Assembly: GCA_043821645.1 (NCBI GenBank)
Contig: JBDRCO010000087.1
Coordinates: 224,001-288,000, forward strand
DNA from: Pseudomonadota bacterium
Lineage (GTDB): Bacteria > Myxococcota > JACRCW01 > JAFGSX01
Direction of reading: 5' to 3'
DNA length: 64,000 nucleotides
Shown here: positions 1 to 64,000 of the stretch, in pieces
How positions within the stretch are numbered: the stretch's first letter is position 1
Layout of the letters: each line of letters opens with the position of its first letter
Program-made: the position numbers and the translations under genes
Notes under the pieces: model-generated
The model's input: the letters and a program-made list of their open reading frames with translations, nothing else
What the model was told of the DNA's origin: nothing
Databases searched by the model: none

Positions 1-34
1 CGGCCCGGCGCTCGGCCCGCCCAGGGAGCATGAC

Positions 35-316
35 GTGGCAACCATCATCACCGAGGAATGCATCAACTGCGGCGCCTGCGAGACGGAGTGTCCAACCCAG
101 GCCATCGCCGAGAGCACCGAGATCTACCTGGTGGACTCGGCACTGTGTTGCGAGTGCGTCGGCTACTTCGACGAGCTGGCCTGCGCTGCGGTGTGCCCCG
201 TGGACTGCTGCGTGGTGGACACCAAGCACCCGGAGTCCAAGGAGCAGCTGCTGGCCAAGGCCCGTCAGGCGAGTCCAGAGCGCGAGTTTGGCCCGGACGC
301 TCCGTCGCACATCTGA
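35..316 (+). CDS. 2x[4Fe-4S] ferredoxin (YfhL-like)
   Basis: CINCGACETECP and CCECVGYFDELACAAVCPVDCC Cys motifs; GTG start after AGGGAG. Confidence 0.9.
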   Translation: MATIITEECINCGACETECPTQAIAESTEIYLVDSALCCECVGYFDELACAAVCPVDCCVVDTKHPESKEQLLAKARQASPEREFGPDAPSHI

Positions 317-610
317 GCTCGCTGCCGCCGCCAGGTCTTTCTCATCTCGCTGCCAGATTTGCTGTCAACATGGTGCCACTCCAAGCAAGCGACCCGAGGG
401 GCTGCTGCTGAGGGAAAACCGAGCTGATCGACAGGACAAAGAGACCACAGCGCGTGGCTAATTTGCCATAATCCTAATTATTTAATATAATTAGGTTAAT
501 TTTCTAGCGACAGATAGATATGGTTACTTTGCCCCGGCGGCCGCAAATCCGCAAAGATCCTGCAGAAGAATATATAATGATTTCAATTCTATCGGCTCTA
601 TTACCAATTC

Positions 611-626
611 TGGCACGTACCCTGCT
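611..626 (+). promoter_or_regulatory. sigma54 (-24/-12) promoter
   Basis: TGGCACG-TACC-CTGCT; GG-N10-GC spacing matches TGGCACG-N4-TTGCW; AT-rich upstream region. Confidence 0.8.
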
Positions 627-637
627 TAAGAAAGACC

Positions 638-789
638 CGTACACGGAAGCGCGGTTCAAACTGGACTACCCCCCCCGGTCCTACCGAACAAGCGACCCGT
701 GACAGGGTGCAAGTCACCTTGGAAGGCGTCGTCGCCAGTTTCCGGTGCTCCCCCCCCACCGGCCTGACGCGACGCCTTCCGCTTTTTTT
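638..789 (+). ncRNA. Putative sigma54-dependent small RNA, Pxr-like architecture
   Basis: Starts just downstream of the sigma54 motif; three stem-loops (about 642-701, 704-720, 721-780), two with C-run loops; ends in T7 at 783-789; no credible ORF. Confidence 0.7.
721..789 (+). terminator. Intrinsic terminator (last hairpin of the sRNA)
   Basis: Perfect 11-bp stem GGAAGGCGTCG/CGACGCCTTCC followed by GC and T7. Confidence 0.8.
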
Positions 790-818
790 GGGCTCAGTTT
801 CCTAGCAGCTTGGTTTTC

Positions 819-1424
819 TTATCCCGCATCGCCCGGACGCGGGCAGCGATGAGTCTGCAGATTGCAGGTTCGTCCCTCGCAGTGCGAGCTATCGAAGCAC
901 TCGACGCAGAGCAGCTGAGGTGAGCAGTAGGGCTGCGCCTCGGGGCAGTGGCCGCACAGCCCTGCATCCTCCGCCGCGCGATCGTCGCCGACGCTGCGAT
1001 CGGGCGGTACCGCCGCATCCATGTCCCTGTCCCCGGCCTCGTCGCAGGTCGGCAGGTCTGCCACCACGTGATCTGCACGCTGCGCGTCGCTCTGTGTCGC
1101 AGCGTCGGTAAGCTGGGTGTCCGGCGAAGAGCGGTCAGGTGACGAGCTGTCCACCCCGCTCGCGTGGTCCGTGCCTCCGTTGACATCGGGTCGCGCGGTA
1201 TCGGGGCGGGGCCCGTCCACGGTGCTGCTGTCCGGGAGCGAGACATCGGCCGCACGGGCGTCGCGGGTCAGACATAGACCCGTGGCGAGGTCGCAGCTGG
1301 AGTAGCCGGGGCAGTCCAGGTCGCTGCCACAGGCGTTGGCCGCCGGTGTTGCCGGACATCCGAGTTGGATCATGATGCCCCACGCGGCGAAGGGGAGGAT
1401 CCGACGAAGGTGCCATGGTGCCAC
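819..1424 (-). CDS. Cys-rich putative lipoprotein with Asp/Ala/Ser-rich linker
   Basis: GTG at 1424 with AGGAG upstream; lipobox-like QLGC; two Cys-rich modules (CGSDLDCPGYSSC..C; CGHC..C..CVEC..C..C..C). Confidence 0.65.
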   Translation of the reverse strand: MAPWHLRRILPFAAWGIMIQLGCPATPAANACGSDLDCPGYSSCDLATGLCLTRDARAADVSLPDSSTVDGPRPDTARPDVNGGTDHASGVDSSSPDRSSPDTQLTDAATQSDAQRADHVVADLPTCDEAGDRDMDAAVPPDRSVGDDRAAEDAGLCGHCPEAQPYCSPQLLCVECFDSSHCEGRTCNLQTHRCPRPGDAG

Positions 1425-1558
1425 GGTGCGCTCCTGACAAAAAAGCAGCCACGCAGGAAGTCTACCAGCCGCGCGCCAGCTGCACAGGTCTCGCCATTGC
1501 CGCATGGCGTGAATCGCGATAGGTCAGGATTCTCACGCCCTGAGCCGCGAGGTCTGAC

Positions 1559-2497
1559 ATGAAGGCGCACATCCTGCTGATCGAGGACAGCGCAAGCCAG
1601 GCCGAGCACACGCTCAAGTTGCTGGCGGACATCGGCTATGACACGACCTGGGCTCGGGGTGGGCTCGAGGGCCTGAAGATGGCCCAGACCGAGAGGCCCG
1701 ATCTGATCTTGCTCGATGTGGTGATGGAGGACATGGACGGCTACGCCGTGTGCCGCTGGCTCAAGATGCAAGAAGCGACCCGTGATACCCCGGTCATCAT
1801 GCTGACTGTTCGGGATGAGGTGGCGTCTCGTGTCGAGGGCCTGAATGTCGGCGCCGACGACTACCTGCCCAAGCCCTTCGATGCGCGCGAGCTCGAGGCG
1901 CGCATCTTTGCCGCGCTGCGTGCCAAGGGCCATCTCGACGAGCTCAAGCGGCGTGCCGACGATCTCGAGGGTTTGCTTCACCGGGTCGAGTCCATGGCCA
2001 TCACGGATGCCCTCACCGGTCTGTACAACAGGCGCCGCTTCAGTGATGTGCTGCGGCGAGAGGTGGCCACCGCCCGGCGCTACAAGAACCCCCTGAGCTG
2101 CATGCTCATCGACATCGATCACTTCAAGCGGGTCAACGACGCCCATGGCCACGACGCCGGAGACAAGGTCCTCAAGGGCTTCTCGACCCTGCTGCTATCC
2201 AACGTGCGCGAGGTCGATGTGCCCGTGCGTTACGGTGGCGAGGAGTTTGCCGTCCTGATGCCGCAGACCAGCAAGAGCGGTGCCCTGATCGTGGCGGAGC
2301 GCATCCGCAATCGTACGCGCGAACACAGCTTCGACGCAGGTGTGGCCCAGGTCTCCTTCTCGCTGAGCATAGGCATCGCGGATGTCGACGACATGCGCAG
2401 TGACAACGAGGAGGAGCTGGTGCTGGCCTCGGACTCTGCGCTGTACCAGGCCAAGATCCAGGGACGAGACCGCGTGCACTTGTATGTCGCCGGCTGA
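1559..2497 (+). CDS. Response-regulator diguanylate cyclase (REC-GGDEF)
   Basis: REC domain (LLIEDS, DLILLDVVM, YLPKPF); GGEEF active site preceded by RxxD I-site (REVD). Confidence 0.95.
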   Translation: MKAHILLIEDSASQAEHTLKLLADIGYDTTWARGGLEGLKMAQTERPDLILLDVVMEDMDGYAVCRWLKMQEATRDTPVIMLTVRDEVASRVEGLNVGADDYLPKPFDARELEARIFAALRAKGHLDELKRRADDLEGLLHRVESMAITDALTGLYNRRRFSDVLRREVATARRYKNPLSCMLIDIDHFKRVNDAHGHDAGDKVLKGFSTLLLSNVREVDVPVRYGGEEFAVLMPQTSKSGALIVAERIRNRTREHSFDAGVAQVSFSLSIGIADVDDMRSDNEEELVLASDSALYQAKIQGRDRVHLYVAG

Positions 2498-2505
2498 GTC
2501 CGCTG

Positions 2506-4575
2506 TCAGGACGCTCCCTCTCGCCCCGGTGTGCTGCGTTCGCTTGCGACGATCCACCCCAGGGCCAGGGCCGCGAGCGCGAGCAGCACGGCGCCGGTCC
2601 AGGTCGTGCCCAGGATCAGCTCACCCAGCCCGAACAGCGCACCGAACACCGCGACTGCGCCTGCCACGAAGCGCCAGGCCATGGGTCTGAGCGGATCGCT
2701 CGGGGCCTCGCGCAAGCCTGCCCAGCCAGGTCCGGGTGGACGCACCCGGCGTGCAAAGCCCCGCAGCACGGCGTCGTCATTGCGCGGTCCCCACAGTGAC
2801 ACCGGGATCCACGCGGCCAGGCTGGCGCCGGCGACCAGCAGCAGCTGCAGCCAGCCCGAGACCTCGACCAGGAACAGTGGATTGTGCCCGCCGAAGAGCG
2901 TCGGTGTGCAAAAGAGTTGCAGTCCCAGGGCGAGCACCGTGGTGACGATCAGGGCCGCGAACTCGGCGTGGGGCGTGACGCGGCTCCAGTACCAGCGCAC
3001 GGCACTCACCGAGCCCAGGCCGGCTCCGATCATGATCAGGAAGGTCCACACCGCTGCGATGCTCTCGATGACCAGCGCGGCCCCACCTGCCACCGCAGCC
3101 ATACCGACGATGCAGAGGCGGCTGACCAGGACCGCGCGTTGCTCGTCGACACCGGGGTGGATGAAGCGCTGGTACACGTCGCGCACGAGGTAGCTGGCGC
3201 CCCAGTTGGTATGGGTGTCGATGGTACTCATGAAGGCGGCGAGCAGGCTGGCGATGACCAGTCCAAGCAAGCCGACGGGCAAGAAACGTCCCATGATCAA
3301 GGGGTACGCCAGCTCGCGATCTGCCAGCTGGACAGCCAGTCCCTCCCCCTGCCAGCGCTGGCCGCTCGCGGTATCCTCGACCACCACCGTGCTGATGGCA
3401 CTCGTCGAGAAACCGCCAAAAAGCGCGACCTGGTGACCGCTGGCGTCCTCGCGCAGAGGGTGCTGCTGGTCGAGCACGCGGATCAGACTGCCCGGGGGAG
3501 CACCCTCCACCACGAGCTCGCCACCGCGGATGAGGTCGAGGCTGCCCGGGCGGACCGTGACCTGTGTGCCCGGGCCCTCGAGGATCAGCGCGGCCGGGGG
3601 TGTCAGCGAGAGCTGCGGATAGATCACCAGTGCAGCGAGCCCGACCAGGATCCACGGCCAGGGGCGCAGCGCGTTGTGGGCGATCGAGAACCACAGGGCC
3701 GCTCCCTGGGCGTGGCCCTCGTTCTTGCACGCGGCGAGGCGCTGCACGATGTAGCCATTGCCCTCGGCGTAGCGCCACCAGCCCACGAAGAGCAAGACCA
3801 CGAACAGCACGAAGGGCGTGGTCGGGTGGTCCAGTCCCGGAGCGAAGGCCAGCACGTCCTGCAGCTCCTGCCCTCCGGCGCGAAGGCTACGGTCAAGGGC
3901 GGGGAGCAAACCCGAGCCCGAACCTCCCGCGGGATTGCCCAAACCGCCCATGTCGTCGACGACCAGCACGGCGAGGACAATGGCGCCGGCCATGCCCAGG
4001 GCAAACTGGACCAGGTCCGACGCCACCACCGAGTGAAAGCCGCCCAGCACCGTATAGGCCACGGCGACGGTCACACACAGCACGATCACGAGAAGTGCCG
4101 GTACGTCGAAGAAGGCCTGGCTGATCTTCACCATGGCCTTGATGACCCAGGCCATGGTCAGGCAGTTGATGAACAGTCCGAAGTACAGAGCCTTGACCGC
4201 GCGCAACACCGCCGCGGGTCGTCCGCCATAGCGCAACTCGGTGATCTCGGCGTCGGTGATCACGCCCGAGCGCCGCCACAGGCGTGCAAAGAAGAAGGTC
4301 GAGGTCAGGTGCGCGATGGCCCAGCTCCACCACAGCCAGTTGCCTGCGATGCCGCCCGTCGCCACGATGCCCGTGACTGCCAGTGGCGTGTCTGCTGCAA
4401 AGGTGGTGGCGACGATGGAGGTGCCGGCGAGCCACCAGGGAAGGTCCCGCTGGCCCACGAAGAAGGTGTCCACGCCCTGGCCGGCGCGGCGCGCGTACCA
4501 GGCGCCGAGCACCAGCACGAAGACCACGTACGCGCCGATGATGAGCCAGTCGAGCAGGTGCAGGGTCGCGGTCAT
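2506..4575 (-). CDS. Sodium:solute symporter family protein
   Basis: Many TM helices; SSS motifs (LPWWLAGTSIVATTFAADTP, AAFMSTIDT). Confidence 0.9.
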   Translation of the reverse strand: MTATLHLLDWLIIGAYVVFVLVLGAWYARRAGQGVDTFFVGQRDLPWWLAGTSIVATTFAADTPLAVTGIVATGGIAGNWLWWSWAIAHLTSTFFFARLWRRSGVITDAEITELRYGGRPAAVLRAVKALYFGLFINCLTMAWVIKAMVKISQAFFDVPALLVIVLCVTVAVAYTVLGGFHSVVASDLVQFALGMAGAIVLAVLVVDDMGGLGNPAGGSGSGLLPALDRSLRAGGQELQDVLAFAPGLDHPTTPFVLFVVLLFVGWWRYAEGNGYIVQRLAACKNEGHAQGAALWFSIAHNALRPWPWILVGLAALVIYPQLSLTPPAALILEGPGTQVTVRPGSLDLIRGGELVVEGAPPGSLIRVLDQQHPLREDASGHQVALFGGFSTSAISTVVVEDTASGQRWQGEGLAVQLADRELAYPLIMGRFLPVGLLGLVIASLLAAFMSTIDTHTNWGASYLVRDVYQRFIHPGVDEQRAVLVSRLCIVGMAAVAGGAALVIESIAAVWTFLIMIGAGLGSVSAVRWYWSRVTPHAEFAALIVTTVLALGLQLFCTPTLFGGHNPLFLVEVSGWLQLLLVAGASLAAWIPVSLWGPRNDDAVLRGFARRVRPPGPGWAGLREAPSDPLRPMAWRFVAGAVAVFGALFGLGELILGTTWTGAVLLALAALALGWIVASERSTPGREGAS

Positions 4576-4650
4576 GGCGAGAGGTTGTAGCGGGCTGGGG
4601 AGGGTCGGGGCAACCCCTGCCTGGTCCGCCGACGGGCCCGGGTGCGGACC

Positions 4651-5289
4651 TCAACGATAGATGGCGTCGCCGATCTGGATCTCGTCGACCCACACGATCT
4701 CGCACGCACCGTTGCCCGAGTCGTCGCGGCTGGTGGACGAGGTGGCCAGGCTTCTCCCGTCGCTATCCTGGATGGTCACCAGGTAGCCGTCGATGCGGAC
4801 GCGGTCGCCCTTGCTCACCCACTTCAGTGCCCGGTCCAGGTTGGGATTGCGGTCGCCGGGGATCAGGTGATTGTTGCCGATGCTGCGGGTGATGGCCTGG
4901 ACCTCGTCGGCAGGCGGCATGGTCGGGCTGCGCCAGAACAGGTAGCGGCCGTTCTGACTGAACTTGTACTTCCCCAGAAACTCATCGATGCGTGGGCCCC
5001 AGATCAGACCGAGGTCCACGTCGTAGAAGTCCGTGGCGAAGGCGATGTTGTAGGTCGCCGCACTGAGCACCTGGCCCTGGACCTGGTAGCGGTGGTGTTT
5101 CTCGATGACGAAGTCGCGGCCGTCACGGCGCACGGTGACGCGCTCGGGAACGGTCAGCTTCTCCTGCCGGGGTTCGGCCGTGACGTCGATGGCAGGACCG
5201 GCGCCGCTCGACGAGGGGCGCATGTACACCCAGCGATACAGGCCGTAGCCCGCAAGCAGCACACAGAGAAAGACCACTGCTCGACTCAT
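4651..5289 (-). CDS. Hypothetical membrane-anchored protein at the end of the gsp operon
   Basis: N-terminal hydrophobic anchor; typical codon usage; 10 nt downstream of gspN. Confidence 0.75.
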   Translation of the reverse strand: MSRAVVFLCVLLAGYGLYRWVYMRPSSSGAGPAIDVTAEPRQEKLTVPERVTVRRDGRDFVIEKHHRYQVQGQVLSAATYNIAFATDFYDVDLGLIWGPRIDEFLGKYKFSQNGRYLFWRSPTMPPADEVQAITRSIGNNHLIPGDRNPNLDRALKWVSKGDRVRIDGYLVTIQDSDGRSLATSSTSRDDSGNGACEIVWVDEIQIGDAIYR

Positions 5290-5299
5290 CGCGGGCGCC

Positions 5300-6277
5300 T
5301 CAGTTGACCTTGGCCTTGGGATCGGGCACCGGGCGCAGGCTGGCGAGGGAGCCCGCGAGCTTGAAGTGGTAGCTACCGTCCTTGTCCTTGGCGCGCTTGA
5401 GCTGCGGTGTGAAGTCGAGGATGGGCTGGAACTTCTCGTTGGCCTTGAGGAAGGCCTCGGCCAGCCTGAACTCGAGGGCGCCGGCCGCGGTCGAGCGACC
5501 GAGGGGGCTGCGCAGGGTCAGGGTCAGGTCGCTGGCGACTTCCACATCCTTGCCCTTGAGGCCCGCAGGTTTGACCCGGGCCTTGCCGTCAGCGACCTCC
5601 ACCTGCACGTCGAGCACGCCGAGGTCGATGGCCGGGACCGTGAGGCCGCCGGTGAGGCCGGGAATCTTGAACTCGCCGGGTCCGAGCACGTGCCCCTGGC
5701 CCTGGAGCACGATGGTGCCCTTGGCCTCCTTGGGGTCCTTGCCCAGCTTGAGGTCCACCGTGCCGCCGATCAGGCCCTCGAGGGGCACTCCCAGGGCAGC
5801 CAGGACCACCGGGACCTTTCCCACGGCCACGCCTTCGAGCTCCGCATCCAGCTCGGCCAGGTTCTGGTCGACGACGAGCGCGCTGCCACTCAGGTTGCCG
5901 TCGTAGAGATCGACATCGAAGCCGACGCGCTGGTGTCCGAGGATCAGGGGCAGCAGCTGCAAGCGGGCCCGGGCGCGGTCGAACTCCCAGGTCGGGCCAG
6001 GGTCTGGTTCGGTGGTGGCGAGGCGCACCGACAGGCGCGTCAGCTCGAGGCCGGTCAGCCTGTAGATGTCGACACGCTCGATCTGCACTTCGGCCTGGGT
6101 GCCGTAACGTCCAGGCTGGGGGCCTGCCTGCTGCACGGCCTTTTGCAGCATATCGACGACGCGAGGCTTGATGGCCGACATGGGAAAGGTCAGGTACAGC
6201 GAGATCACGAAGCACAGGCCAAAGAACCCGGCATAGCCGAGCATCCGGAGCCAGCGAGGGGAAGTCCGGTCGGTCAT
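5300..6277 (-). CDS. gspN: Type II secretion protein N
   Basis: N-terminal TM with LYLTFP motif; beta-rich periplasmic part; position after gspM. Confidence 0.85.
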   Translation of the reverse strand: MTDRTSPRWLRMLGYAGFFGLCFVISLYLTFPMSAIKPRVVDMLQKAVQQAGPQPGRYGTQAEVQIERVDIYRLTGLELTRLSVRLATTEPDPGPTWEFDRARARLQLLPLILGHQRVGFDVDLYDGNLSGSALVVDQNLAELDAELEGVAVGKVPVVLAALGVPLEGLIGGTVDLKLGKDPKEAKGTIVLQGQGHVLGPGEFKIPGLTGGLTVPAIDLGVLDVQVEVADGKARVKPAGLKGKDVEVASDLTLTLRSPLGRSTAAGALEFRLAEAFLKANEKFQPILDFTPQLKRAKDKDGSYHFKLAGSLASLRPVPDPKAKVN

Positions 6278-6286
6278 GACAGCTCC

Positions 6287-6856
6287 TCAGCTCGCCGTCG
6301 CGGGCTTGTAGGTCGCAACCTTCATGTTGACGTCGAGAAGCTCGGCATTGTCGAAGCGTGTCTTGACCTTGATCTTGAGCACCTTGACCATGCCCGCCGG
6401 ACCGCCCTGCTCGACCCGCTCCAAAAAACCGTCGAGCTTGTCCAGGGACATCTGCTTCAGGTTGACGTCGACACTGATCTCATCGATGCCGCTGTCCTTG
6501 AGGGGCGTGCGGCGCTCGTTGAGGTCGTTGAGGGTCAGGCCGAACTCGCCGGCGACCTTGGGCAGCAGCGAGAAGAGCTGCACGTTGTTGCGTGCAAGCT
6601 GCTGCTTGGTGGTCTCGCGCTCGCGCTGGGCGTCGCGGTACTGGCCCTCGAGGCCCAGAATCTGCGTCAGTTGGGTCCTGCGCTCGGAGAGACGGCGCTG
6701 GGCCTTGGTCAGGTGGGCATCGACCAGCAGCGTGCTGCCCACGAAGGCAAACAGCAGCACGGCGACGACGGTGACACCGACGAGGAGCCGCTCTCGCCCC
6801 GAAAGGCGACTGAACGCGGCAACGGCCTGGTTGATGAAAGCGCTCCGACTGGCCAT
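6287..6856 (-). CDS. gspM: Type II secretion protein M
   Basis: LSGRERLL + TM + coiled coil + ferredoxin-like C-terminus; synteny. Confidence 0.85.
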   Translation of the reverse strand: MASRSAFINQAVAAFSRLSGRERLLVGVTVVAVLLFAFVGSTLLVDAHLTKAQRRLSERRTQLTQILGLEGQYRDAQRERETTKQQLARNNVQLFSLLPKVAGEFGLTLNDLNERRTPLKDSGIDEISVDVNLKQMSLDKLDGFLERVEQGGPAGMVKVLKIKVKTRFDNAELLDVNMKVATYKPATAS

Positions 6857-6858
6857 GG

Positions 6859-8607
6859 TCAGCCCTCCTTGTCCGGGACCTCGGTGTCGACGGGCGGAGC
6901 ATCGGGACCGGGCAGGGCCTCGACCGCTGCCGGCTTGAGGCTGCAGTCGACGTCCAGGGTGACGCTGTAGCCCACCTTGTCACCGGTCTGCCGCGCGGGT
7001 CCCCGCTGCACGTTGTGAAAGCAATGGCCCTTTTGCATGCTGGTGACGATCTTGTCGACGGATTCGAAGCTGTCCGTGGTGCCCTTGATGCGTACGCGAT
7101 CGATCCCGATCTCCAGCTCGTCGACCTTCACCGACACCCCCTCCGGAGTGGATCTGGCGACCTCGAGGTAGGGATCGATGGCGGAGATCGTGGGGACGCC
7201 GGCTCCCTCGCCCGAGGGTCGGATCTGCTCGTTCATCATGGCCAGGCAGCGCTCGGCGCTCTTGACCTCCTGTCCCAGGATGCTCTTGCAGGTCTCTTGC
7301 TGGCGCGCCACCACCTGCGACTCCTGACGCGTGATGTCGAAGTAGCGTGCGTAGCCATTGAAACCGAGCAGCAGCGAGACGACCAGCAGACCTGCCACCA
7401 GCTGCGGGGCGCGTCCTTCGAGAAATTCGAAGTCGCCACGGTAGGCAAACTCACCCTGCCTGAAGTCGAGGCGCTCGCTCTTTCCCGCAGCGAATCCGCT
7501 CAGGGCATAGGCCAGGGCCTTGGCCGCGTGGGTCATGTCGGTACCCTCGGCCCACTGGTCGACGGGAAGCACCGGTGCCAGTGCCTCGCTGACCATCGTC
7601 GCGCGCTTGACCTCAACGTTGAGTTCGGCCGCCAGGTAGCGGTCGAGGTTGTGAACGCGTGCCCCACCACCGCACAGGTAGATTCGGCGCACCCTCGCCC
7701 GGCGCAGCGCGACCACGGACTGAAAGCTCTGGCGCAGCTCGCGCACGACAGGCTGTAGCGCGCTCTTGAGAGCTTGCGAGATGCGTTCTTGCTCGGGGTA
7801 GGGAGCCTTCTCGCCGGACACCTCGAGGTAAGCCTCGCGCAGTTTGCCTTGCTCGGCCTGGTCAAGGGGCAGGTGGAAGGCCTTGGCCAGGCTGCGCGTG
7901 AGGTCGCTACCACCACGAATCAGCGTGCGAGCGGTCACCACCTGGTCGTCGGCCATGATGCAAATTGCCGTGCGTCGGTGCCCGATGTCGACGATGGCGG
8001 TGGCGGGAGTGTAGGCGTCGGGTCCCATGGCGATGGCGGTGCCCCCAGGGGTCACGGCCGGAGCGACGATCTCGTCGGCGGGAGCCAGCAGGTGCCGGTA
8101 CAGGTCGTCGAGGGCCAGAGCATCGAGCTCGACATGGCGCGGGTCCACACCCACGGACTTGAGGGTGTTCAGAAAGGTTGCGACATCGGTCTTCTTGGCC
8201 AGGCCCACCAGGACGTCTGTTTTCTTGTCGACCTGGCCGCTGAGCACGCTGTTGGTCATCACCATGTCGTCGAGATCGTAGGGGACCTGGGCCTCGACCT
8301 CGTAGCGCAGCGTCGCGTCAATGCGGCGAGTGTCGCTGAAGGGGAGGCGCACCAGGCGCGTGGTGGCGACGTCACCGGGCAGCCCAGTGATGAACATATC
8401 GCCGGTCAGCGCACCGCGTGTTTTGAGCGCGCGCAGGGCATCACCGACGCGATCGAAGTAGGCGCGAGGCTCGGAATCCGCGGTCTCCTCCTCCTGCACC
8501 GGCTCTTCGTAGTAGGCGGTCACGTTGAAGGTCCGCATGCTCACGGCCAGATGCACCACCTTGATGCTGTGGGTGCCGACGTCGAGGCCGACTACGCGCT
8601 GTGCCAT
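6859..8607 (-). CDS. gspL: Type II secretion protein L (PilM-like actin domain + TM + PilN-like domain)
   Basis: VVGLDVGTHSIK, AIVDIG, IYLCGGGA actin-fold motifs; one TM; synteny. Confidence 0.9.
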   Translation of the reverse strand: MAQRVVGLDVGTHSIKVVHLAVSMRTFNVTAYYEEPVQEEETADSEPRAYFDRVGDALRALKTRGALTGDMFITGLPGDVATTRLVRLPFSDTRRIDATLRYEVEAQVPYDLDDMVMTNSVLSGQVDKKTDVLVGLAKKTDVATFLNTLKSVGVDPRHVELDALALDDLYRHLLAPADEIVAPAVTPGGTAIAMGPDAYTPATAIVDIGHRRTAICIMADDQVVTARTLIRGGSDLTRSLAKAFHLPLDQAEQGKLREAYLEVSGEKAPYPEQERISQALKSALQPVVRELRQSFQSVVALRRARVRRIYLCGGGARVHNLDRYLAAELNVEVKRATMVSEALAPVLPVDQWAEGTDMTHAAKALAYALSGFAAGKSERLDFRQGEFAYRGDFEFLEGRAPQLVAGLLVVSLLLGFNGYARYFDITRQESQVVARQQETCKSILGQEVKSAERCLAMMNEQIRPSGEGAGVPTISAIDPYLEVARSTPEGVSVKVDELEIGIDRVRIKGTTDSFESVDKIVTSMQKGHCFHNVQRGPARQTGDKVGYSVTLDVDCSLKPAAVEALPGPDAPPVDTEVPDKEG

Positions 8608-8687
8608 TGGGCCACCTCATCTCGATCACAACGTTCACGTTCCATCGCTTGCGTCCCGGATCTGGAGCAGGCTTCCTGGGCTTTCCC

Positions 8688-10037
8688 CTACTCCTCGCGC
8701 CAGTAGTACATCTCTTCGTTGGAGCGAAACACGCGAACCACCGTCGTGATGGAGCGCTCCACATCACCCACCTGGGCTGTCGCCTTGATGGTGAAGAACA
8801 TGCTCTGCTCGGAGATCAGAGATTCGCAACGCGCGGTATCCACCGTCAGACCTTGCGATTGCAGGAAGCCCATCCAGCCCTGGCCACTGACCGCACCGTA
8901 ACCGCCGAGCATGCCCAGCTGCCTGTACTCCTGCCAGCGCAGCAGCGTCTGGATCAGCCACGCCGGGTCACTGAGCACGAAGTCCTGGGGATTCTGGGCA
9001 CAGGCGACGATGAGCCCGATGAGGACCGTCGGGTTGGTCGCGCTCTTGATGTTGACCTTGCCGTCGCTGTAGATGGTCAGGGCCGGGGCGAAGGTGTCGA
9101 ACATCTCGTCGTCGAAGCCACGCACCAGATGCAGCTCGTCGTGCGAATCGAAATAGGCGTTCTTGGCCTTGTAGGGCGGGTCCAGCTGATCGTAGCTCGA
9201 GTCTTCGCTGCCGCCGACGTCGCGCGCAAAGCGCTCGGGGGGTGCCTTGGCATCCGTCATGTTCTGATCGCGGTCGATCCAGTCGCGCAGTGCCGCGATC
9301 ACGTCCCAGCGATCCGATCGCTGGCCGTGGCTGTCTTCTTCCTCGAACAGGAAATCGTAGCGGGCGGGCAAGAACAGCGCGTACAGCAGGTCCCGCCGGG
9401 CCGCGGCCGCGGGGCCGAACTCGGTCTCCCAGCGGCGCAGCGAGAGCTTGCTGTCTTCGTCGGTGATCTCGACCTTGAACGTGCCGCCCATGTCGCAAAA
9501 GGCGGACTTGTCGTCGAAAAGCGAGAACTTCTTGGGGTCGATCTCGTCGTCGAGGGACATCTTCTCGCGGGCCATCTCGCGACGCTGGCCCAGGGATTCA
9601 CGTGCCGACTCCATGTCAAAGCCCAGCGCCTCGCCGATCTGGCCCCCGGTGACACCGCACAGCAGCTCGCTGTCGAGGGGGATGAGCTTCCACACCACGA
9701 ACTCGCCAAAGGGAAGCATTCCGGTCTGTTGCGCCATGTCGAGGGCGGGCTGGATCTGATCCTGGAAGAACAACAGCAGGCGAGCCAGCTCGACGCCCGA
9801 GCGCGCCAAATAGTGTGCCTTGAGGGCGTCGCGCTCGCGGGCAGAGACCATGAACTTGACGTGCTGGTTGTAAGCAAAGTCGCCGACCACGGCGGACAGC
9901 AAGGCCAGGGCCATGAGCACCATGAGCAGGGCCACACCGCGCTGGCGCCTCCGCCGAGAACGCGATCGATCCCCGGGCCGGGTTGTTCGCAGGTGCTGCG
10001 CCATGGCACGCGGGGCCTGTTGTGATCGGTTTCGCAT
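8688..10037 (-). CDS. gspK: Minor pseudopilin K
   Basis: RRQRG|VALLMVL prepilin site lacking E+5; DWIDRD and KNAYFDS..EL motifs; start moved to ATG 10037. Confidence 0.9.
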   Translation of the reverse strand: MRNRSQQAPRAMAQHLRTTRPGDRSRSRRRRQRGVALLMVLMALALLSAVVGDFAYNQHVKFMVSARERDALKAHYLARSGVELARLLLFFQDQIQPALDMAQQTGMLPFGEFVVWKLIPLDSELLCGVTGGQIGEALGFDMESARESLGQRREMAREKMSLDDEIDPKKFSLFDDKSAFCDMGGTFKVEITDEDSKLSLRRWETEFGPAAAARRDLLYALFLPARYDFLFEEEDSHGQRSDRWDVIAALRDWIDRDQNMTDAKAPPERFARDVGGSEDSSYDQLDPPYKAKNAYFDSHDELHLVRGFDDEMFDTFAPALTIYSDGKVNIKSATNPTVLIGLIVACAQNPQDFVLSDPAWLIQTLLRWQEYRQLGMLGGYGAVSGQGWMGFLQSQGLTVDTARCESLISEQSMFFTIKATAQVGDVERSITTVVRVFRSNEEMYYWREE

Positions 10038-10039
10038 GC

Positions 10040-10738
10040 TCAGTTCGCACTCAACTTGATCGGGACCCGCAGCTGGATCTCGGCCTGGGTCTCGAACACC
10101 TGCTCGCGCGTCTCGTCGAGCTGGACGCGCATGCGAATGCGGACCCGGGGAGGCAGCTTGCCGTTGGCCTCGAGGGATTCGCTGTCCCAGTCCTCGATCC
10201 ACTCCTTGTCGTTCTCGTTCCAGTAGTCAAAGGTCAGGTCCTTGACGCCCGTGCACAGCACGTCGGTGTGGGCATCGGCCTCACTCATCACATCCTCGCC
10301 CGTGTTCTCGTCGATGCGTGTCTTCTCCTTGCGCAACAGGGCCGTGTGGCGGCCGTCTTCGGGATCGCTGTCGACCCAGTAGGTCAGCACGTTCTGGTCG
10401 CTCTCCTTGGCGTCGCGCACCCGCCGCACGTGGCTGAAGGAGGTGAACACCAGGCGATCGCCCTCACCGTCCCGGTCTTCCTTGAACAGGGTCTTGGAAC
10501 GCCGCTCCTCGCGGTTGTAGTGGTCGCTCAGGTAAGCCATGGACAGCTCGGTGGCCATTCGATTCAAGGAGATGCGGATCTCGTCGGAACGATCGCTGAG
10601 GACCTCGATCTGCTCCTTGGCGTCGATGGCGGATGTCAGGCCCTCGTACAGCACCGCGCCAATGATGGAGAGCAGGGTGATGGCGATCATCACCTCCATC
10701 ATGGTGAATCCGCGATCGCGCTGCGGCGTCCGCCTCAC
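10040..10738 (-). CDS. gspJ: Minor pseudopilin J
   Basis: RG|FTMMEVMIAI prepilin motif; GTG overlaps gspI stop (GTGA). Confidence 0.9.
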   Translation of the reverse strand: MRRTPQRDRGFTMMEVMIAITLLSIIGAVLYEGLTSAIDAKEQIEVLSDRSDEIRISLNRMATELSMAYLSDHYNREERRSKTLFKEDRDGEGDRLVFTSFSHVRRVRDAKESDQNVLTYWVDSDPEDGRHTALLRKEKTRIDENTGEDVMSEADAHTDVLCTGVKDLTFDYWNENDKEWIEDWDSESLEANGKLPPRVRIRMRVQLDETREQVFETQAEIQLRVPIKLSAN

Positions 10739-11415
10739 TTGGTCACCGCGCCTGGCACACCGGGTGTGGGTGCTGTGATGCCGGTGGGGCGGTTGAACGA
10801 ACCCGGGGGAGACATGGCCTGCCTGCCCAGGGGAGGGGTCCCGGGCGGAAGGTTCATGCCCGGGGGCAAGCCGGTGCCTCCACCCAGTCCAGACATCCCC
10901 GAGTTCATGAGCCCGGTGGCCAGGCTCTCGCGACTGACGATGTGGGTGACGACGGAGATGTGACGATCGTACTCGCCGTCCTTCCACAGCACGCGAACCT
11001 CGATTTCGCGCACGGCGTTCTCCAGCACCGATCCCAGGTTCTGGACCATGGGGGCGAGGGCCGCCATGGACATGCCGCCGGATCCCTCGACCGGCTCGTT
11101 GCCACCGGCTCCCAGCGAGGTCGGCGTGGGGACCTCGACCTTGCGCACGCGGGCGATCCAGGTGAACTCCGGAAAACCCTCTTCCTCAAATTTGCCGTCG
11201 AGGATCTTCATGAAATCGCCAAAGCCTTCCTCGCGCAGGGTTTGCTGCACATCGAGGATCTTGCCGCGGGCGAGCAGGGTGGCGACGGTGTAGTTGCGGG
11301 TGTCGACGGTCTTGTCGATGGCGTTGGTCTCGATCTCGATGACCACACCCATGGCCAGGGCCACGATCGCCACCGCGATCATCACCTCGAGCAATGTGAA
11401 GCCCTGCCGCCTCAT
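10735..11415 (-). CDS. gspI: Minor pseudopilin I
   Basis: QG|FTLLEVMIAV motif; synteny; Gly/Pro-rich tail. Confidence 0.88.
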   Translation of the reverse strand: MRRQGFTLLEVMIAVAIVALAMGVVIEIETNAIDKTVDTRNYTVATLLARGKILDVQQTLREEGFGDFMKILDGKFEEEGFPEFTWIARVRKVEVPTPTSLGAGGNEPVEGSGGMSMAALAPMVQNLGSVLENAVREIEVRVLWKDGEYDRHISVVTHIVSRESLATGLMNSGMSGLGGGTGLPPGMNLPPGTPPLGRQAMSPPGSFNRPTGITAPTPGVPGAVTK

Positions 11416-12209
11416 GACCTGGGGATCTCCACGGCCTCGGCGGTGATGGCGGTGCGTGCCGTGAGCGGGTTGACCGTGATGGTCAGGGTGCGCTCGCCGT
11501 ACTCGTCATCGGAGAGGGCGATGATCGCGCGCTCGGTGTAACCGGTCGGGAAAAAATACAGCTCGGCCGATCCCTTGAGAAAACCTTCCTTCTGGTGCTC
11601 TATCCACACGCGGTGAAAGCGGACGTCGCCCTCGAGTTTCTGGGGTTTGCCGGTGTCGTCGTCCACGGGTGAGAAGCTGATCTGGCGCCTCAGCTGCTTC
11701 TTGAGCGAGGCTTCGAGGTCATCGTCAGCGGACAGGCCGAAACCTGACGAGGGCATACCCAGCATCCCCGAGGAGGCACCGGCCATGGCTTCGAGTCCTC
11801 CCGAGGCGGCTCCGAGCATCGCCAGCATGGCGGCGCTCCCCGAGGCGCCCGCACCGGGGCTGGCTACCGCATCCTCGCGTGCGGCCTTGCGCTCTTCGAG
11901 GGTCTGGCCTCCGCGCCCCTCGGCGTCGGCCTTCTGCTTGCTGCTGGACAGCACGTAGTGCTCCTCGGTGCGCTCGAGCCAGAAGGCCCCCTGATCCAGA
12001 TCGAAGACCACACGATGGGTCTTGCCGGTGATGGCGGCACGGGCATAGGCCTCGCGAATCATGCCCGCAAGCATCGACGATGAGGTGCGCAGACCCGCGG
12101 CGCTCAGGGCATTGAAGCTCGGGATGGCGATGGCCGTGGTCAGGGCGATCAGGGCGATCACGATGCCAAGCTCGATGAGGGTGAATCCCTGGCGCACGCG
12201 GCGGGTCAT
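11412..12209 (-). CDS. gspH: Minor pseudopilin H
   Basis: QG|FTLIELGIVI motif; C-terminal YFFPTG; start ATG 12209. Confidence 0.88.
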   Translation of the reverse strand: MTRRVRQGFTLIELGIVIALIALTTAIAIPSFNALSAAGLRTSSSMLAGMIREAYARAAITGKTHRVVFDLDQGAFWLERTEEHYVLSSSKQKADAEGRGGQTLEERKAAREDAVASPGAGASGSAAMLAMLGAASGGLEAMAGASSGMLGMPSSGFGLSADDDLEASLKKQLRRQISFSPVDDDTGKPQKLEGDVRFHRVWIEHQKEGFLKGSAELYFFPTGYTERAIIALSDDEYGERTLTITVNPLTARTAITAEAVEIPRS

Positions 12210-12216
12210 GACGAAC

Positions 12217-12645
12217 TCAGTTCTCCTCGGCAGGCCAGTTGCCGATGTCGTCACCACCGCCCTCTTGACCGTCGGGGCCGAAGCTCTTGACGTCGAACTT
12301 GCTCGCGTTGTGGGTGCCCGGGAACAGGTACTGGTATTCGTTGTTCCAGGGATCCTTGGGCATGCGCTCCATGATGGGCTTGCCGTTGCTGGGGGGACTG
12401 ACCAAGGCGCCAAGACCCTCGGAGGTCGAAGGATAGCGACCGTAGAGTACGCGGTAGCTGTCCAGGCTCTTGGCGATCTCGTGCGCCTGGGTGCGCGCAC
12501 TGTCGATCTGCCCGCGCTCGAGCATGTTGACAGCCGCCACACCCACGGCGGCGGCGATGATGCCGAGCAAGGTGATCACCACCATGATCTCGATCAGGGT
12601 CATGCCGCGGCTGGAGCGGCGTCGGCGATTGTCGTTCTTCTTCAT
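12217..12645 (-). CDS. gspG: Major pseudopilin G
   Basis: RG|MTLIEIMVVI; GRYPSTSEGL, PKDPWNNEY, SFGPDGQEGGGDDI motifs. Confidence 0.95.
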   Translation of the reverse strand: MKKNDNRRRRSSRGMTLIEIMVVITLLGIIAAAVGVAAVNMLERGQIDSARTQAHEIAKSLDSYRVLYGRYPSTSEGLGALVSPPSNGKPIMERMPKDPWNNEYQYLFPGTHNASKFDVKSFGPDGQEGGGDDIGNWPAEEN

Positions 12646-12684
12646 CAAATTCTCCTGTCCTCGCGCACGACGGCGCGAACGAGG

Positions 12685-13915
12685 TCAATGCACGAACTGG
12701 TTGAGCTGCAAGATGGGCATCAGGATCGAGAACACGATAAAGGCGACCACGCCGCCCATCAGCAGGATCATCAGCGGCTCGAGCAGCGTGGTCAACATGC
12801 CCACGCGCCTCGACCTGTTGCTCGTAGCTGTCCGCGACCTTGAACAGCATGTTCTCGAGGGCGCCTGAGCGCTCACCGATGGCCACCATGTGCACGACGA
12901 TGGGCGGGAACTGCTTCGAGCGACGCAGGGGGTCGGCGATGCTGGCGCCCTCGCGCACCGCCTCGCGCACATCCTCGATGGCGCCCGTGAGCACCGTATT
13001 GGTGACGACGTTCTTGACGATGTCCAGCGCCGTGAGCAGGGGCACGCCCGAGGACAGCAAGGTGCCCAGGGTGCGTGAGAAGCGCGCCACAGCCAGCATG
13101 CGCACGATGGTGCCAAAGACCGGCACCACCAGTGACACGCGATCGATCACCGCGCGCCCTCGCGTGCTGCGCGACCAGCGCCGCAGCACCACGGCCGCGA
13201 TCAGCAGCACCAGCAACACCATCCACCAGTAGTCGCGGGTGATCTCCGAGGACCCAATGAGCAGGCGGGTGGGCAGCGGGAGCTGCGCGTTGGCGTTCTT
13301 GAAGATCAACGTGATGCGCGGGATGACGACGGTGAACAGGATGCCCAGGATGCCGATGCCCACGAAGACCATGATGATGGGATACATCATCGTCCCCAGG
13401 ATCTTGGAGCGCAGGCGGCTCTGGCCTTCGGTGAAGTCGGCCAGCCGGAACAGCACCACGTCGAGGGCACCCGAGGACTCGCCGGCGCGGATCATGTTGA
13501 CGTAGAGGCCGCTGAAGGCCTTGGGGTGCTCCTTGAGCGCGTCGGCCAGCGACGTGCCCTCGTTGACCTTCTGCTTCACCGTCGAGAACACGCGCTTGAG
13601 TGCCTTGCTCTCGACCTGATCCACCAAGGCGGTGAGTGCCTCGACCAGGGGGATACCGGCATTGAGCAGGGTCGCGAGCTGCCGTGTCGACACTGCCACG
13701 TCCTGCACCGAGATGCGCTGGGGTAGGTAGCGCGACAGGTCGACGTCGCGCGACAGCTTGCCCTTGAGGCCCTTCTCACTCTCCGCGAAGAACTCGGTGA
13801 GGAAGATGCCATCCTTGCGCAGCACCGTGCGCAGGACCTTGGGGCTGTCGGCCTCGCGCAGACCGCGGACGGCGCTGCCCTGGGTATCGAGGCCCTTGTA
13901 CTCGAACACCGGCAT
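12685..13915 (-). pseudogene. gspF: Type II secretion inner-membrane platform protein F, frameshifted near 12805 (possibly a sequencing error)
   Basis: Intact GspF up to YEQQVEAR; the conserved end VGMLTTLLEPLMILLMGGVVAFIVFSILMPILQLNQFVH lies in another frame ending at 12685. Confidence 0.85.
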
Positions 13916-13916
13916 C

Positions 13917-15769
<1,853 letters not shown>

Positions 15770-15770
<1 letters not shown>

Positions 15771-18436
15771 CACTCGCCCTCGCTCTCGGCGGGCGCAGGC
15801 CGGGAGGGGATCATGGCATCAGGCCTTCGCAGCGCTGGTGCATTGCGCATCCCCTCCTCGCCGATGGGTGTGGGTGCTGCCTCGCCGTCGCCGGTGCTTG
15901 CGGCGTCGCCGCCCTGTGGCGCGATGTCGATGGTGTTCTCCTTGGGTGGGGACACCAAGATCTCGTCGCCAAAGCCCGGGCCGCCGTTCTCGACCTTGCG
16001 CATCTCGCGGGAGATGCTGTGGTGCATGGCGCCGTAGGCGCCGGTCTTCTTGGCGTACTCGACCGGCGCATTGAAGGCATCCTCGCCGCCGTAGAACAGA
16101 TCGAGGAACTCCTGACGCTCGCGCAGCTTGCGCTCGTAGATGCGCCGGAAGTCCTCGTCGCCCTCGATGATGTAAGGCGTCAGCACCAGCAACAGGTTGG
16201 TCTTGCGCTGGTTGTCGCCGTGAGTCTTGAAGGCCCATCCGATCAGGGGCAGGTCTCCCAGGATGGGGATCTTGGTCTCGGACTTGTCCTTGCGCGAGCT
16301 GATCAGGCCACCCAGGATGATCGTTTGCTGGTCGCGCACCACCACCGTGGTCTTGGCGTTCTTCTTCGTCGTCACCGGCTGCTTCTGGCCAAAGCCCACG
16401 TCGATGTATTCGCCCAGGTCCGAGATCTCTTGCTCGATCTCCAGCCTCACCTGGTTGTCCTCGGAGATGTGTGGGGTCACCGCGAACTTCAGGGCCACGT
16501 CCTGGCGCTGCACGCTGACCATCGGGAAGTAGCCGCCATAACCGCCCGTGGTGCCGCCGCCACCGGAGATGGAGCCGGCAAAGGGCACGTTCTGGCCAAC
16601 CAGGATCTCGGCCTTCTCGTTGTCGGTGGTCAAAATATGCGGCGTGCTCAGTACGTCGACGTCGGCGTCCTTCTGCACCGCCTGCATGACCGCGCCGAAG
16701 GACGGCAGCCCACCGGGGAGCACGTTCTCGCTGCCCGGCACGATGGGACCGCGGAAGGCGAGGAAACCCAAGAACGCAGCCAGGTTGGTGGCGCTGACCG
16801 CGCTCGAGCTGCCGCCGGTGATGGAGCTGACTGCGGCCGAGGTTCCGGTCGACGAGATCAGCCCCTGGCCGCCCGGATTGGTTGCCAGACCATAGCCCTC
16901 ACCCAGGCCCGGTATCTCTGCCTTGTAGCCGGTGAAGAGATTGAGCCCGAGGTCGACCTGCTTGCTCAGGCTGACCTCCATGATCACGGCCTCGACGAAG
17001 ACCTGGGGCCGTCGCACGTCGAGGCGCTCGACGACCTTGATCAGGCGCTTGTAGTCGCGGCCGGTGGCGACGATGACCAGGGCGTTGGTGGCCTTGTCCG
17101 CGGTGACCTTGACCTGGCCCTCGAACAGCTCCGCTGCACTGACCTGGCCCGCCGGTTTCTTGCCCTTGGCGGCAGCGGCTCCAGCACCCTGGGCCAGGGT
17201 GCTCACGGTGCGCGAGATCTCCTCGGCCACGGCATTGTTCAGGTAGTACACGTGCACCTGCTGCGTGCCTTCCTCGACGGGAACGTCGAGGATCTCGATG
17301 ATCTCCTTGATGCGATCGAAGCTGCGCTTGGAGCAGATCAGGATCAGCTTGTTGGTGCGGTCGTCGGCGATGGACTTGACCAGCACCACGCTCTCTTCCT
17401 CGGGCTCACCCTTGGTCGCGTCGGGGCTGTGCGCGCCACTGGCCGGGCGGGCCACGATGGGGGTCTTGGCTCCTTTGCCCTTGGGAGCCTCGAACAGCTG
17501 GGTCAGCTTCTGCGCGATGTCGCTGGCCGCGGCGTACTGGATGTCGACGATGTGGATCTGGTTGGTCGAGCCCTCGATGTCGAGCTTGGCCAGGATGCGC
17601 TTGATGCGCAGGATGTTGGCGCCCGAGTCGGCCAGGATCATCAGGTTGCTGGCCAGGGTCTGCAGGGTGCCATCCTTGCTCATCAGGTTCTGCACGACCT
17701 TCTGCACGCTGTCGACCTCGACGTGCTCGAACTCCAGCACCGCGGTCACCATGGCGTCGTCATTGGGAATGGCGTCGTCGTCCATCAACGTGGGAATGGG
17801 CTGCCGCACCGAATCCTTGCGCTGCTCGATCTTGTAAAACTTGCCCGAGGGCACCAGGTTGAGGCTGTTGATCTCGAGCGCGGTCAGGAAGGCCCGGTAG
17901 GCATCCTCCGTCGTCACCGGCTTCTCGCAGATGATGGTGATCTTCTGGGTCTTGAGGCGCTCGGGGATGATGAAGTTCATCCGCGTGAGCTTGGCGATCT
18001 GCTTGACCACGTCGAGCAGGTCGGCCTTGTCGAAGTTGAAGTAGCCCTTGCCCTTCTTGAATCGCGCCTCGCCGTCGATCTCGCTGGCGACAACGGTCTC
18101 GATCTTGTCCTCGCCGGCCGGGCCCGGCGCTGCGGCCTTGGCTGCGGCCTTGGCTGGGGCCCTGGCTGGGGCCTTGGCCGGGGCAGACGCATCCTTGCCC
18201 GTCTCGGCCTCGACCCGCTGCAGGCCACCGCGCTTGCCCGGAGGTGCGATGGGGCCACGGCCCTCGCCCTCGGTGGCGGCCCCCACACGCTGGCGCTTGA
18301 GGGGGTCCACCGGGCGGGGTGCCCGGTTGCGCAGCACGGGCAGCTTGGCGGGCGCGGGCAGTTCGGGCGCTTCGTCCTGGGCCAGGAGCGGAGTCGCGAG
18401 GGCGAGGATCAACAGAGCAGGGAGCGAGTGGCGCAT
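15770..18436 (-). CDS. gspD: Type II secretion secretin D
   Basis: Signal peptide MRHSLPALLILALATPLLA; N-domains; secretin motifs (QVFVEAVIMEV, VLSTPHILTTDNEKA, KIPILGDLPLIGWAFK). Confidence 0.95.
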
Positions 18437-18456
18437 GGATTCCTCGTCGTACCCGG

Positions 18457-19527
18457 TCAGGGGACGATGCCGTACTCGAGTGACTGCGGCTTGCCGCGGC
18501 GCAGCAGATCGACGGTGACGTTCTTCGAGTCCTTGAGCTTGGTGTAGATCTCCAGCGCCTTGTCCGGGCTCGAGATCTCGTAGCCGTTGATGCGCTGGAT
18601 GACGTCGCCGTTCTTGATGCCGATCTTGGCGTACAGGCTGCCCGGGCGTATCGAGAACAGCTTGAAGCCGTTGGCCTTGCCGTCCTGGAAGCTGGGCACG
18701 ATGCGCGCCTGGGTGGCGATGGTGTTGAGATTGGACAGGGTGGCGTCGACCTCGCTCTGGGCGATCTCGTAGGAATTCTCGCTCAGCTGCTTGATGCCCT
18801 CGCCGGTGGGCCCGCCGGCGGCGGGCTTGGCGCTGGACTTGATGGCAGCCACCGGCACGCCTTTGGCAGGCTCGGCGCCCATCGCGATGTACTCCCGGCG
18901 CCCGGTCGACTCGTTGATGAAGGTCACGCGCGTGACCTCGATGTCGGTGATGGTCGCAGTGTCGAGCAGACGGTTGCAGGGCGTGGGCAGCTTGACGCTG
19001 CGCACCACCACCGCCGCGAGCTCGTCGGCCTTGCCGTCGTCGCTGCCACCCTCGGTGGTGACGGTGTTCGTTGCGGCCAGGGCCGCGGCGGCCTCCTTGA
19101 GTTCGGTGCCGTCGCAGGCATTGACCGAGTACTGGGCCGTGGACTTGGCGCTCAGATCCTCGATGGTGGCCAGCGACCACTCGGCGACATCAAACACGAA
19201 GGTGTTGACGAGCTTGATGTTGAGTGCGGTGGGCACGGCCTCGGCCTGCAGGTCAACACGGGGGGTGTCGTCGATCTCCTCCTCGGCGGCCTCGACCAGC
19301 TCCTCGCGCTTGGCGCCGAAGATGTTGCGATCCGTGGCCGTCGCGAAGCTGCGCTCGACCTTCGGCTTGGCGTTGGGTTTCGCCTTGGCCGTGGTGGACA
19401 CCTCGGGCAGGGCCGGGGTCAGGAAGTGGCCCAGGAAGATATTTCCCGCCCGCGCCAGCAAGAAGGCCGCGAGCCCGATGAAGAGCAGGTTGACGACGAA
19501 GAAGTATTTTTTTATGAGGGCTTGCAC
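18457..19527 (-). CDS. gspC: Type II secretion protein C with C-terminal PDZ domain
   Basis: N-terminal TM; RNIFG; PDZ (GFKLFSIRPGSLYAKIGIKNGDVIQRING); GTG start 19527. Confidence 0.92.
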   Translation of the reverse strand: MQALIKKYFFVVNLLFIGLAAFLLARAGNIFLGHFLTPALPEVSTTAKAKPNAKPKVERSFATATDRNIFGAKREELVEAAEEEIDDTPRVDLQAEAVPTALNIKLVNTFVFDVAEWSLATIEDLSAKSTAQYSVNACDGTELKEAAAALAATNTVTTEGGSDDGKADELAAVVVRSVKLPTPCNRLLDTATITDIEVTRVTFINESTGRREYIAMGAEPAKGVPVAAIKSSAKPAAGGPTGEGIKQLSENSYEIAQSEVDATLSNLNTIATQARIVPSFQDGKANGFKLFSIRPGSLYAKIGIKNGDVIQRINGYEISSPDKALEIYTKLKDSKNVTVDLLRRGKPQSLEYGIVP

Positions 19528-19558
19528 GGCGCCATCCTGGTTATCAGAGCCTCGCCTG

Positions 19559-19574
19559 TGCAAGCATCAAGCCA
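19559..19574 (-). promoter_or_regulatory. sigma54 promoter of the gsp operon
   Basis: Minus strand TGGCTTG-ATGC-TTGCA (GG-N10-GC) about 30 nt before the gspC start; IHF-like TTTCAGATACTTA at 19591-19603. Confidence 0.7.
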
Positions 19575-19872
19575 TATATTGGTCCAGTTATTTCAGATAC
19601 TTAGGATCTGTTTGCCGTGATGTTTCGGGTCAACTTGGCACTCCATCCTTCATGTGGGAGGGGGGACTGCCAATTTGACACGAACGGGAAAGGACGTCCC
19701 ACGGAGCGCCGTCCTGTCAGCCCGGCCGTGCTGCGGCCCGGGGGGACACATCAGGCAGGCGAGATCTGGGCTGGAGGGATGCCATGCAGGCCCCACCGAT
19801 ACTCGGTGGACAGCTCAGCACGACCAAGGGAGCGGCGCTCGGGGGAGATGGCGGGAGGTCCGCGATGGGGCC

Positions 19873-20097
19873 CTACGCCTGCTCCTCGTTCGATGCGTCC
19901 TCGCGGTCGTCGTTGTAGTCGTCGACCACGTCGTTCATCGACGGGAAGCGCGTGATCTCCGGGCGCGCGATGCGCCAGGCCTGTTGCACGATCCAGGACA
20001 GCGAACGGTCCTGGCGGTTGGCTTCGTTTTGAATCTCTTTGAGCATCTCCACCGGGAAGTAGAGGCTCTGCTTGCGCTTGTCCGAAGGCTTGGCCAT
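19873..20097 (-). CDS. CdbA/CdbB-like (TIGR04563, MXAN_4361/4362 family) ribbon-helix-helix protein, copy 1
   Basis: DKRKQSLYFP.EML.EI..EA.RQDRSLSWIVQQAW..AR..I..FPS signature. Confidence 0.88.
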   Translation of the reverse strand: MAKPSDKRKQSLYFPVEMLKEIQNEANRQDRSLSWIVQQAWRIARPEITRFPSMNDVVDDYNDDREDASNEEQA

Positions 20098-20146
20098 GTC
20101 GTACCCTCACCCTGAGCACGTCGTACCCTCGACGACGGTGCAGGGC

Positions 20147-20175
20147 ATGGTACGACAAGCACCCCCCTGTGTCAA
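20147..20175 (-). promoter_or_regulatory. sigma70-type promoter of cdb-like copy 1
   Basis: TTGACA-N17-TACCAT. Confidence 0.7.
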
Positions 20176-20228
20176 AGCACCGATAATGGTGCAGGTTTCA
20201 ACTTGTACTGGCGGGACCTGGAGCGGGC

Positions 20229-21902
20229 ATGCGGGTCGAGAGATGGCAGAAGAGAGCGCTGTGCACGGCGGCACTGCTGGGCCTGGCAACGGCCCTGTCC
20301 TGTGCCGGCTGCGACGACGATGAGCTGGACCGCCTGCGGCCCATCCTCGAATTTGAACCGGCCCGGGTCGACTTCGGGCCAAGGGCCCTGGGCCAGGGGC
20401 ACGTCGAGACCGTGATCGCCCACTCCAAGGGCAGCCTCGATCTGGCCATCGAGGACGTGCGCATCGAACCGGCGGACGCACCTTTTCTCGTCGTCAATTA
20501 CCCGGACTTCTTGCCCATCGCCGGAAGTGGCGAGGTCACCGTGACCTTCACCCCGGGTGAGCGCGGCGATGATGGCGCCACGGCCGTGTTCACCATCAAC
20601 GTTGACGTCGACAACGAGGTGCGCCTGCCCCTGACGGGCTCGGTGGGGCCGCCGCGCATCGAGGTGACGCCCGCAGCTCTCGACTTCGGCACGGTCAACC
20701 AGGACCAGGGCTCGACCCTGGCGCTGCGTGCCTCGAACGTGGGGGGCGACTGGCTCGAGATCTCGTCCATCTCCTTCGTCGACGCCACCACCGAGTTTTC
20801 CGTCCTCAATGTGGTGTCGGCCACCAGCCAGCACCTGGCTCCGGGCGACTATCAATTGCTCCACGTGCGTTACGTGCCCGATGACATGGGCGCCGACAGC
20901 AACACCCTGCGCATCACCTCCAACGCCGAGAACGGTCCCGATACCGACGTGCCAGTGACCGCGGTGGGCAACCTGTCGCCGGTGGTGCTGGCCTTCGAGA
21001 AGCTGTCCGGACTCAGCGAGGTCACCATCGACCCCGAGCTGCTGCTGACCCTGAGCTCCGAGGGCACCTACGACCCCGAGGGCCAGGCCCTGACGCGCTA
21101 CTGGCAGATCATCACCAAGCCTGTGGGCTCCACCGCGACCTTACCCTCGGCCGAGCGCGACACCGTCGACACCCACATCGAGCCGGGCCTGGTGGGCGAC
21201 TACGTGGTGCGGCTGCTGGCCACCGACCCCCAGGGCGCCCAGGGTACGGCCGACGTGACCATTCACGCCATTCGCGACTTGGTGCTGGTGCTGCGCTGGG
21301 AGACCGCGGCCGACGCGCTGTGCCGGGCCCGCTCCGAGTCCGAGTGCGCGGCCATGTCGCCCCAGGATCGCCAGACCTACTGCTGTGGCCAGACCGACAT
21401 CGACCTGCACCTGGTGGCGCCGGGCGGTGTGGTGGGCGACTACCTGGGCACCTGTCCCTCCGAGGTGGGTTGCAACGCCACCACCTGCGGTTGCGTCGAC
21501 ACCAGCATCCCGGCCTGCCTGACCTGTCGCAGCAAGGGCCTGGACTGCGCCTATGCCAACCGCCGGCCCGACTGGGGCAACCTCGGCGATCCCCTCGACG
21601 ATCCTTCCCTCGACGTGGACGATGTGCGGGGCCGCGGTCCCGAGGTCATCAGCCTCAACGGACCGGTCGATGGCGACTACCTGGTGTACGCCCACTTCTG
21701 CAACGACCGCATCGTCGAGCCCACCGAGGCCACCATCGACGTGTTCATCAAGGGCGCGCTGCTGTTCTCGCTGGGGCCGGTGCGCCTGGCGAGCCAGGGC
21801 AAGCTGTGGCTGGGCGCGATCCTGACCAAGAGCGGCGAGACCTGGAGCGGGTTGACCCCGGCCTCGGTCACCGACGCGGACGCGGATCTCTGTACCAAGT
21901 AA
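20229..21902 (+). CDS. Surface lipoprotein: two Ig-like (choice-of-anchor D-like) repeats, PKD-like domain, Cys-rich C-terminal domain
   Basis: Lipobox LSCAGC; repeated P..(V/L)DFG starts; YDPEGQALT; DIDLHL...LDVDD..GRGPEVI. Confidence 0.85.
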   Translation: MRVERWQKRALCTAALLGLATALSCAGCDDDELDRLRPILEFEPARVDFGPRALGQGHVETVIAHSKGSLDLAIEDVRIEPADAPFLVVNYPDFLPIAGSGEVTVTFTPGERGDDGATAVFTINVDVDNEVRLPLTGSVGPPRIEVTPAALDFGTVNQDQGSTLALRASNVGGDWLEISSISFVDATTEFSVLNVVSATSQHLAPGDYQLLHVRYVPDDMGADSNTLRITSNAENGPDTDVPVTAVGNLSPVVLAFEKLSGLSEVTIDPELLLTLSSEGTYDPEGQALTRYWQIITKPVGSTATLPSAERDTVDTHIEPGLVGDYVVRLLATDPQGAQGTADVTIHAIRDLVLVLRWETAADALCRARSESECAAMSPQDRQTYCCGQTDIDLHLVAPGGVVGDYLGTCPSEVGCNATTCGCVDTSIPACLTCRSKGLDCAYANRRPDWGNLGDPLDDPSLDVDDVRGRGPEVISLNGPVDGDYLVYAHFCNDRIVEPTEATIDVFIKGALLFSLGPVRLASQGKLWLGAILTKSGETWSGLTPASVTDADADLCTK

Positions 21903-22194
21903 GCGTGGGCGTGCTGGCGATCTGTCGTCGAGGCTCGTGTGGTCGCGCCGTGGTCGGGCGCTGCTGCTCGCCGCTCGCTGCCCGCTGCTGCCGGAGCAGC
22001 ACCAAGATCTGCTGCAGCTCCCGGGTGGCGCCCGCGGTGGGCTCCGGCGCCACCGCCTCGACCAGCCGGGTCTCGCGCTGGAGCGCCGCGTCGAAGTCCG
22101 ACACCACGAGCAGCAGGGGCTGCTCGGCCCCGAGGGCGGGCGCGGCGGCGAACAGGCCAAGCACGAGAGCGAACAGCGTGATCATCTTCTTCAT
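21868..22194 (-). CDS. Small exported hypothetical protein
   Basis: Signal peptide MKKMITLFALVLGLFAAAPALG; GAGG RBS; directly downstream of cdb-like copy 2; 35-nt convergent overlap. Confidence 0.55.
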   Translation of the reverse strand: MKKMITLFALVLGLFAAAPALGAEQPLLLVVSDFDAALQRETRLVEAVAPEPTAGATRELQQILVLLRQQRAASGEQQRPTTARPHEPRRQIASTPTLTWYRDPRPRR

Positions 22195-22226
22195 GGCAGC
22201 ACCTCGACGCGATACGGACAGCGTGG

Positions 22227-22409
22227 TTACTTGTTGCCGGGGTATTCGTTGACGCCCGGGAAGGACGTGATCTGGTCCCGGGCCAGCTTCCATGCTTGCT
22301 GCATGAGCCAGGACAAGGGGCGTTCCTGGCGGTTGGACTCGCGGTTCATCTCGTCCAACATGTCGACCGGGAAATACAGACTCTGCTTGCGCTTTTCGGT
22401 GTCCTTCAC
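22227..22409 (-). CDS. CdbA/CdbB-like (TIGR04563) protein, copy 2
   Basis: EKRKQSLYFPVDMLDEMNRESNRQERPLSWLMQQAWKLAR; AGGAGG RBS before GTG. Confidence 0.88.
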   Translation of the reverse strand: MKDTEKRKQSLYFPVDMLDEMNRESNRQERPLSWLMQQAWKLARDQITSFPGVNEYPGNK

Positions 22410-22475
22410 GGGTTCCTCCTGCTCTCAGGGGCGCTAGATGGCGCCCTCTGTGGGTCGATGTGCGATACAGGAGTC

Positions 22476-22504
22476 AGTCTGAGGCCAATGCGTACCCGGG
22501 TCAA
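22476..22504 (-). promoter_or_regulatory. sigma70-type promoter of cdb-like copy 2
   Basis: TTGACC-N17-CAGACT with an AT-rich tract upstream. Confidence 0.55.
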
Positions 22505-22740
22505 AAATTCAGCTAACTTTTGTTTAATTGATGTAAAATTAAGACGCTAAATACTCGTAAAATAACATTATTAAAAAACAGATACAAAGCCGTGGTGGCC
22601 GCGTTTTTTTCTGGATCCAGGGACGCGTACGTCTTTGCCCGCGTCCAGGTGCGGACGGGCGGCGATGCCTGGAACGTAAAATGGTCGTAAAAATTATAAA
22701 TATTACAGTAATTTACAAGAAAAGTGCACGCCCTCGACGG

Positions 22741-24477
22741 CTACAGCCACTGCTTGACCTGCTCCTGGGGCTGCTCCCCAAGAACCTCGGCGCTCATGGC
22801 CTGGCGCTGATCGCTCAGGGCGCTGACCAGCTCGAGGATCTGGGGGTGGGTCATGATGACCTCGCGGAAGGTCGGGCGAGGGAGCTTGAGCACGGTGCAC
22901 TTGCGCAGGGCCTTGACCGTCGCCATGGCCGGCTGGCCAGTGAGCAGCGACACCTCGCCGAAGATGTCGCCCTCGCCGAGTTCTGCCAGCACGATGCGCA
23001 GGCCGGACTCCTCGCGGCTGACCTCGCAGCGGCCGCTCACCAGCACGTACAGCCCGTCGCCCTTCTTGCCCTCCTCGAGGATGGCCTGGCCGCGGGTCAC
23101 GGTGAGCTGCTTGAAGCGGCTGAACAGCTGCTTGCGGGTGGGCGGGTCAAAGGGCAAGAACAGCGATGAGGTCTTGAACAGCTGGCCTAACAGGTGTGCC
23201 TTGTAAAAACGCGCCAGCACGCTGCGCACGCTGGGGAACTTCTTGGCGATCTGAGTCAGGGTGCGCTTGTCGATCTCGAGCAGCTCGCCATCGCTCTCGG
23301 CGATGACGTCGGCGGTGCGGATGCCGTCGCCGAGCAGTGCCATCTCGCCAAAGAACTCGCCCTCACGCAGACGGGCCAGGGGGATGCTGCTGCCGTCGGG
23401 GCGGGGCTTCTCGACCCGCACCGTGCCCGAGGCGATGATGGCCAGGGTGTCGCCGCGCTCGCCGGCGCGCACCAGGATCTCGCCCTGCACGACGTCGCGA
23501 AGTTTCAGCTTCTGCAACAGGTCGATGAAGGCGTTCTTGGGCAGATCCTCGAACAGGGGAATGCCGGGAAGCTTGGCCGGGTCGAGTCCCAGGGCCGACG
23601 GTCCCGGCTCATCGGGGAGCACCTCGATGACGGGTTCGAGGGCCACGCTGTCGTCGAGTACCACCACGGCCTGGGAACTGGCCGGGGCCAAAAACGCCTC
23701 GTCGAACTCGATGGCTTCTTCGTCGGCCAGCACGTCGTCGATCTCGAACTCGGCGTCGGCCTCGGCACGCTTTGCTGGCGGAGCGTCCATCACCGGCGTG
23801 GGCTCTGCTGCAGCCCGGGTGGTCGCCGGGGTCGGCAAGGTCTCCTCGATGATGTCCATCTCCGACACGGCGTCCTCGACGCGGGACGAGGGCCGAGGGG
23901 CGGGCGCCTCTTCCACCAGATCGAGGTCCAGATCGATCTCGATCGAGCCCGACGCTGTGCGTCCCTTACCCGGAAGGGACACCGCCGGGCTCGCCGCGGG
24001 GGCCGGTGCCGCAGCGGTCTGGATGGAGATGCGCGCCACGGGCAGGTTGATCTTGCTAGCGCGGCGGCCGCGGATCATGGCCGCGGGGACCTTGTCGACC
24101 GAAGGTTGCAGCGACTGGGCCATGGTGGCCGGGAGCGGGGTGGGCAAGGGCGCGCCGGACTTGCGCCCGTACAGCTCGGCCAGGGTGCGCTGGGTCTCAT
24201 CGTGCCTGGGGTCGATCTGCAGGATGATCGTGCACAGGGCGATGGCCTTGGCCAGGCGGCCCTCGGCAGCGTAACCACCCACCACAGCCTGGTAGGCGGC
24301 CACGGCGTCCTGATCGCGGCCGAGCTTGCGGTACAGGTCTCCCAGACGCTGTCGCGAGCCGTGATCCCCGCGATCCTCGCGCAGCACCGCAAGCAGCAGC
24401 TCGAGGGCGCGTTCATATTCGCCCTCGGCCACGGCATGGGCGGCCTGGTCCTTGAGCTTTCGCAGGTTGACGGCCAC
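22741..24477 (-). CDS. TPR + tandem cyclic-nucleotide-binding domain protein
   Basis: N-terminal TPR-like helices; two cNMP domains (FFGEMALL..RTADV; IFGEVSLL..ATVKA); GTG start 24477. Confidence 0.88.
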   Translation of the reverse strand: MAVNLRKLKDQAAHAVAEGEYERALELLLAVLREDRGDHGSRQRLGDLYRKLGRDQDAVAAYQAVVGGYAAEGRLAKAIALCTIILQIDPRHDETQRTLAELYGRKSGAPLPTPLPATMAQSLQPSVDKVPAAMIRGRRASKINLPVARISIQTAAAPAPAASPAVSLPGKGRTASGSIEIDLDLDLVEEAPAPRPSSRVEDAVSEMDIIEETLPTPATTRAAAEPTPVMDAPPAKRAEADAEFEIDDVLADEEAIEFDEAFLAPASSQAVVVLDDSVALEPVIEVLPDEPGPSALGLDPAKLPGIPLFEDLPKNAFIDLLQKLKLRDVVQGEILVRAGERGDTLAIIASGTVRVEKPRPDGSSIPLARLREGEFFGEMALLGDGIRTADVIAESDGELLEIDKRTLTQIAKKFPSVRSVLARFYKAHLLGQLFKTSSLFLPFDPPTRKQLFSRFKQLTVTRGQAILEEGKKGDGLYVLVSGRCEVSREESGLRIVLAELGEGDIFGEVSLLTGQPAMATVKALRKCTVLKLPRPTFREVIMTHPQILELVSALSDQRQAMSAEVLGEQPQEQVKQWL

Positions 24478-24548
24478 GCCTTCTCCCCGTCGCCAGATCG
24501 GATCCAGCGTCAAACCATACACCAGGCCGAGCCTGAGGGAACCGGGGA

Positions 24549-25481
24549 TCAGCCACTGTTTGGCCGCAGGTTCGGCGCCCCCACATCCACGCGACGACGC
24601 CCGTCCCGGCCTGCTGCGTCGCTGCGGGTGGCATAGCAGTACACGCAACCCAGACTACAGGTGTCGTAGGCACCGATGTCGACGGAGGCCTGGCACAGGC
24701 AGCCGGGACGCGTGGGCCTGGAAGGAGGGTCCGGGGTGGTGTCCCCACGCAGAGCACGCAGCCAGGCCATCTCCACGCATCCCGCCGCGCGCACACCCGT
24801 GGGCTCCTCCCCGTCGAGGTCGAGCTGAGGCGGATCGCAGAGGTCCTGGGCGCAGCATGCGAGGACCTCGATACCCTCCTCGCGCCCGAGGGCGGCGAGC
24901 TGACGGACCAGCGAGCGGCGTTGTGCTCGGTCGGTCTCCTGGGTCTGTACCCCGGTCGCAGCGAGGGCGGTGAGGCGGCGCTGGGTCTTGCGGTAGTGCA
25001 GGTCCACGAAGCTGACGTGGCAGTGTCGAGTGGCGCCGCGCAGCGCTCGCGCGAGCTGGCCAAAGTTGTCCACGTGAAAGGCCGGCGGCGTCCTGGACGA
25101 CACCACGATGGGATCGTAACGCCAGTGCACAGCCTCGCAGCCGTCCCGGATCGCCAGGCGCTGCATCTGCTCGACGACACGGGGGGCAGGTGGGGAGCGA
25201 GGCTCGAGAACGCGCGGGTAGTTGTTGAGGGTGATCAGCCACAGCGGCGGACCTAGCCGATCGCAGATCTCGCTGTGCCACGACCACAGCGGCGCGGGCC
25301 AGCGCGTCCACAGCACCAGGCCGGCGACGTCGTCACGTTGCAGCGAGACGCGGCGTACCTGCCGCGCGTTCATGGGGTTGGTCACGTCGACCCAGCCGGC
25401 CCGAACGCGGCGCATCAACCAGCGCGCGTGCAGGGCAGGGACGTCGCTGCGGCGGCTGCAGCTGACGATGGCAGGAGGCAT
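24549..25481 (-). CDS. DUF1848 family (radical-SAM-like) protein
   Basis: IVSCSRRSDVPA; WRYDPI; RPGCLC..SVDIGAYDTCSLGCVYCYA. Confidence 0.88.
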   Translation of the reverse strand: MPPAIVSCSRRSDVPALHARWLMRRVRAGWVDVTNPMNARQVRRVSLQRDDVAGLVLWTRWPAPLWSWHSEICDRLGPPLWLITLNNYPRVLEPRSPPAPRVVEQMQRLAIRDGCEAVHWRYDPIVVSSRTPPAFHVDNFGQLARALRGATRHCHVSFVDLHYRKTQRRLTALAATGVQTQETDRAQRRSLVRQLAALGREEGIEVLACCAQDLCDPPQLDLDGEEPTGVRAAGCVEMAWLRALRGDTTPDPPSRPTRPGCLCQASVDIGAYDTCSLGCVYCYATRSDAAGRDGRRRVDVGAPNLRPNSG

Positions 25482-25496
25482 GCGGGGGCGTTCGCC

Positions 25497-25952
25497 TCAG
25501 TTCGAGCGGGTCGCGAAGCGTCGCACCACCTCGACGGGCAAGACGCTGCCATTGCGCGCGCTCAGACCCTGCTCGATGCGGATACGGAAGTGCGCGCCGT
25601 CTGGCAAGGTACCGTCGGTCGAGGGTGTGCCGATGGTGAGCGAGAGCGTCCTGCGTGCTTCGTCGAAGCCTGCGGGCCCCTTGTCCTCATCGGCGACCAG
25701 GGCAAAGGCGGTGTCCACCTCGTCGCTGTCGTTGACCGACGCGAGCTTGATGGCGGACAGCGCCGCGGTACCGTCGAGGATCTCGGAGAACACGAGGTCG
25801 ATGTGCGTCACCTCGCTTCCGGGGAGGGTGGCGCCGTTGGACGGGAAGCTGTCGACCACGACCAGGGGTGGGCTGACCTCGAGCAGTGTGCTCGGACCGC
25901 AGCCCACACAGGCGGTGAGCGCGCAGCAGGCGAGGAGAGGTGACCGCAACAT
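25497..25952 (-). CDS. Ig-like domain lipoprotein
   Basis: Lipobox ACVGC; VVDSFPSNGAT..IDLVFSE (Big_5-like). Confidence 0.75.
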   Translation of the reverse strand: MLRSPLLACCALTACVGCGPSTLLEVSPPLVVVDSFPSNGATLPGSEVTHIDLVFSEILDGTAALSAIKLASVNDSDEVDTAFALVADEDKGPAGFDEARRTLSLTIGTPSTDGTLPDGAHFRIRIEQGLSARNGSVLPVEVVRRFATRSN

Positions 25953-25954
25953 GT

Positions 25955-27196
25955 TCAGAACCACATGCGGGCGCCGATCAGGGCCGAGCCGCCCAGGTAA
26001 TTGAAACGGACCATGAGGTCGTTGGACGCGGAGATGGCGTCGAGCTGGAGCCTGGCGCAGGCCGCCGCAGGTCCGAGTGGAATCGCGACCTCGGCGAACA
26101 AGGCGGCCGCCCCGCCAAAGCCCGCGGCACTGCGATCGCGACCCTGGTAGCGCGTCGTGGCCGCGCTGAGCGCGAGCCCGAGGCCAGCGCCGAGCTCGAG
26201 CTCGAGCCAGTCCAGCGGCAGCTTCGGTGCAAAGGCCGCCACGGCAAGCAGCGGGAATACCCAGTTGGCAGCGTCGAGAACGGGTGGCTCGCTGCCGCTC
26301 GAGCGCAGGGCATAGCGGGTCATGGCCAGGTCTGCCCCGAGGCGCAGCTGCCCGTCGAGCCAGGGCGGGATGTAGCGTCCACCGAGGTGCAGGGCGAGCG
26401 AGGGTCCTCCCAGGTTGATGAAGGTCGTGCTCAGCCCCAGGCCCAGATCCGCAGTGGCGACGCGCCGGGTCGGGTGAGGGGTGACCCTGGCGTCCGCGGT
26501 GCTGGGTGGGGCGGAGAGCCCGGGGGACGATCCTGGCAGGGGATCGTATGCAGGAGGCTCCAGTGTCGCCGGCGGCTCCAGGTCGGGAGCTGGCACGGGG
26601 GCCGCGGCTGGTTCCACCTCCGGAGCAGGTGTCGGCACCGACGGCGGGGGATCGACAGCAGAGTCCGTGACCGGGATATCCTCGAGGGGAGGCAGGGCTT
26701 CCTTGCTCCCAAGGCTGTCCGGTGCCAGTGCCGAGGCCACGCGGAGCCTCATGCTCACCGCCACCGCCACGGTTCCTCCTCCCACCGACAGCTCCAGCAC
26801 GTGGGCACCGGCGGGGACGGCGATCTTGGCGTCGCGCGGGGCCGAGGGGGAAAAACGGGGTTCGTCGACGAAGATCAGCTTCTCTTCGCGGGCGCGGCGG
26901 AAGGTGATCGGCGGCTGCATGACCCGGTCGAGGAAGACCCTCACGCTGGTGGGCTGTACCGGCGGATCGCCGGTGAAGATCACCCGGCGCAGGGTCAGCT
27001 CGATGAGTCCCGGCCCCTCGACCTCGGCGCTCAGAGGCTTGTCCTCCTCGATGAGGTAGAGGCTGTCGGGCTGGCCAGAGACGGTCAGTACCCGATGCGG
27101 ACTGTTGGGAAGGAAGGGCTCGGCGGGCGCCTGGGCGCGCACACTGTTGACCAGGAGCATTCCAAGCACGGCAACAAAGGCTCGATGGTGGCTCAC
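25955..27196 (-). CDS. Exported protein with Pro-rich linker and probable C-terminal outer-membrane beta-barrel
   Basis: Signal peptide; Pro/Ala linker; alternating beta-strands; ends GARMWF. Confidence 0.7.
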   Translation of the reverse strand: MSHHRAFVAVLGMLLVNSVRAQAPAEPFLPNSPHRVLTVSGQPDSLYLIEEDKPLSAEVEGPGLIELTLRRVIFTGDPPVQPTSVRVFLDRVMQPPITFRRAREEKLIFVDEPRFSPSAPRDAKIAVPAGAHVLELSVGGGTVAVAVSMRLRVASALAPDSLGSKEALPPLEDIPVTDSAVDPPPSVPTPAPEVEPAAAPVPAPDLEPPATLEPPAYDPLPGSSPGLSAPPSTADARVTPHPTRRVATADLGLGLSTTFINLGGPSLALHLGGRYIPPWLDGQLRLGADLAMTRYALRSSGSEPPVLDAANWVFPLLAVAAFAPKLPLDWLELELGAGLGLALSAATTRYQGRDRSAAGFGGAAALFAEVAIPLGPAAACARLQLDAISASNDLMVRFNYLGGSALIGARMWF

Positions 27197-28380
27197 GGTG
27201 CGTACCCCTCGACCAGGATTTGCAGACGATCGGCCAGCCCCAGGCAGCAGGAGGCTGTCAGTGCAACTCGACCAGCGTGGCGATCACAGCACAGCGAGGC
27301 TGGGCACACAGGTGCCGCACCCTCGGGACAGATGAGCAGCTGCCAGGTGCCCACACAGTGGGTCTCGCTGCGCAGGTGCGCGATGGTCAGCGGTGGGACC
27401 TGTTCAATGGAGGTCCCGGTGACAATTCTGTCACCGGGTGCAGGGCAGTCCTCGCCTGCGGGCGCTGCCAGCACCCACCACTCGACCGTGCTGGTGCTGG
27501 TCGACGACGCGTACAGCCGTGCCTCGACGTTGATGGATGCAGATCCTCCCGAGCCCATGGACACCCGTGTGGCGGGCTGAGCCTCGGCGCGCACGGCCTG
27601 GCTCCAGTGTCCGACGCCGACGGTGACGAAGTCAGGGTCGCTCTCGCCGGCACCGGCCTGCACGCGCAGCGAGATGACGAAGGCTCCCGTGCGCGCGGTG
27701 GTGAGGTGGGTGAAGATCGCGAGCTGGGGTTGCTCCTCCGGGGTGACCAGGGCGAAGTCGCGATCGCGCAGCGAGCCGTCAGGCCAGTCCACCACATCCC
27801 AGATGTAGCGCAGGGCGATTCCCGGCGGTCCCGAGGACCCCGAGCCGTCAAAGGTGATGCTGCCGCCGGCGGGGATGGCATTGCTGGTGCCGGCCCGGGC
27901 ATGAAGCTCGGCCTGGGGTGCCAGGCTGCGCACATGCACGGTCACCAGGTCGGGCGCCGAGCGCAGTGCACCATCGTCCACCTGGAGAAAGAACACGAAC
28001 ACACCCTCGACGGTGGGGGTGTAGCGAGCAACCCGCTCGTTGCCCAGGTCGCTGCGGAGTCCATCGGGGGACTGCAGGGTCCACAGAAAGCTCAGCCCGT
28101 TGCCCTCGGGATCGCTGCTCAGGCTGCCGTCCAGGATGATGGGCTGTCCCAGCACGGCATCCCGGTCGTAGCCCGCAAAGGCCACGGGTGCGCGATTGAC
28201 TGACAGCGGCTCGTCGCAGCTCCCGACGAGGAGAGGAAGCAGGAGCATGGCCCCGCAGCGGGCCCCCCAGGGTCCAACCGAAAACGTTGCAGGACACCGA
28301 GCGCTCATGCTGACCTTTGCCTCCACCCGGGCATTGTCGGGATCCCCCGTCCAGCGGTCAAGAACGGCCCATCGCGTCAC
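27193..28380 (-). CDS. PKD/K319L-like repeat lipoprotein
   Basis: Lipobox VGSC; NRAPVAFAG..ILDGSLSSDPEG..LSFLW; start uncertain. Confidence 0.75.
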   Translation of the reverse strand: MTRWAVLDRWTGDPDNARVEAKVSMSARCPATFSVGPWGARCGAMLLLPLLVGSCDEPLSVNRAPVAFAGYDRDAVLGQPIILDGSLSSDPEGNGLSFLWTLQSPDGLRSDLGNERVARYTPTVEGVFVFFLQVDDGALRSAPDLVTVHVRSLAPQAELHARAGTSNAIPAGGSITFDGSGSSGPPGIALRYIWDVVDWPDGSLRDRDFALVTPEEQPQLAIFTHLTTARTGAFVISLRVQAGAGESDPDFVTVGVGHWSQAVRAEAQPATRVSMGSGGSASINVEARLYASSTSTSTVEWWVLAAPAGEDCPAPGDRIVTGTSIEQVPPLTIAHLRSETHCVGTWQLLICPEGAAPVCPASLCCDRHAGRVALTASCCLGLADRLQILVEGYAP

Positions 28381-28401
28381 CGGTCGCGTCTCCTCGTCTC
28401 T

Positions 28402-29355
28402 TCACTCGCTGGCGAGGCCCAGTACCAGGGCACTGCCCAGCGCCAGGGCCAGGCTGGATCCCAGGGCAATCTCTGCGCCGAGGACCTCGGTCTCGATCTC
28501 GCGCTGGATGTCCTTGGCCTCGCTGCGCTCGATCTGACGCACGGTGATGCCGTCCACCACCCGCTCGGCCTCGTAGCGGCTCTTGGCCAGCATGGCCAGT
28601 CCGCCCAGGACACCACCCGCGACCGCGCTCAGGGCCGAGGCCCCGACCAGGGTCCAGCCCACGATGCTCGCCGCACCACCCCCCGACGAGGGCTCCGCGC
28701 CATCCAGCCTGACGTCGACGCGGACGTCCTCGCCACGACGCACCTGCACTGTTTGCTCCAGGCTCATCCCTCCGGGAAGCCGCAAGCCCACGCTGTGCGC
28801 GCCTTCGCCGAGAGTTCCGGCCGTCAGCACCGGGGTCTCGCCCATGACCTGGCCGTCGACGCGCACCGTGGCCCCTGGTGGCGTCGAGTTCACCGACAGC
28901 GTGCCGGGGGTCCCGAGATCGCGGCCTATCGCCGCTGCGGCTTGCTGCGCCCCGACCATGTCGAAGCGCGACACGCCCAGGGCACTGGCGCCCACACGCT
29001 GGGTGCTGGCCACGTCAATCAGACTCCAGATCACCAATGGGCATGGACGCTGGCTCAACTGCACCACCACGACGGTAGTGACGCCCAGGCTCTTGCCCAC
29101 GGAGGCGGCACAGGTGGAATCCAGGTCGGTGCATCCCAGGGTGAAGATGATCTCGCTCAGGGGTTGGTCCGGCGTCGGTATGTAGCCCAGTCCGGCGTTG
29201 TTGAGCGCTGCGCCGGTGGCTCGGACCAGCTGATCCGCAAAGGCCTTGTCCGAGGGCTTCTCGATCAACACCAGCAGGGTCGAGGTGGTGGCGGGGGGTG
29301 GCGCGCTCGCGGTCTGCGCCGCCAGCCCGAGCAGCAGGGATAGGGCGCCGAGCAT
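28402..29355 (-). CDS. PEGA domain protein
   Basis: GTLSVNSTPPGATVRVDG..GETP; signal peptide; C-terminal hydrophobic hairpin; TGATG coupling. Confidence 0.85.
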   Translation of the reverse strand: MLGALSLLLGLAAQTASAPPPATTSTLLVLIEKPSDKAFADQLVRATGAALNNAGLGYIPTPDQPLSEIIFTLGCTDLDSTCAASVGKSLGVTTVVVVQLSQRPCPLVIWSLIDVASTQRVGASALGVSRFDMVGAQQAAAAIGRDLGTPGTLSVNSTPPGATVRVDGQVMGETPVLTAGTLGEGAHSVGLRLPGGMSLEQTVQVRRGEDVRVDVRLDGAEPSSGGGAASIVGWTLVGASALSAVAGGVLGGLAMLAKSRYEAERVVDGITVRQIERSEAKDIQREIETEVLGAEIALGSSLALALGSALVLGLASE

Positions 29356-31085
29356 CAGTCCTCCCACACCAGCCTGGCGACTTGCAACGCCGAGGTCGAC
29401 ATCGTGTTGCTGCTGCGCGTCAGGACCCTGGACCAGGCCATGTGCAGCAGACCATCGTCACTCACCACGGCGTCGGGCCAGTGCCCGTTGTCGTCGGGAC
29501 CGTCGGCGTTGCCCACGATCTGCGGGACGTGGTCGTGAACGCGCGCGTGGCGCAACTTCTTGCGCGCTGTCTGGGTGAAGAACACGTGGGGCACATCTAG
29601 GGCGTCGACCACGATGGTGCAGGCCGCGCCTGGCTCGTAGTAGCTGTCCCAGTCCGAGTCCGCTGCGACCTCGGCGCCGTGGAAGCCGTCGGCGGCCAGC
29701 CACAGGTACAGGAGCCTGTAGTCTGACGAGCCCGTCTTCATCTGCGTGCAGAAGTGCAGTGCCCCGTGGCTGTCAAAGGCCAGGTCCACAGGGCGATCGG
29801 CATTGCAGTAGCTGTTGGGGAGCCCCAGCCTCTGGCAGCCGGCGTTGGTGACCGGTGCCATGCTGACGCTGACCAGGCCGAGGTCGGGCAGGACCAGCCC
29901 CAGGAAGGGTCTGTCGCTGTTGACGAAGGTGGCGTAGGTGTCGCCGGTGGCTGCCTCGGCAAACAGTGCTGGCCAGCGCGCATTTTGGACGAAGCTCGGG
30001 AGGAGATCGAAGGAGGCACCCGGGATGGCGTCGGGCGCTGCCGGCCTGCGCATGCCCACGACCAGCCCGTCGCTAGCATCGCGGACCAGCACGGTCTGGT
30101 TCCCGTCCTGCGCGATCACCAGGCCCGCACGATCGGACTCGTTCTGGCCGCTGCCGACGATGTCGCTGGCCTGGTAACTGAACCCGTCGTAGTAGGCGAG
30201 CCGGATCTTGTCGTTGGCGTCCTTGCGGTAGGAGAACCAGGGTCGCCCGCCTGGGGCGAAGGCCAGCGCGGGGTCGGCTCCCACCTCGTCGACCGAGTCC
30301 ACCGTGGCCGGGCCCTGCCACTGGTTCCCGTCGTACTCGAAGTAGCCGAGCTTGCGCGAGGCCGCGGTCGGGCTATAGCCGTAGTAGGCGACAGCGGGGC
30401 GAACACCGTCGACCAGGGCCAGCGAGGGCATGCGCACCTGCTCCAGGTCGCTGGTCAGCTCCGTGACGTCGAGGTGGGCACAGCGCCCGCTGAAGCAGAA
30501 GCTGGTGGTGGTCGCTGTACAGGTGTTGTCCGCCAGACAGGGCCCCGCATCCACGCCCGCGTCGAGGCTTGCGTCACTGCCTGCGTCGACCACAGCGCTG
30601 TCCTCGGCCGGGGCGTCCTCCGCCGCCGAGTCAGGGAACCACAGATCGGCGGTCCCGGCGTCCACGGCGCCAGCGTCCGATTCCACGTCGGGAGAGGCAA
30701 GATCCGTGGCCGCTGTGTCCGGGGTGGCGGCCTCGCTCGCACCCGCATCGGAAAGGCTGTGGTCGACGGTGCGCAGGTCCGGGATCGCCAGGTCGGACGC
30801 TGCGGCATCCTGCCCCGCGTCGACCGCTGCGTCTGTCGCGCTGGCGTCCAGTCCGGCGTCGGCGCCCCCGTCCTGGTCCACATCACCCACCGCGGCGTCC
30901 TGCAGCCCCGCATCCGGGATGCGCAGATCGCGAGGGTCCCGGCACACCCCGGCCACGCACACAAAGCCGTCGCCGGCGCAGTCGTCGTCGACCGTGCAGG
31001 TGAAGCGGTCGCCGTCTATCCCTCCCACGAAGGGATAGCAGGCCGCACCTATCGCAGCGAAGAGGGCCAGCCATCGCACTCGCAT
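29355..31085 (-). CDS. Cys-rich lipoprotein with DAG-rich linker and beta-propeller-like C-terminus
   Basis: Lipobox GAAC; CTVDDDC..C..GVC; repeated PSLAL/PALAF/VDLAFD blades. Confidence 0.8.
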
Positions 31086-31171
31086 GGGCCGAGCCTAGCA
31101 CAGCACCAAGGGGGGGGCCCAGACTTGCCAGGGGCCGCGGCCGGGCGCTACATAGCGGCCGCGAGGGAGCC

Positions 31172-34051
<2,880 letters not shown>

Positions 34052-34143
34052 GCATCGCCGGCCCGGGGCCGCCAGGGTCGGACCCTGCTGCCCAGTGGGT
34101 CGAGGCTGTGCTAAGCGAGGGCTGCTGAGCCACGGAGGACCGC

Positions 34144-34482
34144 ATGACGGACTGCCTGTTTTGCAAGATCATCGAAGGCGCCATCCCCTCGAACAAGGTA
34201 TTCGAGGACGACACGAGCTATGCCTTCGAGGACCTCCACCCCGGAGCGCCGACCCACGTGCTGGTGGTGCCCAAGAAGCACATCGCCCGCGTCGCGGACA
34301 TGGCCGCGGACGACGAGGCACGCATCGGCCACCTGTTCAGCGTCGCGAACCAGGTGGCGGCTGCACGTGGGCTTGAGCACTACCGGCTGGTCATCAACAA
34401 CGGGGAAGGCGTGGGCCAGAGCGTGTTCCACGTCCACCTGCACGTGCTTGGCGGCCGTACCATGCAGTGGCCGCCAGGGTAG
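34144..34482 (+). CDS. hinT: Histidine triad nucleotide-binding protein
   Basis: DCLFCKI; GQSVFHVHLHVL HIT motif. Confidence 0.93.
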   Translation: MTDCLFCKIIEGAIPSNKVFEDDTSYAFEDLHPGAPTHVLVVPKKHIARVADMAADDEARIGHLFSVANQVAAARGLEHYRLVINNGEGVGQSVFHVHLHVLGGRTMQWPPG

Positions 34483-34651
34483 TCGTTTTCACTACCCAAG
34501 GCCGGCGGTCTTCCCTAGGATTGCCGGCCACGTCACTTTCTGGAGGCTCGCCAGCAATCGCTGCTCAGGTGCAGCCAAGGGGCGTTCTGGCGAGATTCAA
34601 GGTCGATGGCGGAGGGGCGCCCCAAGCCCCCTCCGACAAAGGGAGGACACG

Positions 34652-35371
34652 ATGCGCTTGATCCTGCAGATGAGTCTGGCTGCGTCGCTGCTGTTGTCGT
34701 CGCTGGCCCTGGCCGTGAGCAAGCCTCAGGTCGAGGTGGCGCCGGTGGTGGGTGCTCAGTTCTTCCGCGGCATCAACGGCCCGGGCCTCGGCCAGGACCA
34801 GGCGCTGCAGAATGGCATCATCCTCGGCGCTCGGGGCGGCGCCCTGTTCGCGGACCGTCTGCGGCTGGACATTGGCCTCGAGTTCACGCCCACCATGGAG
34901 GTGGGGCTCGACCGCCTGAACTACGTTGTGCAACCTCACGTCGACGGCAGCATCGATCTGGCCACCGGCTGGATCCGGCCCTATGTCGGCGTGAGTGCGG
35001 GTGTCATCGGTTTCATCGACAACGAGTGGGTGGGTGGTTCCCTGACCTCGCTGTTTGGCGAGGAGAACAAGGGACGCAACCCCGACGTCGAGTTCACCGG
35101 CGCGCTGCTGCTGGGCAGCCGCTTCTATCTTGGCGAGATGGTCGACATGCTGCAGGGCACCGTGCTGCGCCTCGACCTGCGGGACGTCCTGTATGCCCCC
35201 CGCAACGGCGCCGTGAATTACATGATGGAGTCGCCGGGCGCGCTCATCGCATTCCACAATCCCCAGGTCACCGTGTCCTTCGCCTGGACCTTCGACGCCT
35301 CCGGGGAGTCGACCGCCGATGGCGCCTACGAGTTCGAGGGGGCCGGCATGATCGAGAAGCCCAGCATGTGA
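34652..35371 (+). CDS. Outer-membrane beta-barrel protein (OmpA-like barrel)
   Basis: GGAGG RBS; signal peptide; IRPYVGVSAG and LRLDLRD strands. Confidence 0.75.
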   Translation: MRLILQMSLAASLLLSSLALAVSKPQVEVAPVVGAQFFRGINGPGLGQDQALQNGIILGARGGALFADRLRLDIGLEFTPTMEVGLDRLNYVVQPHVDGSIDLATGWIRPYVGVSAGVIGFIDNEWVGGSLTSLFGEENKGRNPDVEFTGALLLGSRFYLGEMVDMLQGTVLRLDLRDVLYAPRNGAVNYMMESPGALIAFHNPQVTVSFAWTFDASGESTADGAYEFEGAGMIEKPSM

Positions 35372-35540
35372 TCTGGCTCGGGATGCTCGTGTTCGCGGCC
35401 TCGGCAGCTCGCCTCCAGACCTCCCCCCTCCTATAAAAAATTCTGATAGCTCGCCCGCAAGGTCGTGCTTGCCCATGATGATGCACCGTGTTATCCCGGC
35501 GCCAGCCTCGGAGGTGGAGCCTCGGCAAGCAGGAGCGGGT

Positions 35541-35768
35541 GTGCTCGACGACGAGGGCCGGCGCATGATGAAGGACGCCGGTCGGCTCGGTGCGGTCGGT
35601 TTCGAGATCGTCATCTGTCTGCTGCTGGGCTACTTCGGTGGGCACTGGCTTGATGGCAAGCTGGGGAGCGATCCCTACCTGGCCATGTTCGGGTTGCTGG
35701 TCGGTCTGGCCGCGGCGGGCAAGGTGATCCACCGCATCATCAAGCAGACCGACCTGGACAAGTTATGA
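35541..35768 (+). CDS. AtpZ/AtpI family protein
   Basis: GYFGGHWLDGKLGSDP motif; first gene of the F0 operon; GTG after AGGAG. Confidence 0.85.
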   Translation: MLDDEGRRMMKDAGRLGAVGFEIVICLLLGYFGGHWLDGKLGSDPYLAMFGLLVGLAAAGKVIHRIIKQTDLDKL

Positions 35769-36259
35769 CACCGGATCCAGGGAACACCGCGCCCGGACCG
35801 GCGATTCAGGAGCCCATGAGCGACGTCACGACCCAGACCCAGCGCGACGCCGTGTTCGACGGTGCGCGGCGCGATCTCCTGGTGGCTTCGGCCATCGCGG
35901 CCACCCTCATGATCGGCACCGCGCTGTTCGCGTCGCAGGACCTGCTGTGGGGTGTGGCCCTGGGCGCCTTGCTGGCCATCGCCAACCTGTCGGCACTGGC
36001 GCGCCTGACCGCGGAGATGCTCACCGCCGAGAGCGGTGGTGGCTGGTCCGCGCTCAAGGCGGCGTTCAAGGTGCTGGCGCTGATGTTCGTGGTGGTGGCC
36101 GTGTTGTGGACCCGCCCCCAGCACGCTCTTGGTCTGTGCCTCGGCCTGGCCCTGCCTGCGCTCGCCGGCATCGTGGTGGTGCTGCGGGGCCGGGAACGCC
36201 GCCTGCGTATCGTGGACAGGCTCAGACGCGGAATCCATCGTCGGGGAACAGGAGACTAA
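35765..36259 (+). CDS. atpI: ATP synthase protein I
   Basis: Four TM helices; between atpZ-like gene and atpB. Confidence 0.7.
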   Translation: MTPDPGNTAPGPAIQEPMSDVTTQTQRDAVFDGARRDLLVASAIAATLMIGTALFASQDLLWGVALGALLAIANLSALARLTAEMLTAESGGGWSALKAAFKVLALMFVVVAVLWTRPQHALGLCLGLALPALAGIVVVLRGRERRLRIVDRLRRGIHRRGTGD

Positions 36260-36263
36260 GACC

Positions 36264-37064
36264 ATGCCTCACGGTGTCACCTGGTTTCACTTCCTGCCTG
36301 GCTTCAACCAGCTGCGCGACTATTTCCACCACACCTGGGAGCAGAGCGCCCTGGTGGGGTCCAAGGATTTCCTGATCCAGCACGTGCTGGGCGCCATCCT
36401 GGTGCTCATCGTGTTGATGATCCTGTCGCTCATGGCACGCAGCCGGCTCAAGGACCTCGAGAAGAACATCGTCCCCGACGGCAAGTTCGGCGTGTTCTCG
36501 TTCTTCGAGATGGTGATCGAGACCGTCTACAACATGATGAAGGACGTCATTGGCCCCGACGCCAAGCGCTACTTCCCGCTCATCGGGACCCTCGCGCTGT
36601 ACATCTTTTTCTGCAACGCGCTGGGTCTGGTGCCGGGTTTCGACCCGCCGACCAACAATGTCAGCACCAACGCCGCCTGCGCCCTGACCGTGTTCCTGTA
36701 CTACAACTACCACGGCCTGCGCGTGAATGGCCTGGGCCACATCGCCCACATGGCCAACCCGGTCGGCACCTGGTGGGGCTGGTTCCTGGCACCCATCATG
36801 TTCCCCATCGAGCTCATCGGCCACCTGGCGCGGCCCATGTCCTTGACCCTGCGTCTCATGGGCAACATGACCGGCGACCACGCGGTGGTGCTGGGCTTCG
36901 CCGCCCTGGTGCCCTTCCTGGTTCCCATCCCCTTCCAGATCCTGGGCCTGCTGGTCTGTGTGATCCAGGCCATGGTGTTCTGTCTGCTGACCATGGTGTA
37001 CATCGGCCTCGCGGTCGAGGAGCAGCACCACGGTGGCGAAGAGGAGCACGCGCACGCCCACTGA
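36264..37064 (+). CDS. atpB: F0F1 ATP synthase subunit a
   Basis: ARPMSLTLRLMGNM; IQAMVFCLLTMVYI. Confidence 0.97.
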   Translation: MPHGVTWFHFLPGFNQLRDYFHHTWEQSALVGSKDFLIQHVLGAILVLIVLMILSLMARSRLKDLEKNIVPDGKFGVFSFFEMVIETVYNMMKDVIGPDAKRYFPLIGTLALYIFFCNALGLVPGFDPPTNNVSTNAACALTVFLYYNYHGLRVNGLGHIAHMANPVGTWWGWFLAPIMFPIELIGHLARPMSLTLRLMGNMTGDHAVVLGFAALVPFLVPIPFQILGLLVCVIQAMVFCLLTMVYIGLAVEEQHHGGEEEHAHAH

Positions 37065-37202
37065 GCGCGGCGCCGTGACGACGAGGTTCGAATTAACCTG
37101 CAAGGGGTCGTGCCCAGCGGGACGGTGACAGGTAGAGACGGGAGAGGCATCCAAGCACGACACTGCGCAGCTTGACGCGCCCATGGGCGCCTGGAGAGAG
37201 CG

Positions 37203-37514
37203 ATGCTGAAGAAGACACTGGTGGTGGTGGCGAGCATGATGGTGGCGGCGTTGGCCATGGCCGAGGGCGGCGCTGGTGGCAGCGAGAACAACGCGTGGTA
37301 CGCCATGGCGGCGGCCTTCGCGATCGCCCTGCCTGCTTTTGGTGGAGCCTTCGGTCAGGGCCGTGCGGCTGCGGCCGCCCTCGAGGGCATCGCCCGCAAC
37401 CCGGGCGCCGCGGGCAAGCTGTTCGTCCCGATGATCCTGGGCCTCGCCCTCATCGAGTCCCTGGTGATCTACGGCCTGGTGATCGCCTTCGTGATCTCGG
37501 GCAAGATCGCGTAA
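37203..37514 (+). CDS. atpE: F0F1 ATP synthase subunit c
   Basis: GQG..ARNP loop; LIESLVIY with the essential Glu. Confidence 0.97.
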
Positions 37515-37537
37515 CGATCGATTCTTTTCTGATGACG

Positions 37538-37570
37538 AAGAAGCCCCGGCATGTCCGGGGCTTTTTTTTT
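37538..37570 (+). terminator. Intrinsic terminator after atpE (probably bidirectional)
   Basis: AAGCCCCGG-CATGT-CCGGGGCTT followed by a T-run. Confidence 0.9.
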
Positions 37571-37581
37571 ATGGGGGGACG

Positions 37582-38622
37582 TCAGTCCTCGGTCTCGTCG
37601 CGACTCTCGTGATAGCGGAAGGTGCTCTCGATGTAGCGTGTGCTGATCTTGCCGCGGCCGGACAGGTCCTTGATCTGATCCAGGATGCGGTCCTGCAAGC
37701 GGAGCACGCGCGCGGGCTCCCAGGCTCCGAACTCCTTGGCCTTGGCCAGGTACTCCTCGAGCAGGCGGCCGTGGGCGCGCGGGAAGCGCTGTGACAGCTG
37801 GCGTACGATGTCGCGGTCCTCGAGCATCATGGCGTTGCTCAGCTGGTAGAGCCCCGCCTTCTGGAACAGCTCGTCGGTGTTCTGGAAGTTGACCAGGACG
37901 CGCGCCAGGAACTTCTGTGCCGCTTTGAGTTCCATGGCATCGCGCCTGGTGACCTTCTTGACCGCGACGATGAGTTCCTCGGCGTTCTCGCGCGGCAGAC
38001 GTCTGAGCAGCTCGGCCAGGGCGCGCTTGCCCACGGAGACGAAGGCGCAGGCCAGCTCCTCGACCCCCAGGGCGCGGGTGAGCTGGATCAGCTCGCGCGC
38101 CTCCAGCGCCACGATCTCCTTGAAACCGAAGCTCTTGAGATCGCGCGGCACCTCCATGAGGGCGAACTTGGCGTCGAAGTGCTCGCGCACCAGGCGCACG
38201 ATCTCCATGGGCACGTCTCGCAGCTCGTTGCGCGGTGGCAGCGCCTGGCGCACGCCCGGGGGCAGCCGGCTCACGATCTGGCGCGTGATCGACGACGGCA
38301 TGTGCATGAGAACCATGGCGATGACGCGTGGTTTCTCACCGCGAAAACCCGCCAGCAACCACGACGGATCCACACCTTCGAGCCGGTGCTGCGAGCGCAC
38401 CGACATCATGCGCCGGATCTCTCGCACCAGCAGCGACAGCCGCTGCTTCTTGGGGATCTCGAGCAGCCTGTCCACGAAGCTGTTCAGGTTCTCGGCGACC
38501 GTGTCAGGCAGGTACTCGAACAGCTCCCTGGCCTCGTGGCCCGAGAAGAACATCGACGACATCAGGAGCATGGCGTCGCGCCGCCCGAGGGTGCCGTAGA
38601 TCTCTTGAAACAGGGAACTCAC
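37582..38622 (-). CDS. FliG-like (SctK-position) C-ring adaptor
   Basis: VDPSWL..F.GEKPRVIAMVLMHMP resembles the FliG EHPQxxAxxL motif; all-helical; directly after sctJ. Confidence 0.7.
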   Translation of the reverse strand: MSSLFQEIYGTLGRRDAMLLMSSMFFSGHEARELFEYLPDTVAENLNSFVDRLLEIPKKQRLSLLVREIRRMMSVRSQHRLEGVDPSWLLAGFRGEKPRVIAMVLMHMPSSITRQIVSRLPPGVRQALPPRNELRDVPMEIVRLVREHFDAKFALMEVPRDLKSFGFKEIVALEARELIQLTRALGVEELACAFVSVGKRALAELLRRLPRENAEELIVAVKKVTRRDAMELKAAQKFLARVLVNFQNTDELFQKAGLYQLSNAMMLEDRDIVRQLSQRFPRAHGRLLEEYLAKAKEFGAWEPARVLRLQDRILDQIKDLSGRGKISTRYIESTFRYHESRDETED

Positions 38623-38636
38623 GGTGTTTCGGAGAC

Positions 38637-39566
38637 TCAGCCGCCGTTGGGCGTGGGCAGCTCACCACCGCCGCGGGCCTTCTTGTACGACAGGTTCTCG
38701 GCCAGGGCCTTGCGCAGCTGCCGCTTGAGGCCGATGCGCCCGAGCAGGAACACCATGGTCAGGATGAGCAGCACCACTACCAGGCCGCCCAGCACTGCGA
38801 GCAGCGAGAAGAACTTGGTCATGTTGGTCTTGGTCGACACCAGCTCGACGCCGATGATCTTCTTGGTGGGAGGGCAGGCCACTGCCCCGGCGGTGCCGCC
38901 GCCCGAGGCCGGCTGCGGACAGTCCGCGGCCCCCCCTGCGCGCAGCAGGGTGGACCACGGTCGCTGCTTGTAGCTGAGCACCGTGACCCGGTCCGGGGTC
39001 ATGTCCTCGACGCTGGCCGCCACGGCCTTCTGGATGTCCTCGACGTTGTAGGGCAGCTTGCCGTCAAAGGGCGCGTACACGATGATCACGCTGGCCATGG
39101 GCTGAGGCCGGGCGGCGTTGACGTCGCGCACTGCCTCCTTGTCCGGGATCACGATCTGCGCGTGGACGTCGAGCACCCCAGGGATGAGCTTGATCTTCTT
39201 CTCGATCTCGCCCTGGATGCCGACCAGCATCTTGGCTTTTTCCTCACTCTGGGTCGGGATCATGCCGCCCTCGGCAAAGACCTCGGACAAACGCAGGGAG
39301 CGCGGCTGCGGCAGCTCGTAGTCAACCAGGGTGCGACGCGCGTCGGCGGCGTACTTGGACGGAACGGTCACCTTCCAGGTCACCACGCGGCCTTCCTCGG
39401 CATCCTTGCGGGCCGGGATGTCCTTGGTCTCCAGCACCACCAGGATGGCGTTGGCCTCGCGCTCGTCGAGACCGTGCACGATCTCGTTCTCGCCGCAGGC
39501 ACTGGCGAGCATCGCCAACCCCAGCGTGGCGACGAGAACCGGTCCAGTTGGCAGTGCGCGCTTCAT
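38637..39566 (-). CDS. sctJ: T3SS inner-membrane ring lipoprotein SctJ (YscJ/FliF family)
   Basis: Lipobox ASAC; HGLDEREANAIL; GGMIPTQSEEK; IPGVLDVHAQIVIP; ASV; C-terminal TM. Confidence 0.92.
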   Translation of the reverse strand: MKRALPTGPVLVATLGLAMLASACGENEIVHGLDEREANAILVVLETKDIPARKDAEEGRVVTWKVTVPSKYAADARRTLVDYELPQPRSLRLSEVFAEGGMIPTQSEEKAKMLVGIQGEIEKKIKLIPGVLDVHAQIVIPDKEAVRDVNAARPQPMASVIIVYAPFDGKLPYNVEDIQKAVAASVEDMTPDRVTVLSYKQRPWSTLLRAGGAADCPQPASGGGTAGAVACPPTKKIIGVELVSTKTNMTKFFSLLAVLGGLVVVLLILTMVFLLGRIGLKRQLRKALAENLSYKKARGGGELPTPNGG

Positions 39567-39573
39567 GGCGACC

Positions 39574-41769
<2,196 letters not shown>

Positions 41770-41861
41770 CGTCAACTCGATGTCATGGACTGGGCACGTC
41801 CCCGATCGCATCTGCCCTCGTCGCATGACCTCGTCACTCGACGGGCTATCGGGAAAGCCGC

Positions 41862-41890
41862 ACGTTAGAGAGGGGTGGCCCCCCTGTCAA
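41862..41890 (-). promoter_or_regulatory. sigma70-type promoter of the GT39-sctJ-fliG-like unit
   Basis: TTGACA-N17-TAACGT. Confidence 0.6.
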
Positions 41891-41912
41891 GGCCGCCAGG
41901 CACCGAACCTTG

Positions 41913-42341
41913 TCAGATCTCGGGCATGTCCAGCAGGTTGATGCCCGTCCCGGCATCCGCCCGGCGATCGACCCGGCCAGGCAAGGCGGTCAGGTGGACC
42001 TCGACGGTCACCGCCACCACGGCGGAAAAAAGGTGGCCCGAGAGGCAGCCAAGGTTCTCGTCGCCGAGCACCACGTGGGCATGCACGAAGGGCGCCCCGT
42101 CGAGCATCGAGATGTTCCCGGCCAGGTGGATCAGCTCGTAATCGCCGTCCAGACGGCGCCGGTCGTAGCGCTTCTCCGCCACGTGAAAATAACCGAGCTC
42201 GACCTCCCTGAGCGCTCCGATGGCGACCAGGGCCGCGCTCTCGATGTGGTGCCGGCGCGCGAAGTCGCTCAGGGCGTCGAGCAGGGACGCGTCCTTGTCG
42301 ACCCGAAGCAGGTAGCCCAGCTCGGTGCGCAGGCCTCTCAT
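41913..42341 (-). CDS. PPC/DUF296 domain protein
   Basis: AIGAL..V.LGYF; ELIHLAGNIS; PFVHAHVVLG..GHL; ATG after GGAGG. Confidence 0.9.
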   Translation of the reverse strand: MRGLRTELGYLLRVDKDASLLDALSDFARRHHIESAALVAIGALREVELGYFHVAEKRYDRRRLDGDYELIHLAGNISMLDGAPFVHAHVVLGDENLGCLSGHLFSAVVAVTVEVHLTALPGRVDRRADAGTGINLLDMPEI

Positions 42342-42441
42342 GATGTCCACCTCCTCGTCGTTTGCTCGCCCGGAGGCTGAGCACTACACTGTCCCGTATC
42401 CGCCGTCAGCTCTCGACGCTGCGGACGCTGGAGGTCGCGTG

Positions 42442-43740
42442 TTGCACCCTGATCCTTCATCCTCCACCCCGGTGCGCATCGTCCGCCGGGGTTCCGGGGT
42501 CCTCGCCGGTGCGCTGTTCGGCCTGGTGGTGGGCATCCTGCTCGGCGCGGCGGCCCCGGCCCTGTCCCGGGACCCGGATCGCTCGTACCGGAGCTTGCGC
42601 ATCTTCAGCCAGGTCTTCAACTACATCGAGAACAACTACGTCGACAGCATCGAGCAGAAGACGCTGGTCTACGGCGCCATCGTCGGCATGATGGGGACCC
42701 TGGACCCGTACACCGTCTTCCTGCCACCGGACCAGTACCAGAAGATCAAGGAGGACACGACGGGGGAGTTCGGCGGCCTGGGCATCGAGATCGGTCTCAA
42801 GGACGGATGGCTCACCATCATCGCGCCCATCGCGGATTCGCCGGCCGCCCGCGCCGGATTGAAGAGCGGCGATCGCATTATCGCCATCGAGGGCAAGACC
42901 GCCGAGGGGGTGTCGGTGGCCGACTCGGTGGCCCTGCTGCGAGGTCCGCCCAACACCCGCATCACGCTCACCGTGCAGCGCGATGGCTGGGACGCACCTC
43001 GGGACGTGGCCCTGGTACGGCAGAAGCTTCGCCTCAATCCTGTCGAGGACCGCATGCTGCAGGCCGGGCTTGGCTATGTCCGCATCAAGAGCTTTCAGGA
43101 ACGTACCGAGCACGAGCTCAAGAAGGCCCTGGACCGGCTGACGCGGCAGGCGCGCGAGGCGGGACGCGAGGGGCTCGAGGGCCTGGTGCTCGATCTCCGC
43201 GACAATCCAGGCGGACTGGTCGACGAGGCCGTGCGCGTCTCGGATCTGTTCTTGGACAGTGGCGACATCGTCACCACCGAGGGCCGCAATCGCCGCCACG
43301 TCGAACGTCAGGTCGCGCACCGTCGCGGCACCCAACCGCGCTATCCCGTGGCTGTGCTGGTCAACGAAGGTTCTGCCTCGGCGTCGGAGATCGTGGCCGG
43401 AGCGCTGCAAGATCACGCGCGCGCCGTGGTGGTAGGACAGCGCTCGTTTGGCAAGGGCTCGGTGCAGACCATCATCGAGCTCGATGACGGCAGCGGACTC
43501 AAGCTGACCGTGGCGCGCTACTTCACGCCCAGCGGCCGCTCGATCAACGAGCACGCCATCGACCCGGACCTCGTGGTCCCCCCCCTGGCGGGCGAGATCA
43601 CCCTTGACAGCGGTGGCGGCGCTGACCGGGGCGAGATCGAGGACGCCCAGCTGCTGGCGGCCATCGAGGCTCTGCGGGGAGGGGTGCCGGTGGGTCCGCC
43701 TGCCACCTCGCGAGACCCGTCCCGGCGAAACCCGGGCTGA
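42442..43740 (+). CDS. S41 family C-terminal processing protease (CtpA-like)
   Basis: PDZ (FGGLGIEI); DLRDNPGG; SASASE; FGKGSVQ; start uncertain. Confidence 0.95.
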   Translation: MHPDPSSSTPVRIVRRGSGVLAGALFGLVVGILLGAAAPALSRDPDRSYRSLRIFSQVFNYIENNYVDSIEQKTLVYGAIVGMMGTLDPYTVFLPPDQYQKIKEDTTGEFGGLGIEIGLKDGWLTIIAPIADSPAARAGLKSGDRIIAIEGKTAEGVSVADSVALLRGPPNTRITLTVQRDGWDAPRDVALVRQKLRLNPVEDRMLQAGLGYVRIKSFQERTEHELKKALDRLTRQAREAGREGLEGLVLDLRDNPGGLVDEAVRVSDLFLDSGDIVTTEGRNRRHVERQVAHRRGTQPRYPVAVLVNEGSASASEIVAGALQDHARAVVVGQRSFGKGSVQTIIELDDGSGLKLTVARYFTPSGRSINEHAIDPDLVVPPLAGEITLDSGGGADRGEIEDAQLLAAIEALRGGVPVGPPATSRDPSRRNPG

Positions 43741-43916
43741 GCGGCGGCCAGGAGGTCCCCGCAGGCCACTGGCGGCGATTGGTCTCTTTCTTGGCGTGTG
43801 GTACAAGATCATTGTAGAAGGGGCGGATGGGTCCAGCTCGAGATCGCTGGCTGCGATCTCGGCGGGTGTCGCGTGCTGCGGACTGTGAATGAGCGCGCAC
43901 GCCCCGGAGTACATGC

Positions 43917-45938
43917 ATGGTGGCTCAGTCTGGCCAGGCCACGCCGCGCATTCAGCTCGTCATCGAGGATGATGAGGGCAAGCGCATGGCCATCCCGCTG
44001 ACGCGGGACGAGATCACCATCGGCCGCAAGGACGGCAACATCATCCGTCTGACCGAGCGCAACGTGTCGCGCTTTCACGCGCGATTGCTCAAGCAGAACG
44101 CGATCTTCTACATCGAGGACCTCAACTCCTACACCGGCATCCGCATCAACGGTGATCGCATCGCGGGTCGAAACCAGATCCAGGAAGGCGATCTGATCGA
44201 GATCGGCGACTATCACCTGACCCTGCAACGCGAGGGGCAGCAGGCGCTCGAGGGCGAGGCCACGACGCGCGAGGCTCTCTCCGGCACCACCGAAGAGACC
44301 GTCAAGATGCAGATCGAGCCGTTGCCGGAGCAGACCATCCGCGCACCGGCACCGCCAGTAGCGTCGGAGACCGTCGCGCCGGCCGCCCCCAGTGAGGCCG
44401 CGGCGCGCGCCGAGCCAACAGCCCTCATCCGACCCGATCAGATGGAGGGCGCGCACGAGAACGCCCTCGGGGACATCCCCGAGCACGAGCGCGCGCATCT
44501 GGTGGCCGTGTCGACGGCTCTGGTCGGGCAGAGCTACCCTCTCAAGAAACGCGAGAGCGTGATCGGGCGCACCGACGAGAATGACGTGGTGCTAGACCAC
44601 CGCTCGGTCTCCCGCAACCACGCCAAGATCGTCTACGACGGACAGAAGTACACGGTGGTGGACCTCAAGAGCGCGAACGGCGTTCTGGTCAATGGCGAGG
44701 AGTACAGCCAGACCGCGCTACGGCCCGGCGACATCGTTGAACTCGGGCACGTGCAGCTGCGCTTCATCGAGCCCGGTGGGCGCTTCGAGCTCAGTGCCGA
44801 GGACGTCGAGCGGATCAAGGCCGAGGCCCAGCAAGCCGAGGTCGCGGCCGAGAGCAAGGGGCCGGCCACGGTGACCACCGCGCGCTTCGACCGCGGCCCC
44901 CTGGACCAGGAACTGGCCAAGCGCACCAAGCTCATCGCCATCGCCGCCGCGGCGCTGCTGTTTCTCCTCGGCATCGTCGTGATCGCGATGGTGTTTGGCG
45001 GTGGCGACGACAAGCCCACGACCACGCCCGGCGACACCCCGCCGGTGGACGGCGTCCCGGTGGTGGTGGATCTCCCCGTCGACACGCCCCCGGACCCGGT
45101 GGAGACGTCTCTCACCGACGCGCAGGTTGCCGAGCTGCTCACCCAGGTCGATGGGCACCTGCAGGCGGGGCGCTTTGACGAGGCCGACCAGACTGTCGGC
45201 AAGGTCCTCAAGGCGCGTCCTGATGACGAGGCCGCCCAGGATCTGCTCGAGAAGGTGGTGACCGAGCGCCGCGCCAAGGAGGACTTCGCTGCCGCCGAGG
45301 CCGACGAGAATGCCGGTCGTCTCGAGGAGGCCCTGGCCAAGTTCAGCTCGGTTCCTGCGGGCACCCTGTACCGTGAACGTGCGGTCAAGCATGCCAGCGG
45401 CGTGCGCGGCAAGCTGGTCGCCGAGCACTACGAGAAGGCCAACAGGGCTTTCAGCGAGGATGACTTCGAGGGCGCCAAGGCCGAGATCGAGGCGGGCCTG
45501 GTGCTGGTCTCCAACGACCGCAAGCTGCTCGATCTGCAGCAGCGCGTCGTCGCACTCGAGGAGCGCCTGGCCGCTGCCGGCGATCCCGACGACGGCAAGA
45601 CGGGCAAGACCCCCAAAAAGCCCAAGAAGCCCAAGAAACCGCCCTCCACCAAGCCCGAGACCAATCCCGAGGACGCCAAGAACTTTTACTCGGCGGGCAA
45701 CAAGCAGATCCTGCAAGGGCGCTTCAAGGAAGCGGTGGACCAGTTCAAGCTCGCCCTCAAGGCGGATCCCGGCTTCGCCGATGCGCACCGCGGCCTCGGC
45801 ATCGCCTATGCCCGGCTGGGCAAGGCGGACCTCGCGGTCAAGCACTACGAGACCTATGTGCAGAAACGACCCTATGCCTCCGACGCGGACAAGGTTCGCG
45901 AGATCCTCAAGAAGTTCAAGCAGAACGCACCCAAGTAG
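43917..45938 (+). CDS. Tandem-FHA, single-TM, periplasmic TPR protein
   Basis: Two FHA domains (IGR..VSRFHA..NG; IGR..VSRNHA..SANG); one TM; TPR helices (AHRGLGIAYARLG). Confidence 0.9.
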   Translation: MVAQSGQATPRIQLVIEDDEGKRMAIPLTRDEITIGRKDGNIIRLTERNVSRFHARLLKQNAIFYIEDLNSYTGIRINGDRIAGRNQIQEGDLIEIGDYHLTLQREGQQALEGEATTREALSGTTEETVKMQIEPLPEQTIRAPAPPVASETVAPAAPSEAAARAEPTALIRPDQMEGAHENALGDIPEHERAHLVAVSTALVGQSYPLKKRESVIGRTDENDVVLDHRSVSRNHAKIVYDGQKYTVVDLKSANGVLVNGEEYSQTALRPGDIVELGHVQLRFIEPGGRFELSAEDVERIKAEAQQAEVAAESKGPATVTTARFDRGPLDQELAKRTKLIAIAAAALLFLLGIVVIAMVFGGGDDKPTTTPGDTPPVDGVPVVVDLPVDTPPDPVETSLTDAQVAELLTQVDGHLQAGRFDEADQTVGKVLKARPDDEAAQDLLEKVVTERRAKEDFAAAEADENAGRLEEALAKFSSVPAGTLYRERAVKHASGVRGKLVAEHYEKANRAFSEDDFEGAKAEIEAGLVLVSNDRKLLDLQQRVVALEERLAAAGDPDDGKTGKTPKKPKKPKKPPSTKPETNPEDAKNFYSAGNKQILQGRFKEAVDQFKLALKADPGFADAHRGLGIAYARLGKADLAVKHYETYVQKRPYASDADKVREILKKFKQNAPK

Positions 45939-45974
45939 CGCCCCGCTGGTGATGTCCGGAGCCCTCCACCTGTC

Positions 45975-46004
45975 CTGACAGCGCAGCCAGGGGTGCGCTA
46001 TAGT
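45975..46004 (+). promoter_or_regulatory. Possible sigma70-type promoter of sctN
   Basis: CTGACA-N18-TATAGT. Confidence 0.4.
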
Positions 46005-46048
46005 CAAGGAGACTGGCCGAACGTGGCGGCAAGGTCGGAGACGCGGAC

Positions 46049-47392
46049 ATGGCGCAGGCGGGCAAGGTGCTGGATCTGGCCAAATACCTCGAGGAGATCG
46101 AGGAGGTCTCGACCGTGCACGTGCGCGGCCGGGTCACCGAGGTCACCGGCCTGATCATCACCGCGGCCGTGCCCGGGGTGTTCCTGGGTGAGATGTGCTA
46201 CATCGAGAGCGCCCACTCGTCGATCCGGCTCAAGACCGAGGTGGTGGGGTTCAAGGACGAGGCTGTGTACCTGATGCCCCTGGGCGAGCCCCGGGGCATA
46301 GGCCCCGACTCCATCGTGGTGCCCACGGGCAAGCCCTTCAGCATCAAGTGCGGCTACGGTCTGCTGGGCCGGGTCATTGGCGGCACCGGCGAGCCCATCG
46401 ACGGCGGCACGCCCCTCGAGGACATCCCCGGCCTCGAGGACTGGGCGGTGGAGCGCTCGGCCCCGGATCCCTACACCCGCCAGCCCGTGGACCGCGTGAT
46501 CTCCTTCGGGGTGCGCGCCTGGGACGGCCTGCTCACCGTGGGCCGCGGCCAGCGCGTGGGCCTGTTCGCCGGTTCCGGCGTCGGCAAGTCGACGCTCATG
46601 GGGCAGATCGCCCGCCAGTGCTCGGCCGAGATCGTCGTCGTCAACCTGGTCGGCGAGCGTGGTCGCGAGGTGCTGGAGTTCATTCACGACTCCCTGGGCG
46701 AGGAGGGCCTGGCGCGCAGCGTGGTGGTGTGCGCGACCTCCAACGAGTCCAGCCTGGTGCGTCTCAAGTCCTGCTACGTCGCCACGGCGGTCGCCGAGTG
46801 GTTCCGGGATCAGGGCAAGGACGTGCTGTTCATGATGGACTCGTCGACGCGCTTTGCCCGCGCCCAGCGTGAGATCGGCCTGGCCCTGGGCGAGCCGCCC
46901 GCGCGCCAGGGCTTTCCGCCCAGCGTGTTCGCCTTGATCCCGCGGCTGATGGAGCGCACCGGCAACAACGACAAGGGCTCGGTCACCGCGCTGTACACCA
47001 TCCTGGTGCAGGGCGGCGACATGGAGGAGCCCATCGCCGACGAGGTGCGCGGTATTCTCGACGGTCACGTGATCCTCAACCGCGACCTCGGCGCGCGCAA
47101 CCATTGGCCGGCCATCGACATCCTGCCCAGCCTGTCCCGCGTCATGACCGGCATCGTGTCGCCGGAGCACAAGAAGGCCGCCAGCAAGCTGCGCGAGGTG
47201 CTGGCGTCCTACGAGAAGAACCGCGACCTGATCCTGCTCGGCGCCTACCAGTACGGCTCCGATCCCAAGGTGGACTACGCCATCGACAAGATCGAGGAGG
47301 TCGAGGAGTTCTTGAAGCAGGGCACCAAGGACCAGAACGACTTCGACGACACCGTGCAGCGCATGGTCGAGCTGTTCTCGGATGCCGAGTGA
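46049..47392 (+). CDS. sctN: T3SS ATPase SctN (FliI/YscN)
   Basis: GLFAGSGVGKS; GERGREV; MDSSTRFARAQREIGL; DEVRGILDGH; GAYQYGSDP. Confidence 0.96.
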   Translation: MAQAGKVLDLAKYLEEIEEVSTVHVRGRVTEVTGLIITAAVPGVFLGEMCYIESAHSSIRLKTEVVGFKDEAVYLMPLGEPRGIGPDSIVVPTGKPFSIKCGYGLLGRVIGGTGEPIDGGTPLEDIPGLEDWAVERSAPDPYTRQPVDRVISFGVRAWDGLLTVGRGQRVGLFAGSGVGKSTLMGQIARQCSAEIVVVNLVGERGREVLEFIHDSLGEEGLARSVVVCATSNESSLVRLKSCYVATAVAEWFRDQGKDVLFMMDSSTRFARAQREIGLALGEPPARQGFPPSVFALIPRLMERTGNNDKGSVTALYTILVQGGDMEEPIADEVRGILDGHVILNRDLGARNHWPAIDILPSLSRVMTGIVSPEHKKAASKLREVLASYEKNRDLILLGAYQYGSDPKVDYAIDKIEEVEEFLKQGTKDQNDFDDTVQRMVELFSDAE

Positions 47393-47527
47393 CGACGAGG
47401 AACAAACGACGTTTGCCCCGCGGAGCAACCGCGAAGAGGCGTTCTTGACTGCGCTGCCGGGGGGGGAATGGCGACGGGTTCACTCTGTCGGTAGAAGGGG
47501 GCGGGCCGGCCGTCCCCTGGGAAAGAA

Positions 47528-48025
47528 ATGAAGCTCCCTGACTACCGCCTGCAGACTCTCTTCAACCTTCGCGAGAAGGCCAAGAAGGCGGCCGAGGATG
47601 CCTATGCCGAGGCCCAGAAGGAGATGGCCGCGGAGCAGGCGCGGCTCGACGAGATGAAGGCTGAGCTGGCCGCCAAGGTCGAGTTCCGCGAGGGCAAGCG
47701 CCACGAGTACGCCGAGAAGGCCAGCCGCGGCGAGATGAACGTGCACACCATGACCTCGAGCCAGCGCCACATCGAGCGGCTCAAGGAAGAAGAGGCGGCC
47801 TACGAGGTCGAGATCGACAAGCAGCGCGAGCGTCTGCACGAGGCCGAGAAGGTGGTGGAGAAGAAGCGCGAGGAGATGGTTGTCGCCAACCGCGACTTCA
47901 AGGCCCTGGAGAAGCACAAGGAAAAGTGGGCCAAGAAGACCAGGCGCGAGATCATGCTCAAGGAGGAGGATGCCGCCGAGGACATCGCCCAGGCCCAGTT
48001 CTTGGCGCGTCAGCGAGGTAATTGA
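47528..48025 (+). CDS. sctO: T3SS stalk protein SctO (FliJ-like)
   Basis: YRLQTL..LRE start; charged coiled coil; KALEKHKEKW; follows the ATPase. Confidence 0.8.
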   Translation: MKLPDYRLQTLFNLREKAKKAAEDAYAEAQKEMAAEQARLDEMKAELAAKVEFREGKRHEYAEKASRGEMNVHTMTSSQRHIERLKEEEAAYEVEIDKQRERLHEAEKVVEKKREEMVVANRDFKALEKHKEKWAKKTRREIMLKEEDAAEDIAQAQFLARQRGN

Positions 48026-48142
48026 CGGGGTGCGTCATGGGGTGGGAGCGGCATCCGCAACAGGCGCTGCCGCGGGACCGATAACGGTCGGAGAGCGGTA
48101 AAGTATTGCACCGCGGTGGTCTGTCACCGACGAGGGGTCAGG

Positions 48143-49084
48143 ATGGAAAAGCTCAATGTCAGCAACAAGCAAGCGACCACCAATACGAACCAGGCCGACG
48201 AGGCCGCCAAGGCGCCAGCGAAGACAGACTTCGCGCAGCTGTTGCAGCAGAAGGCCGGCGAGAACGCGCAGCAGACAGCAGGCCAGCAGGCTACCAGCCA
48301 GGCACGGGGCCAGCTGCAGCAGCATGCAGGTCGCGCGGCCATGAACCAGAGCGCGCAAGGAGCTGCCATGAGTCAGGCCAACCAGCAGGCCGCTGCCAAC
48401 GCCATGCCGCGAACCATGAAACCCATGGTGCAGAACCCGCATCTGGCCAAGGTGCAGCAGGCGACCAAGCAGTTCGACCAGCAGCTGGCCCAGGCCAAGC
48501 AGAGCACCGTCGAGGGACAGAAGGTGATGGGCGACATCCGCAGCGAGGCCAAGGCCCAGGACCTGACCCGCTCGGCGGATCGCAGCACGGACACCACGCG
48601 CGCCGAGGTGCGCAGCGAGGTCAACCGTGGCGTCGGCAAGGAGATGGCCGTGGATTCCAAGGTCCGCGCCGAGGCTCAGCAGCAAGCCATGCGCAACCTG
48701 CAGGGCAACCGCACGGCGCTGCGCGATTCCGCGATCCATGGTGTCGGCAGCGTCGGCGAGTCGGGGCGCAACCAGGCAGCGGCCGAGGTCAAGGGCGCAC
48801 GCAAGCCGCAGGAGATCCCGCAGGAGATCCTGGACAAGCTGGTCGAGGAAGTGCGGGTGGGTGTCAACGAGAACGGTCAGAGCGAGTTCCAGATCGATCT
48901 CAAGGACGGCGTGCTGCAGGGCATGAGCCTCAAGGTCACGGCCGAGAATGGCAAGGTCAACTGCCAGTTCATCGGTGGTGATAACAGCGCCAAGAACTTC
49001 ATCGAGTCGAGCCAGGGTGCCCTGGCCCGCGCCCTCGAGGGCAAGGGGCTGAGCCTCGATCGCCTGAGCGTGGCCACAGCCTGA
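48143..49084 (+). CDS. FliK/SctP-like ruler or substrate-switch protein
   Basis: Gln/Ala-rich disordered N-terminus; C-terminal T3S4-like domain (EFQIDLK..L.GMSLKV..ENGKV..F..L..AL.GKGL). Confidence 0.7.
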   Translation: MEKLNVSNKQATTNTNQADEAAKAPAKTDFAQLLQQKAGENAQQTAGQQATSQARGQLQQHAGRAAMNQSAQGAAMSQANQQAAANAMPRTMKPMVQNPHLAKVQQATKQFDQQLAQAKQSTVEGQKVMGDIRSEAKAQDLTRSADRSTDTTRAEVRSEVNRGVGKEMAVDSKVRAEAQQQAMRNLQGNRTALRDSAIHGVGSVGESGRNQAAAEVKGARKPQEIPQEILDKLVEEVRVGVNENGQSEFQIDLKDGVLQGMSLKVTAENGKVNCQFIGGDNSAKNFIESSQGALARALEGKGLSLDRLSVATA

Positions 49085-49155
49085 TCCGCGCGTCCCGGGA
49101 CGCTTCCCCCTAAAAAAATGCCTTCTGAAACCGCCTGGTTCCCGGCGGCCACCCA

Positions 49156-49184
49156 TTGACACTCCGGGGGGTGACCCATAGGCT
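49156..49184 (+). promoter_or_regulatory. sigma70-type promoter of sctQ-fliO-sctRST
   Basis: TTGACA-N17-TAGGCT. Confidence 0.65.
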
Positions 49185-49286
49185 TTGCGGCTCGCTGGCC
49201 GCGGTGTGCATACGGCCCGAAGCGGACGTGTGTCGTCGAGACGCAGACCGTGCCGGGCAGGCGCGCAGAGAAAAAGGCAAGGACCC

Positions 49287-50825
49287 ATGGCACGGGACAT
49301 CCGTCCCTTCAAGTTCGGCTCCCTCGAGCGCTGGACGCGGCCACAGCTGCGCGTGCTCGAGACTTTGCAGGCCTACCTGCCGGCGTCGCCCTTCACACCT
49401 GGTTTCAAGGACAAGCTGCGCGGTGTGCTACAGCCCTACCTCAACTGCGATCTCGACGTGTGGCTGGACGCCATGATGCCCAGCACCGGCGAGGCGATCC
49501 TGAAACAGCTGCCCAAGTCCACGCTGGTGGCGGTGCTCGGCATGCCCCCCGAGCCACACAAGATCCTGGTCGAGTTCGACGTGTCCCTGGCCACGATGTG
49601 TGTGGACCGGGTGCTCGGTGGCAAGGGCGAGGATGGTGCCGGGCAGACCCCTCTGACCGAGATCGAGCAAGGGGTGTTCGCCTTTCTGGTGCTCAAGGTG
49701 CTGCATCTGCTGCGCGGCGAGTGGGGAGACGAGGCGCGCACAGCGCTCAAGCTCGAGGCCTTTCGCTCCTCGGCAGATACCCTGGTCGACGACATCAAGC
49801 GGGACATGGGCTACTTCACGCTGGGCTTCAAGCTGTTCTTTGACCTCAGCGTGGGCTTCGCGCGCATGTCCCTGCCGGTGGAACTCATCGCCTCGCAGTT
49901 CAACTTCAACATGGACCCCGATGGCCCGGTGGCGCGTCGGCGTCGCGATCTCATGCGCGGGGCCTGGCACCGCCTGGACGGCGTGCGCGCGCCCCTGGTC
50001 ATCGAGGCCGGGCGCAGCGAGCTGGCACCCGACGACGTGGCCAACCTCGAGGTCGGAGACATCATCCTGATCGAGGAGACCGGCCTGACCCTCGACGGCG
50101 ACAACCTGAGCGGTTCGGTGCGGGCTCGCCTGGGCGCCGGCAGCCATGGCGTGGTCGAGGGCGAGGTGCAGACCGATGACAGCGGGCGGCTGCAGCTCTC
50201 GATCGCCGACATCGTGCAGGTGGGCGAACCAGATTCCGAGGACGACGACGAGACCGCACCGGGCGAGGACGACGACGACGACGACGACGAGGATGAGGAG
50301 AATGAGGTCCTTGGTCCGTCGAGGAGATCTGCCATGAGCACGCATCGCCGAGCCGAGAGCATCGCCCGCACCGTGGCCGCCCAGGGCCTGGACCCGTTCG
50401 CGCCCGAGGGTGATGAGGCCGTGAGCCTGGGGCCCGTTGGCGACGACGACGCCCTGGACGATCTGCGCGATGGCACCGAGCACGATGACGACGATGAGGA
50501 AGAATACGAAGACGACGAGGAGGAAGAAGAAGAGGAGGAGGAGGAGGAAGAAGAAGAAGAAGAGGAGGAGGGGGCGGAGCCTGACAACCTGCAAGGCACC
50601 GAGAATCTCCTGCATGACCTCTCTGTTCACCTGGTGGTCGAGCTGGGTCGCGTCAAGATGTCGGCCACGGACGTCGTCAACCTGCGCACCGGCATGGTGC
50701 TCGAGCTCAAGCGCACGCCACATGACCCCGTGGATCTGGTGGTGCAAAACCGCCTGATCGGCAAGGGCGAGCTGGTCGAGGTCGAGGGCTCGCTCGGCGT
50801 GCGGCTGATCAGCCTGGCGAAATGA
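49287..50825 (+). CDS. sctQ: T3SS cytoplasmic ring protein SctQ (FliM/FliN-like)
   Basis: FliM-like middle domain (VDRVLGG..PLTEIEQ); two SPOA domains (LEVGDII; VELGR..GKGELVEVEGSLGVRL) separated by an acidic linker. Confidence 0.9.
   Translation: MARDIRPFKFGSLERWTRPQLRVLETLQAYLPASPFTPGFKDKLRGVLQPYLNCDLDVWLDAMMPSTGEAILKQLPKSTLVAVLGMPPEPHKILVEFDVSLATMCVDRVLGGKGEDGAGQTPLTEIEQGVFAFLVLKVLHLLRGEWGDEARTALKLEAFRSSADTLVDDIKRDMGYFTLGFKLFFDLSVGFARMSLPVELIASQFNFNMDPDGPVARRRRDLMRGAWHRLDGVRAPLVIEAGRSELAPDDVANLEVGDIILIEETGLTLDGDNLSGSVRARLGAGSHGVVEGEVQTDDSGRLQLSIADIVQVGEPDSEDDDETAPGEDDDDDDDEDEENEVLGPSRRSAMSTHRRAESIARTVAAQGLDPFAPEGDEAVSLGPVGDDDALDDLRDGTEHDDDDEEEYEDDEEEEEEEEEEEEEEEEEEGAEPDNLQGTENLLHDLSVHLVVELGRVKMSATDVVNLRTGMVLELKRTPHDPVDLVVQNRLIGKGELVEVEGSLGVRLISLAK
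50232..50570 (+). repeat. Asp/Glu low-complexity tracts in sctQ
   Basis: GAC/GAT/GAG/GAA runs; 18 consecutive Glu codons at 50517-50570. Confidence 0.9.
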
Positions 50826-51466
50826 TGGAGCCTGTGCGCGCCAGGACGAGGTGCGGGCGCCCTGCTATCGCAGCGTGGTGTGCCCAAGGCATTCTTGTCG
50901 CCGGGATGCTGGCGCTGTGGCCGGGAGCAGCCCGCGCGGCCATGGCCGAACCGGTGGTCGCTGTGCCGAGGGATGCCGCCGCGGGCGAGGCTGCCGTGGC
51001 AGGGTCACAGCCGGCCCAGGAGCCTCCGTTCCTCGAGGGTCCCGCCGCGGCTCCAGCAACAGGCGAGGCCCCCGACGAGCGCGACGATCCCCGCGGCAGT
51101 ACCGTGACCGCGCTGGTGCGCATGGTGCTGGTGCTGGCAGGCATCATCCTGCTGGCCTACCTGATCCTGCACAAGGGTATGGGGAGCCTGAGCGCGAAGC
51201 TGGCCCAGGGCCGACTGGTGCACGTTGTGGACAGGGTCGGGCTCGAGCCCAAGAAGACCCTGTATGTGGTCGAGATCGCCGGGCGCTACTACCTGATCGG
51301 CACCAGCGACCACGGGGTGTCCTGCCTGGCGACCTTGAGTGGGGACGCGGATCGCAGTGGGTTCGAAAACCTGCTGCGCACGCACCGGGGCGCGGGTCCG
51401 GTCGCAGCAGCGACGGATTCGAAGGCAGACGCTGCGGTCGGGGGCGACGGAGGCCGTCATGGGTGA
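50822..51466 (+). CDS. fliO: FliO/MopB family protein
   Basis: TM then VHVVDRVGLEPKKTLYVVEIAGRYYLIGTSDHGV. Confidence 0.85.
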   Translation: MMEPVRARTRCGRPAIAAWCAQGILVAGMLALWPGAARAAMAEPVVAVPRDAAAGEAAVAGSQPAQEPPFLEGPAAAPATGEAPDERDDPRGSTVTALVRMVLVLAGIILLAYLILHKGMGSLSAKLAQGRLVHVVDRVGLEPKKTLYVVEIAGRYYLIGTSDHGVSCLATLSGDADRSGFENLLRTHRGAGPVAAATDSKADAAVGGDGGRHG

Positions 51467-52280
51467 ACGGAGACATTCCCGGTGGCAGCGAGGGTTGCGC
51501 TGGCAGGGTCTGCCGTGGCTGGTTGGCCTCGCCGGTGTGCTGCTGAGCAGCGAGGTGCTGGCCAAGGCCGCGGCCAAGGGTGTCGACGCCGTGGACCTGC
51601 TGGCGCGCGACTCGGTGGCCAACCGCCCGCTGATCCTGATGGTGGCGCTGTCCGCCATGGCCCTGGTGCCCTTCGTGGGCATGATGGTCACCTCCTTCGT
51701 CAAGATCGCGGTGGTGCTCTCGATCACGCGCCAGGCCATGGGCACCCAGCAGACGCCGCCGACCACCGTGATCACGGGTCTCTCGATCATCCTGACGGTG
51801 TACGTGATGATGCCGGTGGGGCAGGAGGTCTACCGCGTCACCGATGAATACCTGGCGCAGACCAATGCCACCATCCTGGATCCCAAGAACGTGGACCTGA
51901 TCCTGGGGGCCACCAACAAGGCCAAGGAGCCACTCAAGAAGTTCCTGAAGAAGCACGCCCACACCCTGGACCAGCAGATGTTCTACTCGGTGGCCTGGCG
52001 CATGCGCGACCCGGTGGATCGCGTCAACCTGGCGCGCGATGACCTGACGGTGCTGGTGCCGGCCTTCGTGATCAGCGAGCTCAAAGAGGCTTTTCAGATC
52101 GGCTTCATCATCTTCGTCCCCTTCCTGGTCATCGACATGGTGGTGGCCAATATTTTGATGGCCCTGGGCATGGCCATGCTGTCACCGACGACGATCTCGC
52201 TGCCGTTCAAGCTGCTGCTGTTTGTGCTGGTGGATGGCTGGTACCTGATCACCCGCGGTCTGGTGCTGGGTTACCTGTAG
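51459..52280 (+). CDS. sctR: T3SS export gate SctR (FliP)
   Basis: TSFVKIAVV..RQAMGTQQTPP; PAFVISEL..AFQIGF; LPFKLLLFVLVDGW. Confidence 0.96.
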   Translation: MGERRHSRWQRGLRWQGLPWLVGLAGVLLSSEVLAKAAAKGVDAVDLLARDSVANRPLILMVALSAMALVPFVGMMVTSFVKIAVVLSITRQAMGTQQTPPTTVITGLSIILTVYVMMPVGQEVYRVTDEYLAQTNATILDPKNVDLILGATNKAKEPLKKFLKKHAHTLDQQMFYSVAWRMRDPVDRVNLARDDLTVLVPAFVISELKEAFQIGFIIFVPFLVIDMVVANILMALGMAMLSPTTISLPFKLLLFVLVDGWYLITRGLVLGYL

Positions 52281-52298
52281 CGTCACCGGGAGGTCTCC

Positions 52299-52568
52299 AT
52301 GGTCCGGGAGTTCATCGTCCAGGCGACCAACGAGGCCGTGTTCCTAGTCATCGTGCTGTGCGGGCCCGCCCTGATCATCAGCATGGCGGTCGGTCTGGCC
52401 GTTGCCCTGTTCTCGGCGACGACGCAGATCCAGGAGCAGACCCTGAGTTTCGTGCCCAAGATGATCGCCGTGTTCGCGGTGCTGGCGGCCACCGGTTCCT
52501 GGATCGGAGCGACTCTATTTGGATTTGCCCAGCGCCTGCTCGGAGGCTTTGTCGACATCGTGCGCTGA
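52299..52568 (+). CDS. sctS: T3SS export gate SctS (FliQ)
   Basis: ATTQIQEQTLSFVPK. Confidence 0.96.
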   Translation: MVREFIVQATNEAVFLVIVLCGPALIISMAVGLAVALFSATTQIQEQTLSFVPKMIAVFAVLAATGSWIGATLFGFAQRLLGGFVDIVR

Positions 52569-52586
52569 GCGGTCCCTGAAACGAAG

Positions 52587-53402
52587 ATGGAAGAACTCCT
52601 CAACCTGCTGCAGCAGCAAGTCGACTTCACCCGGGCCATCGTCGCCATGGCCCTGGTACTGGCGCGCTTGCTGGTCATCGTGCAGCTGACGCCCTTCCTC
52701 GGCGGCAAGAACGCCCCGCCCGAGGTCAAGATGGGCATCGCCATCGCCCTCAACGTGCTCATCTTTCCGATCGTGTACGGCAAGCTCGACGGGCCCATAC
52801 CGCTGGACGCGGTGAACTTCATCTTCATGATGCTCAAGGAGGTCTTCATCGGTCTGTTCATCGGCTTCATCGGCGCCGAACTTTTTTACGCGGTGGAGAT
52901 GGCGGGACAGTTCATGAACCTGCTCAACGGCACCAACATGGTCCAGATCCAGGTGCCCCAGTTGCAGGAGCGTTCGAGCGCCTTCGGCGACCTCAACTAC
53001 CAGTTGCTGCTGGTGATCTTCCTGGCCTTCAACGGCCACCACATCTTTCTCGACGTCATGTTCCAGAGTTTCGTGGACCTGCCCATCAACCGCTGGCCCG
53101 AGTTCTCGGCCGGCATGTGGCCGCTCATCGACCTCGCCATGCGCATCACCGGCGACCTGTTCTTGATCGCGGTGGGTGTGGCCGCACCCATCGGTATCGC
53201 CTGCCTGATCACGGATATCTCGTTTGGTCTGCTCAATCGCGTCGCGCCCCAGATCAACGCCTACTTCATGGCCATGCCGGCCAAGGCCATGGTCGGCGCC
53301 ATGATGTTCTTCGTGGCCCTGCCGATGATCCTTCAGGTCTACGAGGAGCACTCGATGAACATGCTGGGTCTTGTGCGAGGCGTTCTGATCCTGTTCCGGT
53401 GA
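52587..53402 (+). CDS. sctT: T3SS export gate SctT (FliR)
   Basis: KEVFIG..AVEMAG; GLLNRVAPQIN..AMPAK. Confidence 0.95.
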   Translation: MEELLNLLQQQVDFTRAIVAMALVLARLLVIVQLTPFLGGKNAPPEVKMGIAIALNVLIFPIVYGKLDGPIPLDAVNFIFMMLKEVFIGLFIGFIGAELFYAVEMAGQFMNLLNGTNMVQIQVPQLQERSSAFGDLNYQLLLVIFLAFNGHHIFLDVMFQSFVDLPINRWPEFSAGMWPLIDLAMRITGDLFLIAVGVAAPIGIACLITDISFGLLNRVAPQINAYFMAMPAKAMVGAMMFFVALPMILQVYEEHSMNMLGLVRGVLILFR

Positions 53403-53477
53403 GGGCCTGGCGGTGACACACCGCAGCGGCCGGGACGCGGGCTTGCTCGACGGGGCGGTAGAGGTTTTACTACAGAC

Positions 53478-55253
53478 ATGAGCGGCGTCACATCCACATT
53501 CAAGGTCGGCCTCGTCGTCACCATGGCGACCCTGGGCTGGCTCTTCTGGTTCTTCAACACCAGCAAGAATCAGCTCGGCGGTGCCGACACCATCGGCGTT
53601 CACGCCTACTTCAAGACCGCGGCCGGTCTGAGCGCCAAGAGCAAGGTCACCGCTGCAGGTCTCGATGTGGGGCAGATCGCGCTCATCAGCCTGGTCGATT
53701 TCGACCGCATCCCCGACGAGGTGGCACGCTGCGAGCAGGAAGATGCGCTGCGCCAGCAGGGTCTGTACACCCCGCCCAAGAAGGGCGAGCTGCGCGAGAC
53801 GGCCGGCTGTCGTCGCGGCCACTGGGCGCGGGTGGACATGCGGGTGAAGCAGAGCTTTGCCCTGCACAGCGACGCCAAGGTCGAGAAGACCACCGCCGGC
53901 CTCCTGGGCAGCAACATGCTCGAGCTGGCTCCAGGCGATCCGGTCAAGCCCGTACTGGCGGACGGCTCCGAGATCATCAACGTCAACTGGATGAGCGGCA
54001 TGGAGTCGCTGTTCAGCTCGGTGGGAGACCTCGAGGGCGACATCCAGAGCATCGTGCGCAACATCAATGGCATCACCGCCAGCATCAACCAGTTCATGGG
54101 CCCCGACCCGACCGGCGCCGCACCCATGCCCAGCTTTCCGACCCTGGTGGCGGAGTTGCAGGCGCAGCTCGAGCAGGTCACCGCCGACGTGGGCAAGACC
54201 GTGCGGCAAGTCAATGGCATCCTCGGCGACAATCGCCAGAACGTGAGCGAGGTGATCGCCAACCTGACCCGGGTCAGTGAGGAACTCAAGGCCATCGCGG
54301 ATGGCACGGGCGAGAGAGGCGCCGCCTTCAACACGGTGGTGGCCAACGTGGCCGACGTCTCCGAGCAGCTGCGCGGGGTGGTCTCGGAGCTGCGCTCCCT
54401 CATCGGCGCTGCCGAGGCTGCCGAGGCTGAGGGTGAAAGCGGCAGCGCCAGCGAGCAGCTGGCAGGAGCCCGCAAGCAGGCCACAGGGATCCGCGAGACC
54501 GTCGAGCGCCTCAACGAGTCCCTCGATGCCCTGTCCCGGGTCACCACGCGCATCGCCGACGGCGAGGGTACGGTGGGGCGCCTGCTCACCGACGACAAGC
54601 TGGCGCGGGACATCGAAGACGCGGTGGAGGGCGCGGGCGAGATCGTGGCCGGGATCAACCGCCTGGATACCCACGTGCAGGTGCTGGCCTGGTACAACTT
54701 CAACCAGGGCACGGCCCACGACGGGCTGAGCGTGCGATTGCAGCCGAGACCCGACAAGTACTACCTGGTCGAGCTGATGAACGATCCGCGGCGGGTGCCG
54801 CTGTACACCTGGACCACCACCACCACCAGCGATCCCCTGCACAGCCCCGGCGGCGGCACCACGACCTACCTGGAAGAAGTCGCGCAGATGACCGACGACT
54901 TCCGGCTGACCGCGATGTTCGCCAAGATGTGGGGGCCGCTCACCCTGCGCGTGGGCATCATCGAAAACTCCGGCGGCGTTGGCGCCAACCTGTGGTTCTG
55001 GGAGGACCGCATTCGCCTGCGCACGGACCTGTACCAGTTCGGGTACTTCGACAAGCTGCCACGTTGGCGCAGCTACTTCGAGCTCGAGCCCATCGAACAC
55101 GTGTTCGTGATCGCCGGCGTCGACGACGTGCTCAACGCCTGGGATCAGAACTTCGTGTACAACCCCAATGGCTGGGATTACTTCGCCGGGGCTGGCCTCG
55201 GCTTCACCGACGACGATCTCAAAAGCCTGCTCACCATCCTGCCCACGCCATGA
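53478..55253 (+). CDS. MCE/MlaD family protein with long helical region and C-terminal beta-rich domain
   Basis: FKVG + TM; AAGL..SKV..AGLDVGQI; GLLG..LELAPG; DGEGTVGRLLTD; alternating strands ending YFAGAGLGFTDDDLK. Confidence 0.88.
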   Translation: MSGVTSTFKVGLVVTMATLGWLFWFFNTSKNQLGGADTIGVHAYFKTAAGLSAKSKVTAAGLDVGQIALISLVDFDRIPDEVARCEQEDALRQQGLYTPPKKGELRETAGCRRGHWARVDMRVKQSFALHSDAKVEKTTAGLLGSNMLELAPGDPVKPVLADGSEIINVNWMSGMESLFSSVGDLEGDIQSIVRNINGITASINQFMGPDPTGAAPMPSFPTLVAELQAQLEQVTADVGKTVRQVNGILGDNRQNVSEVIANLTRVSEELKAIADGTGERGAAFNTVVANVADVSEQLRGVVSELRSLIGAAEAAEAEGESGSASEQLAGARKQATGIRETVERLNESLDALSRVTTRIADGEGTVGRLLTDDKLARDIEDAVEGAGEIVAGINRLDTHVQVLAWYNFNQGTAHDGLSVRLQPRPDKYYLVELMNDPRRVPLYTWTTTTTSDPLHSPGGGTTTYLEEVAQMTDDFRLTAMFAKMWGPLTLRVGIIENSGGVGANLWFWEDRIRLRTDLYQFGYFDKLPRWRSYFELEPIEHVFVIAGVDDVLNAWDQNFVYNPNGWDYFAGAGLGFTDDDLKSLLTILPTP

Positions 55254-56386
55254 GGACCATCGTCGCCACCCTGTTGCTTGCGTGGGTTCTCGGCTGTGCC
55301 CAGTCCAAGCCGCGACCTGCACCCGCGGCGCCGCGTTGCATGCGGCTGGACCGCGTGCAGGGCATCACCGTCGAGGTGCCCTGCTCGGGCAGCGACCAGG
55401 ATCAGGACGGGCTCGACGATGCCGCGGACCTGTGCCCCACCGCGCCCGAGAGCGCCAATGGTCAGGACGACCTCGACGGCTGCCCGGACCCCGACGCCGA
55501 TGGGGACCAGCTGCGCGACGACCTCGACGACTGCCCGCACCAGGCCGGGCCTGCGCCCACGGGTTGCCCGATCCTGGATGCCGATCAGGATGGCTTCGTC
55601 GATCACCTCGACTCCTGCCCGCTGGATCCCGAGGACTTCAACGGCATCGAGGATCAGGACGGTTGCCCCGACGGCGCCGACGTGGTGGTGGTGGCGCGCA
55701 ACGACACCCTGTACCTCAAGCAGCCGGTGCACTTCCTCAAGAAGAGCGCGATGCTGCTCCCCGACTCCAAGGATCTCCTGGACCGGGTTGGCACCCAGCT
55801 CAAGCGCCACGAGGATCGCATCGCGCGCATTCGCGTGGTCGGGCACGCCGACAGCCGCGAGGTCAGCGGCAAGAAAGCCGAGGCCCTGTCCCGGACTCGC
55901 GCCCGCATCGTGGCGCGCTATCTCATCTTGCAGGGCATGGACAAGAAGGTGTTCGAGACCGAGGCCCTGGGCAGCAAGAAACCCGCCAGCAAGGGGCGTC
56001 GCCCGCGCGATCGCGAGAAAAACCAGCGGGTCGAGCTGCTGGTGACTCTCAAACCTGCCACCGTGCCCGAGCTGGCCGCCTTGCCCGCACCCGCTGCGGT
56101 CGACGCAGGCGCTGCCGACGCCGTCACGGCCACGGCCGCGACCACCACGACGACGACGACGGGCGGGACAACGACCACCGCATCCACCGGGACGGGTGGT
56201 GCGGATGCGGGTCAGGCAGGCACCGCGACCACGACGACGGCCACCACCACCACCACCGCGACCACGACGACCACCACCACGTCCAGTGCGGCCGAGCCCG
56301 GCGTCCAGCCCTATAGCGAGGAAGAGAACTGGGACGAGGAGTTCCTCGACCAGGATTGGGACGAGAAGTTTCTTCAGAAGGATTGA
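55250..56386 (+). CDS. OmpA-domain lipoprotein with thrombospondin type 3-like repeats
   Basis: Lipobox VLGC; DxDxDGxxDxxDxCP repeats; GHADS..LS..RA..V..N.RVE; ATGA overlap with the MCE gene. Confidence 0.9.
   Translation: MRTIVATLLLAWVLGCAQSKPRPAPAAPRCMRLDRVQGITVEVPCSGSDQDQDGLDDAADLCPTAPESANGQDDLDGCPDPDADGDQLRDDLDDCPHQAGPAPTGCPILDADQDGFVDHLDSCPLDPEDFNGIEDQDGCPDGADVVVVARNDTLYLKQPVHFLKKSAMLLPDSKDLLDRVGTQLKRHEDRIARIRVVGHADSREVSGKKAEALSRTRARIVARYLILQGMDKKVFETEALGSKKPASKGRRPRDREKNQRVELLVTLKPATVPELAALPAPAAVDAGAADAVTATAATTTTTTTGGTTTTASTGTGGADAGQAGTATTTTATTTTTATTTTTTTSSAAEPGVQPYSEEENWDEEFLDQDWDEKFLQKD
56125..56283 (+). repeat. Thr-rich low-complexity tract (ACC/ACG runs)
   Basis: Several poly-Thr runs in the OmpA protein tail. 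Confidence 0.85.
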
Positions 56387-56467
56387 GTTTCGAGGAGGTT
56401 CGCTGCCTGTCCCCGGGCGCGTTCCTCGACAGACCCGGCTGTCCGAAGAACCCAGGCGGCGGCGTGC

Positions 56468-57751
56468 TTACTTTTTCTTTGCGGGCTTGCCCTTCTTGGC
56501 GCGCAGCTCGGCCGCAGCCTCCTGGATCTCGGTCAAGTCGCGCTGCATCTCGCTCCAGCCGTACCACAGGGCATAGTCCGGGTTGGCGTGGAAGGTGCCC
56601 TGGAAGGCGCGCATGCGGTGCTCGAGGAACATCACGAACAGCGTCTGCTCGATGACTGTGGGCGCGTCGTGGAAGGCCAGCAGGTCCGGGTAGGCGCTGG
56701 CATAGCCCTTGGGCTTGGGCAGCACACCGTCCCGGTACAGGCCCGCGACCTCACGGATGGCCTCGGCCATCAAGTGGTCGACGTGGCGGATCATGTCGTC
56801 GCCCTTTTGCAGCTCACCCTTGGCGAAGTCCGGAGCGTGGCACTGGGCGCAGGTGTTGAGCATCTTGTCGCGGCCGGCCTGCCAGCTCGCCTGGTCCAGG
56901 CGCGCCAGGTCGGCGGCCTTGACCACCTCGAGGCGGCCGGTGGGCTTGCCCGTGGGGTCGAGCACACCCAGCCCCATGAGGATGGTGGCGCGATCCGCCG
57001 CCCATTGCTTGTCCTCGGGCATGGGCAGGCGCACGGCCAAGAAGCCCCAGGGCGCCCGCACCTCGTGATCGCCGCCCTGCATGTGGCAGGTCTGACAGGT
57101 GGGCGCCGCGGTCTCCTTGGGCAGGATGCCGTTCTGCTTGAGCAGGGCGCGCACGCCGTGCTTGCTCCCCGAGTACATCTCCCACTGCGGGTGATCGAAG
57201 CCCATGTGGCAGGTCTGGCAGGCCTGGGGCTGCTGCGCCTCGAGCACCGAGAAGGTGTGGCGGGTGTGGCAGGCATCGCAGGAAGCGGTGCCGAAGCCCG
57301 GGCCCGTCTTCTTGAGTTCGGCGATCTCGGCCTCGCTCTTGAGGCCGATCTTGTGGCAACCGCCACAGCCCTTCATGCCGTCGCTGAGGGCAGCAGGCAG
57401 GCCATGGGTGGTGGGCATGGCCTTCATGGCCGCCCAGGCGACGGCGTGCTTGCCCTTCTTGTACTGGGCCACGCGCTCCTCGTGACACTGGGCACAGGTC
57501 TCGGGAGTGGGGATCTGTGCCTTGCGGGCGTCGTCGGCACTCTTGTGCGCGTCACCGTGGCAACCATCGCAACTCACGCCATTCTTGCTGTGTTTGCTCA
57601 GCTTCCAGTCCCCCACGATGCCTGGCGACTGCTTCTGGTGGCACTGCACGCAGACATCGGCGCTTGCCTTGACTTTCTTCTTGGTGGCGGCGTGTGCCAG
57701 TGGAGACCACAGCAGGGCCGTGGCGACGAGGATGACGACTGTTTTTGGCAT
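56468..57751 (-). CDS. Octaheme cytochrome c, hydroxylamine-oxidoreductase-like family
   Basis: Signal peptide; eight CxxCH motifs; CHTRHTFS, CHMGFDHPQWEMY..SKHG, FHANPDY..WYGW. Confidence 0.9.
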   Translation of the reverse strand: MPKTVVILVATALLWSPLAHAATKKKVKASADVCVQCHQKQSPGIVGDWKLSKHSKNGVSCDGCHGDAHKSADDARKAQIPTPETCAQCHEERVAQYKKGKHAVAWAAMKAMPTTHGLPAALSDGMKGCGGCHKIGLKSEAEIAELKKTGPGFGTASCDACHTRHTFSVLEAQQPQACQTCHMGFDHPQWEMYSGSKHGVRALLKQNGILPKETAAPTCQTCHMQGGDHEVRAPWGFLAVRLPMPEDKQWAADRATILMGLGVLDPTGKPTGRLEVVKAADLARLDQASWQAGRDKMLNTCAQCHAPDFAKGELQKGDDMIRHVDHLMAEAIREVAGLYRDGVLPKPKGYASAYPDLLAFHDAPTVIEQTLFVMFLEHRMRAFQGTFHANPDYALWYGWSEMQRDLTEIQEAAAELRAKKGKPAKKK

Positions 57752-57843
57752 GTAAATCTCCTCCGGTGTGGGTGTGGATCCGGCGGCGAAAGAGTCCCGT
57801 GCTCTCTGCTCATCCTCAACGGTGAGGCCTGAGCGGAGTTCAC

Positions 57844-57861
57844 CAGTTCTGTGTAGAACTG
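57844..57861. promoter_or_regulatory. Perfect palindrome, candidate operator
   Basis: CAGTTCT-GTGT-AGAACTG, 2 nt from the FNR box. Confidence 0.5.
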
Positions 57862-57863
57862 CC

Positions 57864-57877
57864 TTGATTCAGATCAA
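57864..57877. promoter_or_regulatory. FNR/CRP-family binding box upstream of the octaheme cytochrome gene
   Basis: TTGAT-TCAG-ATCAA, an exact TTGAT-N4-ATCAA match. Confidence 0.8.
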
Positions 57878-57891
57878 GTGTGCGGGAGTCC

Positions 57892-58260
57892 CTAGCGCGC
57901 GCGTCGCGATCTCCGGCGTCGGCGGTGGGTGTCGAGTTCCTCGGGTTTGCGGCCTCCGAGCAGGCGCGGCGCCAGGCGACCCAGGAAATCGTCTGCTGCC
58001 TCGAGGCCGCTGCTGGAGCGGAGCTGGAGCTGGACCACCACACCGGCCACGTCCAGGGCCAGGCCCACGGCCATCAGCACGCCGAACAGGCCCGCATGCT
58101 CCCGCACCGGCATCGCCAGGGCCACAGCCAGGATCACGCACAGCGCACCACCGCCGAGCAAGGTCCAGGATACGACCCGCAACCTCCGTCGCGCGCGCGC
58201 CTGCTGGGCGGCCAGCTCGGCCTCGTAGCGATCGGGATCACCTGCCGCGGAGATCATCAT
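57892..58260 (-). CDS. Small two-TM hypothetical protein
   Basis: Two hydrophobic helices; fills the gap before the rpsP promoter. Confidence 0.55.
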   Translation of the reverse strand: MMISAAGDPDRYEAELAAQQARARRRLRVVSWTLLGGGALCVILAVALAMPVREHAGLFGVLMAVGLALDVAGVVVQLQLRSSSGLEAADDFLGRLAPRLLGGRKPEELDTHRRRRRSRRAR

Positions 58261-58328
58261 GGGGGCACGCTACCCGCTGCCGGGGCCCGGCCGCAAGCGA
58301 GCCTGTCTGCCCGGCCGCATCTTCGCGT

Positions 58329-58357
58329 TTGACAGGCCCTGTGGGATCCGCTAATTG
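58329..58357 (+). promoter_or_regulatory. Possible sigma70-type promoter of the rpsP operon
   Basis: TTGACA-N17-TAATTG. Confidence 0.5.
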
Positions 58358-58438
58358 CACCCTCTTTGTCGGCCCTTGAGAGCCGTACGAGACGTGTGCA
58401 GACCGGACTGAGATCCGGGTGCGATGAGGAACAGATCG

Positions 58439-58699
58439 ATGGCAGCCAAGATCCGTCTGGCGCGCGCTGGCGCAAAAAAGAAGCCCTTTTACCGCATCAT
58501 CGTCACCGACAGCCGCAGCAAGCGGGACGGCGATTTCCTGGAGCAGGTCGGGACCTACGACCCGCGCCCGGTGCCGCCGGCCATCAATCTGAAGGTGGAT
58601 CGGATCAAGCACTGGCTGTCGCACGGCGTGCAGGCTACCGACACCGTCAAGCGCCTGTTCAAGCAGCACGGTCTGGCCGATCCGCCGGCCCAGGCCTGA
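58439..58699 (+). CDS. rpsP: 30S ribosomal protein S16
   Basis: KIRLARAGAKKKPFYRIIVTDSR..RDG; GVQATDTV. Confidence 0.97.
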   Translation: MAAKIRLARAGAKKKPFYRIIVTDSRSKRDGDFLEQVGTYDPRPVPPAINLKVDRIKHWLSHGVQATDTVKRLFKQHGLADPPAQA

Positions 58700-58881
58700 A
58701 GCGCGTTGCACGGGGGCCCTGCGGGTGAAGCTCGCCGGGCGATGCCGGGGAGGATCCCGTCGCCAGGTCGCGCAGGTCGTGGCCGAGGTCGGGACAGGGG
58801 TACGCGGGGCGCCCGATTCTTCCCGAAAAGCTCCGGGTCTCGCGACAGCGGGTGCATGCTGCTGCGAAAGCCGAGGTCGTC

Positions 58882-59115
58882 ATGAAGGAGCTCATCGAGT
58901 ACATCGCCCGCGCGCTCGTCGACAGCCCCGACGCCGTGGAGGTGAGTGAGCTTGGCGAGGAGCAGGCCAGCATGATCACCCTCAAGGTCGCTCGCGAGGA
59001 CCTGGGCAAGGTCATCGGCAAGAAGGGCCGCACCGCCAAGGCCATGCGCACCATCCTCAGCGCGGCCTCGACCAAGCTGCGCAAGCGATCCAGCCTGGAG
59101 ATCATGGAGCCCTAG
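58882..59115 (+). CDS. khpA: KH-domain RNA-binding protein
   Basis: MKELIEYIARALVD; DLGKVIGKKGRTAKAMRT; rpsP-rimM synteny. Confidence 0.93.
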   Translation: MKELIEYIARALVDSPDAVEVSELGEEQASMITLKVAREDLGKVIGKKGRTAKAMRTILSAASTKLRKRSSLEIMEP

Positions 59116-59149
59116 CAGTGCCGTCCTGTTCCCGGCGCCCGGCGCGTCC

Positions 59150-59695
59150 GTGACCCCCCCCAGCCCGAGCATTCCGGTGGCGCGTATCGTGCGGGCCCAT
59201 GGCATTCGCGGCGAGATGCGCGTGCTTCTGTACAACCCGGACTCGACCCTGCTGCGCCGAGGCCTGCAGCTCGAGGTCTACGCCCGGGATGGCGCCGTGC
59301 ATGCGCACGTGATCCAGCGCCTGCGCCCCCAGCAGCAAGACCTGCTGCTGACCCTCGACGGCATCGACAGCCGCGACGCGGCCGAGGCCCTGCACGGTGC
59401 CGAGCTGCGTGTGGCGCGTGCCGCCCTGCCGCCCACCGACGACGACGAGTACTACGCCATCGACCTCGTGGGTTGCCGTGTGGTCGATGCCCAGGGCACC
59501 GAGCTGGGTCAGGTGAGCCAGGTCAGTGACAACGGAGCGCAGGACCTGCTGCACGTCGAGGCCAGCGGGGGCGAGTGGCTGCTGCCGCTGGTGGACGCCT
59601 ACGTCGACACCGTGGATCTGGACGCGCGCACCGTACGCGTGAGGCAGGTGGCGGAGCTGATCGCCCTGGGCCAGGCTCCGTCGACCAAGGACTAG
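59150..59695 (+). CDS. rimM: Ribosome maturation factor RimM
   Basis: AHGIRGE; DEYYAIDLVG; GAQDLL. Confidence 0.95.
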   Translation: MTPPSPSIPVARIVRAHGIRGEMRVLLYNPDSTLLRRGLQLEVYARDGAVHAHVIQRLRPQQQDLLLTLDGIDSRDAAEALHGAELRVARAALPPTDDDEYYAIDLVGCRVVDAQGTELGQVSQVSDNGAQDLLHVEASGGEWLLPLVDAYVDTVDLDARTVRVRQVAELIALGQAPSTKD

Positions 59696-59700
59696 GCGCC

Positions 59701-60450
59701 ATGCGCATCGACCTGCTGTCGCTGTTCCCGGACATGTTCGACGCCGTGCTCGATGCGAGCATCCTCGGCCGCGCCCGGCGCGCGGGTCTGGTCGACCTGC
59801 GCTGCACCGACATCCGTCTGTTCACCGACGACAGGCACCATACCGTCGACGACACGCCCTATGGCGGCGGCGCTGGCATGGTGCTCAAGATCGAGCCTGC
59901 GCTCACCGCCATCGAAGCCGTGGTCGGCGACGAGGGAGGGCCTCCCGACGGGCGCGTCATCGCGCTCATGAGTGCCAGCGGCCATCGCTTCGAGCAGGCC
60001 GCGGCGCGCGAGCTCAGTCTGACACGGCATCTGGTGCTGCTGTGCGGGCGCTACGAGGGCGTGGATGCGCGACTTGCGGCCTACGTCGATCGCGAGCTGA
60101 GTATTGGCGACTACGTGCTCACCGGCGGCGAGCTGGCGGCCATGGTCGTGGTCGACGCCGTGGTGCGGCTGTTGCCCGGAGCCCTGGGCAACGACCAGAG
60201 CGCGGTCCACGAGTCCCACACCGGATACAGGCTCGAGCACCCGCACTACACCCGACCGCCCGTGCATCTGGGCGAGGCCGTGCCCGAGGTGCTGCTGTCC
60301 GGCGATCACCGGCGCATCGCCCAGTGGCGACAGGCGCAGTCGCTGCACCGCACCCGCGAAGCTCGCCCGGACCTGCTGCGGGATCATCCCCTGACCAGTG
60401 ACGAGATCGCCCTGCTGTGCGGGCGCGAGCCACGCAGGGGTCGCCGGTGA
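59701..60450 (+). CDS. trmD: tRNA (guanine-N1)-methyltransferase
   Basis: VDDTPYGGGAGMV; CGRYEGVDAR; SIGDYVLTGGE; PHYTRP. Confidence 0.98.
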   Translation: MRIDLLSLFPDMFDAVLDASILGRARRAGLVDLRCTDIRLFTDDRHHTVDDTPYGGGAGMVLKIEPALTAIEAVVGDEGGPPDGRVIALMSASGHRFEQAAARELSLTRHLVLLCGRYEGVDARLAAYVDRELSIGDYVLTGGELAAMVVVDAVVRLLPGALGNDQSAVHESHTGYRLEHPHYTRPPVHLGEAVPEVLLSGDHRRIAQWRQAQSLHRTREARPDLLRDHPLTSDEIALLCGREPRRGRR

Positions 60451-61007
60451 CGGTTCCTCGCCTGGCCATCGCCCTGTGCCACTACCCCGTGCTGGACCCC
60501 CGGAATCAGGTGTCCTGCTCGGCGATCACCAACCTCGACGTGCATGACATGGCGCGTTCTGCCACCACCTATGGCGTCGATGCGGCCTACGTGGTCACGC
60601 CGGTGGCCAAGCAGCGCGAGCTGGTCGAGGCCATCCTGCAGCACTGGCTGGGCGGCACCGGTGGCGATCGCTGTCCGGATCGCAGCACCGCCTTCAAGAT
60701 CCTGCACCCCGCGGGCTCCATCGAGGAGGTGCTGGCGCTGGAGGCCGTAGCAGCCGACGGGCAGACCCCGACCGTGGTGGTCACCAGTGCGCGCCACGAC
60801 CCGGCCATCGTCGAGGTGGCCACGCTGCGCGAGCGCCTGCAGCGGGAGTCCGCACTGATCCTGTTCGGCACCGCGCGCGGCCTGGCGCCCTCGGTGCTGG
60901 AGCGCGCCGATCTGCGCCTGGCTCCGCTCGAGGGCACGGGCAGCTACAACCACCTTTCGGTGCGAGCGGCCATCGCCATCTACCTGGACAGGCTGCGCGG
61001 GCGCTGA
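60447..61007 (+). CDS. SPOUT-family RNA methyltransferase (trmD-associated)
   Basis: HYPV..ITNLDVHDMARS..TYG; FGTARGL; YNHLSVRAA.AIYLDRL; GTGA overlap. Confidence 0.88.
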   Translation: MTVPRLAIALCHYPVLDPRNQVSCSAITNLDVHDMARSATTYGVDAAYVVTPVAKQRELVEAILQHWLGGTGGDRCPDRSTAFKILHPAGSIEEVLALEAVAADGQTPTVVVTSARHDPAIVEVATLRERLQRESALILFGTARGLAPSVLERADLRLAPLEGTGSYNHLSVRAAIAIYLDRLRGR

Positions 61008-61108
61008 ACCTGCGCGGCAGCTTTCTGGAGAGCCTGCCTCACCCATGTTAGCGTGATGACGCGACCCTTCGTGCGTCGACGGAGCCTGCGCTCCGGACGC
61101 CGGGAGCA

Positions 61109-62773
61109 GTGGTGACGGCACAGCGATCACGAGCCCTGGAACTGGCGGCGGTGGGCCTGGGGCAGGCCGGTGGCAACCTGGCGTCGGAGTTCTGGCGCCT
61201 GGGCTACCGCGCTGTGGCCCTCAACACCGCGCGGGTGGACCTGCGCTCCCTGGACCAGGCCGAGAGCACGATCCCGTCGACCCAGCGCCTGTACATCGGC
61301 CTCGACGATCTGGACGGTGCGGGTAAGGATCCGGCATACGGTCGAGCCTGCGTCGAGGAGCATGCCGACGCCATCCGCGAGCTGGTCAAGCGCGAGCTGG
61401 ATAACTGCGACGCGGTCTTCCTGTGCGCCGGCCTGGGCGGAGGCACAGGGTCCTGCCTCGCCGAGCTGTGCCAGGTGCTGGCGCCCCTGGAGTTCCCCCT
61501 GGCGGCCCTGTGTACCCTGCCCAGCCAGGCCGAGAGTGGCATCGTCAAGGTCAACGCGGTGCGCGCGGCGAGCAGCCTGGTCGAGCTGCCCCTGCTGGCG
61601 CGGATCGTCGTCGACAACCAGCGCATCGTCGAGGCCCATGGTGAACTCGACCTGATGAACTACTATCCGCAGATCAACCGCGACATCGTGGCGCCGCTGC
61701 ACGAGCTCAACCAGCTCAACAGCATCGAGGATCTGCACAGCCTGCGTTCCTTTGACGGCGAGGACCTGCGCAAGGTGCTGCTGTCCGGCGGCGTGGTGGT
61801 CGTGGGCAGCGAGATACTGGACATGAGCGGCCCGCCCATCACCGCCCAGGAGATGGAGCGCAGCGTGCGTCGGCTCCTCGACGGTGGCACCCTGCTGGCC
61901 GTGGGCCTGCCCCTGGACAAGGTGGCTTACCTGGGTGTGGTGCTGCTGGCGCCCGAGCGCTTTCTCAAGCAGACCCCGGCCCGGGACCTCGAGGAACTCA
62001 GCGAGCAGCTCAAGCAGCAGACCGGCGGCGGCGCCGTGTACCCCGGCCTGTACGTGTCCGAGGCCGAGAAACCCGTGTTGCACCTCGTGGCGGGCAGCCT
62101 GACCCTACCCGAGCGCGTGCGCAGCCTGCTCGTGACGGCCAAGGCCGAGGGCCATCTGCTGGCCGACAAGATTCGCGAAGAGATCCCCCCTCTAGATGTG
62201 GGAGATCTATCAAAAATACAATTATATCGAGTACCTCCACCGAAGCGTCGAGGTTCAGTGCCGCCTGCCAGCGGGCCCGTGCGCTCGACTCCAGCACGTC
62301 CGGCTCGAGGTGCTGCGGCCAAGCCCAGGCTCGAGGATCTTTCTCCCGTGCTGTCGGCACGGGTGGAGTTGCCGGTCGCGGATCTGGAAGAGATCCTGGA
62401 CGCGCCACCCCACACGATGGAGTCAGCCGAGCCCGCTCCGGCGCCCCCCAAGCGCGAGGTCACCCACGTCGGGGCCGAGCCCAAGCGGCCCAGCAGCGAC
62501 GAGCCGCCCGACGACCTGCAGGCCTACTACGGTGAACTCATTGACCGTTTTCGGGGGGCCCCGGGCCGCAAGGAGCGCGAGGAGGTGGCGCGGCGATTGA
62601 TCCGCGACGCCCGCTCCGTGGATGTCGACGTGCGCGCTCACGCAGTGTGGGCCATGGTCAGCCTGGGTGGCCGTGGCTTCAAAGCAGCGCTGCAGCAGGC
62701 GGTCCAGGACGAGGACGAGGAGGTCCGCAACCTGGCCCAGGACGGTCTGCGCCGACTGGGGAACGCGAGCTGA
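61109..62773 (+). CDS. Divergent tubulin/FtsZ-family GTPase with Pro-rich linker and C-terminal HEAT repeats
   Basis: GLGQAGGN, ALNT..DL, GAGKDP..G, AGLGGGTGS, LP..E, VDN, FDGEDL; tail VRAHAVWAM..LG / DEDEEVRNLAQDGL; start GTG 61109 or 61112. Confidence 0.88.
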   Translation: MVTAQRSRALELAAVGLGQAGGNLASEFWRLGYRAVALNTARVDLRSLDQAESTIPSTQRLYIGLDDLDGAGKDPAYGRACVEEHADAIRELVKRELDNCDAVFLCAGLGGGTGSCLAELCQVLAPLEFPLAALCTLPSQAESGIVKVNAVRAASSLVELPLLARIVVDNQRIVEAHGELDLMNYYPQINRDIVAPLHELNQLNSIEDLHSLRSFDGEDLRKVLLSGGVVVVGSEILDMSGPPITAQEMERSVRRLLDGGTLLAVGLPLDKVAYLGVVLLAPERFLKQTPARDLEELSEQLKQQTGGGAVYPGLYVSEAEKPVLHLVAGSLTLPERVRSLLVTAKAEGHLLADKIREEIPPLDVGDLSKIQLYRVPPPKRRGSVPPASGPVRSTPARPARGAAAKPRLEDLSPVLSARVELPVADLEEILDAPPHTMESAEPAPAPPKREVTHVGAEPKRPSSDEPPDDLQAYYGELIDRFRGAPGRKEREEVARRLIRDARSVDVDVRAHAVWAMVSLGGRGFKAALQQAVQDEDEEVRNLAQDGLRRLGNAS

Positions 62774-62971
62774 TCTTCTCAGGGCGGTCGGCCCGCCCCT
62801 GTGCTGGCCGGCACGGGTCCGGCCAGCATTCACCGTGGCAGCAACGGCGTTGCCCCCGGGTGGCAAAAAGGTCCGGTCGGCATTCACCCTGGCAGCCGAG
62901 ACCTCCACTCTCCTTGACAAAGCCGGATGCTTTTGCTGTGTTGCGCCCTTCCGCGATCCCGGGAGATGCAG

Positions 62972-63337
62972 ATGAACGTCGTCGACAAGATCACCCAGAG
63001 CCATTCCCGCACTGATCACCCGGCTTTCCGCACCGGTGATACCCTGCGCGTCCACTTCAAGATTCGCGAAGGCGACAAGGAGCGCGTGCAGGTCTTCGAG
63101 GGCGTCTGCATCGGCCGTCGTGGCCGTTCCGGCGTCGAGAGTATCACGGTCCGCAAGACCTCCTTTGGTGTGGGCGTCGAGCGCATCTTCCCCCTGGCCA
63201 GCCCCCGCATCGACAAGATCGAGGTCGCGGCTCGCGGTATCGTGTGCCGCGCCAAGCTGTACTACCTGCGCGGCCGTACCGGCAAGGCGGCCCGCATCCG
63301 CGAGCGCATCCAGGCCCGGCCCGTCAAGGGCGCCTGA
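62972..63337 (+). CDS. rplS: 50S ribosomal protein L19
   Basis: [42 protein letters not shown]. Confidence 0.97.
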
Positions 63338-63423
63338 GCCCTCATCCTCCCTCGCCCTGTCCCATCCGGCCTCTCCAGAAGAAGCGCTGTGCGCAGATCT
63401 CGAGCTGTGCCTGCCGATGATCG

Positions 63424-63452
63424 TTGACACATGCGCGCCTCGGCACTAAGAC
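63424..63452 (+). promoter_or_regulatory. Possible sigma70-type promoter of gdhA
   Basis: TTGACA-N17-TAAGAC. Confidence 0.45.
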
Positions 63453-63694
63453 CCTGGACCGTCGCTGACGTCGACGAGCGCGTGCGCGCGCCTCGTCGGA
63501 GCCCAGATGGCGCTGCGTCCGACAATCGGCCCGGCTGCACCTCCCTCGCATTCGCGTCACTGTGTCCCGTGGCTGTTCGCGTCGTTCAGGGCGCCCGGCC
63601 CTGGGGGGACCACCTCAACCTGGGGCACCGGCGGTAACCACGCCGGCCCCCGCGCGGCGCGCTGACACGGTCGGTCGTCGCTCCAAGGATGCCC

Positions 63695-64000
63695 ATGTAC
63701 AACCTCGACAAGTTCATGACCGAGCTGGAGCAGCGCAACCCGTCGCAGCCCGAGTTCATCCAGGCCGCGCGCGAGGTCGTCGAGTCCATCATCGACGTGG
63801 TCAACCAGAACCCGGCCTACGTCGGCGGGCGCATCCTCGACCGCATCACCGAGCCTGACCGCGCCATCCTGTTCAAGGTGGAGTGGGAAGACGACAAGGG
63901 CGAGCTCCACGTCAACAAGGCCTACCGCGTGCAGTTCAACAACGCCCTGGGGCCCTACAAGGGCGGTTTGCGCTTTCATCCCTCGGTGACCCTGGGCGGG
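63695..64000 (+). CDS. gdhA: Glutamate dehydrogenase, NADP-type (truncated by the window end)
   Basis: MYNLDKF..RNPSQPEFIQA; RVQFNNALGPYKGGLRFHPSV. Confidence 0.93.
   Translation, partial: MYNLDKFMTELEQRNPSQPEFIQAAREVVESIIDVVNQNPAYVGGRILDRITEPDRAILFKVEWEDDKGELHVNKAYRVQFNNALGPYKGGLRFHPSVTLGG

Follow-up and report, generated by a model that had tools for sequence, protein, structure and literature searches.

Does a gene-free gap in the genome of an uncultured myxobacterium hold a small RNA gene and, if so, is that gene akin to Pxr, one of the few bacterial sRNAs that have been linked to multicellular development? Our analysis of the window (the whole stretch of DNA examined, 64,000 nucleotides) indicates that its positions 611-789 are, as judged by sequence comparison, a conserved small RNA gene. 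We consider it probable that this is a free-standing gene for a trans-acting sRNA of ~150 nt, for which we propose sigma-54 activation and pairing through exposed cytosine runs. The family it belongs to matches no Rfam model and is a new family of a known kind.

Architecture of the locus

The features of the locus and its upstream region, in window coordinates, are the following.

454..469, no strand assigned: UAS1, a candidate site for activator binding at the distal position, GTGGCTAATTTGCCAT, located 157 bp before the T of TGGCAC
520..535, no strand assigned: candidate proximal activator site UAS2, ATGGTTACTTTGCCCC, a loose match at -91
576..586, no strand assigned: AATGATTTCAA, an AT-rich motif past the UAS and ahead of the promoter, possibly a DNA-bending (IHF-type) site
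611..626, + strand: predicted sigma-54 type -24/-12 promoter, TGGCAC-GTACC-CTGCT, with GG at 612-613 and GC at 624-625
636..789, + strand: predicted sRNA transcript of ~150 nt, from the fold and covariance-model matches, ending at the U-tract
639..703, + strand: SL1, a long hairpin with apex GGACU (663-667), loop ACCCCCCCC (668-676) and GGUCC (677-681)
704..720, + strand: SL2, a short hairpin, AGGGUG-CAAGU-CACCUU, from the fold; not conserved in the family
721..789, + strand: SL3, a second C-loop hairpin and predicted intrinsic terminator, with T7 at 783-789

We infer that the transcript starts 11-13 nt past the -12 GC, near 636-638. The SL3 hairpin proper spans 721-780, its base being an 11-bp stem (721-731 with 770-780) that is followed by GC and the T7 run, and its apex consists of CCGGUG, the loop CUCCCCCCC at 748-756 and CACCGG. 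With 8 and 7 consecutive cytosines in its two C-loops, the window copy carries the promoter, the three hairpins, the C-loops and the T7 run base for base where a preliminary description of this DNA had placed them.

The sRNA gene is flanked by a ferredoxin-like gene on its 5' side, which ends at 316 and thus ~400 nt before SL3, and by a Cys-rich ORF (819-1505) in which we found no Pfam domain; nor was one found in the ORF that follows copy B of the family (see below). The nearby diguanylate cyclase that had been reported is indeed there (1559-2497, REC + GGDEF), and we found no tie between it and the sRNA gene. As for an enhancer-binding system, the preliminary description was right that none is adjacent, the nearest Sigma54_activat match on the contig being ~74 kb away, yet the genome does contain an unlinked candidate activator. 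A peptide reading of the locus, a 22-codon frame from the GTG at 698, was inspected by eye and dropped because it runs through SL2, which is not conserved.

Fold, strand and chance level

On the + strand, 636-790 folds into exactly SL1, SL2 and SL3 (MFE -64.1 kcal/mol, z -4.05), and just one of 200 shuffles folds equally well. Since the minus strand of the locus also adopts a stable fold (z -3.03), the fold alone cannot assign the strand, which is indicated instead by the promoter and the T-run. On the minus strand, a hairpin is followed by AAGGUGAC and no U-tract. By itself, the promoter pattern is within the range of chance in the window, where it has one match against 0.27 expected and where 22 of 100 shuffles contain at least one. 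What takes the feature beyond chance is, on comparative grounds, its conservation and covariation in other genomes.

SL3 combines a GC-rich hairpin with a U-tract in the manner of a Rho-independent terminator, and all family copies have a T-run after their last hairpin. A simple terminator scan did not return SL3 among its matches because the 9-nt loop exceeds the 3-8 nt that the scan allows. Two metatranscriptome runs from the study with the best DNA match had no match to positions 400-1000, and no RNA dataset was listed as matching positions 300-1100; these results say nothing either way.

Family members and conservation

A version of the gene in the sister genus (G001) lies downstream of the same ferredoxin gene and has its promoter at the same position. 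Its SL3 apical 19-mer is identical, the stems are altered yet still paired, and in SL1 the GGACU..GGUCC stem is kept with a C-run loop that differs by one base. A further member, on metagenome contig L004, shares the SL3 apical 19-mer with the window copy; its upstream gene is not visible because this copy lies at the contig end. It was one of four loci in a metagenome scan for the 19-mer, of which the other three (L003, L005, L006) were rejected as chance matches within GC-rich coding sequence.

In the host genome itself (G000) covariance model R1 finds three unlinked copies, A (the window copy), B (G000:C68:33499-33668) and C (G000:C31:56680-56813), at 179.6, 64.6 and 47.6 bits. BLAST of the whole unit against this genome returned only the unit itself, so that the covariance model was needed for the paralogs. 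R1 also finds copies in G001, in G003 and in another family of Myxococcota (f4), whose diverged versions score 40.9-42.3 bits with the promoter-less model R2; an R1 match in G089 lies inside coding sequence and was discarded. According to R2, all four genomes of the class carry copies, one to five each, and G003 has five, three of them in tandem. Loose-motif matches in the host genome have the promoter in three of three cases. When all species genomes were scanned with a promoter-free motif, 15 matches resulted; each of the six from G001 and G003 is preceded by TGGCAY-N5-NYGC at 45-52 nt and followed by a T-run, and the other nine (Streptomyces, Syntrophaceae and others), which have neither promoter nor T-run, were put down to chance.

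Across family members the apical loops are runs of 7-9 cytosines on one or two long hairpins, and both the number of hairpins per RNA and that of gene copies per genome vary. SL2 is absent from G001, L004 and the paralogs. Hence the three-hairpin architecture initially described holds for the window copy and not for the family, whose core, from the sequences compared, is the promoter, the C-loop hairpin or hairpins and the terminator. The lack of conservation that was to count against an RNA gene is the opposite of what we find, with promoter, stems and C-loops all conserved in relatives.

Covariation

In the alignment of ten copies, the share of paired cells is 94.6%, and compensatory changes, which alter both sides, affect 25 of the 43 pairs; no shuffle out of 500 does as well, and in slid controls pairing does not exceed 49%. 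These pair counts use alignment A4, which was fitted to the covariance model, because MAFFT puts the lower stems out of register when it aligns the SL1 modules. Changes on both sides affect 10 of 14 pairs in the lower stem of SL1, and 14 of 18 pairs in that of SL3 show compensatory changes. The SL1 apex and loop are invariant in 10/10 copies save for single changes. The apical helices (GGACU/GGUCC and CGGUGC/GCACCG) show no variation or variation in one cell only, and the lower stems change freely.

Promoter, upstream sites and candidate activator

Sigma-54 promoters carry GG at -24 and GC at -12, and the sites of their activators usually lie 80-200 bp upstream. The locus has the GG at 612-613, the GC at 624-625 and candidate sites at -157 and -91, and the genome encodes rpoN (RpoN DNA-binding domain, 217.6 bits), in line with the sigma-54-dependent promoter that we predict at 611-626. 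Scored as TGGCAY-N5-N[TC]GC, the promoter stands at a fixed distance upstream of the C-loop hairpin in the metagenome copy and in nine of the ten copies from genomes of the class; the exception is G002 (TGGCAT-N5-GTGTA), where GT replaces the -12 GC.

A site of the form GTGGY-N6-RMCAY, a motif defined post hoc after the sequences had been seen, occurs at -157, -155 and -154 in the three copies of the host genome, where its strict form has a background of 418 sites, or 0.0177 per 300 nt. In G001 a looser form stands at -156; the motif is absent upstream of G003_a and G002, and the other G003 copies have a loose match only. At -91, the position of UAS2 in the window copy, copy C carries the perfect palindrome GTGGTGTATCCGCCAC, so that the two sites are spaced 63-66 bp apart in copies A (-157/-91) and C (-154/-91). 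The AT-rich 11-mer AATGATTTCAA, with one mismatch allowed, is present in 5 of 9 upstream regions as against 3-4 at most in ten shuffles; that it is an IHF site is our assumption from the consensus for such sites.

In family f4 the RNA gene lies beside, and divergent to, a gene for an NtrC-type protein (REC + Sigma54_activat + HTH_8). Its clear ortholog in the host genome, which has 45 Sigma54_activat matches, is G000:C3:73502-74893 (486 bits against 343 for the next match; in reverse 536-739 against at most 368 bits), and this gene is unlinked to the window sRNA gene. Upstream of its start are two perfect palindromic sites 64 bp apart, a spacing that agrees with -157/-91 and -154/-91 in copies A and C; perfect copies of the site number only 77 in 7.07 Mb. 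No histidine kinase was found beside the candidate activator, its neighbours being an FAD-linked oxidase and a PMT_2-like protein.

Proposed mode of action and target prediction

In the model that we favour, sigma-54 holoenzyme would be activated by this one NtrC-type response regulator (G000:C3:73502-74893), bound to paired GTGGY-N6-RCCAC-like sites that precede the promoter by ~155 and ~91 bp; an AT-rich bend would separate these sites from the promoter. The RNA would then act through its exposed C-runs, which would base-pair with mRNAs at G-rich ribosome-binding regions and thereby prevent translation without Hfq, a protein that was not found in this genome. One likely target would be the activator's own mRNA, through pairing between its GGGGGGAG Shine-Dalgarno (SD) sequence and the SL3 loop, and this may establish a negative feedback similar to that of Qrr and LuxO.

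The first 8 nt of the SL3 loop and the activator's SD sequence GGGGGGAG are perfectly complementary, and the activator's translation-initiation region ranks 8th among 4988 crude regions for the predicted SL3-loop duplex (-23.6 kcal/mol versus a mean of -10.5, sd 4.0). The G001 ortholog has GGGGGG at the SD position too. As the G-run is not kept in G003, G015 and G061, the feedback, if real, may be limited to family f1. Genome-wide, neither G6+ runs at the SD position (25/2270, versus 14/2270 for C6+ runs) nor GGGGGGGAG (6/44, versus 5/44 for its complement) show a clear enrichment.

Relation to Pxr and other small RNAs

Pxr of Myxococcus blocks the development of fruiting bodies while cells are growing. 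Whether the family is a true distant homolog of Pxr, in the sense that Pxr, the f4-type RNAs and the present family form one old superfamily marked by a UUC7 apical loop and sigma-54 promoters, is a matter of ancestry and compatible with the mode of action proposed above. Pxr belongs to the same phylum and shares the promoter type, its loci reading CTGGCAC/T-N5-CTGCTA and the present one TGGCAC-N5-CTGCT; it also shares a C-run apical loop in SL1, which is UUCCCCCCC in Pxr and here ACCCCCCCC, 43 nt past the -12 GC. Both have a first hairpin with an apical loop of 7-9 cytosines at a similar distance from the promoter (-12 GC to C-run, 44-45 nt in Pxr versus 36-43 nt in this family), and GGACUUCCCCCCCCGGUCC in the G003 copies and GGUUUCCCCCCCGCC in the f4 copies compare with GGUUCCCCCCCACC in Pxr. 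R1 aligns end to end with pxr in 5 of 9 Pxr loci (E 4.8e-4 to 0.04). A dedicated NtrC-type activator, adjacent in f4, is another shared trait, as are the three hairpins in the case of the window copy, whose SL2 resembles that of Pxr (GGUGAGUCACC; a similar string also occurs by chance in a coding region here). G003 has tandem paralogs with a separate sigma-54 promoter for each, as PMC5568312 describes for pxr of Cystobacter.

Several lines of evidence stand against common descent. The Rfam Pxr model (RF01812, gathering score 80 bits), the check that had been advised for this locus, found nothing on window positions 300-1000 or 625-795 with E allowed up to 10, and had no match in G000-G003 and 18 f4 genomes, in contrast to 20 of 21 genomes of f11, the sole family with RF01812 matches and one outside the host's class. 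The promoter-less R2 gives Pxr 8.9-11.6 bits (E 0.26-1.2) and is full-length at 7 of 12 Pxr loci. With an nhmmer Pxr profile there was no significant match in the genome, the best one (C65) being in a coding region; the profile ranks the locus second in the genome (E 0.48), and only with the promoter included. Pxr has a conserved SL3 terminator stem (8-bp core; GAAGACCCGCGGCCCGG...CCGGGCCGCCUUCUUUU) that is absent here; the present SL3 reads GGAAGGCGUCG...CGACGCCUUCC around a C-run loop, a feature that SL3 of Pxr does not have. SL2, moreover, is not conserved in this family. Nor is pxrR (nla19), which precedes pxr and codes for an NtrC-like response regulator, found upstream of the window gene: PxrR has no clear ortholog here (the top three matches score 311, 305 and 304 bits), the candidate activator is unlinked and not orthologous to it, and the upstream site motif differs, being missing upstream of all five Pxr genes checked. 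To our minds, homology is quite possible, if on balance somewhat doubtful. The evidence fits the original either/or proposal, by which the sRNA is distantly related to Pxr or belongs to a new family analogous to it.

An altogether different reading sees the RNA as a decoy, whose fixed apical stems and C-run loops would capture an RNA-binding protein, specific for poly(C) or otherwise, much as CsrB and RsmZ sequester CsrA by means of GGA loops. Pure seed pairing requires the loop alone; the near-invariant apical helices above freely changing lower stems could equally indicate protein recognition, and a varying number of hairpins and gene copies, as well as the lack of clear G-run enrichment at start codons, would suit a decoy too. 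No candidate partner protein was identified, however, and one or two sites per RNA are few for a sponge. For the C-rich loops of the actinobacterial 6C sRNA, direct and apparently RNA-chaperone-independent binding of mRNA is reported in PMC6486639, and a C-to-A change in the SL1 loop of Pxr abolishes function according to PMC5684412, although the binding targets of Pxr are, in PMC11928866, still said to be unknown in 2025. Together with the perfect 8-nt complementarity between the activator's SD sequence and the SL3 loop, this makes a decoy seem unlikely. Far less credible still, and in our opinion very improbable, is that there is no RNA gene at all. In that case SL3 would serve only to terminate the genes around it, and SL1 and the apparent promoter would be due to chance or form a repeated DNA element. 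The recurrence of the promoter pattern in window shuffles and the stable minus-strand fold would accord with this. Against it, the minus-strand hairpin runs into AAGGUGAC rather than a U-tract, and the ferredoxin gene ends ~400 nt before SL3. Other genera and unlinked places in this genome repeat the complete set of promoter, hairpins and T-run, in which the promoter keeps its distance and the stem changes compensate one another, and this genome has only three copies, each with the same upstream site.

To return to the trans-acting sRNA that we prefer, 6C offers a parallel with its C-rich hairpin loops in a high-GC host, and the apparent independence from a chaperone goes with our finding no Hfq here. 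Among matches at E up to 10 there was none to the Rfam 6C model, the phylum is another one, and the sigma-54 promoter and multi-copy organisation belong to the present family; the resemblance is one of functional analogy and does not suggest homology. A block of translation through C-runs, the mechanism shown for 6C, has been suggested for Pxr too. Similar in layout are Qrr1-5 and LuxO of Vibrio, where several sRNA paralogs with sigma-54 promoters are governed by one NtrC-type response regulator. Qrr action depends on Hfq, in contrast to the present genome in which no Hfq was found; sequence and structure are dissimilar, and the seed is a single-stranded 5' region in Qrr as opposed to the apical C-run here. 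Passages of PMC2632942 describe pairing of Qrr sRNAs over the luxO ribosome-binding site, which yields feedback, and a like arrangement is predicted here from the GGGGGGAG SD sequence of the activator gene.

Implications

Sigma-54-driven multi-copy sRNAs with C-rich seeds are already known and the family adds no new principle. Among the papers searched, we found no sigma-54 C-loop sRNA in Myxococcota besides Pxr. A multi-copy family in deep-branching uncultured Myxococcota, be it related or convergent, suggests that the C-run loop is what does the work, and it offers a candidate target, namely the ribosome-binding site of the activator gene with its G-run. The family also reopens the timing of the regulator's origin, for which the view quoted in passages of PMC5568312 is a recent origin of pxr in Cystobacterineae. 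Going further, one may envisage an ancient superfamily of sigma-54-driven hairpins with UUC7-9 loops, of which Pxr would be one branch, with the f4 layout as the ancestral one. In the present lineage the RNA genes would have multiplied and dispersed, still wired to their activator by paired GTGGY-N6-RCCAC sites, and would in turn repress its mRNA at the G-run, so that a dosage-compensating loop in the style of Qrr/LuxO would operate in non-fruiting myxobacteria; as a whole we hold this scenario to be doubtful. Finally, the three copies here, whose promoters share one arrangement of paired upstream sites, add a well-defined predicted sigma-54 regulon to Myxococcota, which carry dozens of orphan enhancer-binding proteins.

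The locus and its predicted fold

The window lies on contig C87 of a metagenome-assembled Myxococcota genome (G000; 7.07 Mb, 67% GC). In it, the preliminary description had proposed a small RNA gene with a sigma-54 promoter, three hairpins, C-loops and a T7 run, all of which were found where it had placed them:

611-626 (+): promoter of sigma-54 type, TGGCAC-GTACC-CTGCT (sequence)
668-676 (+): loop ACCCCCCCC of the long hairpin SL1 (sequence, RNAfold)
704-720 (+): short hairpin SL2 (sequence, RNAfold)
721-780 (+): SL3, a 60-nt hairpin; base stem of 11 bp, loop CUCCCCCCC at 748-756 (sequence, RNAfold)
783-789 (+): T7 run (sequence)

RNAfold applied to 636-790 (+) predicted the same three hairpins and no others (-64.1 kcal/mol, z -4.05) with 1/200 shuffles equally stable. 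Since the minus strand of the locus also folds stably (z -3.03), the promoter pattern by itself arises by chance in 22/100 window shuffles and SL3, with its 9-nt loop, is not among the results of a simple terminator scan limited to loops of 3-8 nt, the case for the locus rests on comparison with other genomes. A strain variant (C782T) in the contig of run X1 gives the terminator a T-run of 8 instead of 7.

Copies, covariation and family core

The lineage is thinly sampled, with one other genome in the family (G001) and two more in the class (G002, G003); G001 and G003 are Myxococcota. The G001 version occupies the same place, 3' of a ferredoxin-like gene and an AT-rich spacer, and has TGGCAT-N5-ATGCA at the aligned promoter position, the same GGACU..GGUCC stem of SL1 (loop of nine C vs A plus eight C in the window copy), an identical 19-mer (CGGUGCUCCCCCCCCACCG) at the SL3 apex, a T-run and stems that are altered in sequence yet still paired; SL2 has no counterpart there. 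Scanning metagenome contigs for the 19-mer yielded four loci, one of which (L004) is a further family member, its upstream gene out of view at the contig end; the other three are chance matches within coding DNA.

A covariance model including the promoter (R1), built from three sequences (window copy, G001, L004), revealed two further copies in G000, both missed by BLAST:

C68:33499-33668: copy B, 64.6 bits with R1, two C-loop hairpins
C31:56680-56813: copy C, 47.6 bits with R1, one C9-loop hairpin and a small terminator

At E up to 0.1, R1 has matches in 7/151 Myxococcota genomes: G000, G001, G003 with five copies, three from another family (f4), and G089, where the match is a chance one in a coding region. 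A promoter-less model (R2) finds copies in all four class genomes, including a new one in G002, and gives the f4 RNAs scores of 40.9-42.3 bits (E ~1e-8); a large R2 scan with stricter filters had missed these RNAs. Three of the G003 copies, each with one hairpin, lie in tandem about 400 bp apart (L018 1501-2406; G003:C497:37757-38662), and each has its own CTGGCAC-N5-CTGCT promoter and upstream region, much as Cystobacter is reported to have pxr paralogs in tandem.

To avoid circularity, we also kept the promoter out of searches. Motif GGACTNCCCCCCCCGGTCC has 15 matches when one genome per prokaryote species is considered: in all six from G001 and G003, TGGCAY-N5-NYGC precedes the match by 45-52 nt and a T-run follows it, while the remaining nine, from unrelated taxa, have neither promoter element nor T-run. 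Loose-motif matches in G000 have the promoter at 3/3, and the G002 copy, found with the promoter-less model, has TGGCAT-N5-GTGTA, whose -12 element deviates (GT for GC). The pattern thus fits 9/10 class-level genome copies plus metagenome copy L004.

When the ten copies are aligned to the model, a procedure that favours structure, 94.6% of cells are standard pairs and both sides change in 25/43 pairs, values reached by 0/500 shuffles; a shift of 1-3 columns in the 3' partner lowers pairing to 34-49%. Such compensatory changes lie in the lower stems (SL1, 10/14 pairs; SL3, 14/18 pairs), and the C-run loops and apical helices are essentially invariant, so the stems show the covariation across relatives, with C-loops kept, by which the preliminary description had proposed to check them. 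Its three-hairpin architecture holds for the window copy, where all three fold, but SL2 is specific to that copy. Therefore, the family core consists of a promoter followed by one or two C-loop hairpins and a terminator.

Relation to Pxr

The preliminary description left open a distant Pxr relative or a new sRNA family. In layout, Pxr genes are strikingly similar: they have a CTGGCAC-N5-CTGCTA promoter, an SL1 whose apical loop (UUCCCCCCC) carries a C7 run 44-45 nt 3' of the -12 GC, and likewise a short SL2 and a terminator hairpin. With the promoter included, our model (R1) aligns end to end with pxr at 5/9 loci (E 4.8e-4 to 0.04); without it (R2), alignments are full-length at 7/12 loci and scores not significant (8.9-11.6 bits, E 0.26-1.2). 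The locus scores no better than E 0.48 against a Pxr sequence profile, and resemblance in SL2 is weakened by an SL2-like string that occurs by chance inside a coding region. Moreover, the window RNA lacks the Pxr terminator stem and Pxr lacks the second C-loop; the Pxr regulator PxrR has no clear ortholog in G000, and the GTGGY-type upstream motif described below is absent at 5/5 Pxr loci checked. Of 151 genomes, RF01812, confirmed as the Rfam Pxr model, matches only 20, all from family f11 (21 genomes); it has no match in G000-G003, in any of 18 f4 genomes or, at E up to 10, on the locus. Since it finds neither locus nor class genomes, the window RNA is outside the Pxr family as defined. In our reading, it would work like Pxr, and an ancestry shared with Pxr is possible, though somewhat less likely than not.

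No Rfam family matches the locus, and in the literature searched Pxr was the only Myxococcota sRNA described with a sigma-54 promoter and C-loops. Judged from sequence, the predicted RNA is a new family of a kind already known, namely multi-copy regulatory RNAs that depend on sigma-54 and an activator and have a C-rich seed. Diverged Pxr-like genes in two 5-Mb f11 genomes (L067, L068; G079, G094) keep the UUC7 loop and terminator and have, instead of TGGCAY-N5-NYGC, a TTGTCA-type box upstream.

Upstream sites and a candidate activator

The three unlinked G000 copies have GTGGY-N6-RMCAY in common, at -157, -155 and -154 relative to the T of TGGCA; G001 has a looser form of it at -156. Copy A (the window copy) and copy C have another site at -91, perfectly palindromic in copy C. 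G000 contains 418 sites of the strict motif (0.0177 per 300 nt); having been defined only after the sequences were viewed, the motif is given no formal probability. Between these sites and the promoter, 5/9 upstream regions share an AT-rich 11-mer (3-4 at most in shuffles), which may mark an IHF-type bend. The G002 copy (L061 1501-1641 (-); G002:C83:9494-9634) has upstream palindromes GGGCAC-AA-GTGCCC, not GTGGY-N6-RCCAC, and its family (f2) may use a different site.

At 463-495, TTGCCA-17-TATAAT (11/12 of the sigma-70-type consensus) overlaps the right half of the candidate activator site at 454-469 and a perfect 9-bp inverted repeat, CCTAATTAT-N5-ATAATTAGG (473-495); copy B has TATAAT at the equivalent position, 3' of its GCCAT half-site. 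One possible reading of this element is a second, longer transcript; another is an activator that doubles as repressor.

G000 encodes sigma-54 (RpoN DNA-binding domain, 217.6 bits) and, as the preliminary description had remarked for the window in noting no adjacent enhancer-binding system, an activator gene adjoins none of its three copies. In f4, the RNA gene is divergent to a response-regulator gene (REC, Sigma54_activat, HTH_8) and the shared spacer carries the same GTGGY-type motif, a perfect palindrome in G061. This regulator has one clear G000 ortholog, C3:73502-74893 (486 bits vs 343 for the next best), and reverse searches with the latter gave 739 (G001), 576 (G061), 563 (G003) and 536 (G015) bits, second best being at most 368. 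Upstream of the C3 gene lie two of only 77 perfect GTGGY-N6-RCCAC palindromes in G000, 64 bp apart, which matches the 63-66 bp between paired sites upstream of sRNA promoters. Based on the f4 orthology and this spacing, the C3 protein, an orphan response regulator with no kinase gene adjacent, probably activates the three G000 sRNA genes, and it may also bind its own promoter region.

Proposed mode of action and predicted targets

The C-runs, conserved and exposed parts of the RNA, would by analogy pair with G-rich sequences. C-rich loops of Mycobacterium 6C RNA are described as binding mRNA directly, in interactions that appear independent of RNA chaperones (PMC6486639), and in Pxr a C-to-A change at the fifth SL1 loop base is reported to abolish function (PMC5684412). 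Hfq was not found in G000 (genome 94.7% complete). Crude genome-wide tests at the SD position counted G6+ runs at 25/2270 vs C6+ runs at 14/2270 and GGGGGGGAG at 6/44 vs its complement at 5/44, giving C-run pairing little support.

As a predicted target, the C3 activator gene stands out. Its start region reads GGAAUGGGGGGAGCGUGC-AUG, in which the SD GGGGGGAG and the SL3-loop stretch CUCCCCCC are exactly complementary. When 4988 crudely called initiation regions are ranked by predicted duplex, this one is 8th with the SL3 loop and 162nd with the SL1 loop. This suggests a putative negative feedback between sRNA and activator like the LuxO-Qrr loop, where Qrr RNAs are reported to pair over the luxO ribosome-binding site (PMC2632942). 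The G001 ortholog has GGGGGG at the same position and those of G003, G015 and G061 have no counterpart of the G-run there, so the predicted feedback may be confined to the family of G000 and G001.

A second sigma-54 activator gene (G000:C5:37068 (+), Sigma54_activat at C5:37776-38276; UGGGGGGUGAGCG-UUG) ranks 9th/4988 for the SL3-loop duplex, which places two activators within the top ten. Several apparent lipoprotein or secreted-protein genes (G000:C31:83852, C32:576, C111:33475) carry an 8-G run 2-3 nt 5' of ATG; these runs are possible C-loop targets or, alternatively, an unusual kind of G000 ribosome-binding site.

Follow-up and report, generated by a model that had tools for sequence, protein, structure and literature searches.

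Can a type III secretion system whose genes lie in two separate blocks among housekeeping genes still form a working machine, and if so, of what kind? The T3SS* is regarded as the living link between flagella and injectisomes. The "needle-less" T3SS* of M. xanthus (mxan_2434-2464) is the system that Abby and Rocha (2012) described as the long "Myxo" NF-T3SS. We analyzed a 64,000-nucleotide stretch of contig C87 (the window) from an uncultured flagellated Myxococcota (here G000; 7.07 Mb, 94.7% complete), in which an earlier note, made from the sequence, had described a fragmented, needle-less and secretin-less system.

Two blocks of type III secretion genes on opposite strands

The type III secretion genes named in the note are real and lie where it had placed them. 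Pfam and NCBIfam profiles assign the expected families to open reading frames for sctJ and a fliG-like gene on the minus strand and for sctN-O-P-Q-fliO-R-S-T on the plus strand, and the surroundings are housekeeping genes, as described (atp, uvrA, rpsP-trmD-rplS).

37582..38622, minus strand: fliG-like gene, 346 aa, soluble product; FliG_M (PF14841) 30.1 bits (cut-off 25), FliG_C (PF01706) 27.9 bits (cut-off 23.3)
38637..39566, minus strand: sctJ, inner-membrane ring lipoprotein, 309 aa; Pfam YscJ_FliF 75.8 bits
39574..41826, minus strand: PMT_2/ArnT-like GT-C glycosyltransferase, 750 aa, about 14 transmembrane (TM) helices by TM scan; Pfam PMT_2 33.6 bits
43917..45938, plus strand: 2xFHA-TM-TPR protein, 673 aa, directly upstream of sctN; FHA 116 bits, Yop-YscD_cpl 101 bits
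46049..47392, plus strand: sctN, ATPase; ATP-synt_ab and T3SS_ATPase_C
47528..48025, plus strand: sctO, FliJ-like stalk protein; YscO-like 77.3 bits
48116..49084, plus strand: sctP, FliK-like ruler/substrate-switch protein; Flg_hook 27.0 bits, under the 29.8 cut-off
49185..50825, plus strand: sctQ, 546 aa, FliM-like N-terminal part and FliN-type C-terminus; FliMN_C 78.6 bits, FliM 38.4 bits
50822..51466, plus strand: fliO-like assembly factor; Pfam FliO 39.9 bits
51339..52280, plus strand: sctR; FliP 229 bits; TIGR01102 SctR 216.6 bits (over cut-off) versus 199.4 for fliP
52299..52568, plus strand: sctS; Bac_export_3 90 bits; fliQ 86.4 versus sctS 73.1 bits
52587..53402, plus strand: sctT; Bac_export_1 180 bits; fliR 140 versus sctT 129 bits

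SctJ has a lipoprotein-like N-terminal signal and a single C-terminal TM helix (residues 255-273, TM scan), and scores 122 bits with the TIGR02544 SctJ model (under its cut-off of 162) versus 38 bits for fliF. When a profile of 39 homologues of the fliG-like product was compared with the PDB, FliG made up the first 12 of 15 matches (best E 7.6e-10). The gene falls under the cut-off of the full-length equivalog TIGR00207 (25.8 versus 226.7 bits) and keeps synteny with sctJ in 27 of the 46 relatives' loci of at least 15 kb. Its product probably connects SctJ with the SctQ ring as a cytoplasmic adaptor.

Four genes separate the two blocks: the PMT_2 glycosyltransferase, a PCC protein, an S41 protease and the 2xFHA-TM-TPR protein. 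The note had counted four genes foreign to type III secretion; the number is right, but not all of them are strangers. The PMT_2 gene ends 7 nt ahead of sctJ, and the two probably share a transcript; the order PMT_2-sctJ-fliG-like recurs in G005 (locus L139), the sole relative of the same class with a readable flank, although the place of the glycosyltransferase as a component of the machine is uncertain. Likewise, S41 and FHA/TPR genes precede sctN in four relatives' loci (L015, L020, L021 and L024); the FHA/TPR gene is not ahead of sctN in L014, L018 and L022. The topology of the 2xFHA-TM-TPR protein, with one TM helix at about residues 338-361 and a periplasmic TPR part (TM scan), is SctD-like except that the periplasmic part is TPR. 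It comes from a very large family in Myxococcota (1316 homologues) and probably merely neighbours the T3SS*. No SctD-type ring protein was identified in G000; an FHA protein on C107 is tail-anchored and devoid of a periplasmic domain, and a match to the SctD model TIGR02500 (E 1.9e-4) is confined to the FHA part.

SctN scores 595 bits with TIGR02546 versus 578 with the best FliI model, and is 80% identical to SctN of uncultured Myxococcota, 65-67% to that of Archangium and Myxococcus and 41% to G000's own FliI. The position of sctP and the C-terminus of its product (38-52% identical) are conserved among relatives. SctQ exceeds the TIGR02551 cut-off (103.1 versus 100.8 bits) and finds FliN, FliM and YscQ-C in the PDB. 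The true start of sctR is probably the ATG at 51459, overlapping the fliO stop.

The rest of the core lies elsewhere in the genome

As the note had said, the window contains no sctL, sctU, sctV, rod, hook or flagellin gene. The rest of the system was found at other sites:

C134:6213-7277: sctU; TIGR01404 363 bits, over cut-off
C70:62073-64310: sctV; TIGR01399 823 bits, over cut-off
C87, about 96 kb upstream of sctN: sctL, second FliH/SctL of the genome, 34% identical to Archangium T3SS* SctL
C43:101196-101816: SctI-like gene; NF038054 20.7 bits, under the cut-off of 39
C43: one module of this SctI-like gene, an LcrH-like chaperone and a FliA-like sigma factor
C134 and C22: further LcrH-like chaperones, adjoining unknown or DUF1521 proteins

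With sctJ, N, Q, R, S and T in the window and U and V elsewhere, the core set is complete. The system occupies at least eight genome sites (seven or more besides the window): three places on C87, then C70, C134, C43 and C22, with five more sites carrying SctF-like paralogs. Fragmentation goes far beyond what had been noticed from the window, and the single contiguous cluster of conserved order that marks long-type T3SS* is absent from G000.

A member of the long T3SS* lineage beside a complete flagellum

In a quick IQ-TREE phylogeny of 17 SctV/FlhA sequences, the SctV encoded on C70 groups within the clade of long T3SS* sequences (SH-aLRT 98), and G000's own FlhA belongs to a separate FlhA clade (SH-aLRT 99). 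The families found, the SctN identities, the gene order in relatives and this tree all support the proposal that the locus is a rearranged member of a secretin-less Myxococcota lineage; for the T3SS genes of the window, that lineage is the known "long" myxobacterial T3SS*. G000 has the gene set of the M. xanthus T3SS*, including a FliA-like sigma factor and LcrH-like chaperones, a SctV of the same clade and no secretin of its own. Intermediate relatives keep the M. xanthus order (sctI-like, sctJ, fliG-like, sctL, sctN, O, P, Q, fliO, R, S, T, U), and 27 of the 46 relatives' loci (at least 15 kb) show the colinear order J-G-N-O-P-Q-R-S-T-U. In contrast to the single M. xanthus cluster of about 30 genes, G000 has its genes dispersed, sctJ and the fliG-like gene inverted and joined to a glycosyltransferase, an expanded SctF-like family of seven long paralogs, and a host with a full flagellum.

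That flagellum raises the alternative that the window encodes a second export set serving it. FliG-like, FliM-like, FliO and FliK-like genes are present, the FliQ and FliR models slightly outscore those for SctS and SctT, and a T3SS*-linked promoter motif, described below, resembles the flagellin promoter. The flagellar locus on C86 is nevertheless self-complete, with its own FliPQR, FlhBA, FliI, FliF and FliG as well as rod, hook, filament and stator genes, and it holds one of the two FHIPEP and one of the two FlhB-family genes of G000. The note had offered rod and hook genes elsewhere in the genome as a sign of a true flagellar system. They exist, but are confined to this self-sufficient locus, so the window system is a second, separate machine; neither the window nor the neighborhoods of sctU, sctV and sctL contain rod, hook, filament or stator genes. 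Sct models outscore flagellar ones for SctV, SctU, SctR, SctJ and SctN, SctV lies outside the FlhA clade, and Myxococcaceae that lack flagella have the same T3SS* (a search for FlgE in G014 and G118 found none). A service role for the flagellum is thus the least credible reading of the locus. The T3SS* does share FliG-, FliM/FliN-, FliO-, FliK- and FliJ-like parts with the flagellar export apparatus, but it has SctJ instead of FliF and gate proteins outside the flagellar clade.

No dedicated secretin and no Tad partner

G000 encodes two secretins, PilQ (in pilMNOPQ) and GspD, the latter inside the window:

15770-19180, minus strand: gspD, secretin of the type II secretion (T2SS) cluster at 4651-19563

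Thus the window does contain a secretin gene, but not one dedicated to type III secretion, and the T3SS* can rightly be called secretin-less in this 94.7%-complete genome.

In the Cystobacterineae, T3SS* is stated to co-occur with a Tad/Kil system (PMC10849154), and published work describes the M. xanthus T3SS* as recruited by Kil and required for prey lysis (PMC12075869). The note had cited contact-dependent prey killing by the M. xanthus T3SS* together with a Tad system and had suggested a predatory or periplasm-exporting machine; homology to the M. xanthus T3SS* speaks for a killing machine of this kind. The co-occurrence does not extend to G000: PF00482 (T2SSF) matches only PilC and GspF, leaving no TadB/C-type platform gene; CpaB (TIGR03177) has no match, compared with 189-190 bits in two Myxococcaceae controls; and there is no third secretin. 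Of 33 selected genomes that encode an hrcV-type SctV, 21 likewise lack CpaB over cut-off. With no Tad/Kil component found, G000 offers no support for the predation pairing, and we regard an M. xanthus-style killing machine as very improbable here.

A sigma-28-like promoter motif shared by dispersed loci

The note had proposed separate sigma70-like promoters for the two blocks. One candidate does stand just upstream of sctN, but a consensus scan of positions 37000-54000 yielded two sites versus 1.1 +/- 1.1 in shuffles, a count no greater than chance. A second motif, which the note had missed, precedes sctP:

45975..46004, plus strand: sigma-70-like promoter candidate CTGACA-18-TATAGT, just upstream of sctN, 10 of 12 consensus positions matched
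48057..48083, plus strand: sigma-28-like motif GCAAC-N16-CCGATA, ending 33 nt before the sctP start codon

The pattern GCAAC-N15-17-CCGATA has nine matches on both strands of the 7.07-Mb genome, six of them before T3SS*-linked genes, sctP among these, a count that is partly post hoc since the motif was picked after those upstream regions had been viewed; seven permuted patterns gave 1-5 matches each. It resembles the flagellin promoter of G000 (TCAAG-N15-GCCGATA). In 33 relatives' loci, 19 of 34 plus-strand CCGATA hexamers lie at needle-like gene starts or at most 0.9 kb upstream of sctJ. G000 has two FliA paralogs, the flagellar one and the FliA-like factor on C43. The latter scores 153.9 bits with TIGR02479, under the cut-off of 189.6, compared with 184.4 for the flagellar FliA and 110.5 for the sigma factor of the Archangium cluster, and FliA/WhiG is the top-scoring family for all three.

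These data bear on whether the scattered genes are leftovers of a lost cluster that no longer cooperate. The cluster is indeed broken up, solitary sctN genes occur in several relatives, SctV was not found in the sole other same-family genome (82% complete), and the M. xanthus loci were formerly annotated as relics, according to Abby and Rocha. Yet all core genes are present with open frames, a common promoter motif links separate loci, and SctN is still 80% identical among relatives with differing neighbours. The note had taken genome-wide absence of sctU and sctV as the mark of a relic; both were found, so the system is not a relic by that test. An hrcV-type SctV over cut-off is encoded by 213 of the 401 Myxococcota genomes sampled. 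Where sctN stands alone among unrelated genes (L014, L018 and L022), the genomes retain an hrcV-type SctV of 826-834 bits. Decay is therefore improbable, and scattering is typical of the lineage. Complete systems dispersed over several loci are also described for the NF-T3SS of Chlamydiales and Hamiltonella (PMC3459982), which differ from that of G000 in having a secretin, needle and translocon, in their eukaryotic hosts and in belonging to another clade.

Candidate rod and needle subunits

The description of the system as needle-less does not find support at the genome level, where the SctI-like gene and seven SctF-like C-termini occur outside the window, all below curated cut-offs. The SctI-like gene is 33-56% identical to open reading frames that immediately precede sctJ in over 40 loci of relatives; in G000 it is not adjacent to sctJ. 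The seven SctF-like paralogs (363-650 aa) have large N-terminal domains followed by a needle-like C-terminal helix. Needle proteins made up the first 12 of 18 PDB matches of profile A2 (best E 4.4e-4) and the first 14 of 15 of profile A3, which combines the seven paralogs with six relatives; PrgI (E 1.1e-4) aligned to the very C-terminus. An hhalign comparison of A2 gave P 0.055 versus AscF, one Ysc-type needle protein, and 0.34 versus AscI. PF09392 matches 14 of the 31 members of the SctF-like family (relatives' fragments), all below threshold (best E 6.3e-4), and every other family matches at most two members. In G000, its best score is 16.4 bits, short of the curated cut-off of 29.4. The last ~50 residues align end to end with SctF (PrgI, MxiH; PF09392), and the turn and S-N-x-x-K...D...N-x-R pattern are conserved. 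The proteins differ from SctF in their length (170-650 aa), Gly-rich linkers and extra N-terminal domains, the exceptions in size being 72-75-aa forms in Archangium and Myxococcus loci.

Since 363-650 aa is far above the length of a needle subunit, the SctF-like proteins may be secreted cargo rather than filament subunits. A truly needle-less exporter would end at the inner membrane, with SctF-like-tailed, DUF1521 and LRR proteins as periplasmic cargo released by the T2SS of the window, by vesicles or by lysis. The absence of a dedicated secretin, the large N-terminal domains and the T2SS cluster 18 kb away fit such an exporter, and export across the inner membrane only was proposed by Abby and Rocha. 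It is harder to reconcile with a conserved C-terminal helix that aligns with the polymerising helix of PrgI/MxiH, with tandem identical 72-aa SctF-like copies of needle-subunit size in Archangium, and with the retained SctI-like rod gene and FliK-like ruler, which are sensible only if something of measured length gets built. We consider such an exporter unlikely, and "needle-less" a doubtful term for the T3SS* of G000.

More tentatively, at slightly less than even odds, the T3SS* as a whole may not be needle-less. SctF-family subunits as well as a FliG-like adaptor would then be encoded in Myxococcota clusters, those of Archangium and Myxococcus included; the founding comparative study had reported the two as absent. 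In G000 the seven-member family would be read from sigma-28-like late promoters in a regulon scattered over the chromosome. On this view, the lineage would be where the ancestral non-flagellar T3SS that has been predicted survives, equipped with an SctF-based filament in the periplasm but lacking a secretin.

A probable dispersed export machine

Our preferred reading, to which we assign a probability of roughly two in three, is that the window encodes the core components of a functional, non-flagellar type III exporter of the long T3SS* lineage, dispersed over at least eight sites and operating as follows. SctJ would form an inner-membrane ring around the SctRSTUV gate, with FliO assisting, and substrates would be fed by a flagellum-style cytoplasmic assembly of the FliG-like protein, FliM/FliN-like SctQ, SctL, SctN and SctO. 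Housekeeping-type promoters would drive the structural genes, and sigma-28-like promoters the exported parts (the SctP ruler, SctI-like rod and SctF-like proteins), much as in the FliA (sigma-28) late-gene hierarchy of flagella; the candidate reader is probably the T3SS*'s own FliA-like sigma factor. Rod-like and needle-like subunits would be exported to the periplasm and may build a short filament there. With neither a dedicated secretin nor a Tad pilus, any crossing of the outer membrane would need another route.

These results bear on how a machine can deliver proteins with no needle and no outer-membrane pore. The T3SS* lineage is widespread among the Myxococcota sampled and often accompanies a flagellum where a Tad pilus is lacking; a basic function linked to Tad-dependent predation is therefore unlikely. 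Judging from its genes and motifs, T3SS* may operate as a dispersed regulon bound by a flagellar-type sigma factor and promoter, an arrangement that cluster-based detectors would miss. The candidate needle and rod subunits and the FliG-like adaptor offer concrete genes for study in the tractable M. xanthus.

The window's system and its neighbors

The system in the window is real and very probably functional, a dispersed representative of the secretin-less "long" non-flagellar type III secretion system of myxobacteria (T3SS*), a known lineage for which M. xanthus is the model. An earlier note, reading the sequence by itself, had described a fragmented, needle-less and secretin-less system, perhaps linked to Tad-dependent predation; this overall reading was right in part. 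Genes in the window (62–70% G+C), chosen by third-position G+C, were compared with the Pfam and NCBIfam models, and the matches bear out the note's list of T3SS genes.

37582–38622 (-), fliG-like gene
38637–39566 (-), sctJ
39574–41826 (-), PMT_2 glycosyltransferase, 14 TM
41913–42350 (-), PCC-domain gene
42325–43740 (+), S41 protease
43917–45938 (+), 2xFHA-TM-TPR protein
46049–53402 (+), sctN, sctO, FliK-like sctP, sctQ, fliO, sctR, sctS, sctT
after sctT, last in the plus-strand series (+), MlaD-like gene

The minus-strand genes run in the order PCC, PMT_2, sctJ, fliG-like, with intergenic gaps of 86, 7 and 14 nt. SctQ joins a FliM-like N-terminus to a FliN-type C-terminus. By NCBIfam score, the window proteins are intermediate between flagellar and injectisome models: SctJ scores 122 bits with the Sct model and 38 with the flagellar one, SctN 595 and 578, SctR 217 and 199, SctS 73 and 86, and SctT 129 and 140. 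Values of dN/dS (Nei-Gojobori, against the nearest relatives) are 0.09–0.87 for T3SS* genes and 0.52–0.64 for the neighboring S41 and PMT_2 genes, and are uninformative because synonymous sites are saturated, with third positions about 90% G+C. As a specialized component of T3SS*, the FHA-TPR gene was set aside as unproven, since it belongs to a family of 1316 and is linked to the system in one sub-lineage only.

A T2SS cluster (4651–19563, -), some 18 kb away from the T3SS* genes, encodes a PDZ (GspC-like) protein, a 1136-aa GspD, GspE, GspF, pseudopilins G–K, a PilM/GspL-like protein and GspM. The description of the system as secretin-less holds in that the genome has no dedicated T3SS secretin, but the window does contain a secretin at 15770–19180, the GspD of this cluster. 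An F-type ATPase operon at 35469–37514 (+) is restricted to the membrane sector, with AtpZ-like, AtpI-like, a and c subunits, and alpha/beta-like genes lie about 36 kb off on the same contig (C87:308–312 kb). At 61109–62773 (+), flanked by trmD, an RNA methyltransferase gene and rplS, is a TubZ-like GTPase of the tubulin/FtsZ family with a C-terminal HEAT repeat. A 427-aa multihaem c-type cytochrome (56468–57751, -) fits an anaerobic or metal-respiring lifestyle for this groundwater-type Myxococcota genome.

Placement in the T3SS* lineage

SctN of the window is 80% identical to proteins of uncultured Myxococcota, 65–67% identical to those of Archangium and Myxococcus, and 41% identical to the FliI of its own genome. 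A relative is encoded in 535 of 600 candidate stretches, of which we kept the best 80. Among the relatives' loci, 46 span at least 15 kb, and 27 of these show the colinear order sctJ, fliG-like, (sctL), sctN, O, P, Q, (fliO), R, S, T, U; the order table excludes FHA matches below 150 bits and S41, PMT_2, MlaD and PCC matches below 100 bits. In Archangium gephyra, sctV lies some 13 kb further downstream. A SctV/FlhA tree (17 rows, single gene, quick search, no bootstrap) places the SctV encoded on contig C70 of the source genome within the long T3SS* clade (SH-aLRT 98), which is nested in a non-flagellar clade with injectisome references and a second myxobacterial type (SH-aLRT 99). The genome's flagellar FlhA, from contig C86, falls in the FlhA clade (SH-aLRT 99).

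The remaining components are scattered across the genome

The source genome (7.07 Mb, 140 contigs, 94.7% completeness), in which the window spans C87:224001–288000, contains two FHIPEP and two FlhB-family genes, one of each in the C86 flagellar locus. The sctL, sctU and sctV genes that the note had described as absent from the window are all present outside it, sctV and sctU as lone genes apart from the flagellar locus. Searching the genome with every open reading frame of the A. gephyra T3SS* cluster revealed three more sites (C43, C134 and C22).

C70:62073–64310, sctV, flanked by nuo genes and a leucine-rich-repeat (LRR) protein gene
C134:6213–7277, sctU, near uvrB
C134, downstream of sctU, 158-aa gene, LcrH/SycD-like chaperone, 421-aa gene, 412-aa gene
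C87:173171–173995, second FliH/SctL gene, among ackA, an Omp85-like gene, uppS and cdsA
C43:101196–103825, LcrH/CdsG-like TPR chaperone, 125-aa gene, FliA/WhiG-family sigma factor, 206-aa SctI-like gene
C22:57470–59663, DUF1521 protein, then LcrH/SycD-like chaperone

SctV scores 823 bits with the hrcV model, above its cut-off, and 688 with FlhA; SctU also passes its cut-off (363 bits), and SctL is 34% identical to its A. gephyra T3SS* counterpart. Several of the remaining assignments lie below model cut-offs: the sigma factor (FliA/WhiG, 154 bits; cut-off 189.6), the SctI-like protein (NF038054, 20.7 bits; cut-off 39) and the C134 chaperone (80 bits; cut-off 104.8). The C43 module keeps the gene order found upstream of sctJ in Archangium, and a pair homologous to that on C22 lies in the Archangium T3SS* cluster (L126:8006–9419). 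The rhizobial type III effector NopE1 cleaves itself through its DUF1521 domain, and the DUF1521 proteins of this genome are candidate T3SS* substrates. A further one is encoded at C23:70440–71417.

Rod and hook genes, also missing from the window, are found inside a separate, complete flagellar locus on C86. It encodes flagellins, FliD/S, FlgB, C, D, E, F, G, I and A, FliF, G, H and I, MotAB, FliM, N, O, P and Q, FlhB, A, F and G, and FliA. Mobilization genes (NikA/MobC-like and a relaxase; C86:59084–61415) lie a few kb from its end.

Convergent with sctV is the gene for an 825-aa LRR protein (C70:64493–66970, -), which shows similarity in its LRR part to XopAE, XopAC and XopL of Xanthomonas at scores far under their cut-offs. 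C107:14887–17236 (-) encodes a TPR protein paired with a 2xFHA protein that is tail-anchored and has an acidic linker; the pair adjoins sctV in Archangium (L126:2226–4436) and is detached here, the FHA proteins being 42% identical. We rejected this 2xFHA protein as SctD, as it has no periplasmic domain.

The fragmentation is a lineage trait and no accident of this genome. The nearest relatives, L014, L018 and L022 (from genomes G003, G004 and G005), have a lone sctN, 80% identical to that of the window and surrounded by unrelated housekeeping genes, and all three genomes still encode an hrcV-type SctV. Four other relatives retain S41-FHA/TPR-sctN-sctO, and PMT_2-sctJ-fliG-like is retained in the same-class genome G005.

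A FliG-like candidate component

In the FliG-like protein, both the middle and the C-terminal FliG domain score above their Pfam cut-offs, and we found 102 relatives. Searched singly against the PDB it yielded nothing significant (FliG at E 0.26), while in a search with a 39-row profile FliG supplied the top 12 of 15 matches (best E 7.6e-10). The 527-aa Archangium counterpart also exceeds the FliG_C cut-off. A complex prediction with the cytoplasmic tail of SctJ scored 0.00 in a run without controls, which speaks neither for nor against binding. Neither SctK nor SctD was identified for the T3SS* of this genome. The FliG-like protein, the FliM-like SctQ and FliO together suggest that the cytoplasmic part may follow a flagellar plan (FliG-FliM/N) and not the injectisome plan (SctD-SctK-SctQ).

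The accessible portions of PMC3459982 and PMC9380563 report no FliG homologue in the Myxococcus T3SS. The hat-like structures of PMC9380563, which in the accessible text were not seen in M. xanthus, have no bearing on the T3SS* here.

Needle-like C-termini

The 421-aa protein encoded near sctU has paralogs of 363–436 aa on C94, C69, C82 and C123, and C23 and C139 encode longer ones of 633 and 650 aa, respectively. These SctF-like paralogs all terminate in ...SN(V/I/M)(M/L)K..(H/N)D(M/T)QM.A(V/I)RNLR. Relatives' T3SS* loci contain two gene classes of this kind. Class A (about 175–230 aa) lies upstream of the chaperone-sigma-sctI block; its pattern is passed by 32 loci, two of which (L066 and L069) have the gene downstream of sctU instead. 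Class B (72–240 aa) follows sctU. In A. gephyra, at least six identical 72-aa class B reading frames stand in tandem within the T3SS* cluster (L126:10215–11468, L126:17399–18073 and L059:20170–20844), with a needle-like terminal helix and CCGATA just 5' of several.

A profile of 31 of these C-termini, searched against 177,635 distinct PDB sequences (E up to 10), gave 18 matches, the top 12 being T3SS needle proteins or their fusions (a 43-residue chain of 7y6c, 4.4e-4; PrgI, 0.0068; MxiH, 0.2). For a profile of the seven paralogs and six class B proteins, the top 14 of 15 matches were needle proteins; the alignment with PrgI (1.1e-4) spans the turn and ends at the last residue. Scanned singly, 14 of the 31 fragments matched the needle family PF09392 (best E 6.3e-4) and at most two matched any other family. 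None reached its cut-off of 29.4 bits, the best in this genome being 16.4; of its six weak matches, four fall on SctF-like C-termini and another on the SctI-like gene. An hhalign comparison with one Ysc-type needle protein gave P 0.055. ESM Atlas look-alikes, which serve as leads only, fall in Myxococcota clusters with PF09392 in 11–17% of members, plus one NolX-carrying cluster (score 0.78). "Needle-less" is doubtful at genome level: nothing exceeds the PF09392 cut-off, but the genome does encode SctF-like C-termini whose profiles match needle proteins in the PDB.

As far as its accessible text goes, Abby and Rocha 2012 (PMC3459982) describes the Myxo systems as lacking SctF and FliG, both of which "should have been found", and its model predicts an ancestral periplasmic structure built on SctF. 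Reviews that cover Thiery et al. 2022, including PMC10849154, state in the portions available that T3SS* has no needle homologue. Our full-text literature search for SctF in the Myxococcus T3SS returned Abby and Rocha 2012 only.

A sigma-28-like promoter motif

Inspection of upstream regions revealed GCAAC-N16-CCGATA before sctP, the sctI-like gene and two genes adjoining sctU. GCAAC-N15-17-CCGATA has nine matches genome-wide on both strands. Six lie 20–75 nt 5' of T3SS*-linked genes (sctP, window 48057–48083; the sctI-like gene; the C134 158-aa and 421-aa genes; and the 421-aa paralogs on C69 and C94), an enrichment that is partly post hoc because the pattern was picked after inspection. Seven permuted control patterns gave 1–5 matches each. 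The flagellin promoter has the classic TCAAG-N15-GCCGATA. In 33 relatives' loci, CCGATA occurs 34 times on the plus strand: 14 copies fall between -200 and +150 nt around the start of a needle-like gene, 5 are no more than 0.9 kb upstream of sctJ, and the other 15 are near neither.

For the separate sigma-70-like promoters proposed earlier, a consensus scan called only two sites in 37000–54000, compared with 1.1 +/- 1.1 in shuffled sequence, and one of the two is just 5' of sctN. By eye, TTGACx-N17-TAxxxT-like sites appear at sctV, sctU, sctN, sctQ, PMT_2-sctJ and the sigma factor, of which the scan called the sctN site only.

T3SS* extends beyond Tad and coexists with a flagellum

A link to a Tad system finds no support in this genome: its only T2SSF platform genes are PilC and GspF, its only secretins are GspD and PilQ, and CpaB was not found at 94.7% completeness, so no Tad/Kil system was found. 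Among sampled genomes of the phylum at least 80% complete, 213 of 401 have an hrcV-type SctV above cut-off, a count that includes the source genome and the unpublished G189 (212 of 400 without the latter). Across 33 SctV-positive genomes hand-picked from 20 families, the hook domain FlgE_D2 occurs in 20 and CpaB above cut-off in 12, counts that are illustrations and not frequencies, since the genomes were selected by SctV result. The source genome has the hook domain and no CpaB; both Myxococcaceae have CpaB and no hook. The available text of a review (PMC10849154) confines co-occurrence of T3SS* and Tad to Cystobacterineae. The SctV, CpaB and hook counts fit this restriction, and show that T3SS* on its own reaches far wider than T3SS* with Tad.

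Relative to the accessible portions of the cited papers, what is new here is the degree of scattering, the flagellum alongside with Tad absent, the sigma-28-like regulon signature, and the candidate SctF-like and FliG-like parts, predicted from sequence matches below threshold. These two candidates would hold for the whole lineage, the M. xanthus model included.

Follow-up and report, generated by a model that had tools for sequence, protein, structure and literature searches.

In the window, that is, the whole stretch of 64,000 nucleotides that we analysed, we found a gene that on the evidence of its sequence encodes a divergent GTPase of the tubulin/FtsZ superfamily fused to a HEAT-like module. 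The family to which it belongs is more aptly called a TubZ-like clade than a group lying outside all known clades, and it is limited, among the carriers found, to uncultured myxobacteria. We consider it probable that the protein, a chromosomal TubZ-like element, forms filaments driven by GTP and recruits a partner through its tethered HEAT module. The features of the gene and of its surroundings are as follows:

58424..58699, + strand: rpsP (ribosomal protein S16), first gene of the surrounding cluster
59150..59695, + strand: rimM
59575..60450, + strand: trmD (ORF as listed; a later true start is probable)
60417..61007, + strand: SAM-dependent RNA methyltransferase (PF09936), 101 nt before the TubZ-like/HEAT gene
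61109..62773, + strand: whole TubZ-like/HEAT ORF, 554 aa plus stop, translation free of internal stops
61142..61633, + strand: tubulin/FtsZ GTPase domain, residues 12-175, loops T1-T6 (Pfam PF00091, 64 bits; invariant columns)
61154..61177, + strand: T1 loop GLGQAGGN, residues 16-23, invariant in 24 sequences
61430..61453, + strand: T4 signature GLGGGTGS, residues 108-115 (G108, G110-G112, G114 and S115 invariant in 118 sequences)
61715..62128, + strand: TubZ-like-type C-terminal (activation) domain, residues 203-340 (Pfam PF22453, 34.3 bits)
61751..61771, + strand: T7 loop FDGEDLR, residues 215-221 (D216, D219 and R221 invariant in 118 sequences)
62111..62176, + strand: long C-terminal helix, residues 335-356, aligning with the last TubZ helix
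62183..62230, + strand: acidic motif after the helix, residues 359-374, consensus LPxLDLGxxExxELFR (pLDDT 60-83)
62246..62497, + strand: disordered linker, 84 aa, residues 380-463 (pLDDT <50 over 400-463)
62498..62761, + strand: HEAT-like five-helix tail, about 88 aa, residues 464-551, at the extreme C-terminus (tail HMM 116 bits)
62927..63337, + strand: rplS (ribosomal protein L19), beginning 153 nt after the TubZ-like/HEAT gene

Translation of the gene probably begins at the second GTG (61112), which gives a protein of 553 aa: the database copy (P0002) has this length, the Atlas record begins at residue 2, and a GGGAG stands 5 nt ahead of 61112. As the initial annotation had described, the gene is placed amid the rpsP-rimM-trmD-rplS cluster, on the strand common to rpsP, rimM, trmD, the PF09936 methyltransferase and rplS. 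Promoters and terminators were searched for over 58000-64000 and none was found, Rfam gave zero matches over 57500-64000 at E <= 0.1, and the spacer before rplS folds as RNA with ordinary stability (z -0.75). One DNA sequencing run contains 84% of the gene's sampled words and other runs hold smaller shares; runs of the RNA type are absent from those listed with the gene, which bears neither way on expression.

The GTPase core is recognized by two Pfam models: Tubulin (PF00091) matches at E 2.8e-17, scoring 64 bits where the cut-off is 33 (66 bits when the whole genome was scanned), and TubZ-like_C (PF22453) with 34.3 bits against a cut-off of 26. The former is matched by all 24 family members and the latter by 17 of them. 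All the loops that had been listed from the sequence were found: T1 (G18-Q-A-G-G-N23), T2 (N39-T40...D44), T3 (G70-A-G-K-D-P75), T4 (G110-G-G-T-G-S115), T5 (L137-P138...E142), T6 (D169-N170) and T7 (F215-D-G-E-D-L220), with motif residues invariant or nearly so in the 24 and the 118 homologues. The spacings given for them held in part, as the residues are present and the gaps in T2 and T5 are of three residues rather than two. The residues of T1 and T3-T7 are invariant or at least 90% conserved across the 118 homologues, which share 40-63% identity with the query protein, and in an alignment that also includes RepX, the two T7 aspartates of archaeal FtsZ1 have D216 and D219 as their counterparts. 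The two-domain fold is present, the GTPase and activation domains being joined by the core helix, and in the acidic motif that follows the last helix, L362, L372 and R374 are at least 90% conserved. As similarities of sequence, the motif and Pfam matches exceed chance by far.

That the protein diverges from described families was borne out, because no curated family model fitted it: CetZ_C (PF21011), TubZ_C, Tubulin_C, Tubulin_2 (PF13809) and FtsZ_C (PF12327) had no match at E <= 0.01, and TIGR00065 (ftsZ) reached 62.8 bits against a cut-off of 295.2. When the AlphaFold2 model was compared with solved folds, it matched TubZ (4ei7_B) with 37.0 / 2.8 / 343, TubZ-Bt (2xka_E) with 35.9, CetZ2 (4b45_A) with 34.0, FtsZ with 29.2 or less and tubulin with 27.2, and Foldseek ranked them in the same order (TubZ > CetZ > FtsZ, tubulin). 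A careful tree of 41 rows recovered the family as monophyletic (100/100) and placed it with plasmid and phage TubZ-like proteins, apart from CetZ-like proteins and FtsZ (89/93, with long branches flagged); a quick tree of 80 rows gave 97 for the TubZ-side split. Both were built without tubulin, BtubAB, PhuZ, artubulin and the pBtoxis/pXO1 TubZ, and CetZ is represented in them by three to four CetZ-like rows from plasmids and one MAG. Within this sampling, we regard the sequences as giving moderate support to a position on the TubZ side rather than on the CetZ/FtsZ side.

With TubZ/RepX of Bacillus plasmids and prophages and of the Clostridium phage c-st, the query protein thus shares a TubZ-like_C domain, a long last helix followed by a flexible C-terminal region, and its side of the tree; it differs from them in an identity of just 21-23%, in a folded HEAT-like domain at its tail end, and in being encoded on a chromosome, with no tubR-like ORF, iterons, or plasmid or phage relatives. 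CetZ offers other likenesses, as it too is a chromosomal stand-alone paralogue beside FtsZ, and the sequence match to CetZ1 (4b46, 2.6e-13) is as strong as that to RepX. The GQ of T1 had been put forward as a CetZ and TubZ trait, which was borne out in part: the Haloferax pHV4 CetZ-like protein has a T1 identical to that of the query protein (GLGQAGG), and the plasmid TubZ-like proteins fetched are variable at this place (GLGMGGS, GLGQYGG, PIGQGGG). However, CetZ is an archaeal cell-shape protein, whereas the query protein is bacterial, lacks CetZ_C, and carries a long disordered linker and a HEAT tail, and the CetZ-like rows stand apart from its family in both trees. A further parallel is BtubAB, the bacterial tubulins of Prosthecobacter, with their TPR partner BtubC, in which a bacterial tubulin-type polymer also goes together with alpha-solenoid repeats; BtubC is a separate TPR protein, whereas in the query protein the HEAT-like module is fused in cis.

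Beyond the core, the AlphaFold2 model contains the anticipated helical segment, disordered linker rich in Pro, Ala, Arg and Glu, and helical tail, with a pLDDT above 90 in the core, below 50 over residues 400-463 and about 97 in the tail (470-549). The linker of the query protein (residues 380-463) holds 16 P, 13 A, 9 R, 8 S and 8 E, and among 140 full-length members its length runs from 37 to 476 aa, with a median of 115 and a Pro content of 16.8%. The tail also appears HEAT-like, as had been proposed: HEAT_2 (PF13646) is matched by 13 of the 24 family members at E <= 0.001 (in the query protein itself it stays at 23.8 bits, under the cut-off of 27.7), Atlas structure matches of the tail to HEAT_2 segments have a TM of 0.69-0.76, and alphaRep chains match at E 2.9e-4. 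It lies at the extreme C-terminus in 118 of the 120 listed homologues and within the same ORF at 60 of 70 genomic loci; the other ten comprise six cuts at contig ends, two tails in a shifted frame, one weak match and one locus with none. The analogy to tubulin-binding TOG domains, in contrast, was not supported. A TOG domain consists of about six HEAT repeats over about 220-250 aa, whereas this tail has five helices in about 88 aa, and no TOG or CLASP model is among the Pfam matches of the protein.

A variable linker followed by a conserved end module is the pattern expected of a tethered adaptor. The conserved residues of the tail are for the most part those that define the structural consensus in HEAT/PBS-type repeats, and may therefore mark folding constraints rather than a binding surface. 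A complex prediction pairing residues 1-380 with 464-554 on family alignments gave scores of 0.00 and 0.03, the mark being 0.32; these values speak neither for nor against binding.

The family is present in 26 of the 401 Myxococcota genomes sampled, and all 71 fetched family-level loci come from metagenome-assembled genomes; since every carrier found is uncultured, the family has never been subjected to experiment. The rpsP-rplS context is kept at only two of 72 loci, namely the window and L003, from the sole other genome of the same family, so the initial annotation's inference of a housekeeping role from this position fails. Elsewhere among the 72 loci the neighbours vary by lineage, with none widely shared, and all-against-all clustering of their ORFs recovered no conserved partner gene. 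The commonest neighbour is a Ser/Thr kinase (17/71 loci), and LeuA-like, RuvX, epimerase and other genes occur at 7-11 loci; these recurrent neighbours reflect lineage-level synteny only.

The family stands within a wider clade of 256 representative clusters (E <= 1e-30), in which the same core carries other C-terminal modules (PilM/FtsA-like, ParA-like, HD-GYP and NTF2-like), a variety that fits a swappable effector end. An exact look-up of ten distant relatives returned only the annotations "HD-GYP domain-containing protein" and "cell division GTPase FtsZ". We found no description of the family in the full-text literature, where unnamed members may be present in the supplementary trees and tables of papers. 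In the parts of the text consulted, Makarova and Koonin (2010; PMC2875224) describe families of the Tubulin_2 type and not the TubZ-like/HEAT family, Makarova et al. (2024; PMC10936438) mention HEAT and TubZ in unrelated ways, and Santana-Molina et al. (2023; PMC9871819) contain zero mentions of Myxococc* or Deltaproteo*.

From these features we infer that the protein would bind GTP, polymerise, and hydrolyse GTP in a polymerisation-dependent manner. The TubZ-like protein would bind GTP and assemble head-to-tail into filaments, in which the T7 loop (D216/D219) of one subunit, on reaching into its neighbour's nucleotide pocket, would set off hydrolysis. The T7 acids act only across the filament interface in FtsZ, tubulin and TubZ, and their invariance in the family argues for polymerisation, which is here predicted from motif conservation and the modelled fold. 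A Pro/Ala-rich disordered linker of variable length would extend from the polymerising core, and the terminal HEAT-like domain would most probably be the docking site for a partner, a cargo or an anchor. The whole would amount to the FtsZ layout copied on a TubZ-like core, with a folded adaptor in place of the short peptide. As to the process served, our leading guesses are the positioning of a cellular structure or a CetZ-like role in shape or motility. That no partner gene is conserved beside the gene, the Ser/Thr kinase being the best at 17/71 loci, counts against the reading as filament and adaptor.

The TubZ affinities raise the question of whether the gene came from a plasmid or prophage, as a type III (TubZRC-like) DNA-segregation motor that has been domesticated or survives as a remnant. 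Such a motor would continue to move DNA by means of a TubR-like adaptor encoded elsewhere and bound by the HEAT tail or the linker. Plasmid TubZ proteins do provide the nearest solved folds, Pfam finds TubZ-like_C, both trees put the family on the TubZ side, and phage clusters predominate among the Atlas structure neighbours. The gene's surroundings speak otherwise. A small ORF lies directly upstream in all seven plasmid and phage TubZ-like genes fetched, whereas here a TubR-like small ORF is absent from that place and the PF09936 methyltransferase occupies it; no small conserved neighbour gene was found across 71 loci, and no repeats that could be iterons occur in the 101-nt upstream spacer, a two-copy 27-nt repeat being present downstream only. 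The absence of a tubR/centromere partner nearby, noted at the outset, was thus upheld by the upstream ORFs and the repeat search. Neither 72,556 plasmid records (the best match covers a third of the protein at 35% identity) nor 50,697 phage records (weak matches only) contain a close match, the gene sits among ribosomal-protein genes with a GC content equal to that of its flanks, and it is single in 22 of the 26 carrier genomes and otherwise present as two pieces of one gene. Identity also declines with taxonomic distance, from 59% in the same family to 49-50% in the same class and 41-49% elsewhere in the phylum. On this balance we hold a segregation motor to be unlikely.

We judge it very unlikely that the protein is an accessory or alternative division protein, a second FtsZ that co-assembles with the Z-ring or regulates it. 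It has in its favour the common superfamily, with the same T1-T7 logic, the database label 'cell division GTPase FtsZ' of many members, and the coexistence of FtsZ in every carrier checked (4/4, among 21 relatives). In the present genome this separate, canonical FtsZ, whose existence had been a point for verification, was found on another contig, with FtsZ_C, a DIPAFLRR end and an adjoining ftsA. The query protein, on the other hand, stays far below the TIGR00065 cut-off, lacks FtsZ_C, and ends in ...LRRLGNAS; comparison with the genome's own FtsZ agreed with the initial annotation that the C-terminal peptide, which binds FtsA/ZipA, is missing. Likewise, the neighbour clusters examined show a division gene cluster at 0/71 loci, so that the reported lack of dcw context stands, and FtsZ is both the more distant fold and split off in both trees. 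FtsZ consists of a polymerising core, a disordered linker and a C-terminal binding element, and the query protein shares this design, with a variable linker and a conserved end; the end element is a peptide in FtsZ and an 88-aa folded domain in the TubZ-like/HEAT protein. It is also conceivable, and in our view improbable, that the protein does not polymerise and acts as a monomeric or dimeric GTPase switch, with the HEAT tail folding back on the core as a regulator. HEAT repeats can serve as intramolecular regulators, and some divergent members of the superfamily are not known to polymerise. Yet the invariance of the T7 acids and nucleotide loops is difficult to account for unless the active site forms between subunits, and a 13-fold variation in linker length would be unusual for a fixed fold-back contact.

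Few bacterial proteins of the tubulin superfamily have a known role: FtsZ acts in division, TubZ and PhuZ position plasmid and phage DNA, and BtubAB has no established role. If the reading as a TubZ-like filament with a tethered adaptor is true, a vertically inherited chromosomal TubZ-like protein with all catalytic motifs kept would extend the cellular tasks for which bacteria use tubulin-like filaments; in this protein the TubR/centromere machinery is absent, and a folded docking module on a tether has been gained. The family would also provide a natural test of the core-linker-adaptor principle debated for FtsZ, and the swapped C-terminal modules of the wider clade suggest that this principle has been reused repeatedly. 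Although its carriers are uncultured, the family is approachable through heterologous expression. We tentatively propose, at somewhat less than an even chance, that the protein typifies a bacterial cytoskeleton not described before. In this proposal uncultured Myxococcota would inherit, with the chromosome, a cytomotive filament of TubZ-like kind that bears its own folded HEAT adaptor on a disordered tether; it may position or shape a cellular structure distinct from both the division ring and plasmids, and would belong to a much larger unstudied clade with exchanged C-terminal effectors.

The gene lies at 61109-62773 on the forward strand, as a stop-free ORF of 554 aa. Its true start is probably the second GTG (61112), which has GGGAG 5 nt upstream and is favoured by the database copy of 553 aa and by an Atlas record that begins at residue 2. 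All the GTPase loops named in the initial annotation were found in the translation. Pfam searches and an AlphaFold2 model (118 homologues as input; mean pLDDT 86), in which the two-domain core is confident, give the following layout.

Domains and predicted structure of the 554-aa protein
Residues 12-175: Tubulin/FtsZ GTPase domain (Pfam, 64 bits, cut-off 33)
Residues 203-340: TubZ-like_C domain (Pfam, 34.3 bits, cut-off 26)
Residues 335-356: long last helix (model)
Residues 359-374: conserved, semi-ordered stretch (model)
Residues 400-463: disordered segment, pLDDT <50 (model)
Residues 470-549: five-helix bundle, pLDDT ~97 (model)
Residues 502-552: sub-threshold HEAT_2 (Pfam, 23.8 bits, cut-off 27.7)

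The genome (94.7% complete) contains two PF00091 matches, one of 66 bits at this gene and one of 168 bits on another contig. The latter combines Tubulin and FtsZ_C domains, has the end ...DIPAFLRR... and directly follows ftsA; it is a separate, canonical ftsZ. The protein studied here scored 62.8 bits against the curated FtsZ model (cut-off 295.2) and is a paralogue, distinct from the division FtsZ of its genome. Among 21 relatives, FtsZ and the paralogue were both present in each of four carriers, and FtsZ alone in 16 others.

By sequence, the closest PDB chains were RepX/TubZ 4ei7 and archaeal FtsZ1 9v7v (both E 6e-14) and CetZ1 4b46 (E 3e-13), followed by other FtsZs (E 1e-12 to 1e-6), c-st TubZ (E 1e-3) and beta-tubulin (E 8e-3). 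Fold comparison of the model placed TubZ 4ei7_B first (37.0; rmsd 2.8 A over 343 residues), then TubZ-Bt (35.9), CetZ2 (34.0), CetZ1 (32.5), c-st TubZ (30.6), FtsZ (29.2-27) and tubulin (about 27). In the Atlas, most structure neighbours were phage clusters bearing TubZ-like_C or TubZ_C; archaeal CetZ_C clusters came next, followed by FtsZ. We built two trees from family members, distant profile-search representatives, seven TubZ-like proteins encoded by plasmids or phages, CetZ-like proteins (two from haloarchaeal plasmids and another from an archaeal MAG), Thermoplasmata homologues and Myxococcota FtsZs. In both trees the family forms a clearly defined clade, with support 98 in the quick tree (21 of 80 rows) and 100/100 in the careful tree (41 rows), where a wider 16-row clade received 91/96. 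The quick tree separated a 60-row TubZ side from FtsZ and CetZ-like proteins with support 97, and the careful tree separated the TubZ side from the same two groups with 89/93. This deep placement on the TubZ side is moderately supported, in trees that exclude tubulin, BtubAB, PhuZ, artubulin and classical TubZ/RepX and that both drew warnings for long branches and compositional bias. The family is thus TubZ-like by predicted fold, and probably by descent.

With a word-indexed search, 303 proteins matched at E <= 0.001; apart from the query itself, the best were 55-57% identical. Their source names include "cell division GTPase FtsZ", "HEAT repeat domain-containing protein", "tubulin-like protein CetZ" and hypothetical, and the named matches derive from MAGs of Myxococcota or "Deltaproteobacteria". 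When 1.84 billion representatives were searched exhaustively with a profile, 7641 matched at E <= 0.001, of which 1155 reached E <= 1e-10 and 256 reached E <= 1e-30. Two alignments, of 24 and of 118 members that are 40-63% identical to the query, showed these positions to be invariant or conserved at >=90%: T1 (GLGQAGG), T2 (N39-T40-A41..D44), T3 (D69-G-A-G-x-D74), T4 (GLGGGTGS), T5 (P138...E142-S143), T6 (D169-N170), N190 and T7 (D216-G-E-D219-x-R221). D216 and D219 align with both T7 aspartates of archaeal FtsZ1.

A genome scan with one genome per species kept 80 of 117 relatives. Among these were 71 family-level loci (L003-L073), all titled as metagenome-assembled genomes and labelled mostly Myxococcota, Polyangiales, Polyangiaceae, Sandaracinaceae or "Deltaproteobacteria", with a few others. 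At least 26 of the 401 Myxococcota genomes sampled had a match at E <= 1e-30, a floor from a stricter first look. Carriers cluster in a few of the sampled families (f1, 1/1; f2, 2/2; f6, 14/20; f18, 5/11; f20, 1/1), with none in f11 (0/172) or f15 (0/67).

The C-terminal tail is probably of the HEAT/PBS type. HEAT_2 was detected at E <= 0.001 in 13 of 24 family members, Atlas structures matched the tail to HEAT_2 segments at TM 0.69-0.76, and the only notable non-tubulin PDB sequence matches of the query were artificial alphaRep proteins. Of the 120 homologues listed, 118 have a tail-HMM match at their very C-terminal end, and the two exceptions measure 404 and 446 aa. Core matches were obtained at 70 genomic loci, 60 of which encode the tail in the same ORF; of the other ten, six are truncated where the contig ends (L032, L043, L048, L057, L067, L072), L041 has a weak tail match and L034 no tail. 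At L028 (7761-8927) and L059 (6414-7871), the tail lies just downstream in a shifted frame, overlapping the end of the core ORF, which may be a genuine break or a frameshift introduced in assembling the GC-rich linker. The linker of 140 full-length members spans 37-476 aa (median 115) and consists of 16.8% Pro, 13.7% Ala, 9.5% Ser, 8.6% Arg and 7.6% Glu, and a median of 2 residues separates the tail end from the C-terminus.

In representatives with a core match of 160-330 bits, the HEAT tail is absent and other ends occur: a PilM/FtsA-like module (P0157), a C-terminal Cds6_C NTF2-like module (P0174, P0177, P0181), a C-terminal HD-GYP module (P0197), a C-terminal ParA-like module (P0214), an N-terminal glycosyltransferase (P0219) or, in others, plain N-terminal extensions of 50-150 aa. 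In both trees, such representatives are intermingled with members of the HEAT family, consistent with a polymer core bearing an exchangeable terminal module. In P0157 (818 aa) and P0266 (850 aa), both from metagenome contigs, the Tubulin and TubZ-like_C core is joined to a PilM/FtsA-type actin-fold ATPase. This fusion is rare (two clusters, 95% identical, seven sequences in all), its nearest cores again carry HEAT_2, and it may be genuine or an artefact of read-through in gene calling.

The gene sits between a PF09936 RNA methyltransferase gene and rplS, within rpsP-rimM-trmD-...-rplS on one strand; its GC content does not differ from that of its flanks, and a scan found no promoter-like or terminator-like sites around it.

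Other features near the gene
54929-56386: OmpA-family protein
56468-57751 (-): multi-haem c-type cytochrome (Multi-haem_cyto, E 4e-27), on the upstream side of the ribosomal cluster
57768-58379: 203-aa ORF before rpsP, no Pfam or NCBIfam match
58725-58949: 74-aa ORF between rpsP and rimM, no Pfam or NCBIfam match
60417-61007: PF09936 SAM-dependent RNA methyltransferase, between trmD and the gene
62816-62842 and 62870-62896: pair of 27-nt direct repeats (89% alike, 54 nt apart) in the spacer before rplS

The 74-aa and 203-aa ORFs may each be a conserved small gene, or an ORF that arises spuriously in a GC-rich genome. The 19-nt core of the repeat recurs with one mismatch at two further sites, on contigs C2 and C5 of the same genome (reversed control, 0 matches), and may be a small dispersed repeat; the region has no Rfam match, and RNA folding of the spacer is not unusually stable (z -0.75).

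Among the loci compared, synteny with the ribosomal cluster is confined to the window and L003, a locus of the sole other genome of the same family (57-59% identity), on whose contig (also L104) the methyltransferase adjoins the gene as at no other of these loci outside the window. In 19 other relatives, trmD lies <=1.5 kb upstream of rplS in 11, with rimM too in seven of those; no PF09936 homologue was found in the 1.5-kb rplS flanks of 21 relatives with the window protein as query. Clustering all ORFs of the loci revealed no widely shared neighbour; the commonest is a Ser/Thr kinase (17 of 71 loci), and the next clusters (7-11 loci) are ordinary metabolic or repair genes. What the initial annotation observed is confirmed, and its interpretation stands in part: it rightly proposed an apparently undescribed family with a built-in module, whereas its reading of the operon position as a sign of housekeeping is wrong and its likening of the tail to TOG domains is unsupported.

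DNA segregation of the TubZRC kind would call for tubR, expected as a small gene just upstream of tubZ, and each of the seven TubZ-like genes compared from plasmids or phages does have a small ORF directly upstream. Here, in contrast, the upstream gene is the methyltransferase. No conserved small ORF was found near family genes in the clustered loci and no iterons before the gene, which agrees with the initial reading that no tubR partner or centromere lies nearby, and the plasmid and phage collections held remote relatives only (<=35% identity, across one third of the protein). We rejected a TubZRC system on these grounds, and consider such segregation less likely. A role in the divisome is also less likely, given the score far below the FtsZ cut-off and the separate ftsZ after ftsA.

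Motif invariance and fold suggest that the protein most likely binds GTP, polymerises head to tail and hydrolyses GTP in a T7-dependent manner; in FtsZ, tubulin and TubZ, T7 is needed for inter-subunit catalysis. The acidic motif after the last helix may touch the adjacent subunit in the manner of the TubZ tail; filament model 3j4s aligned with the query model up to model residue 364. The HEAT-like module, on its length-variable linker, would most likely recruit a partner or anchor the filament. Our leading guess is a function in shape or motility akin to that of CetZ, or the positioning of a cellular structure.
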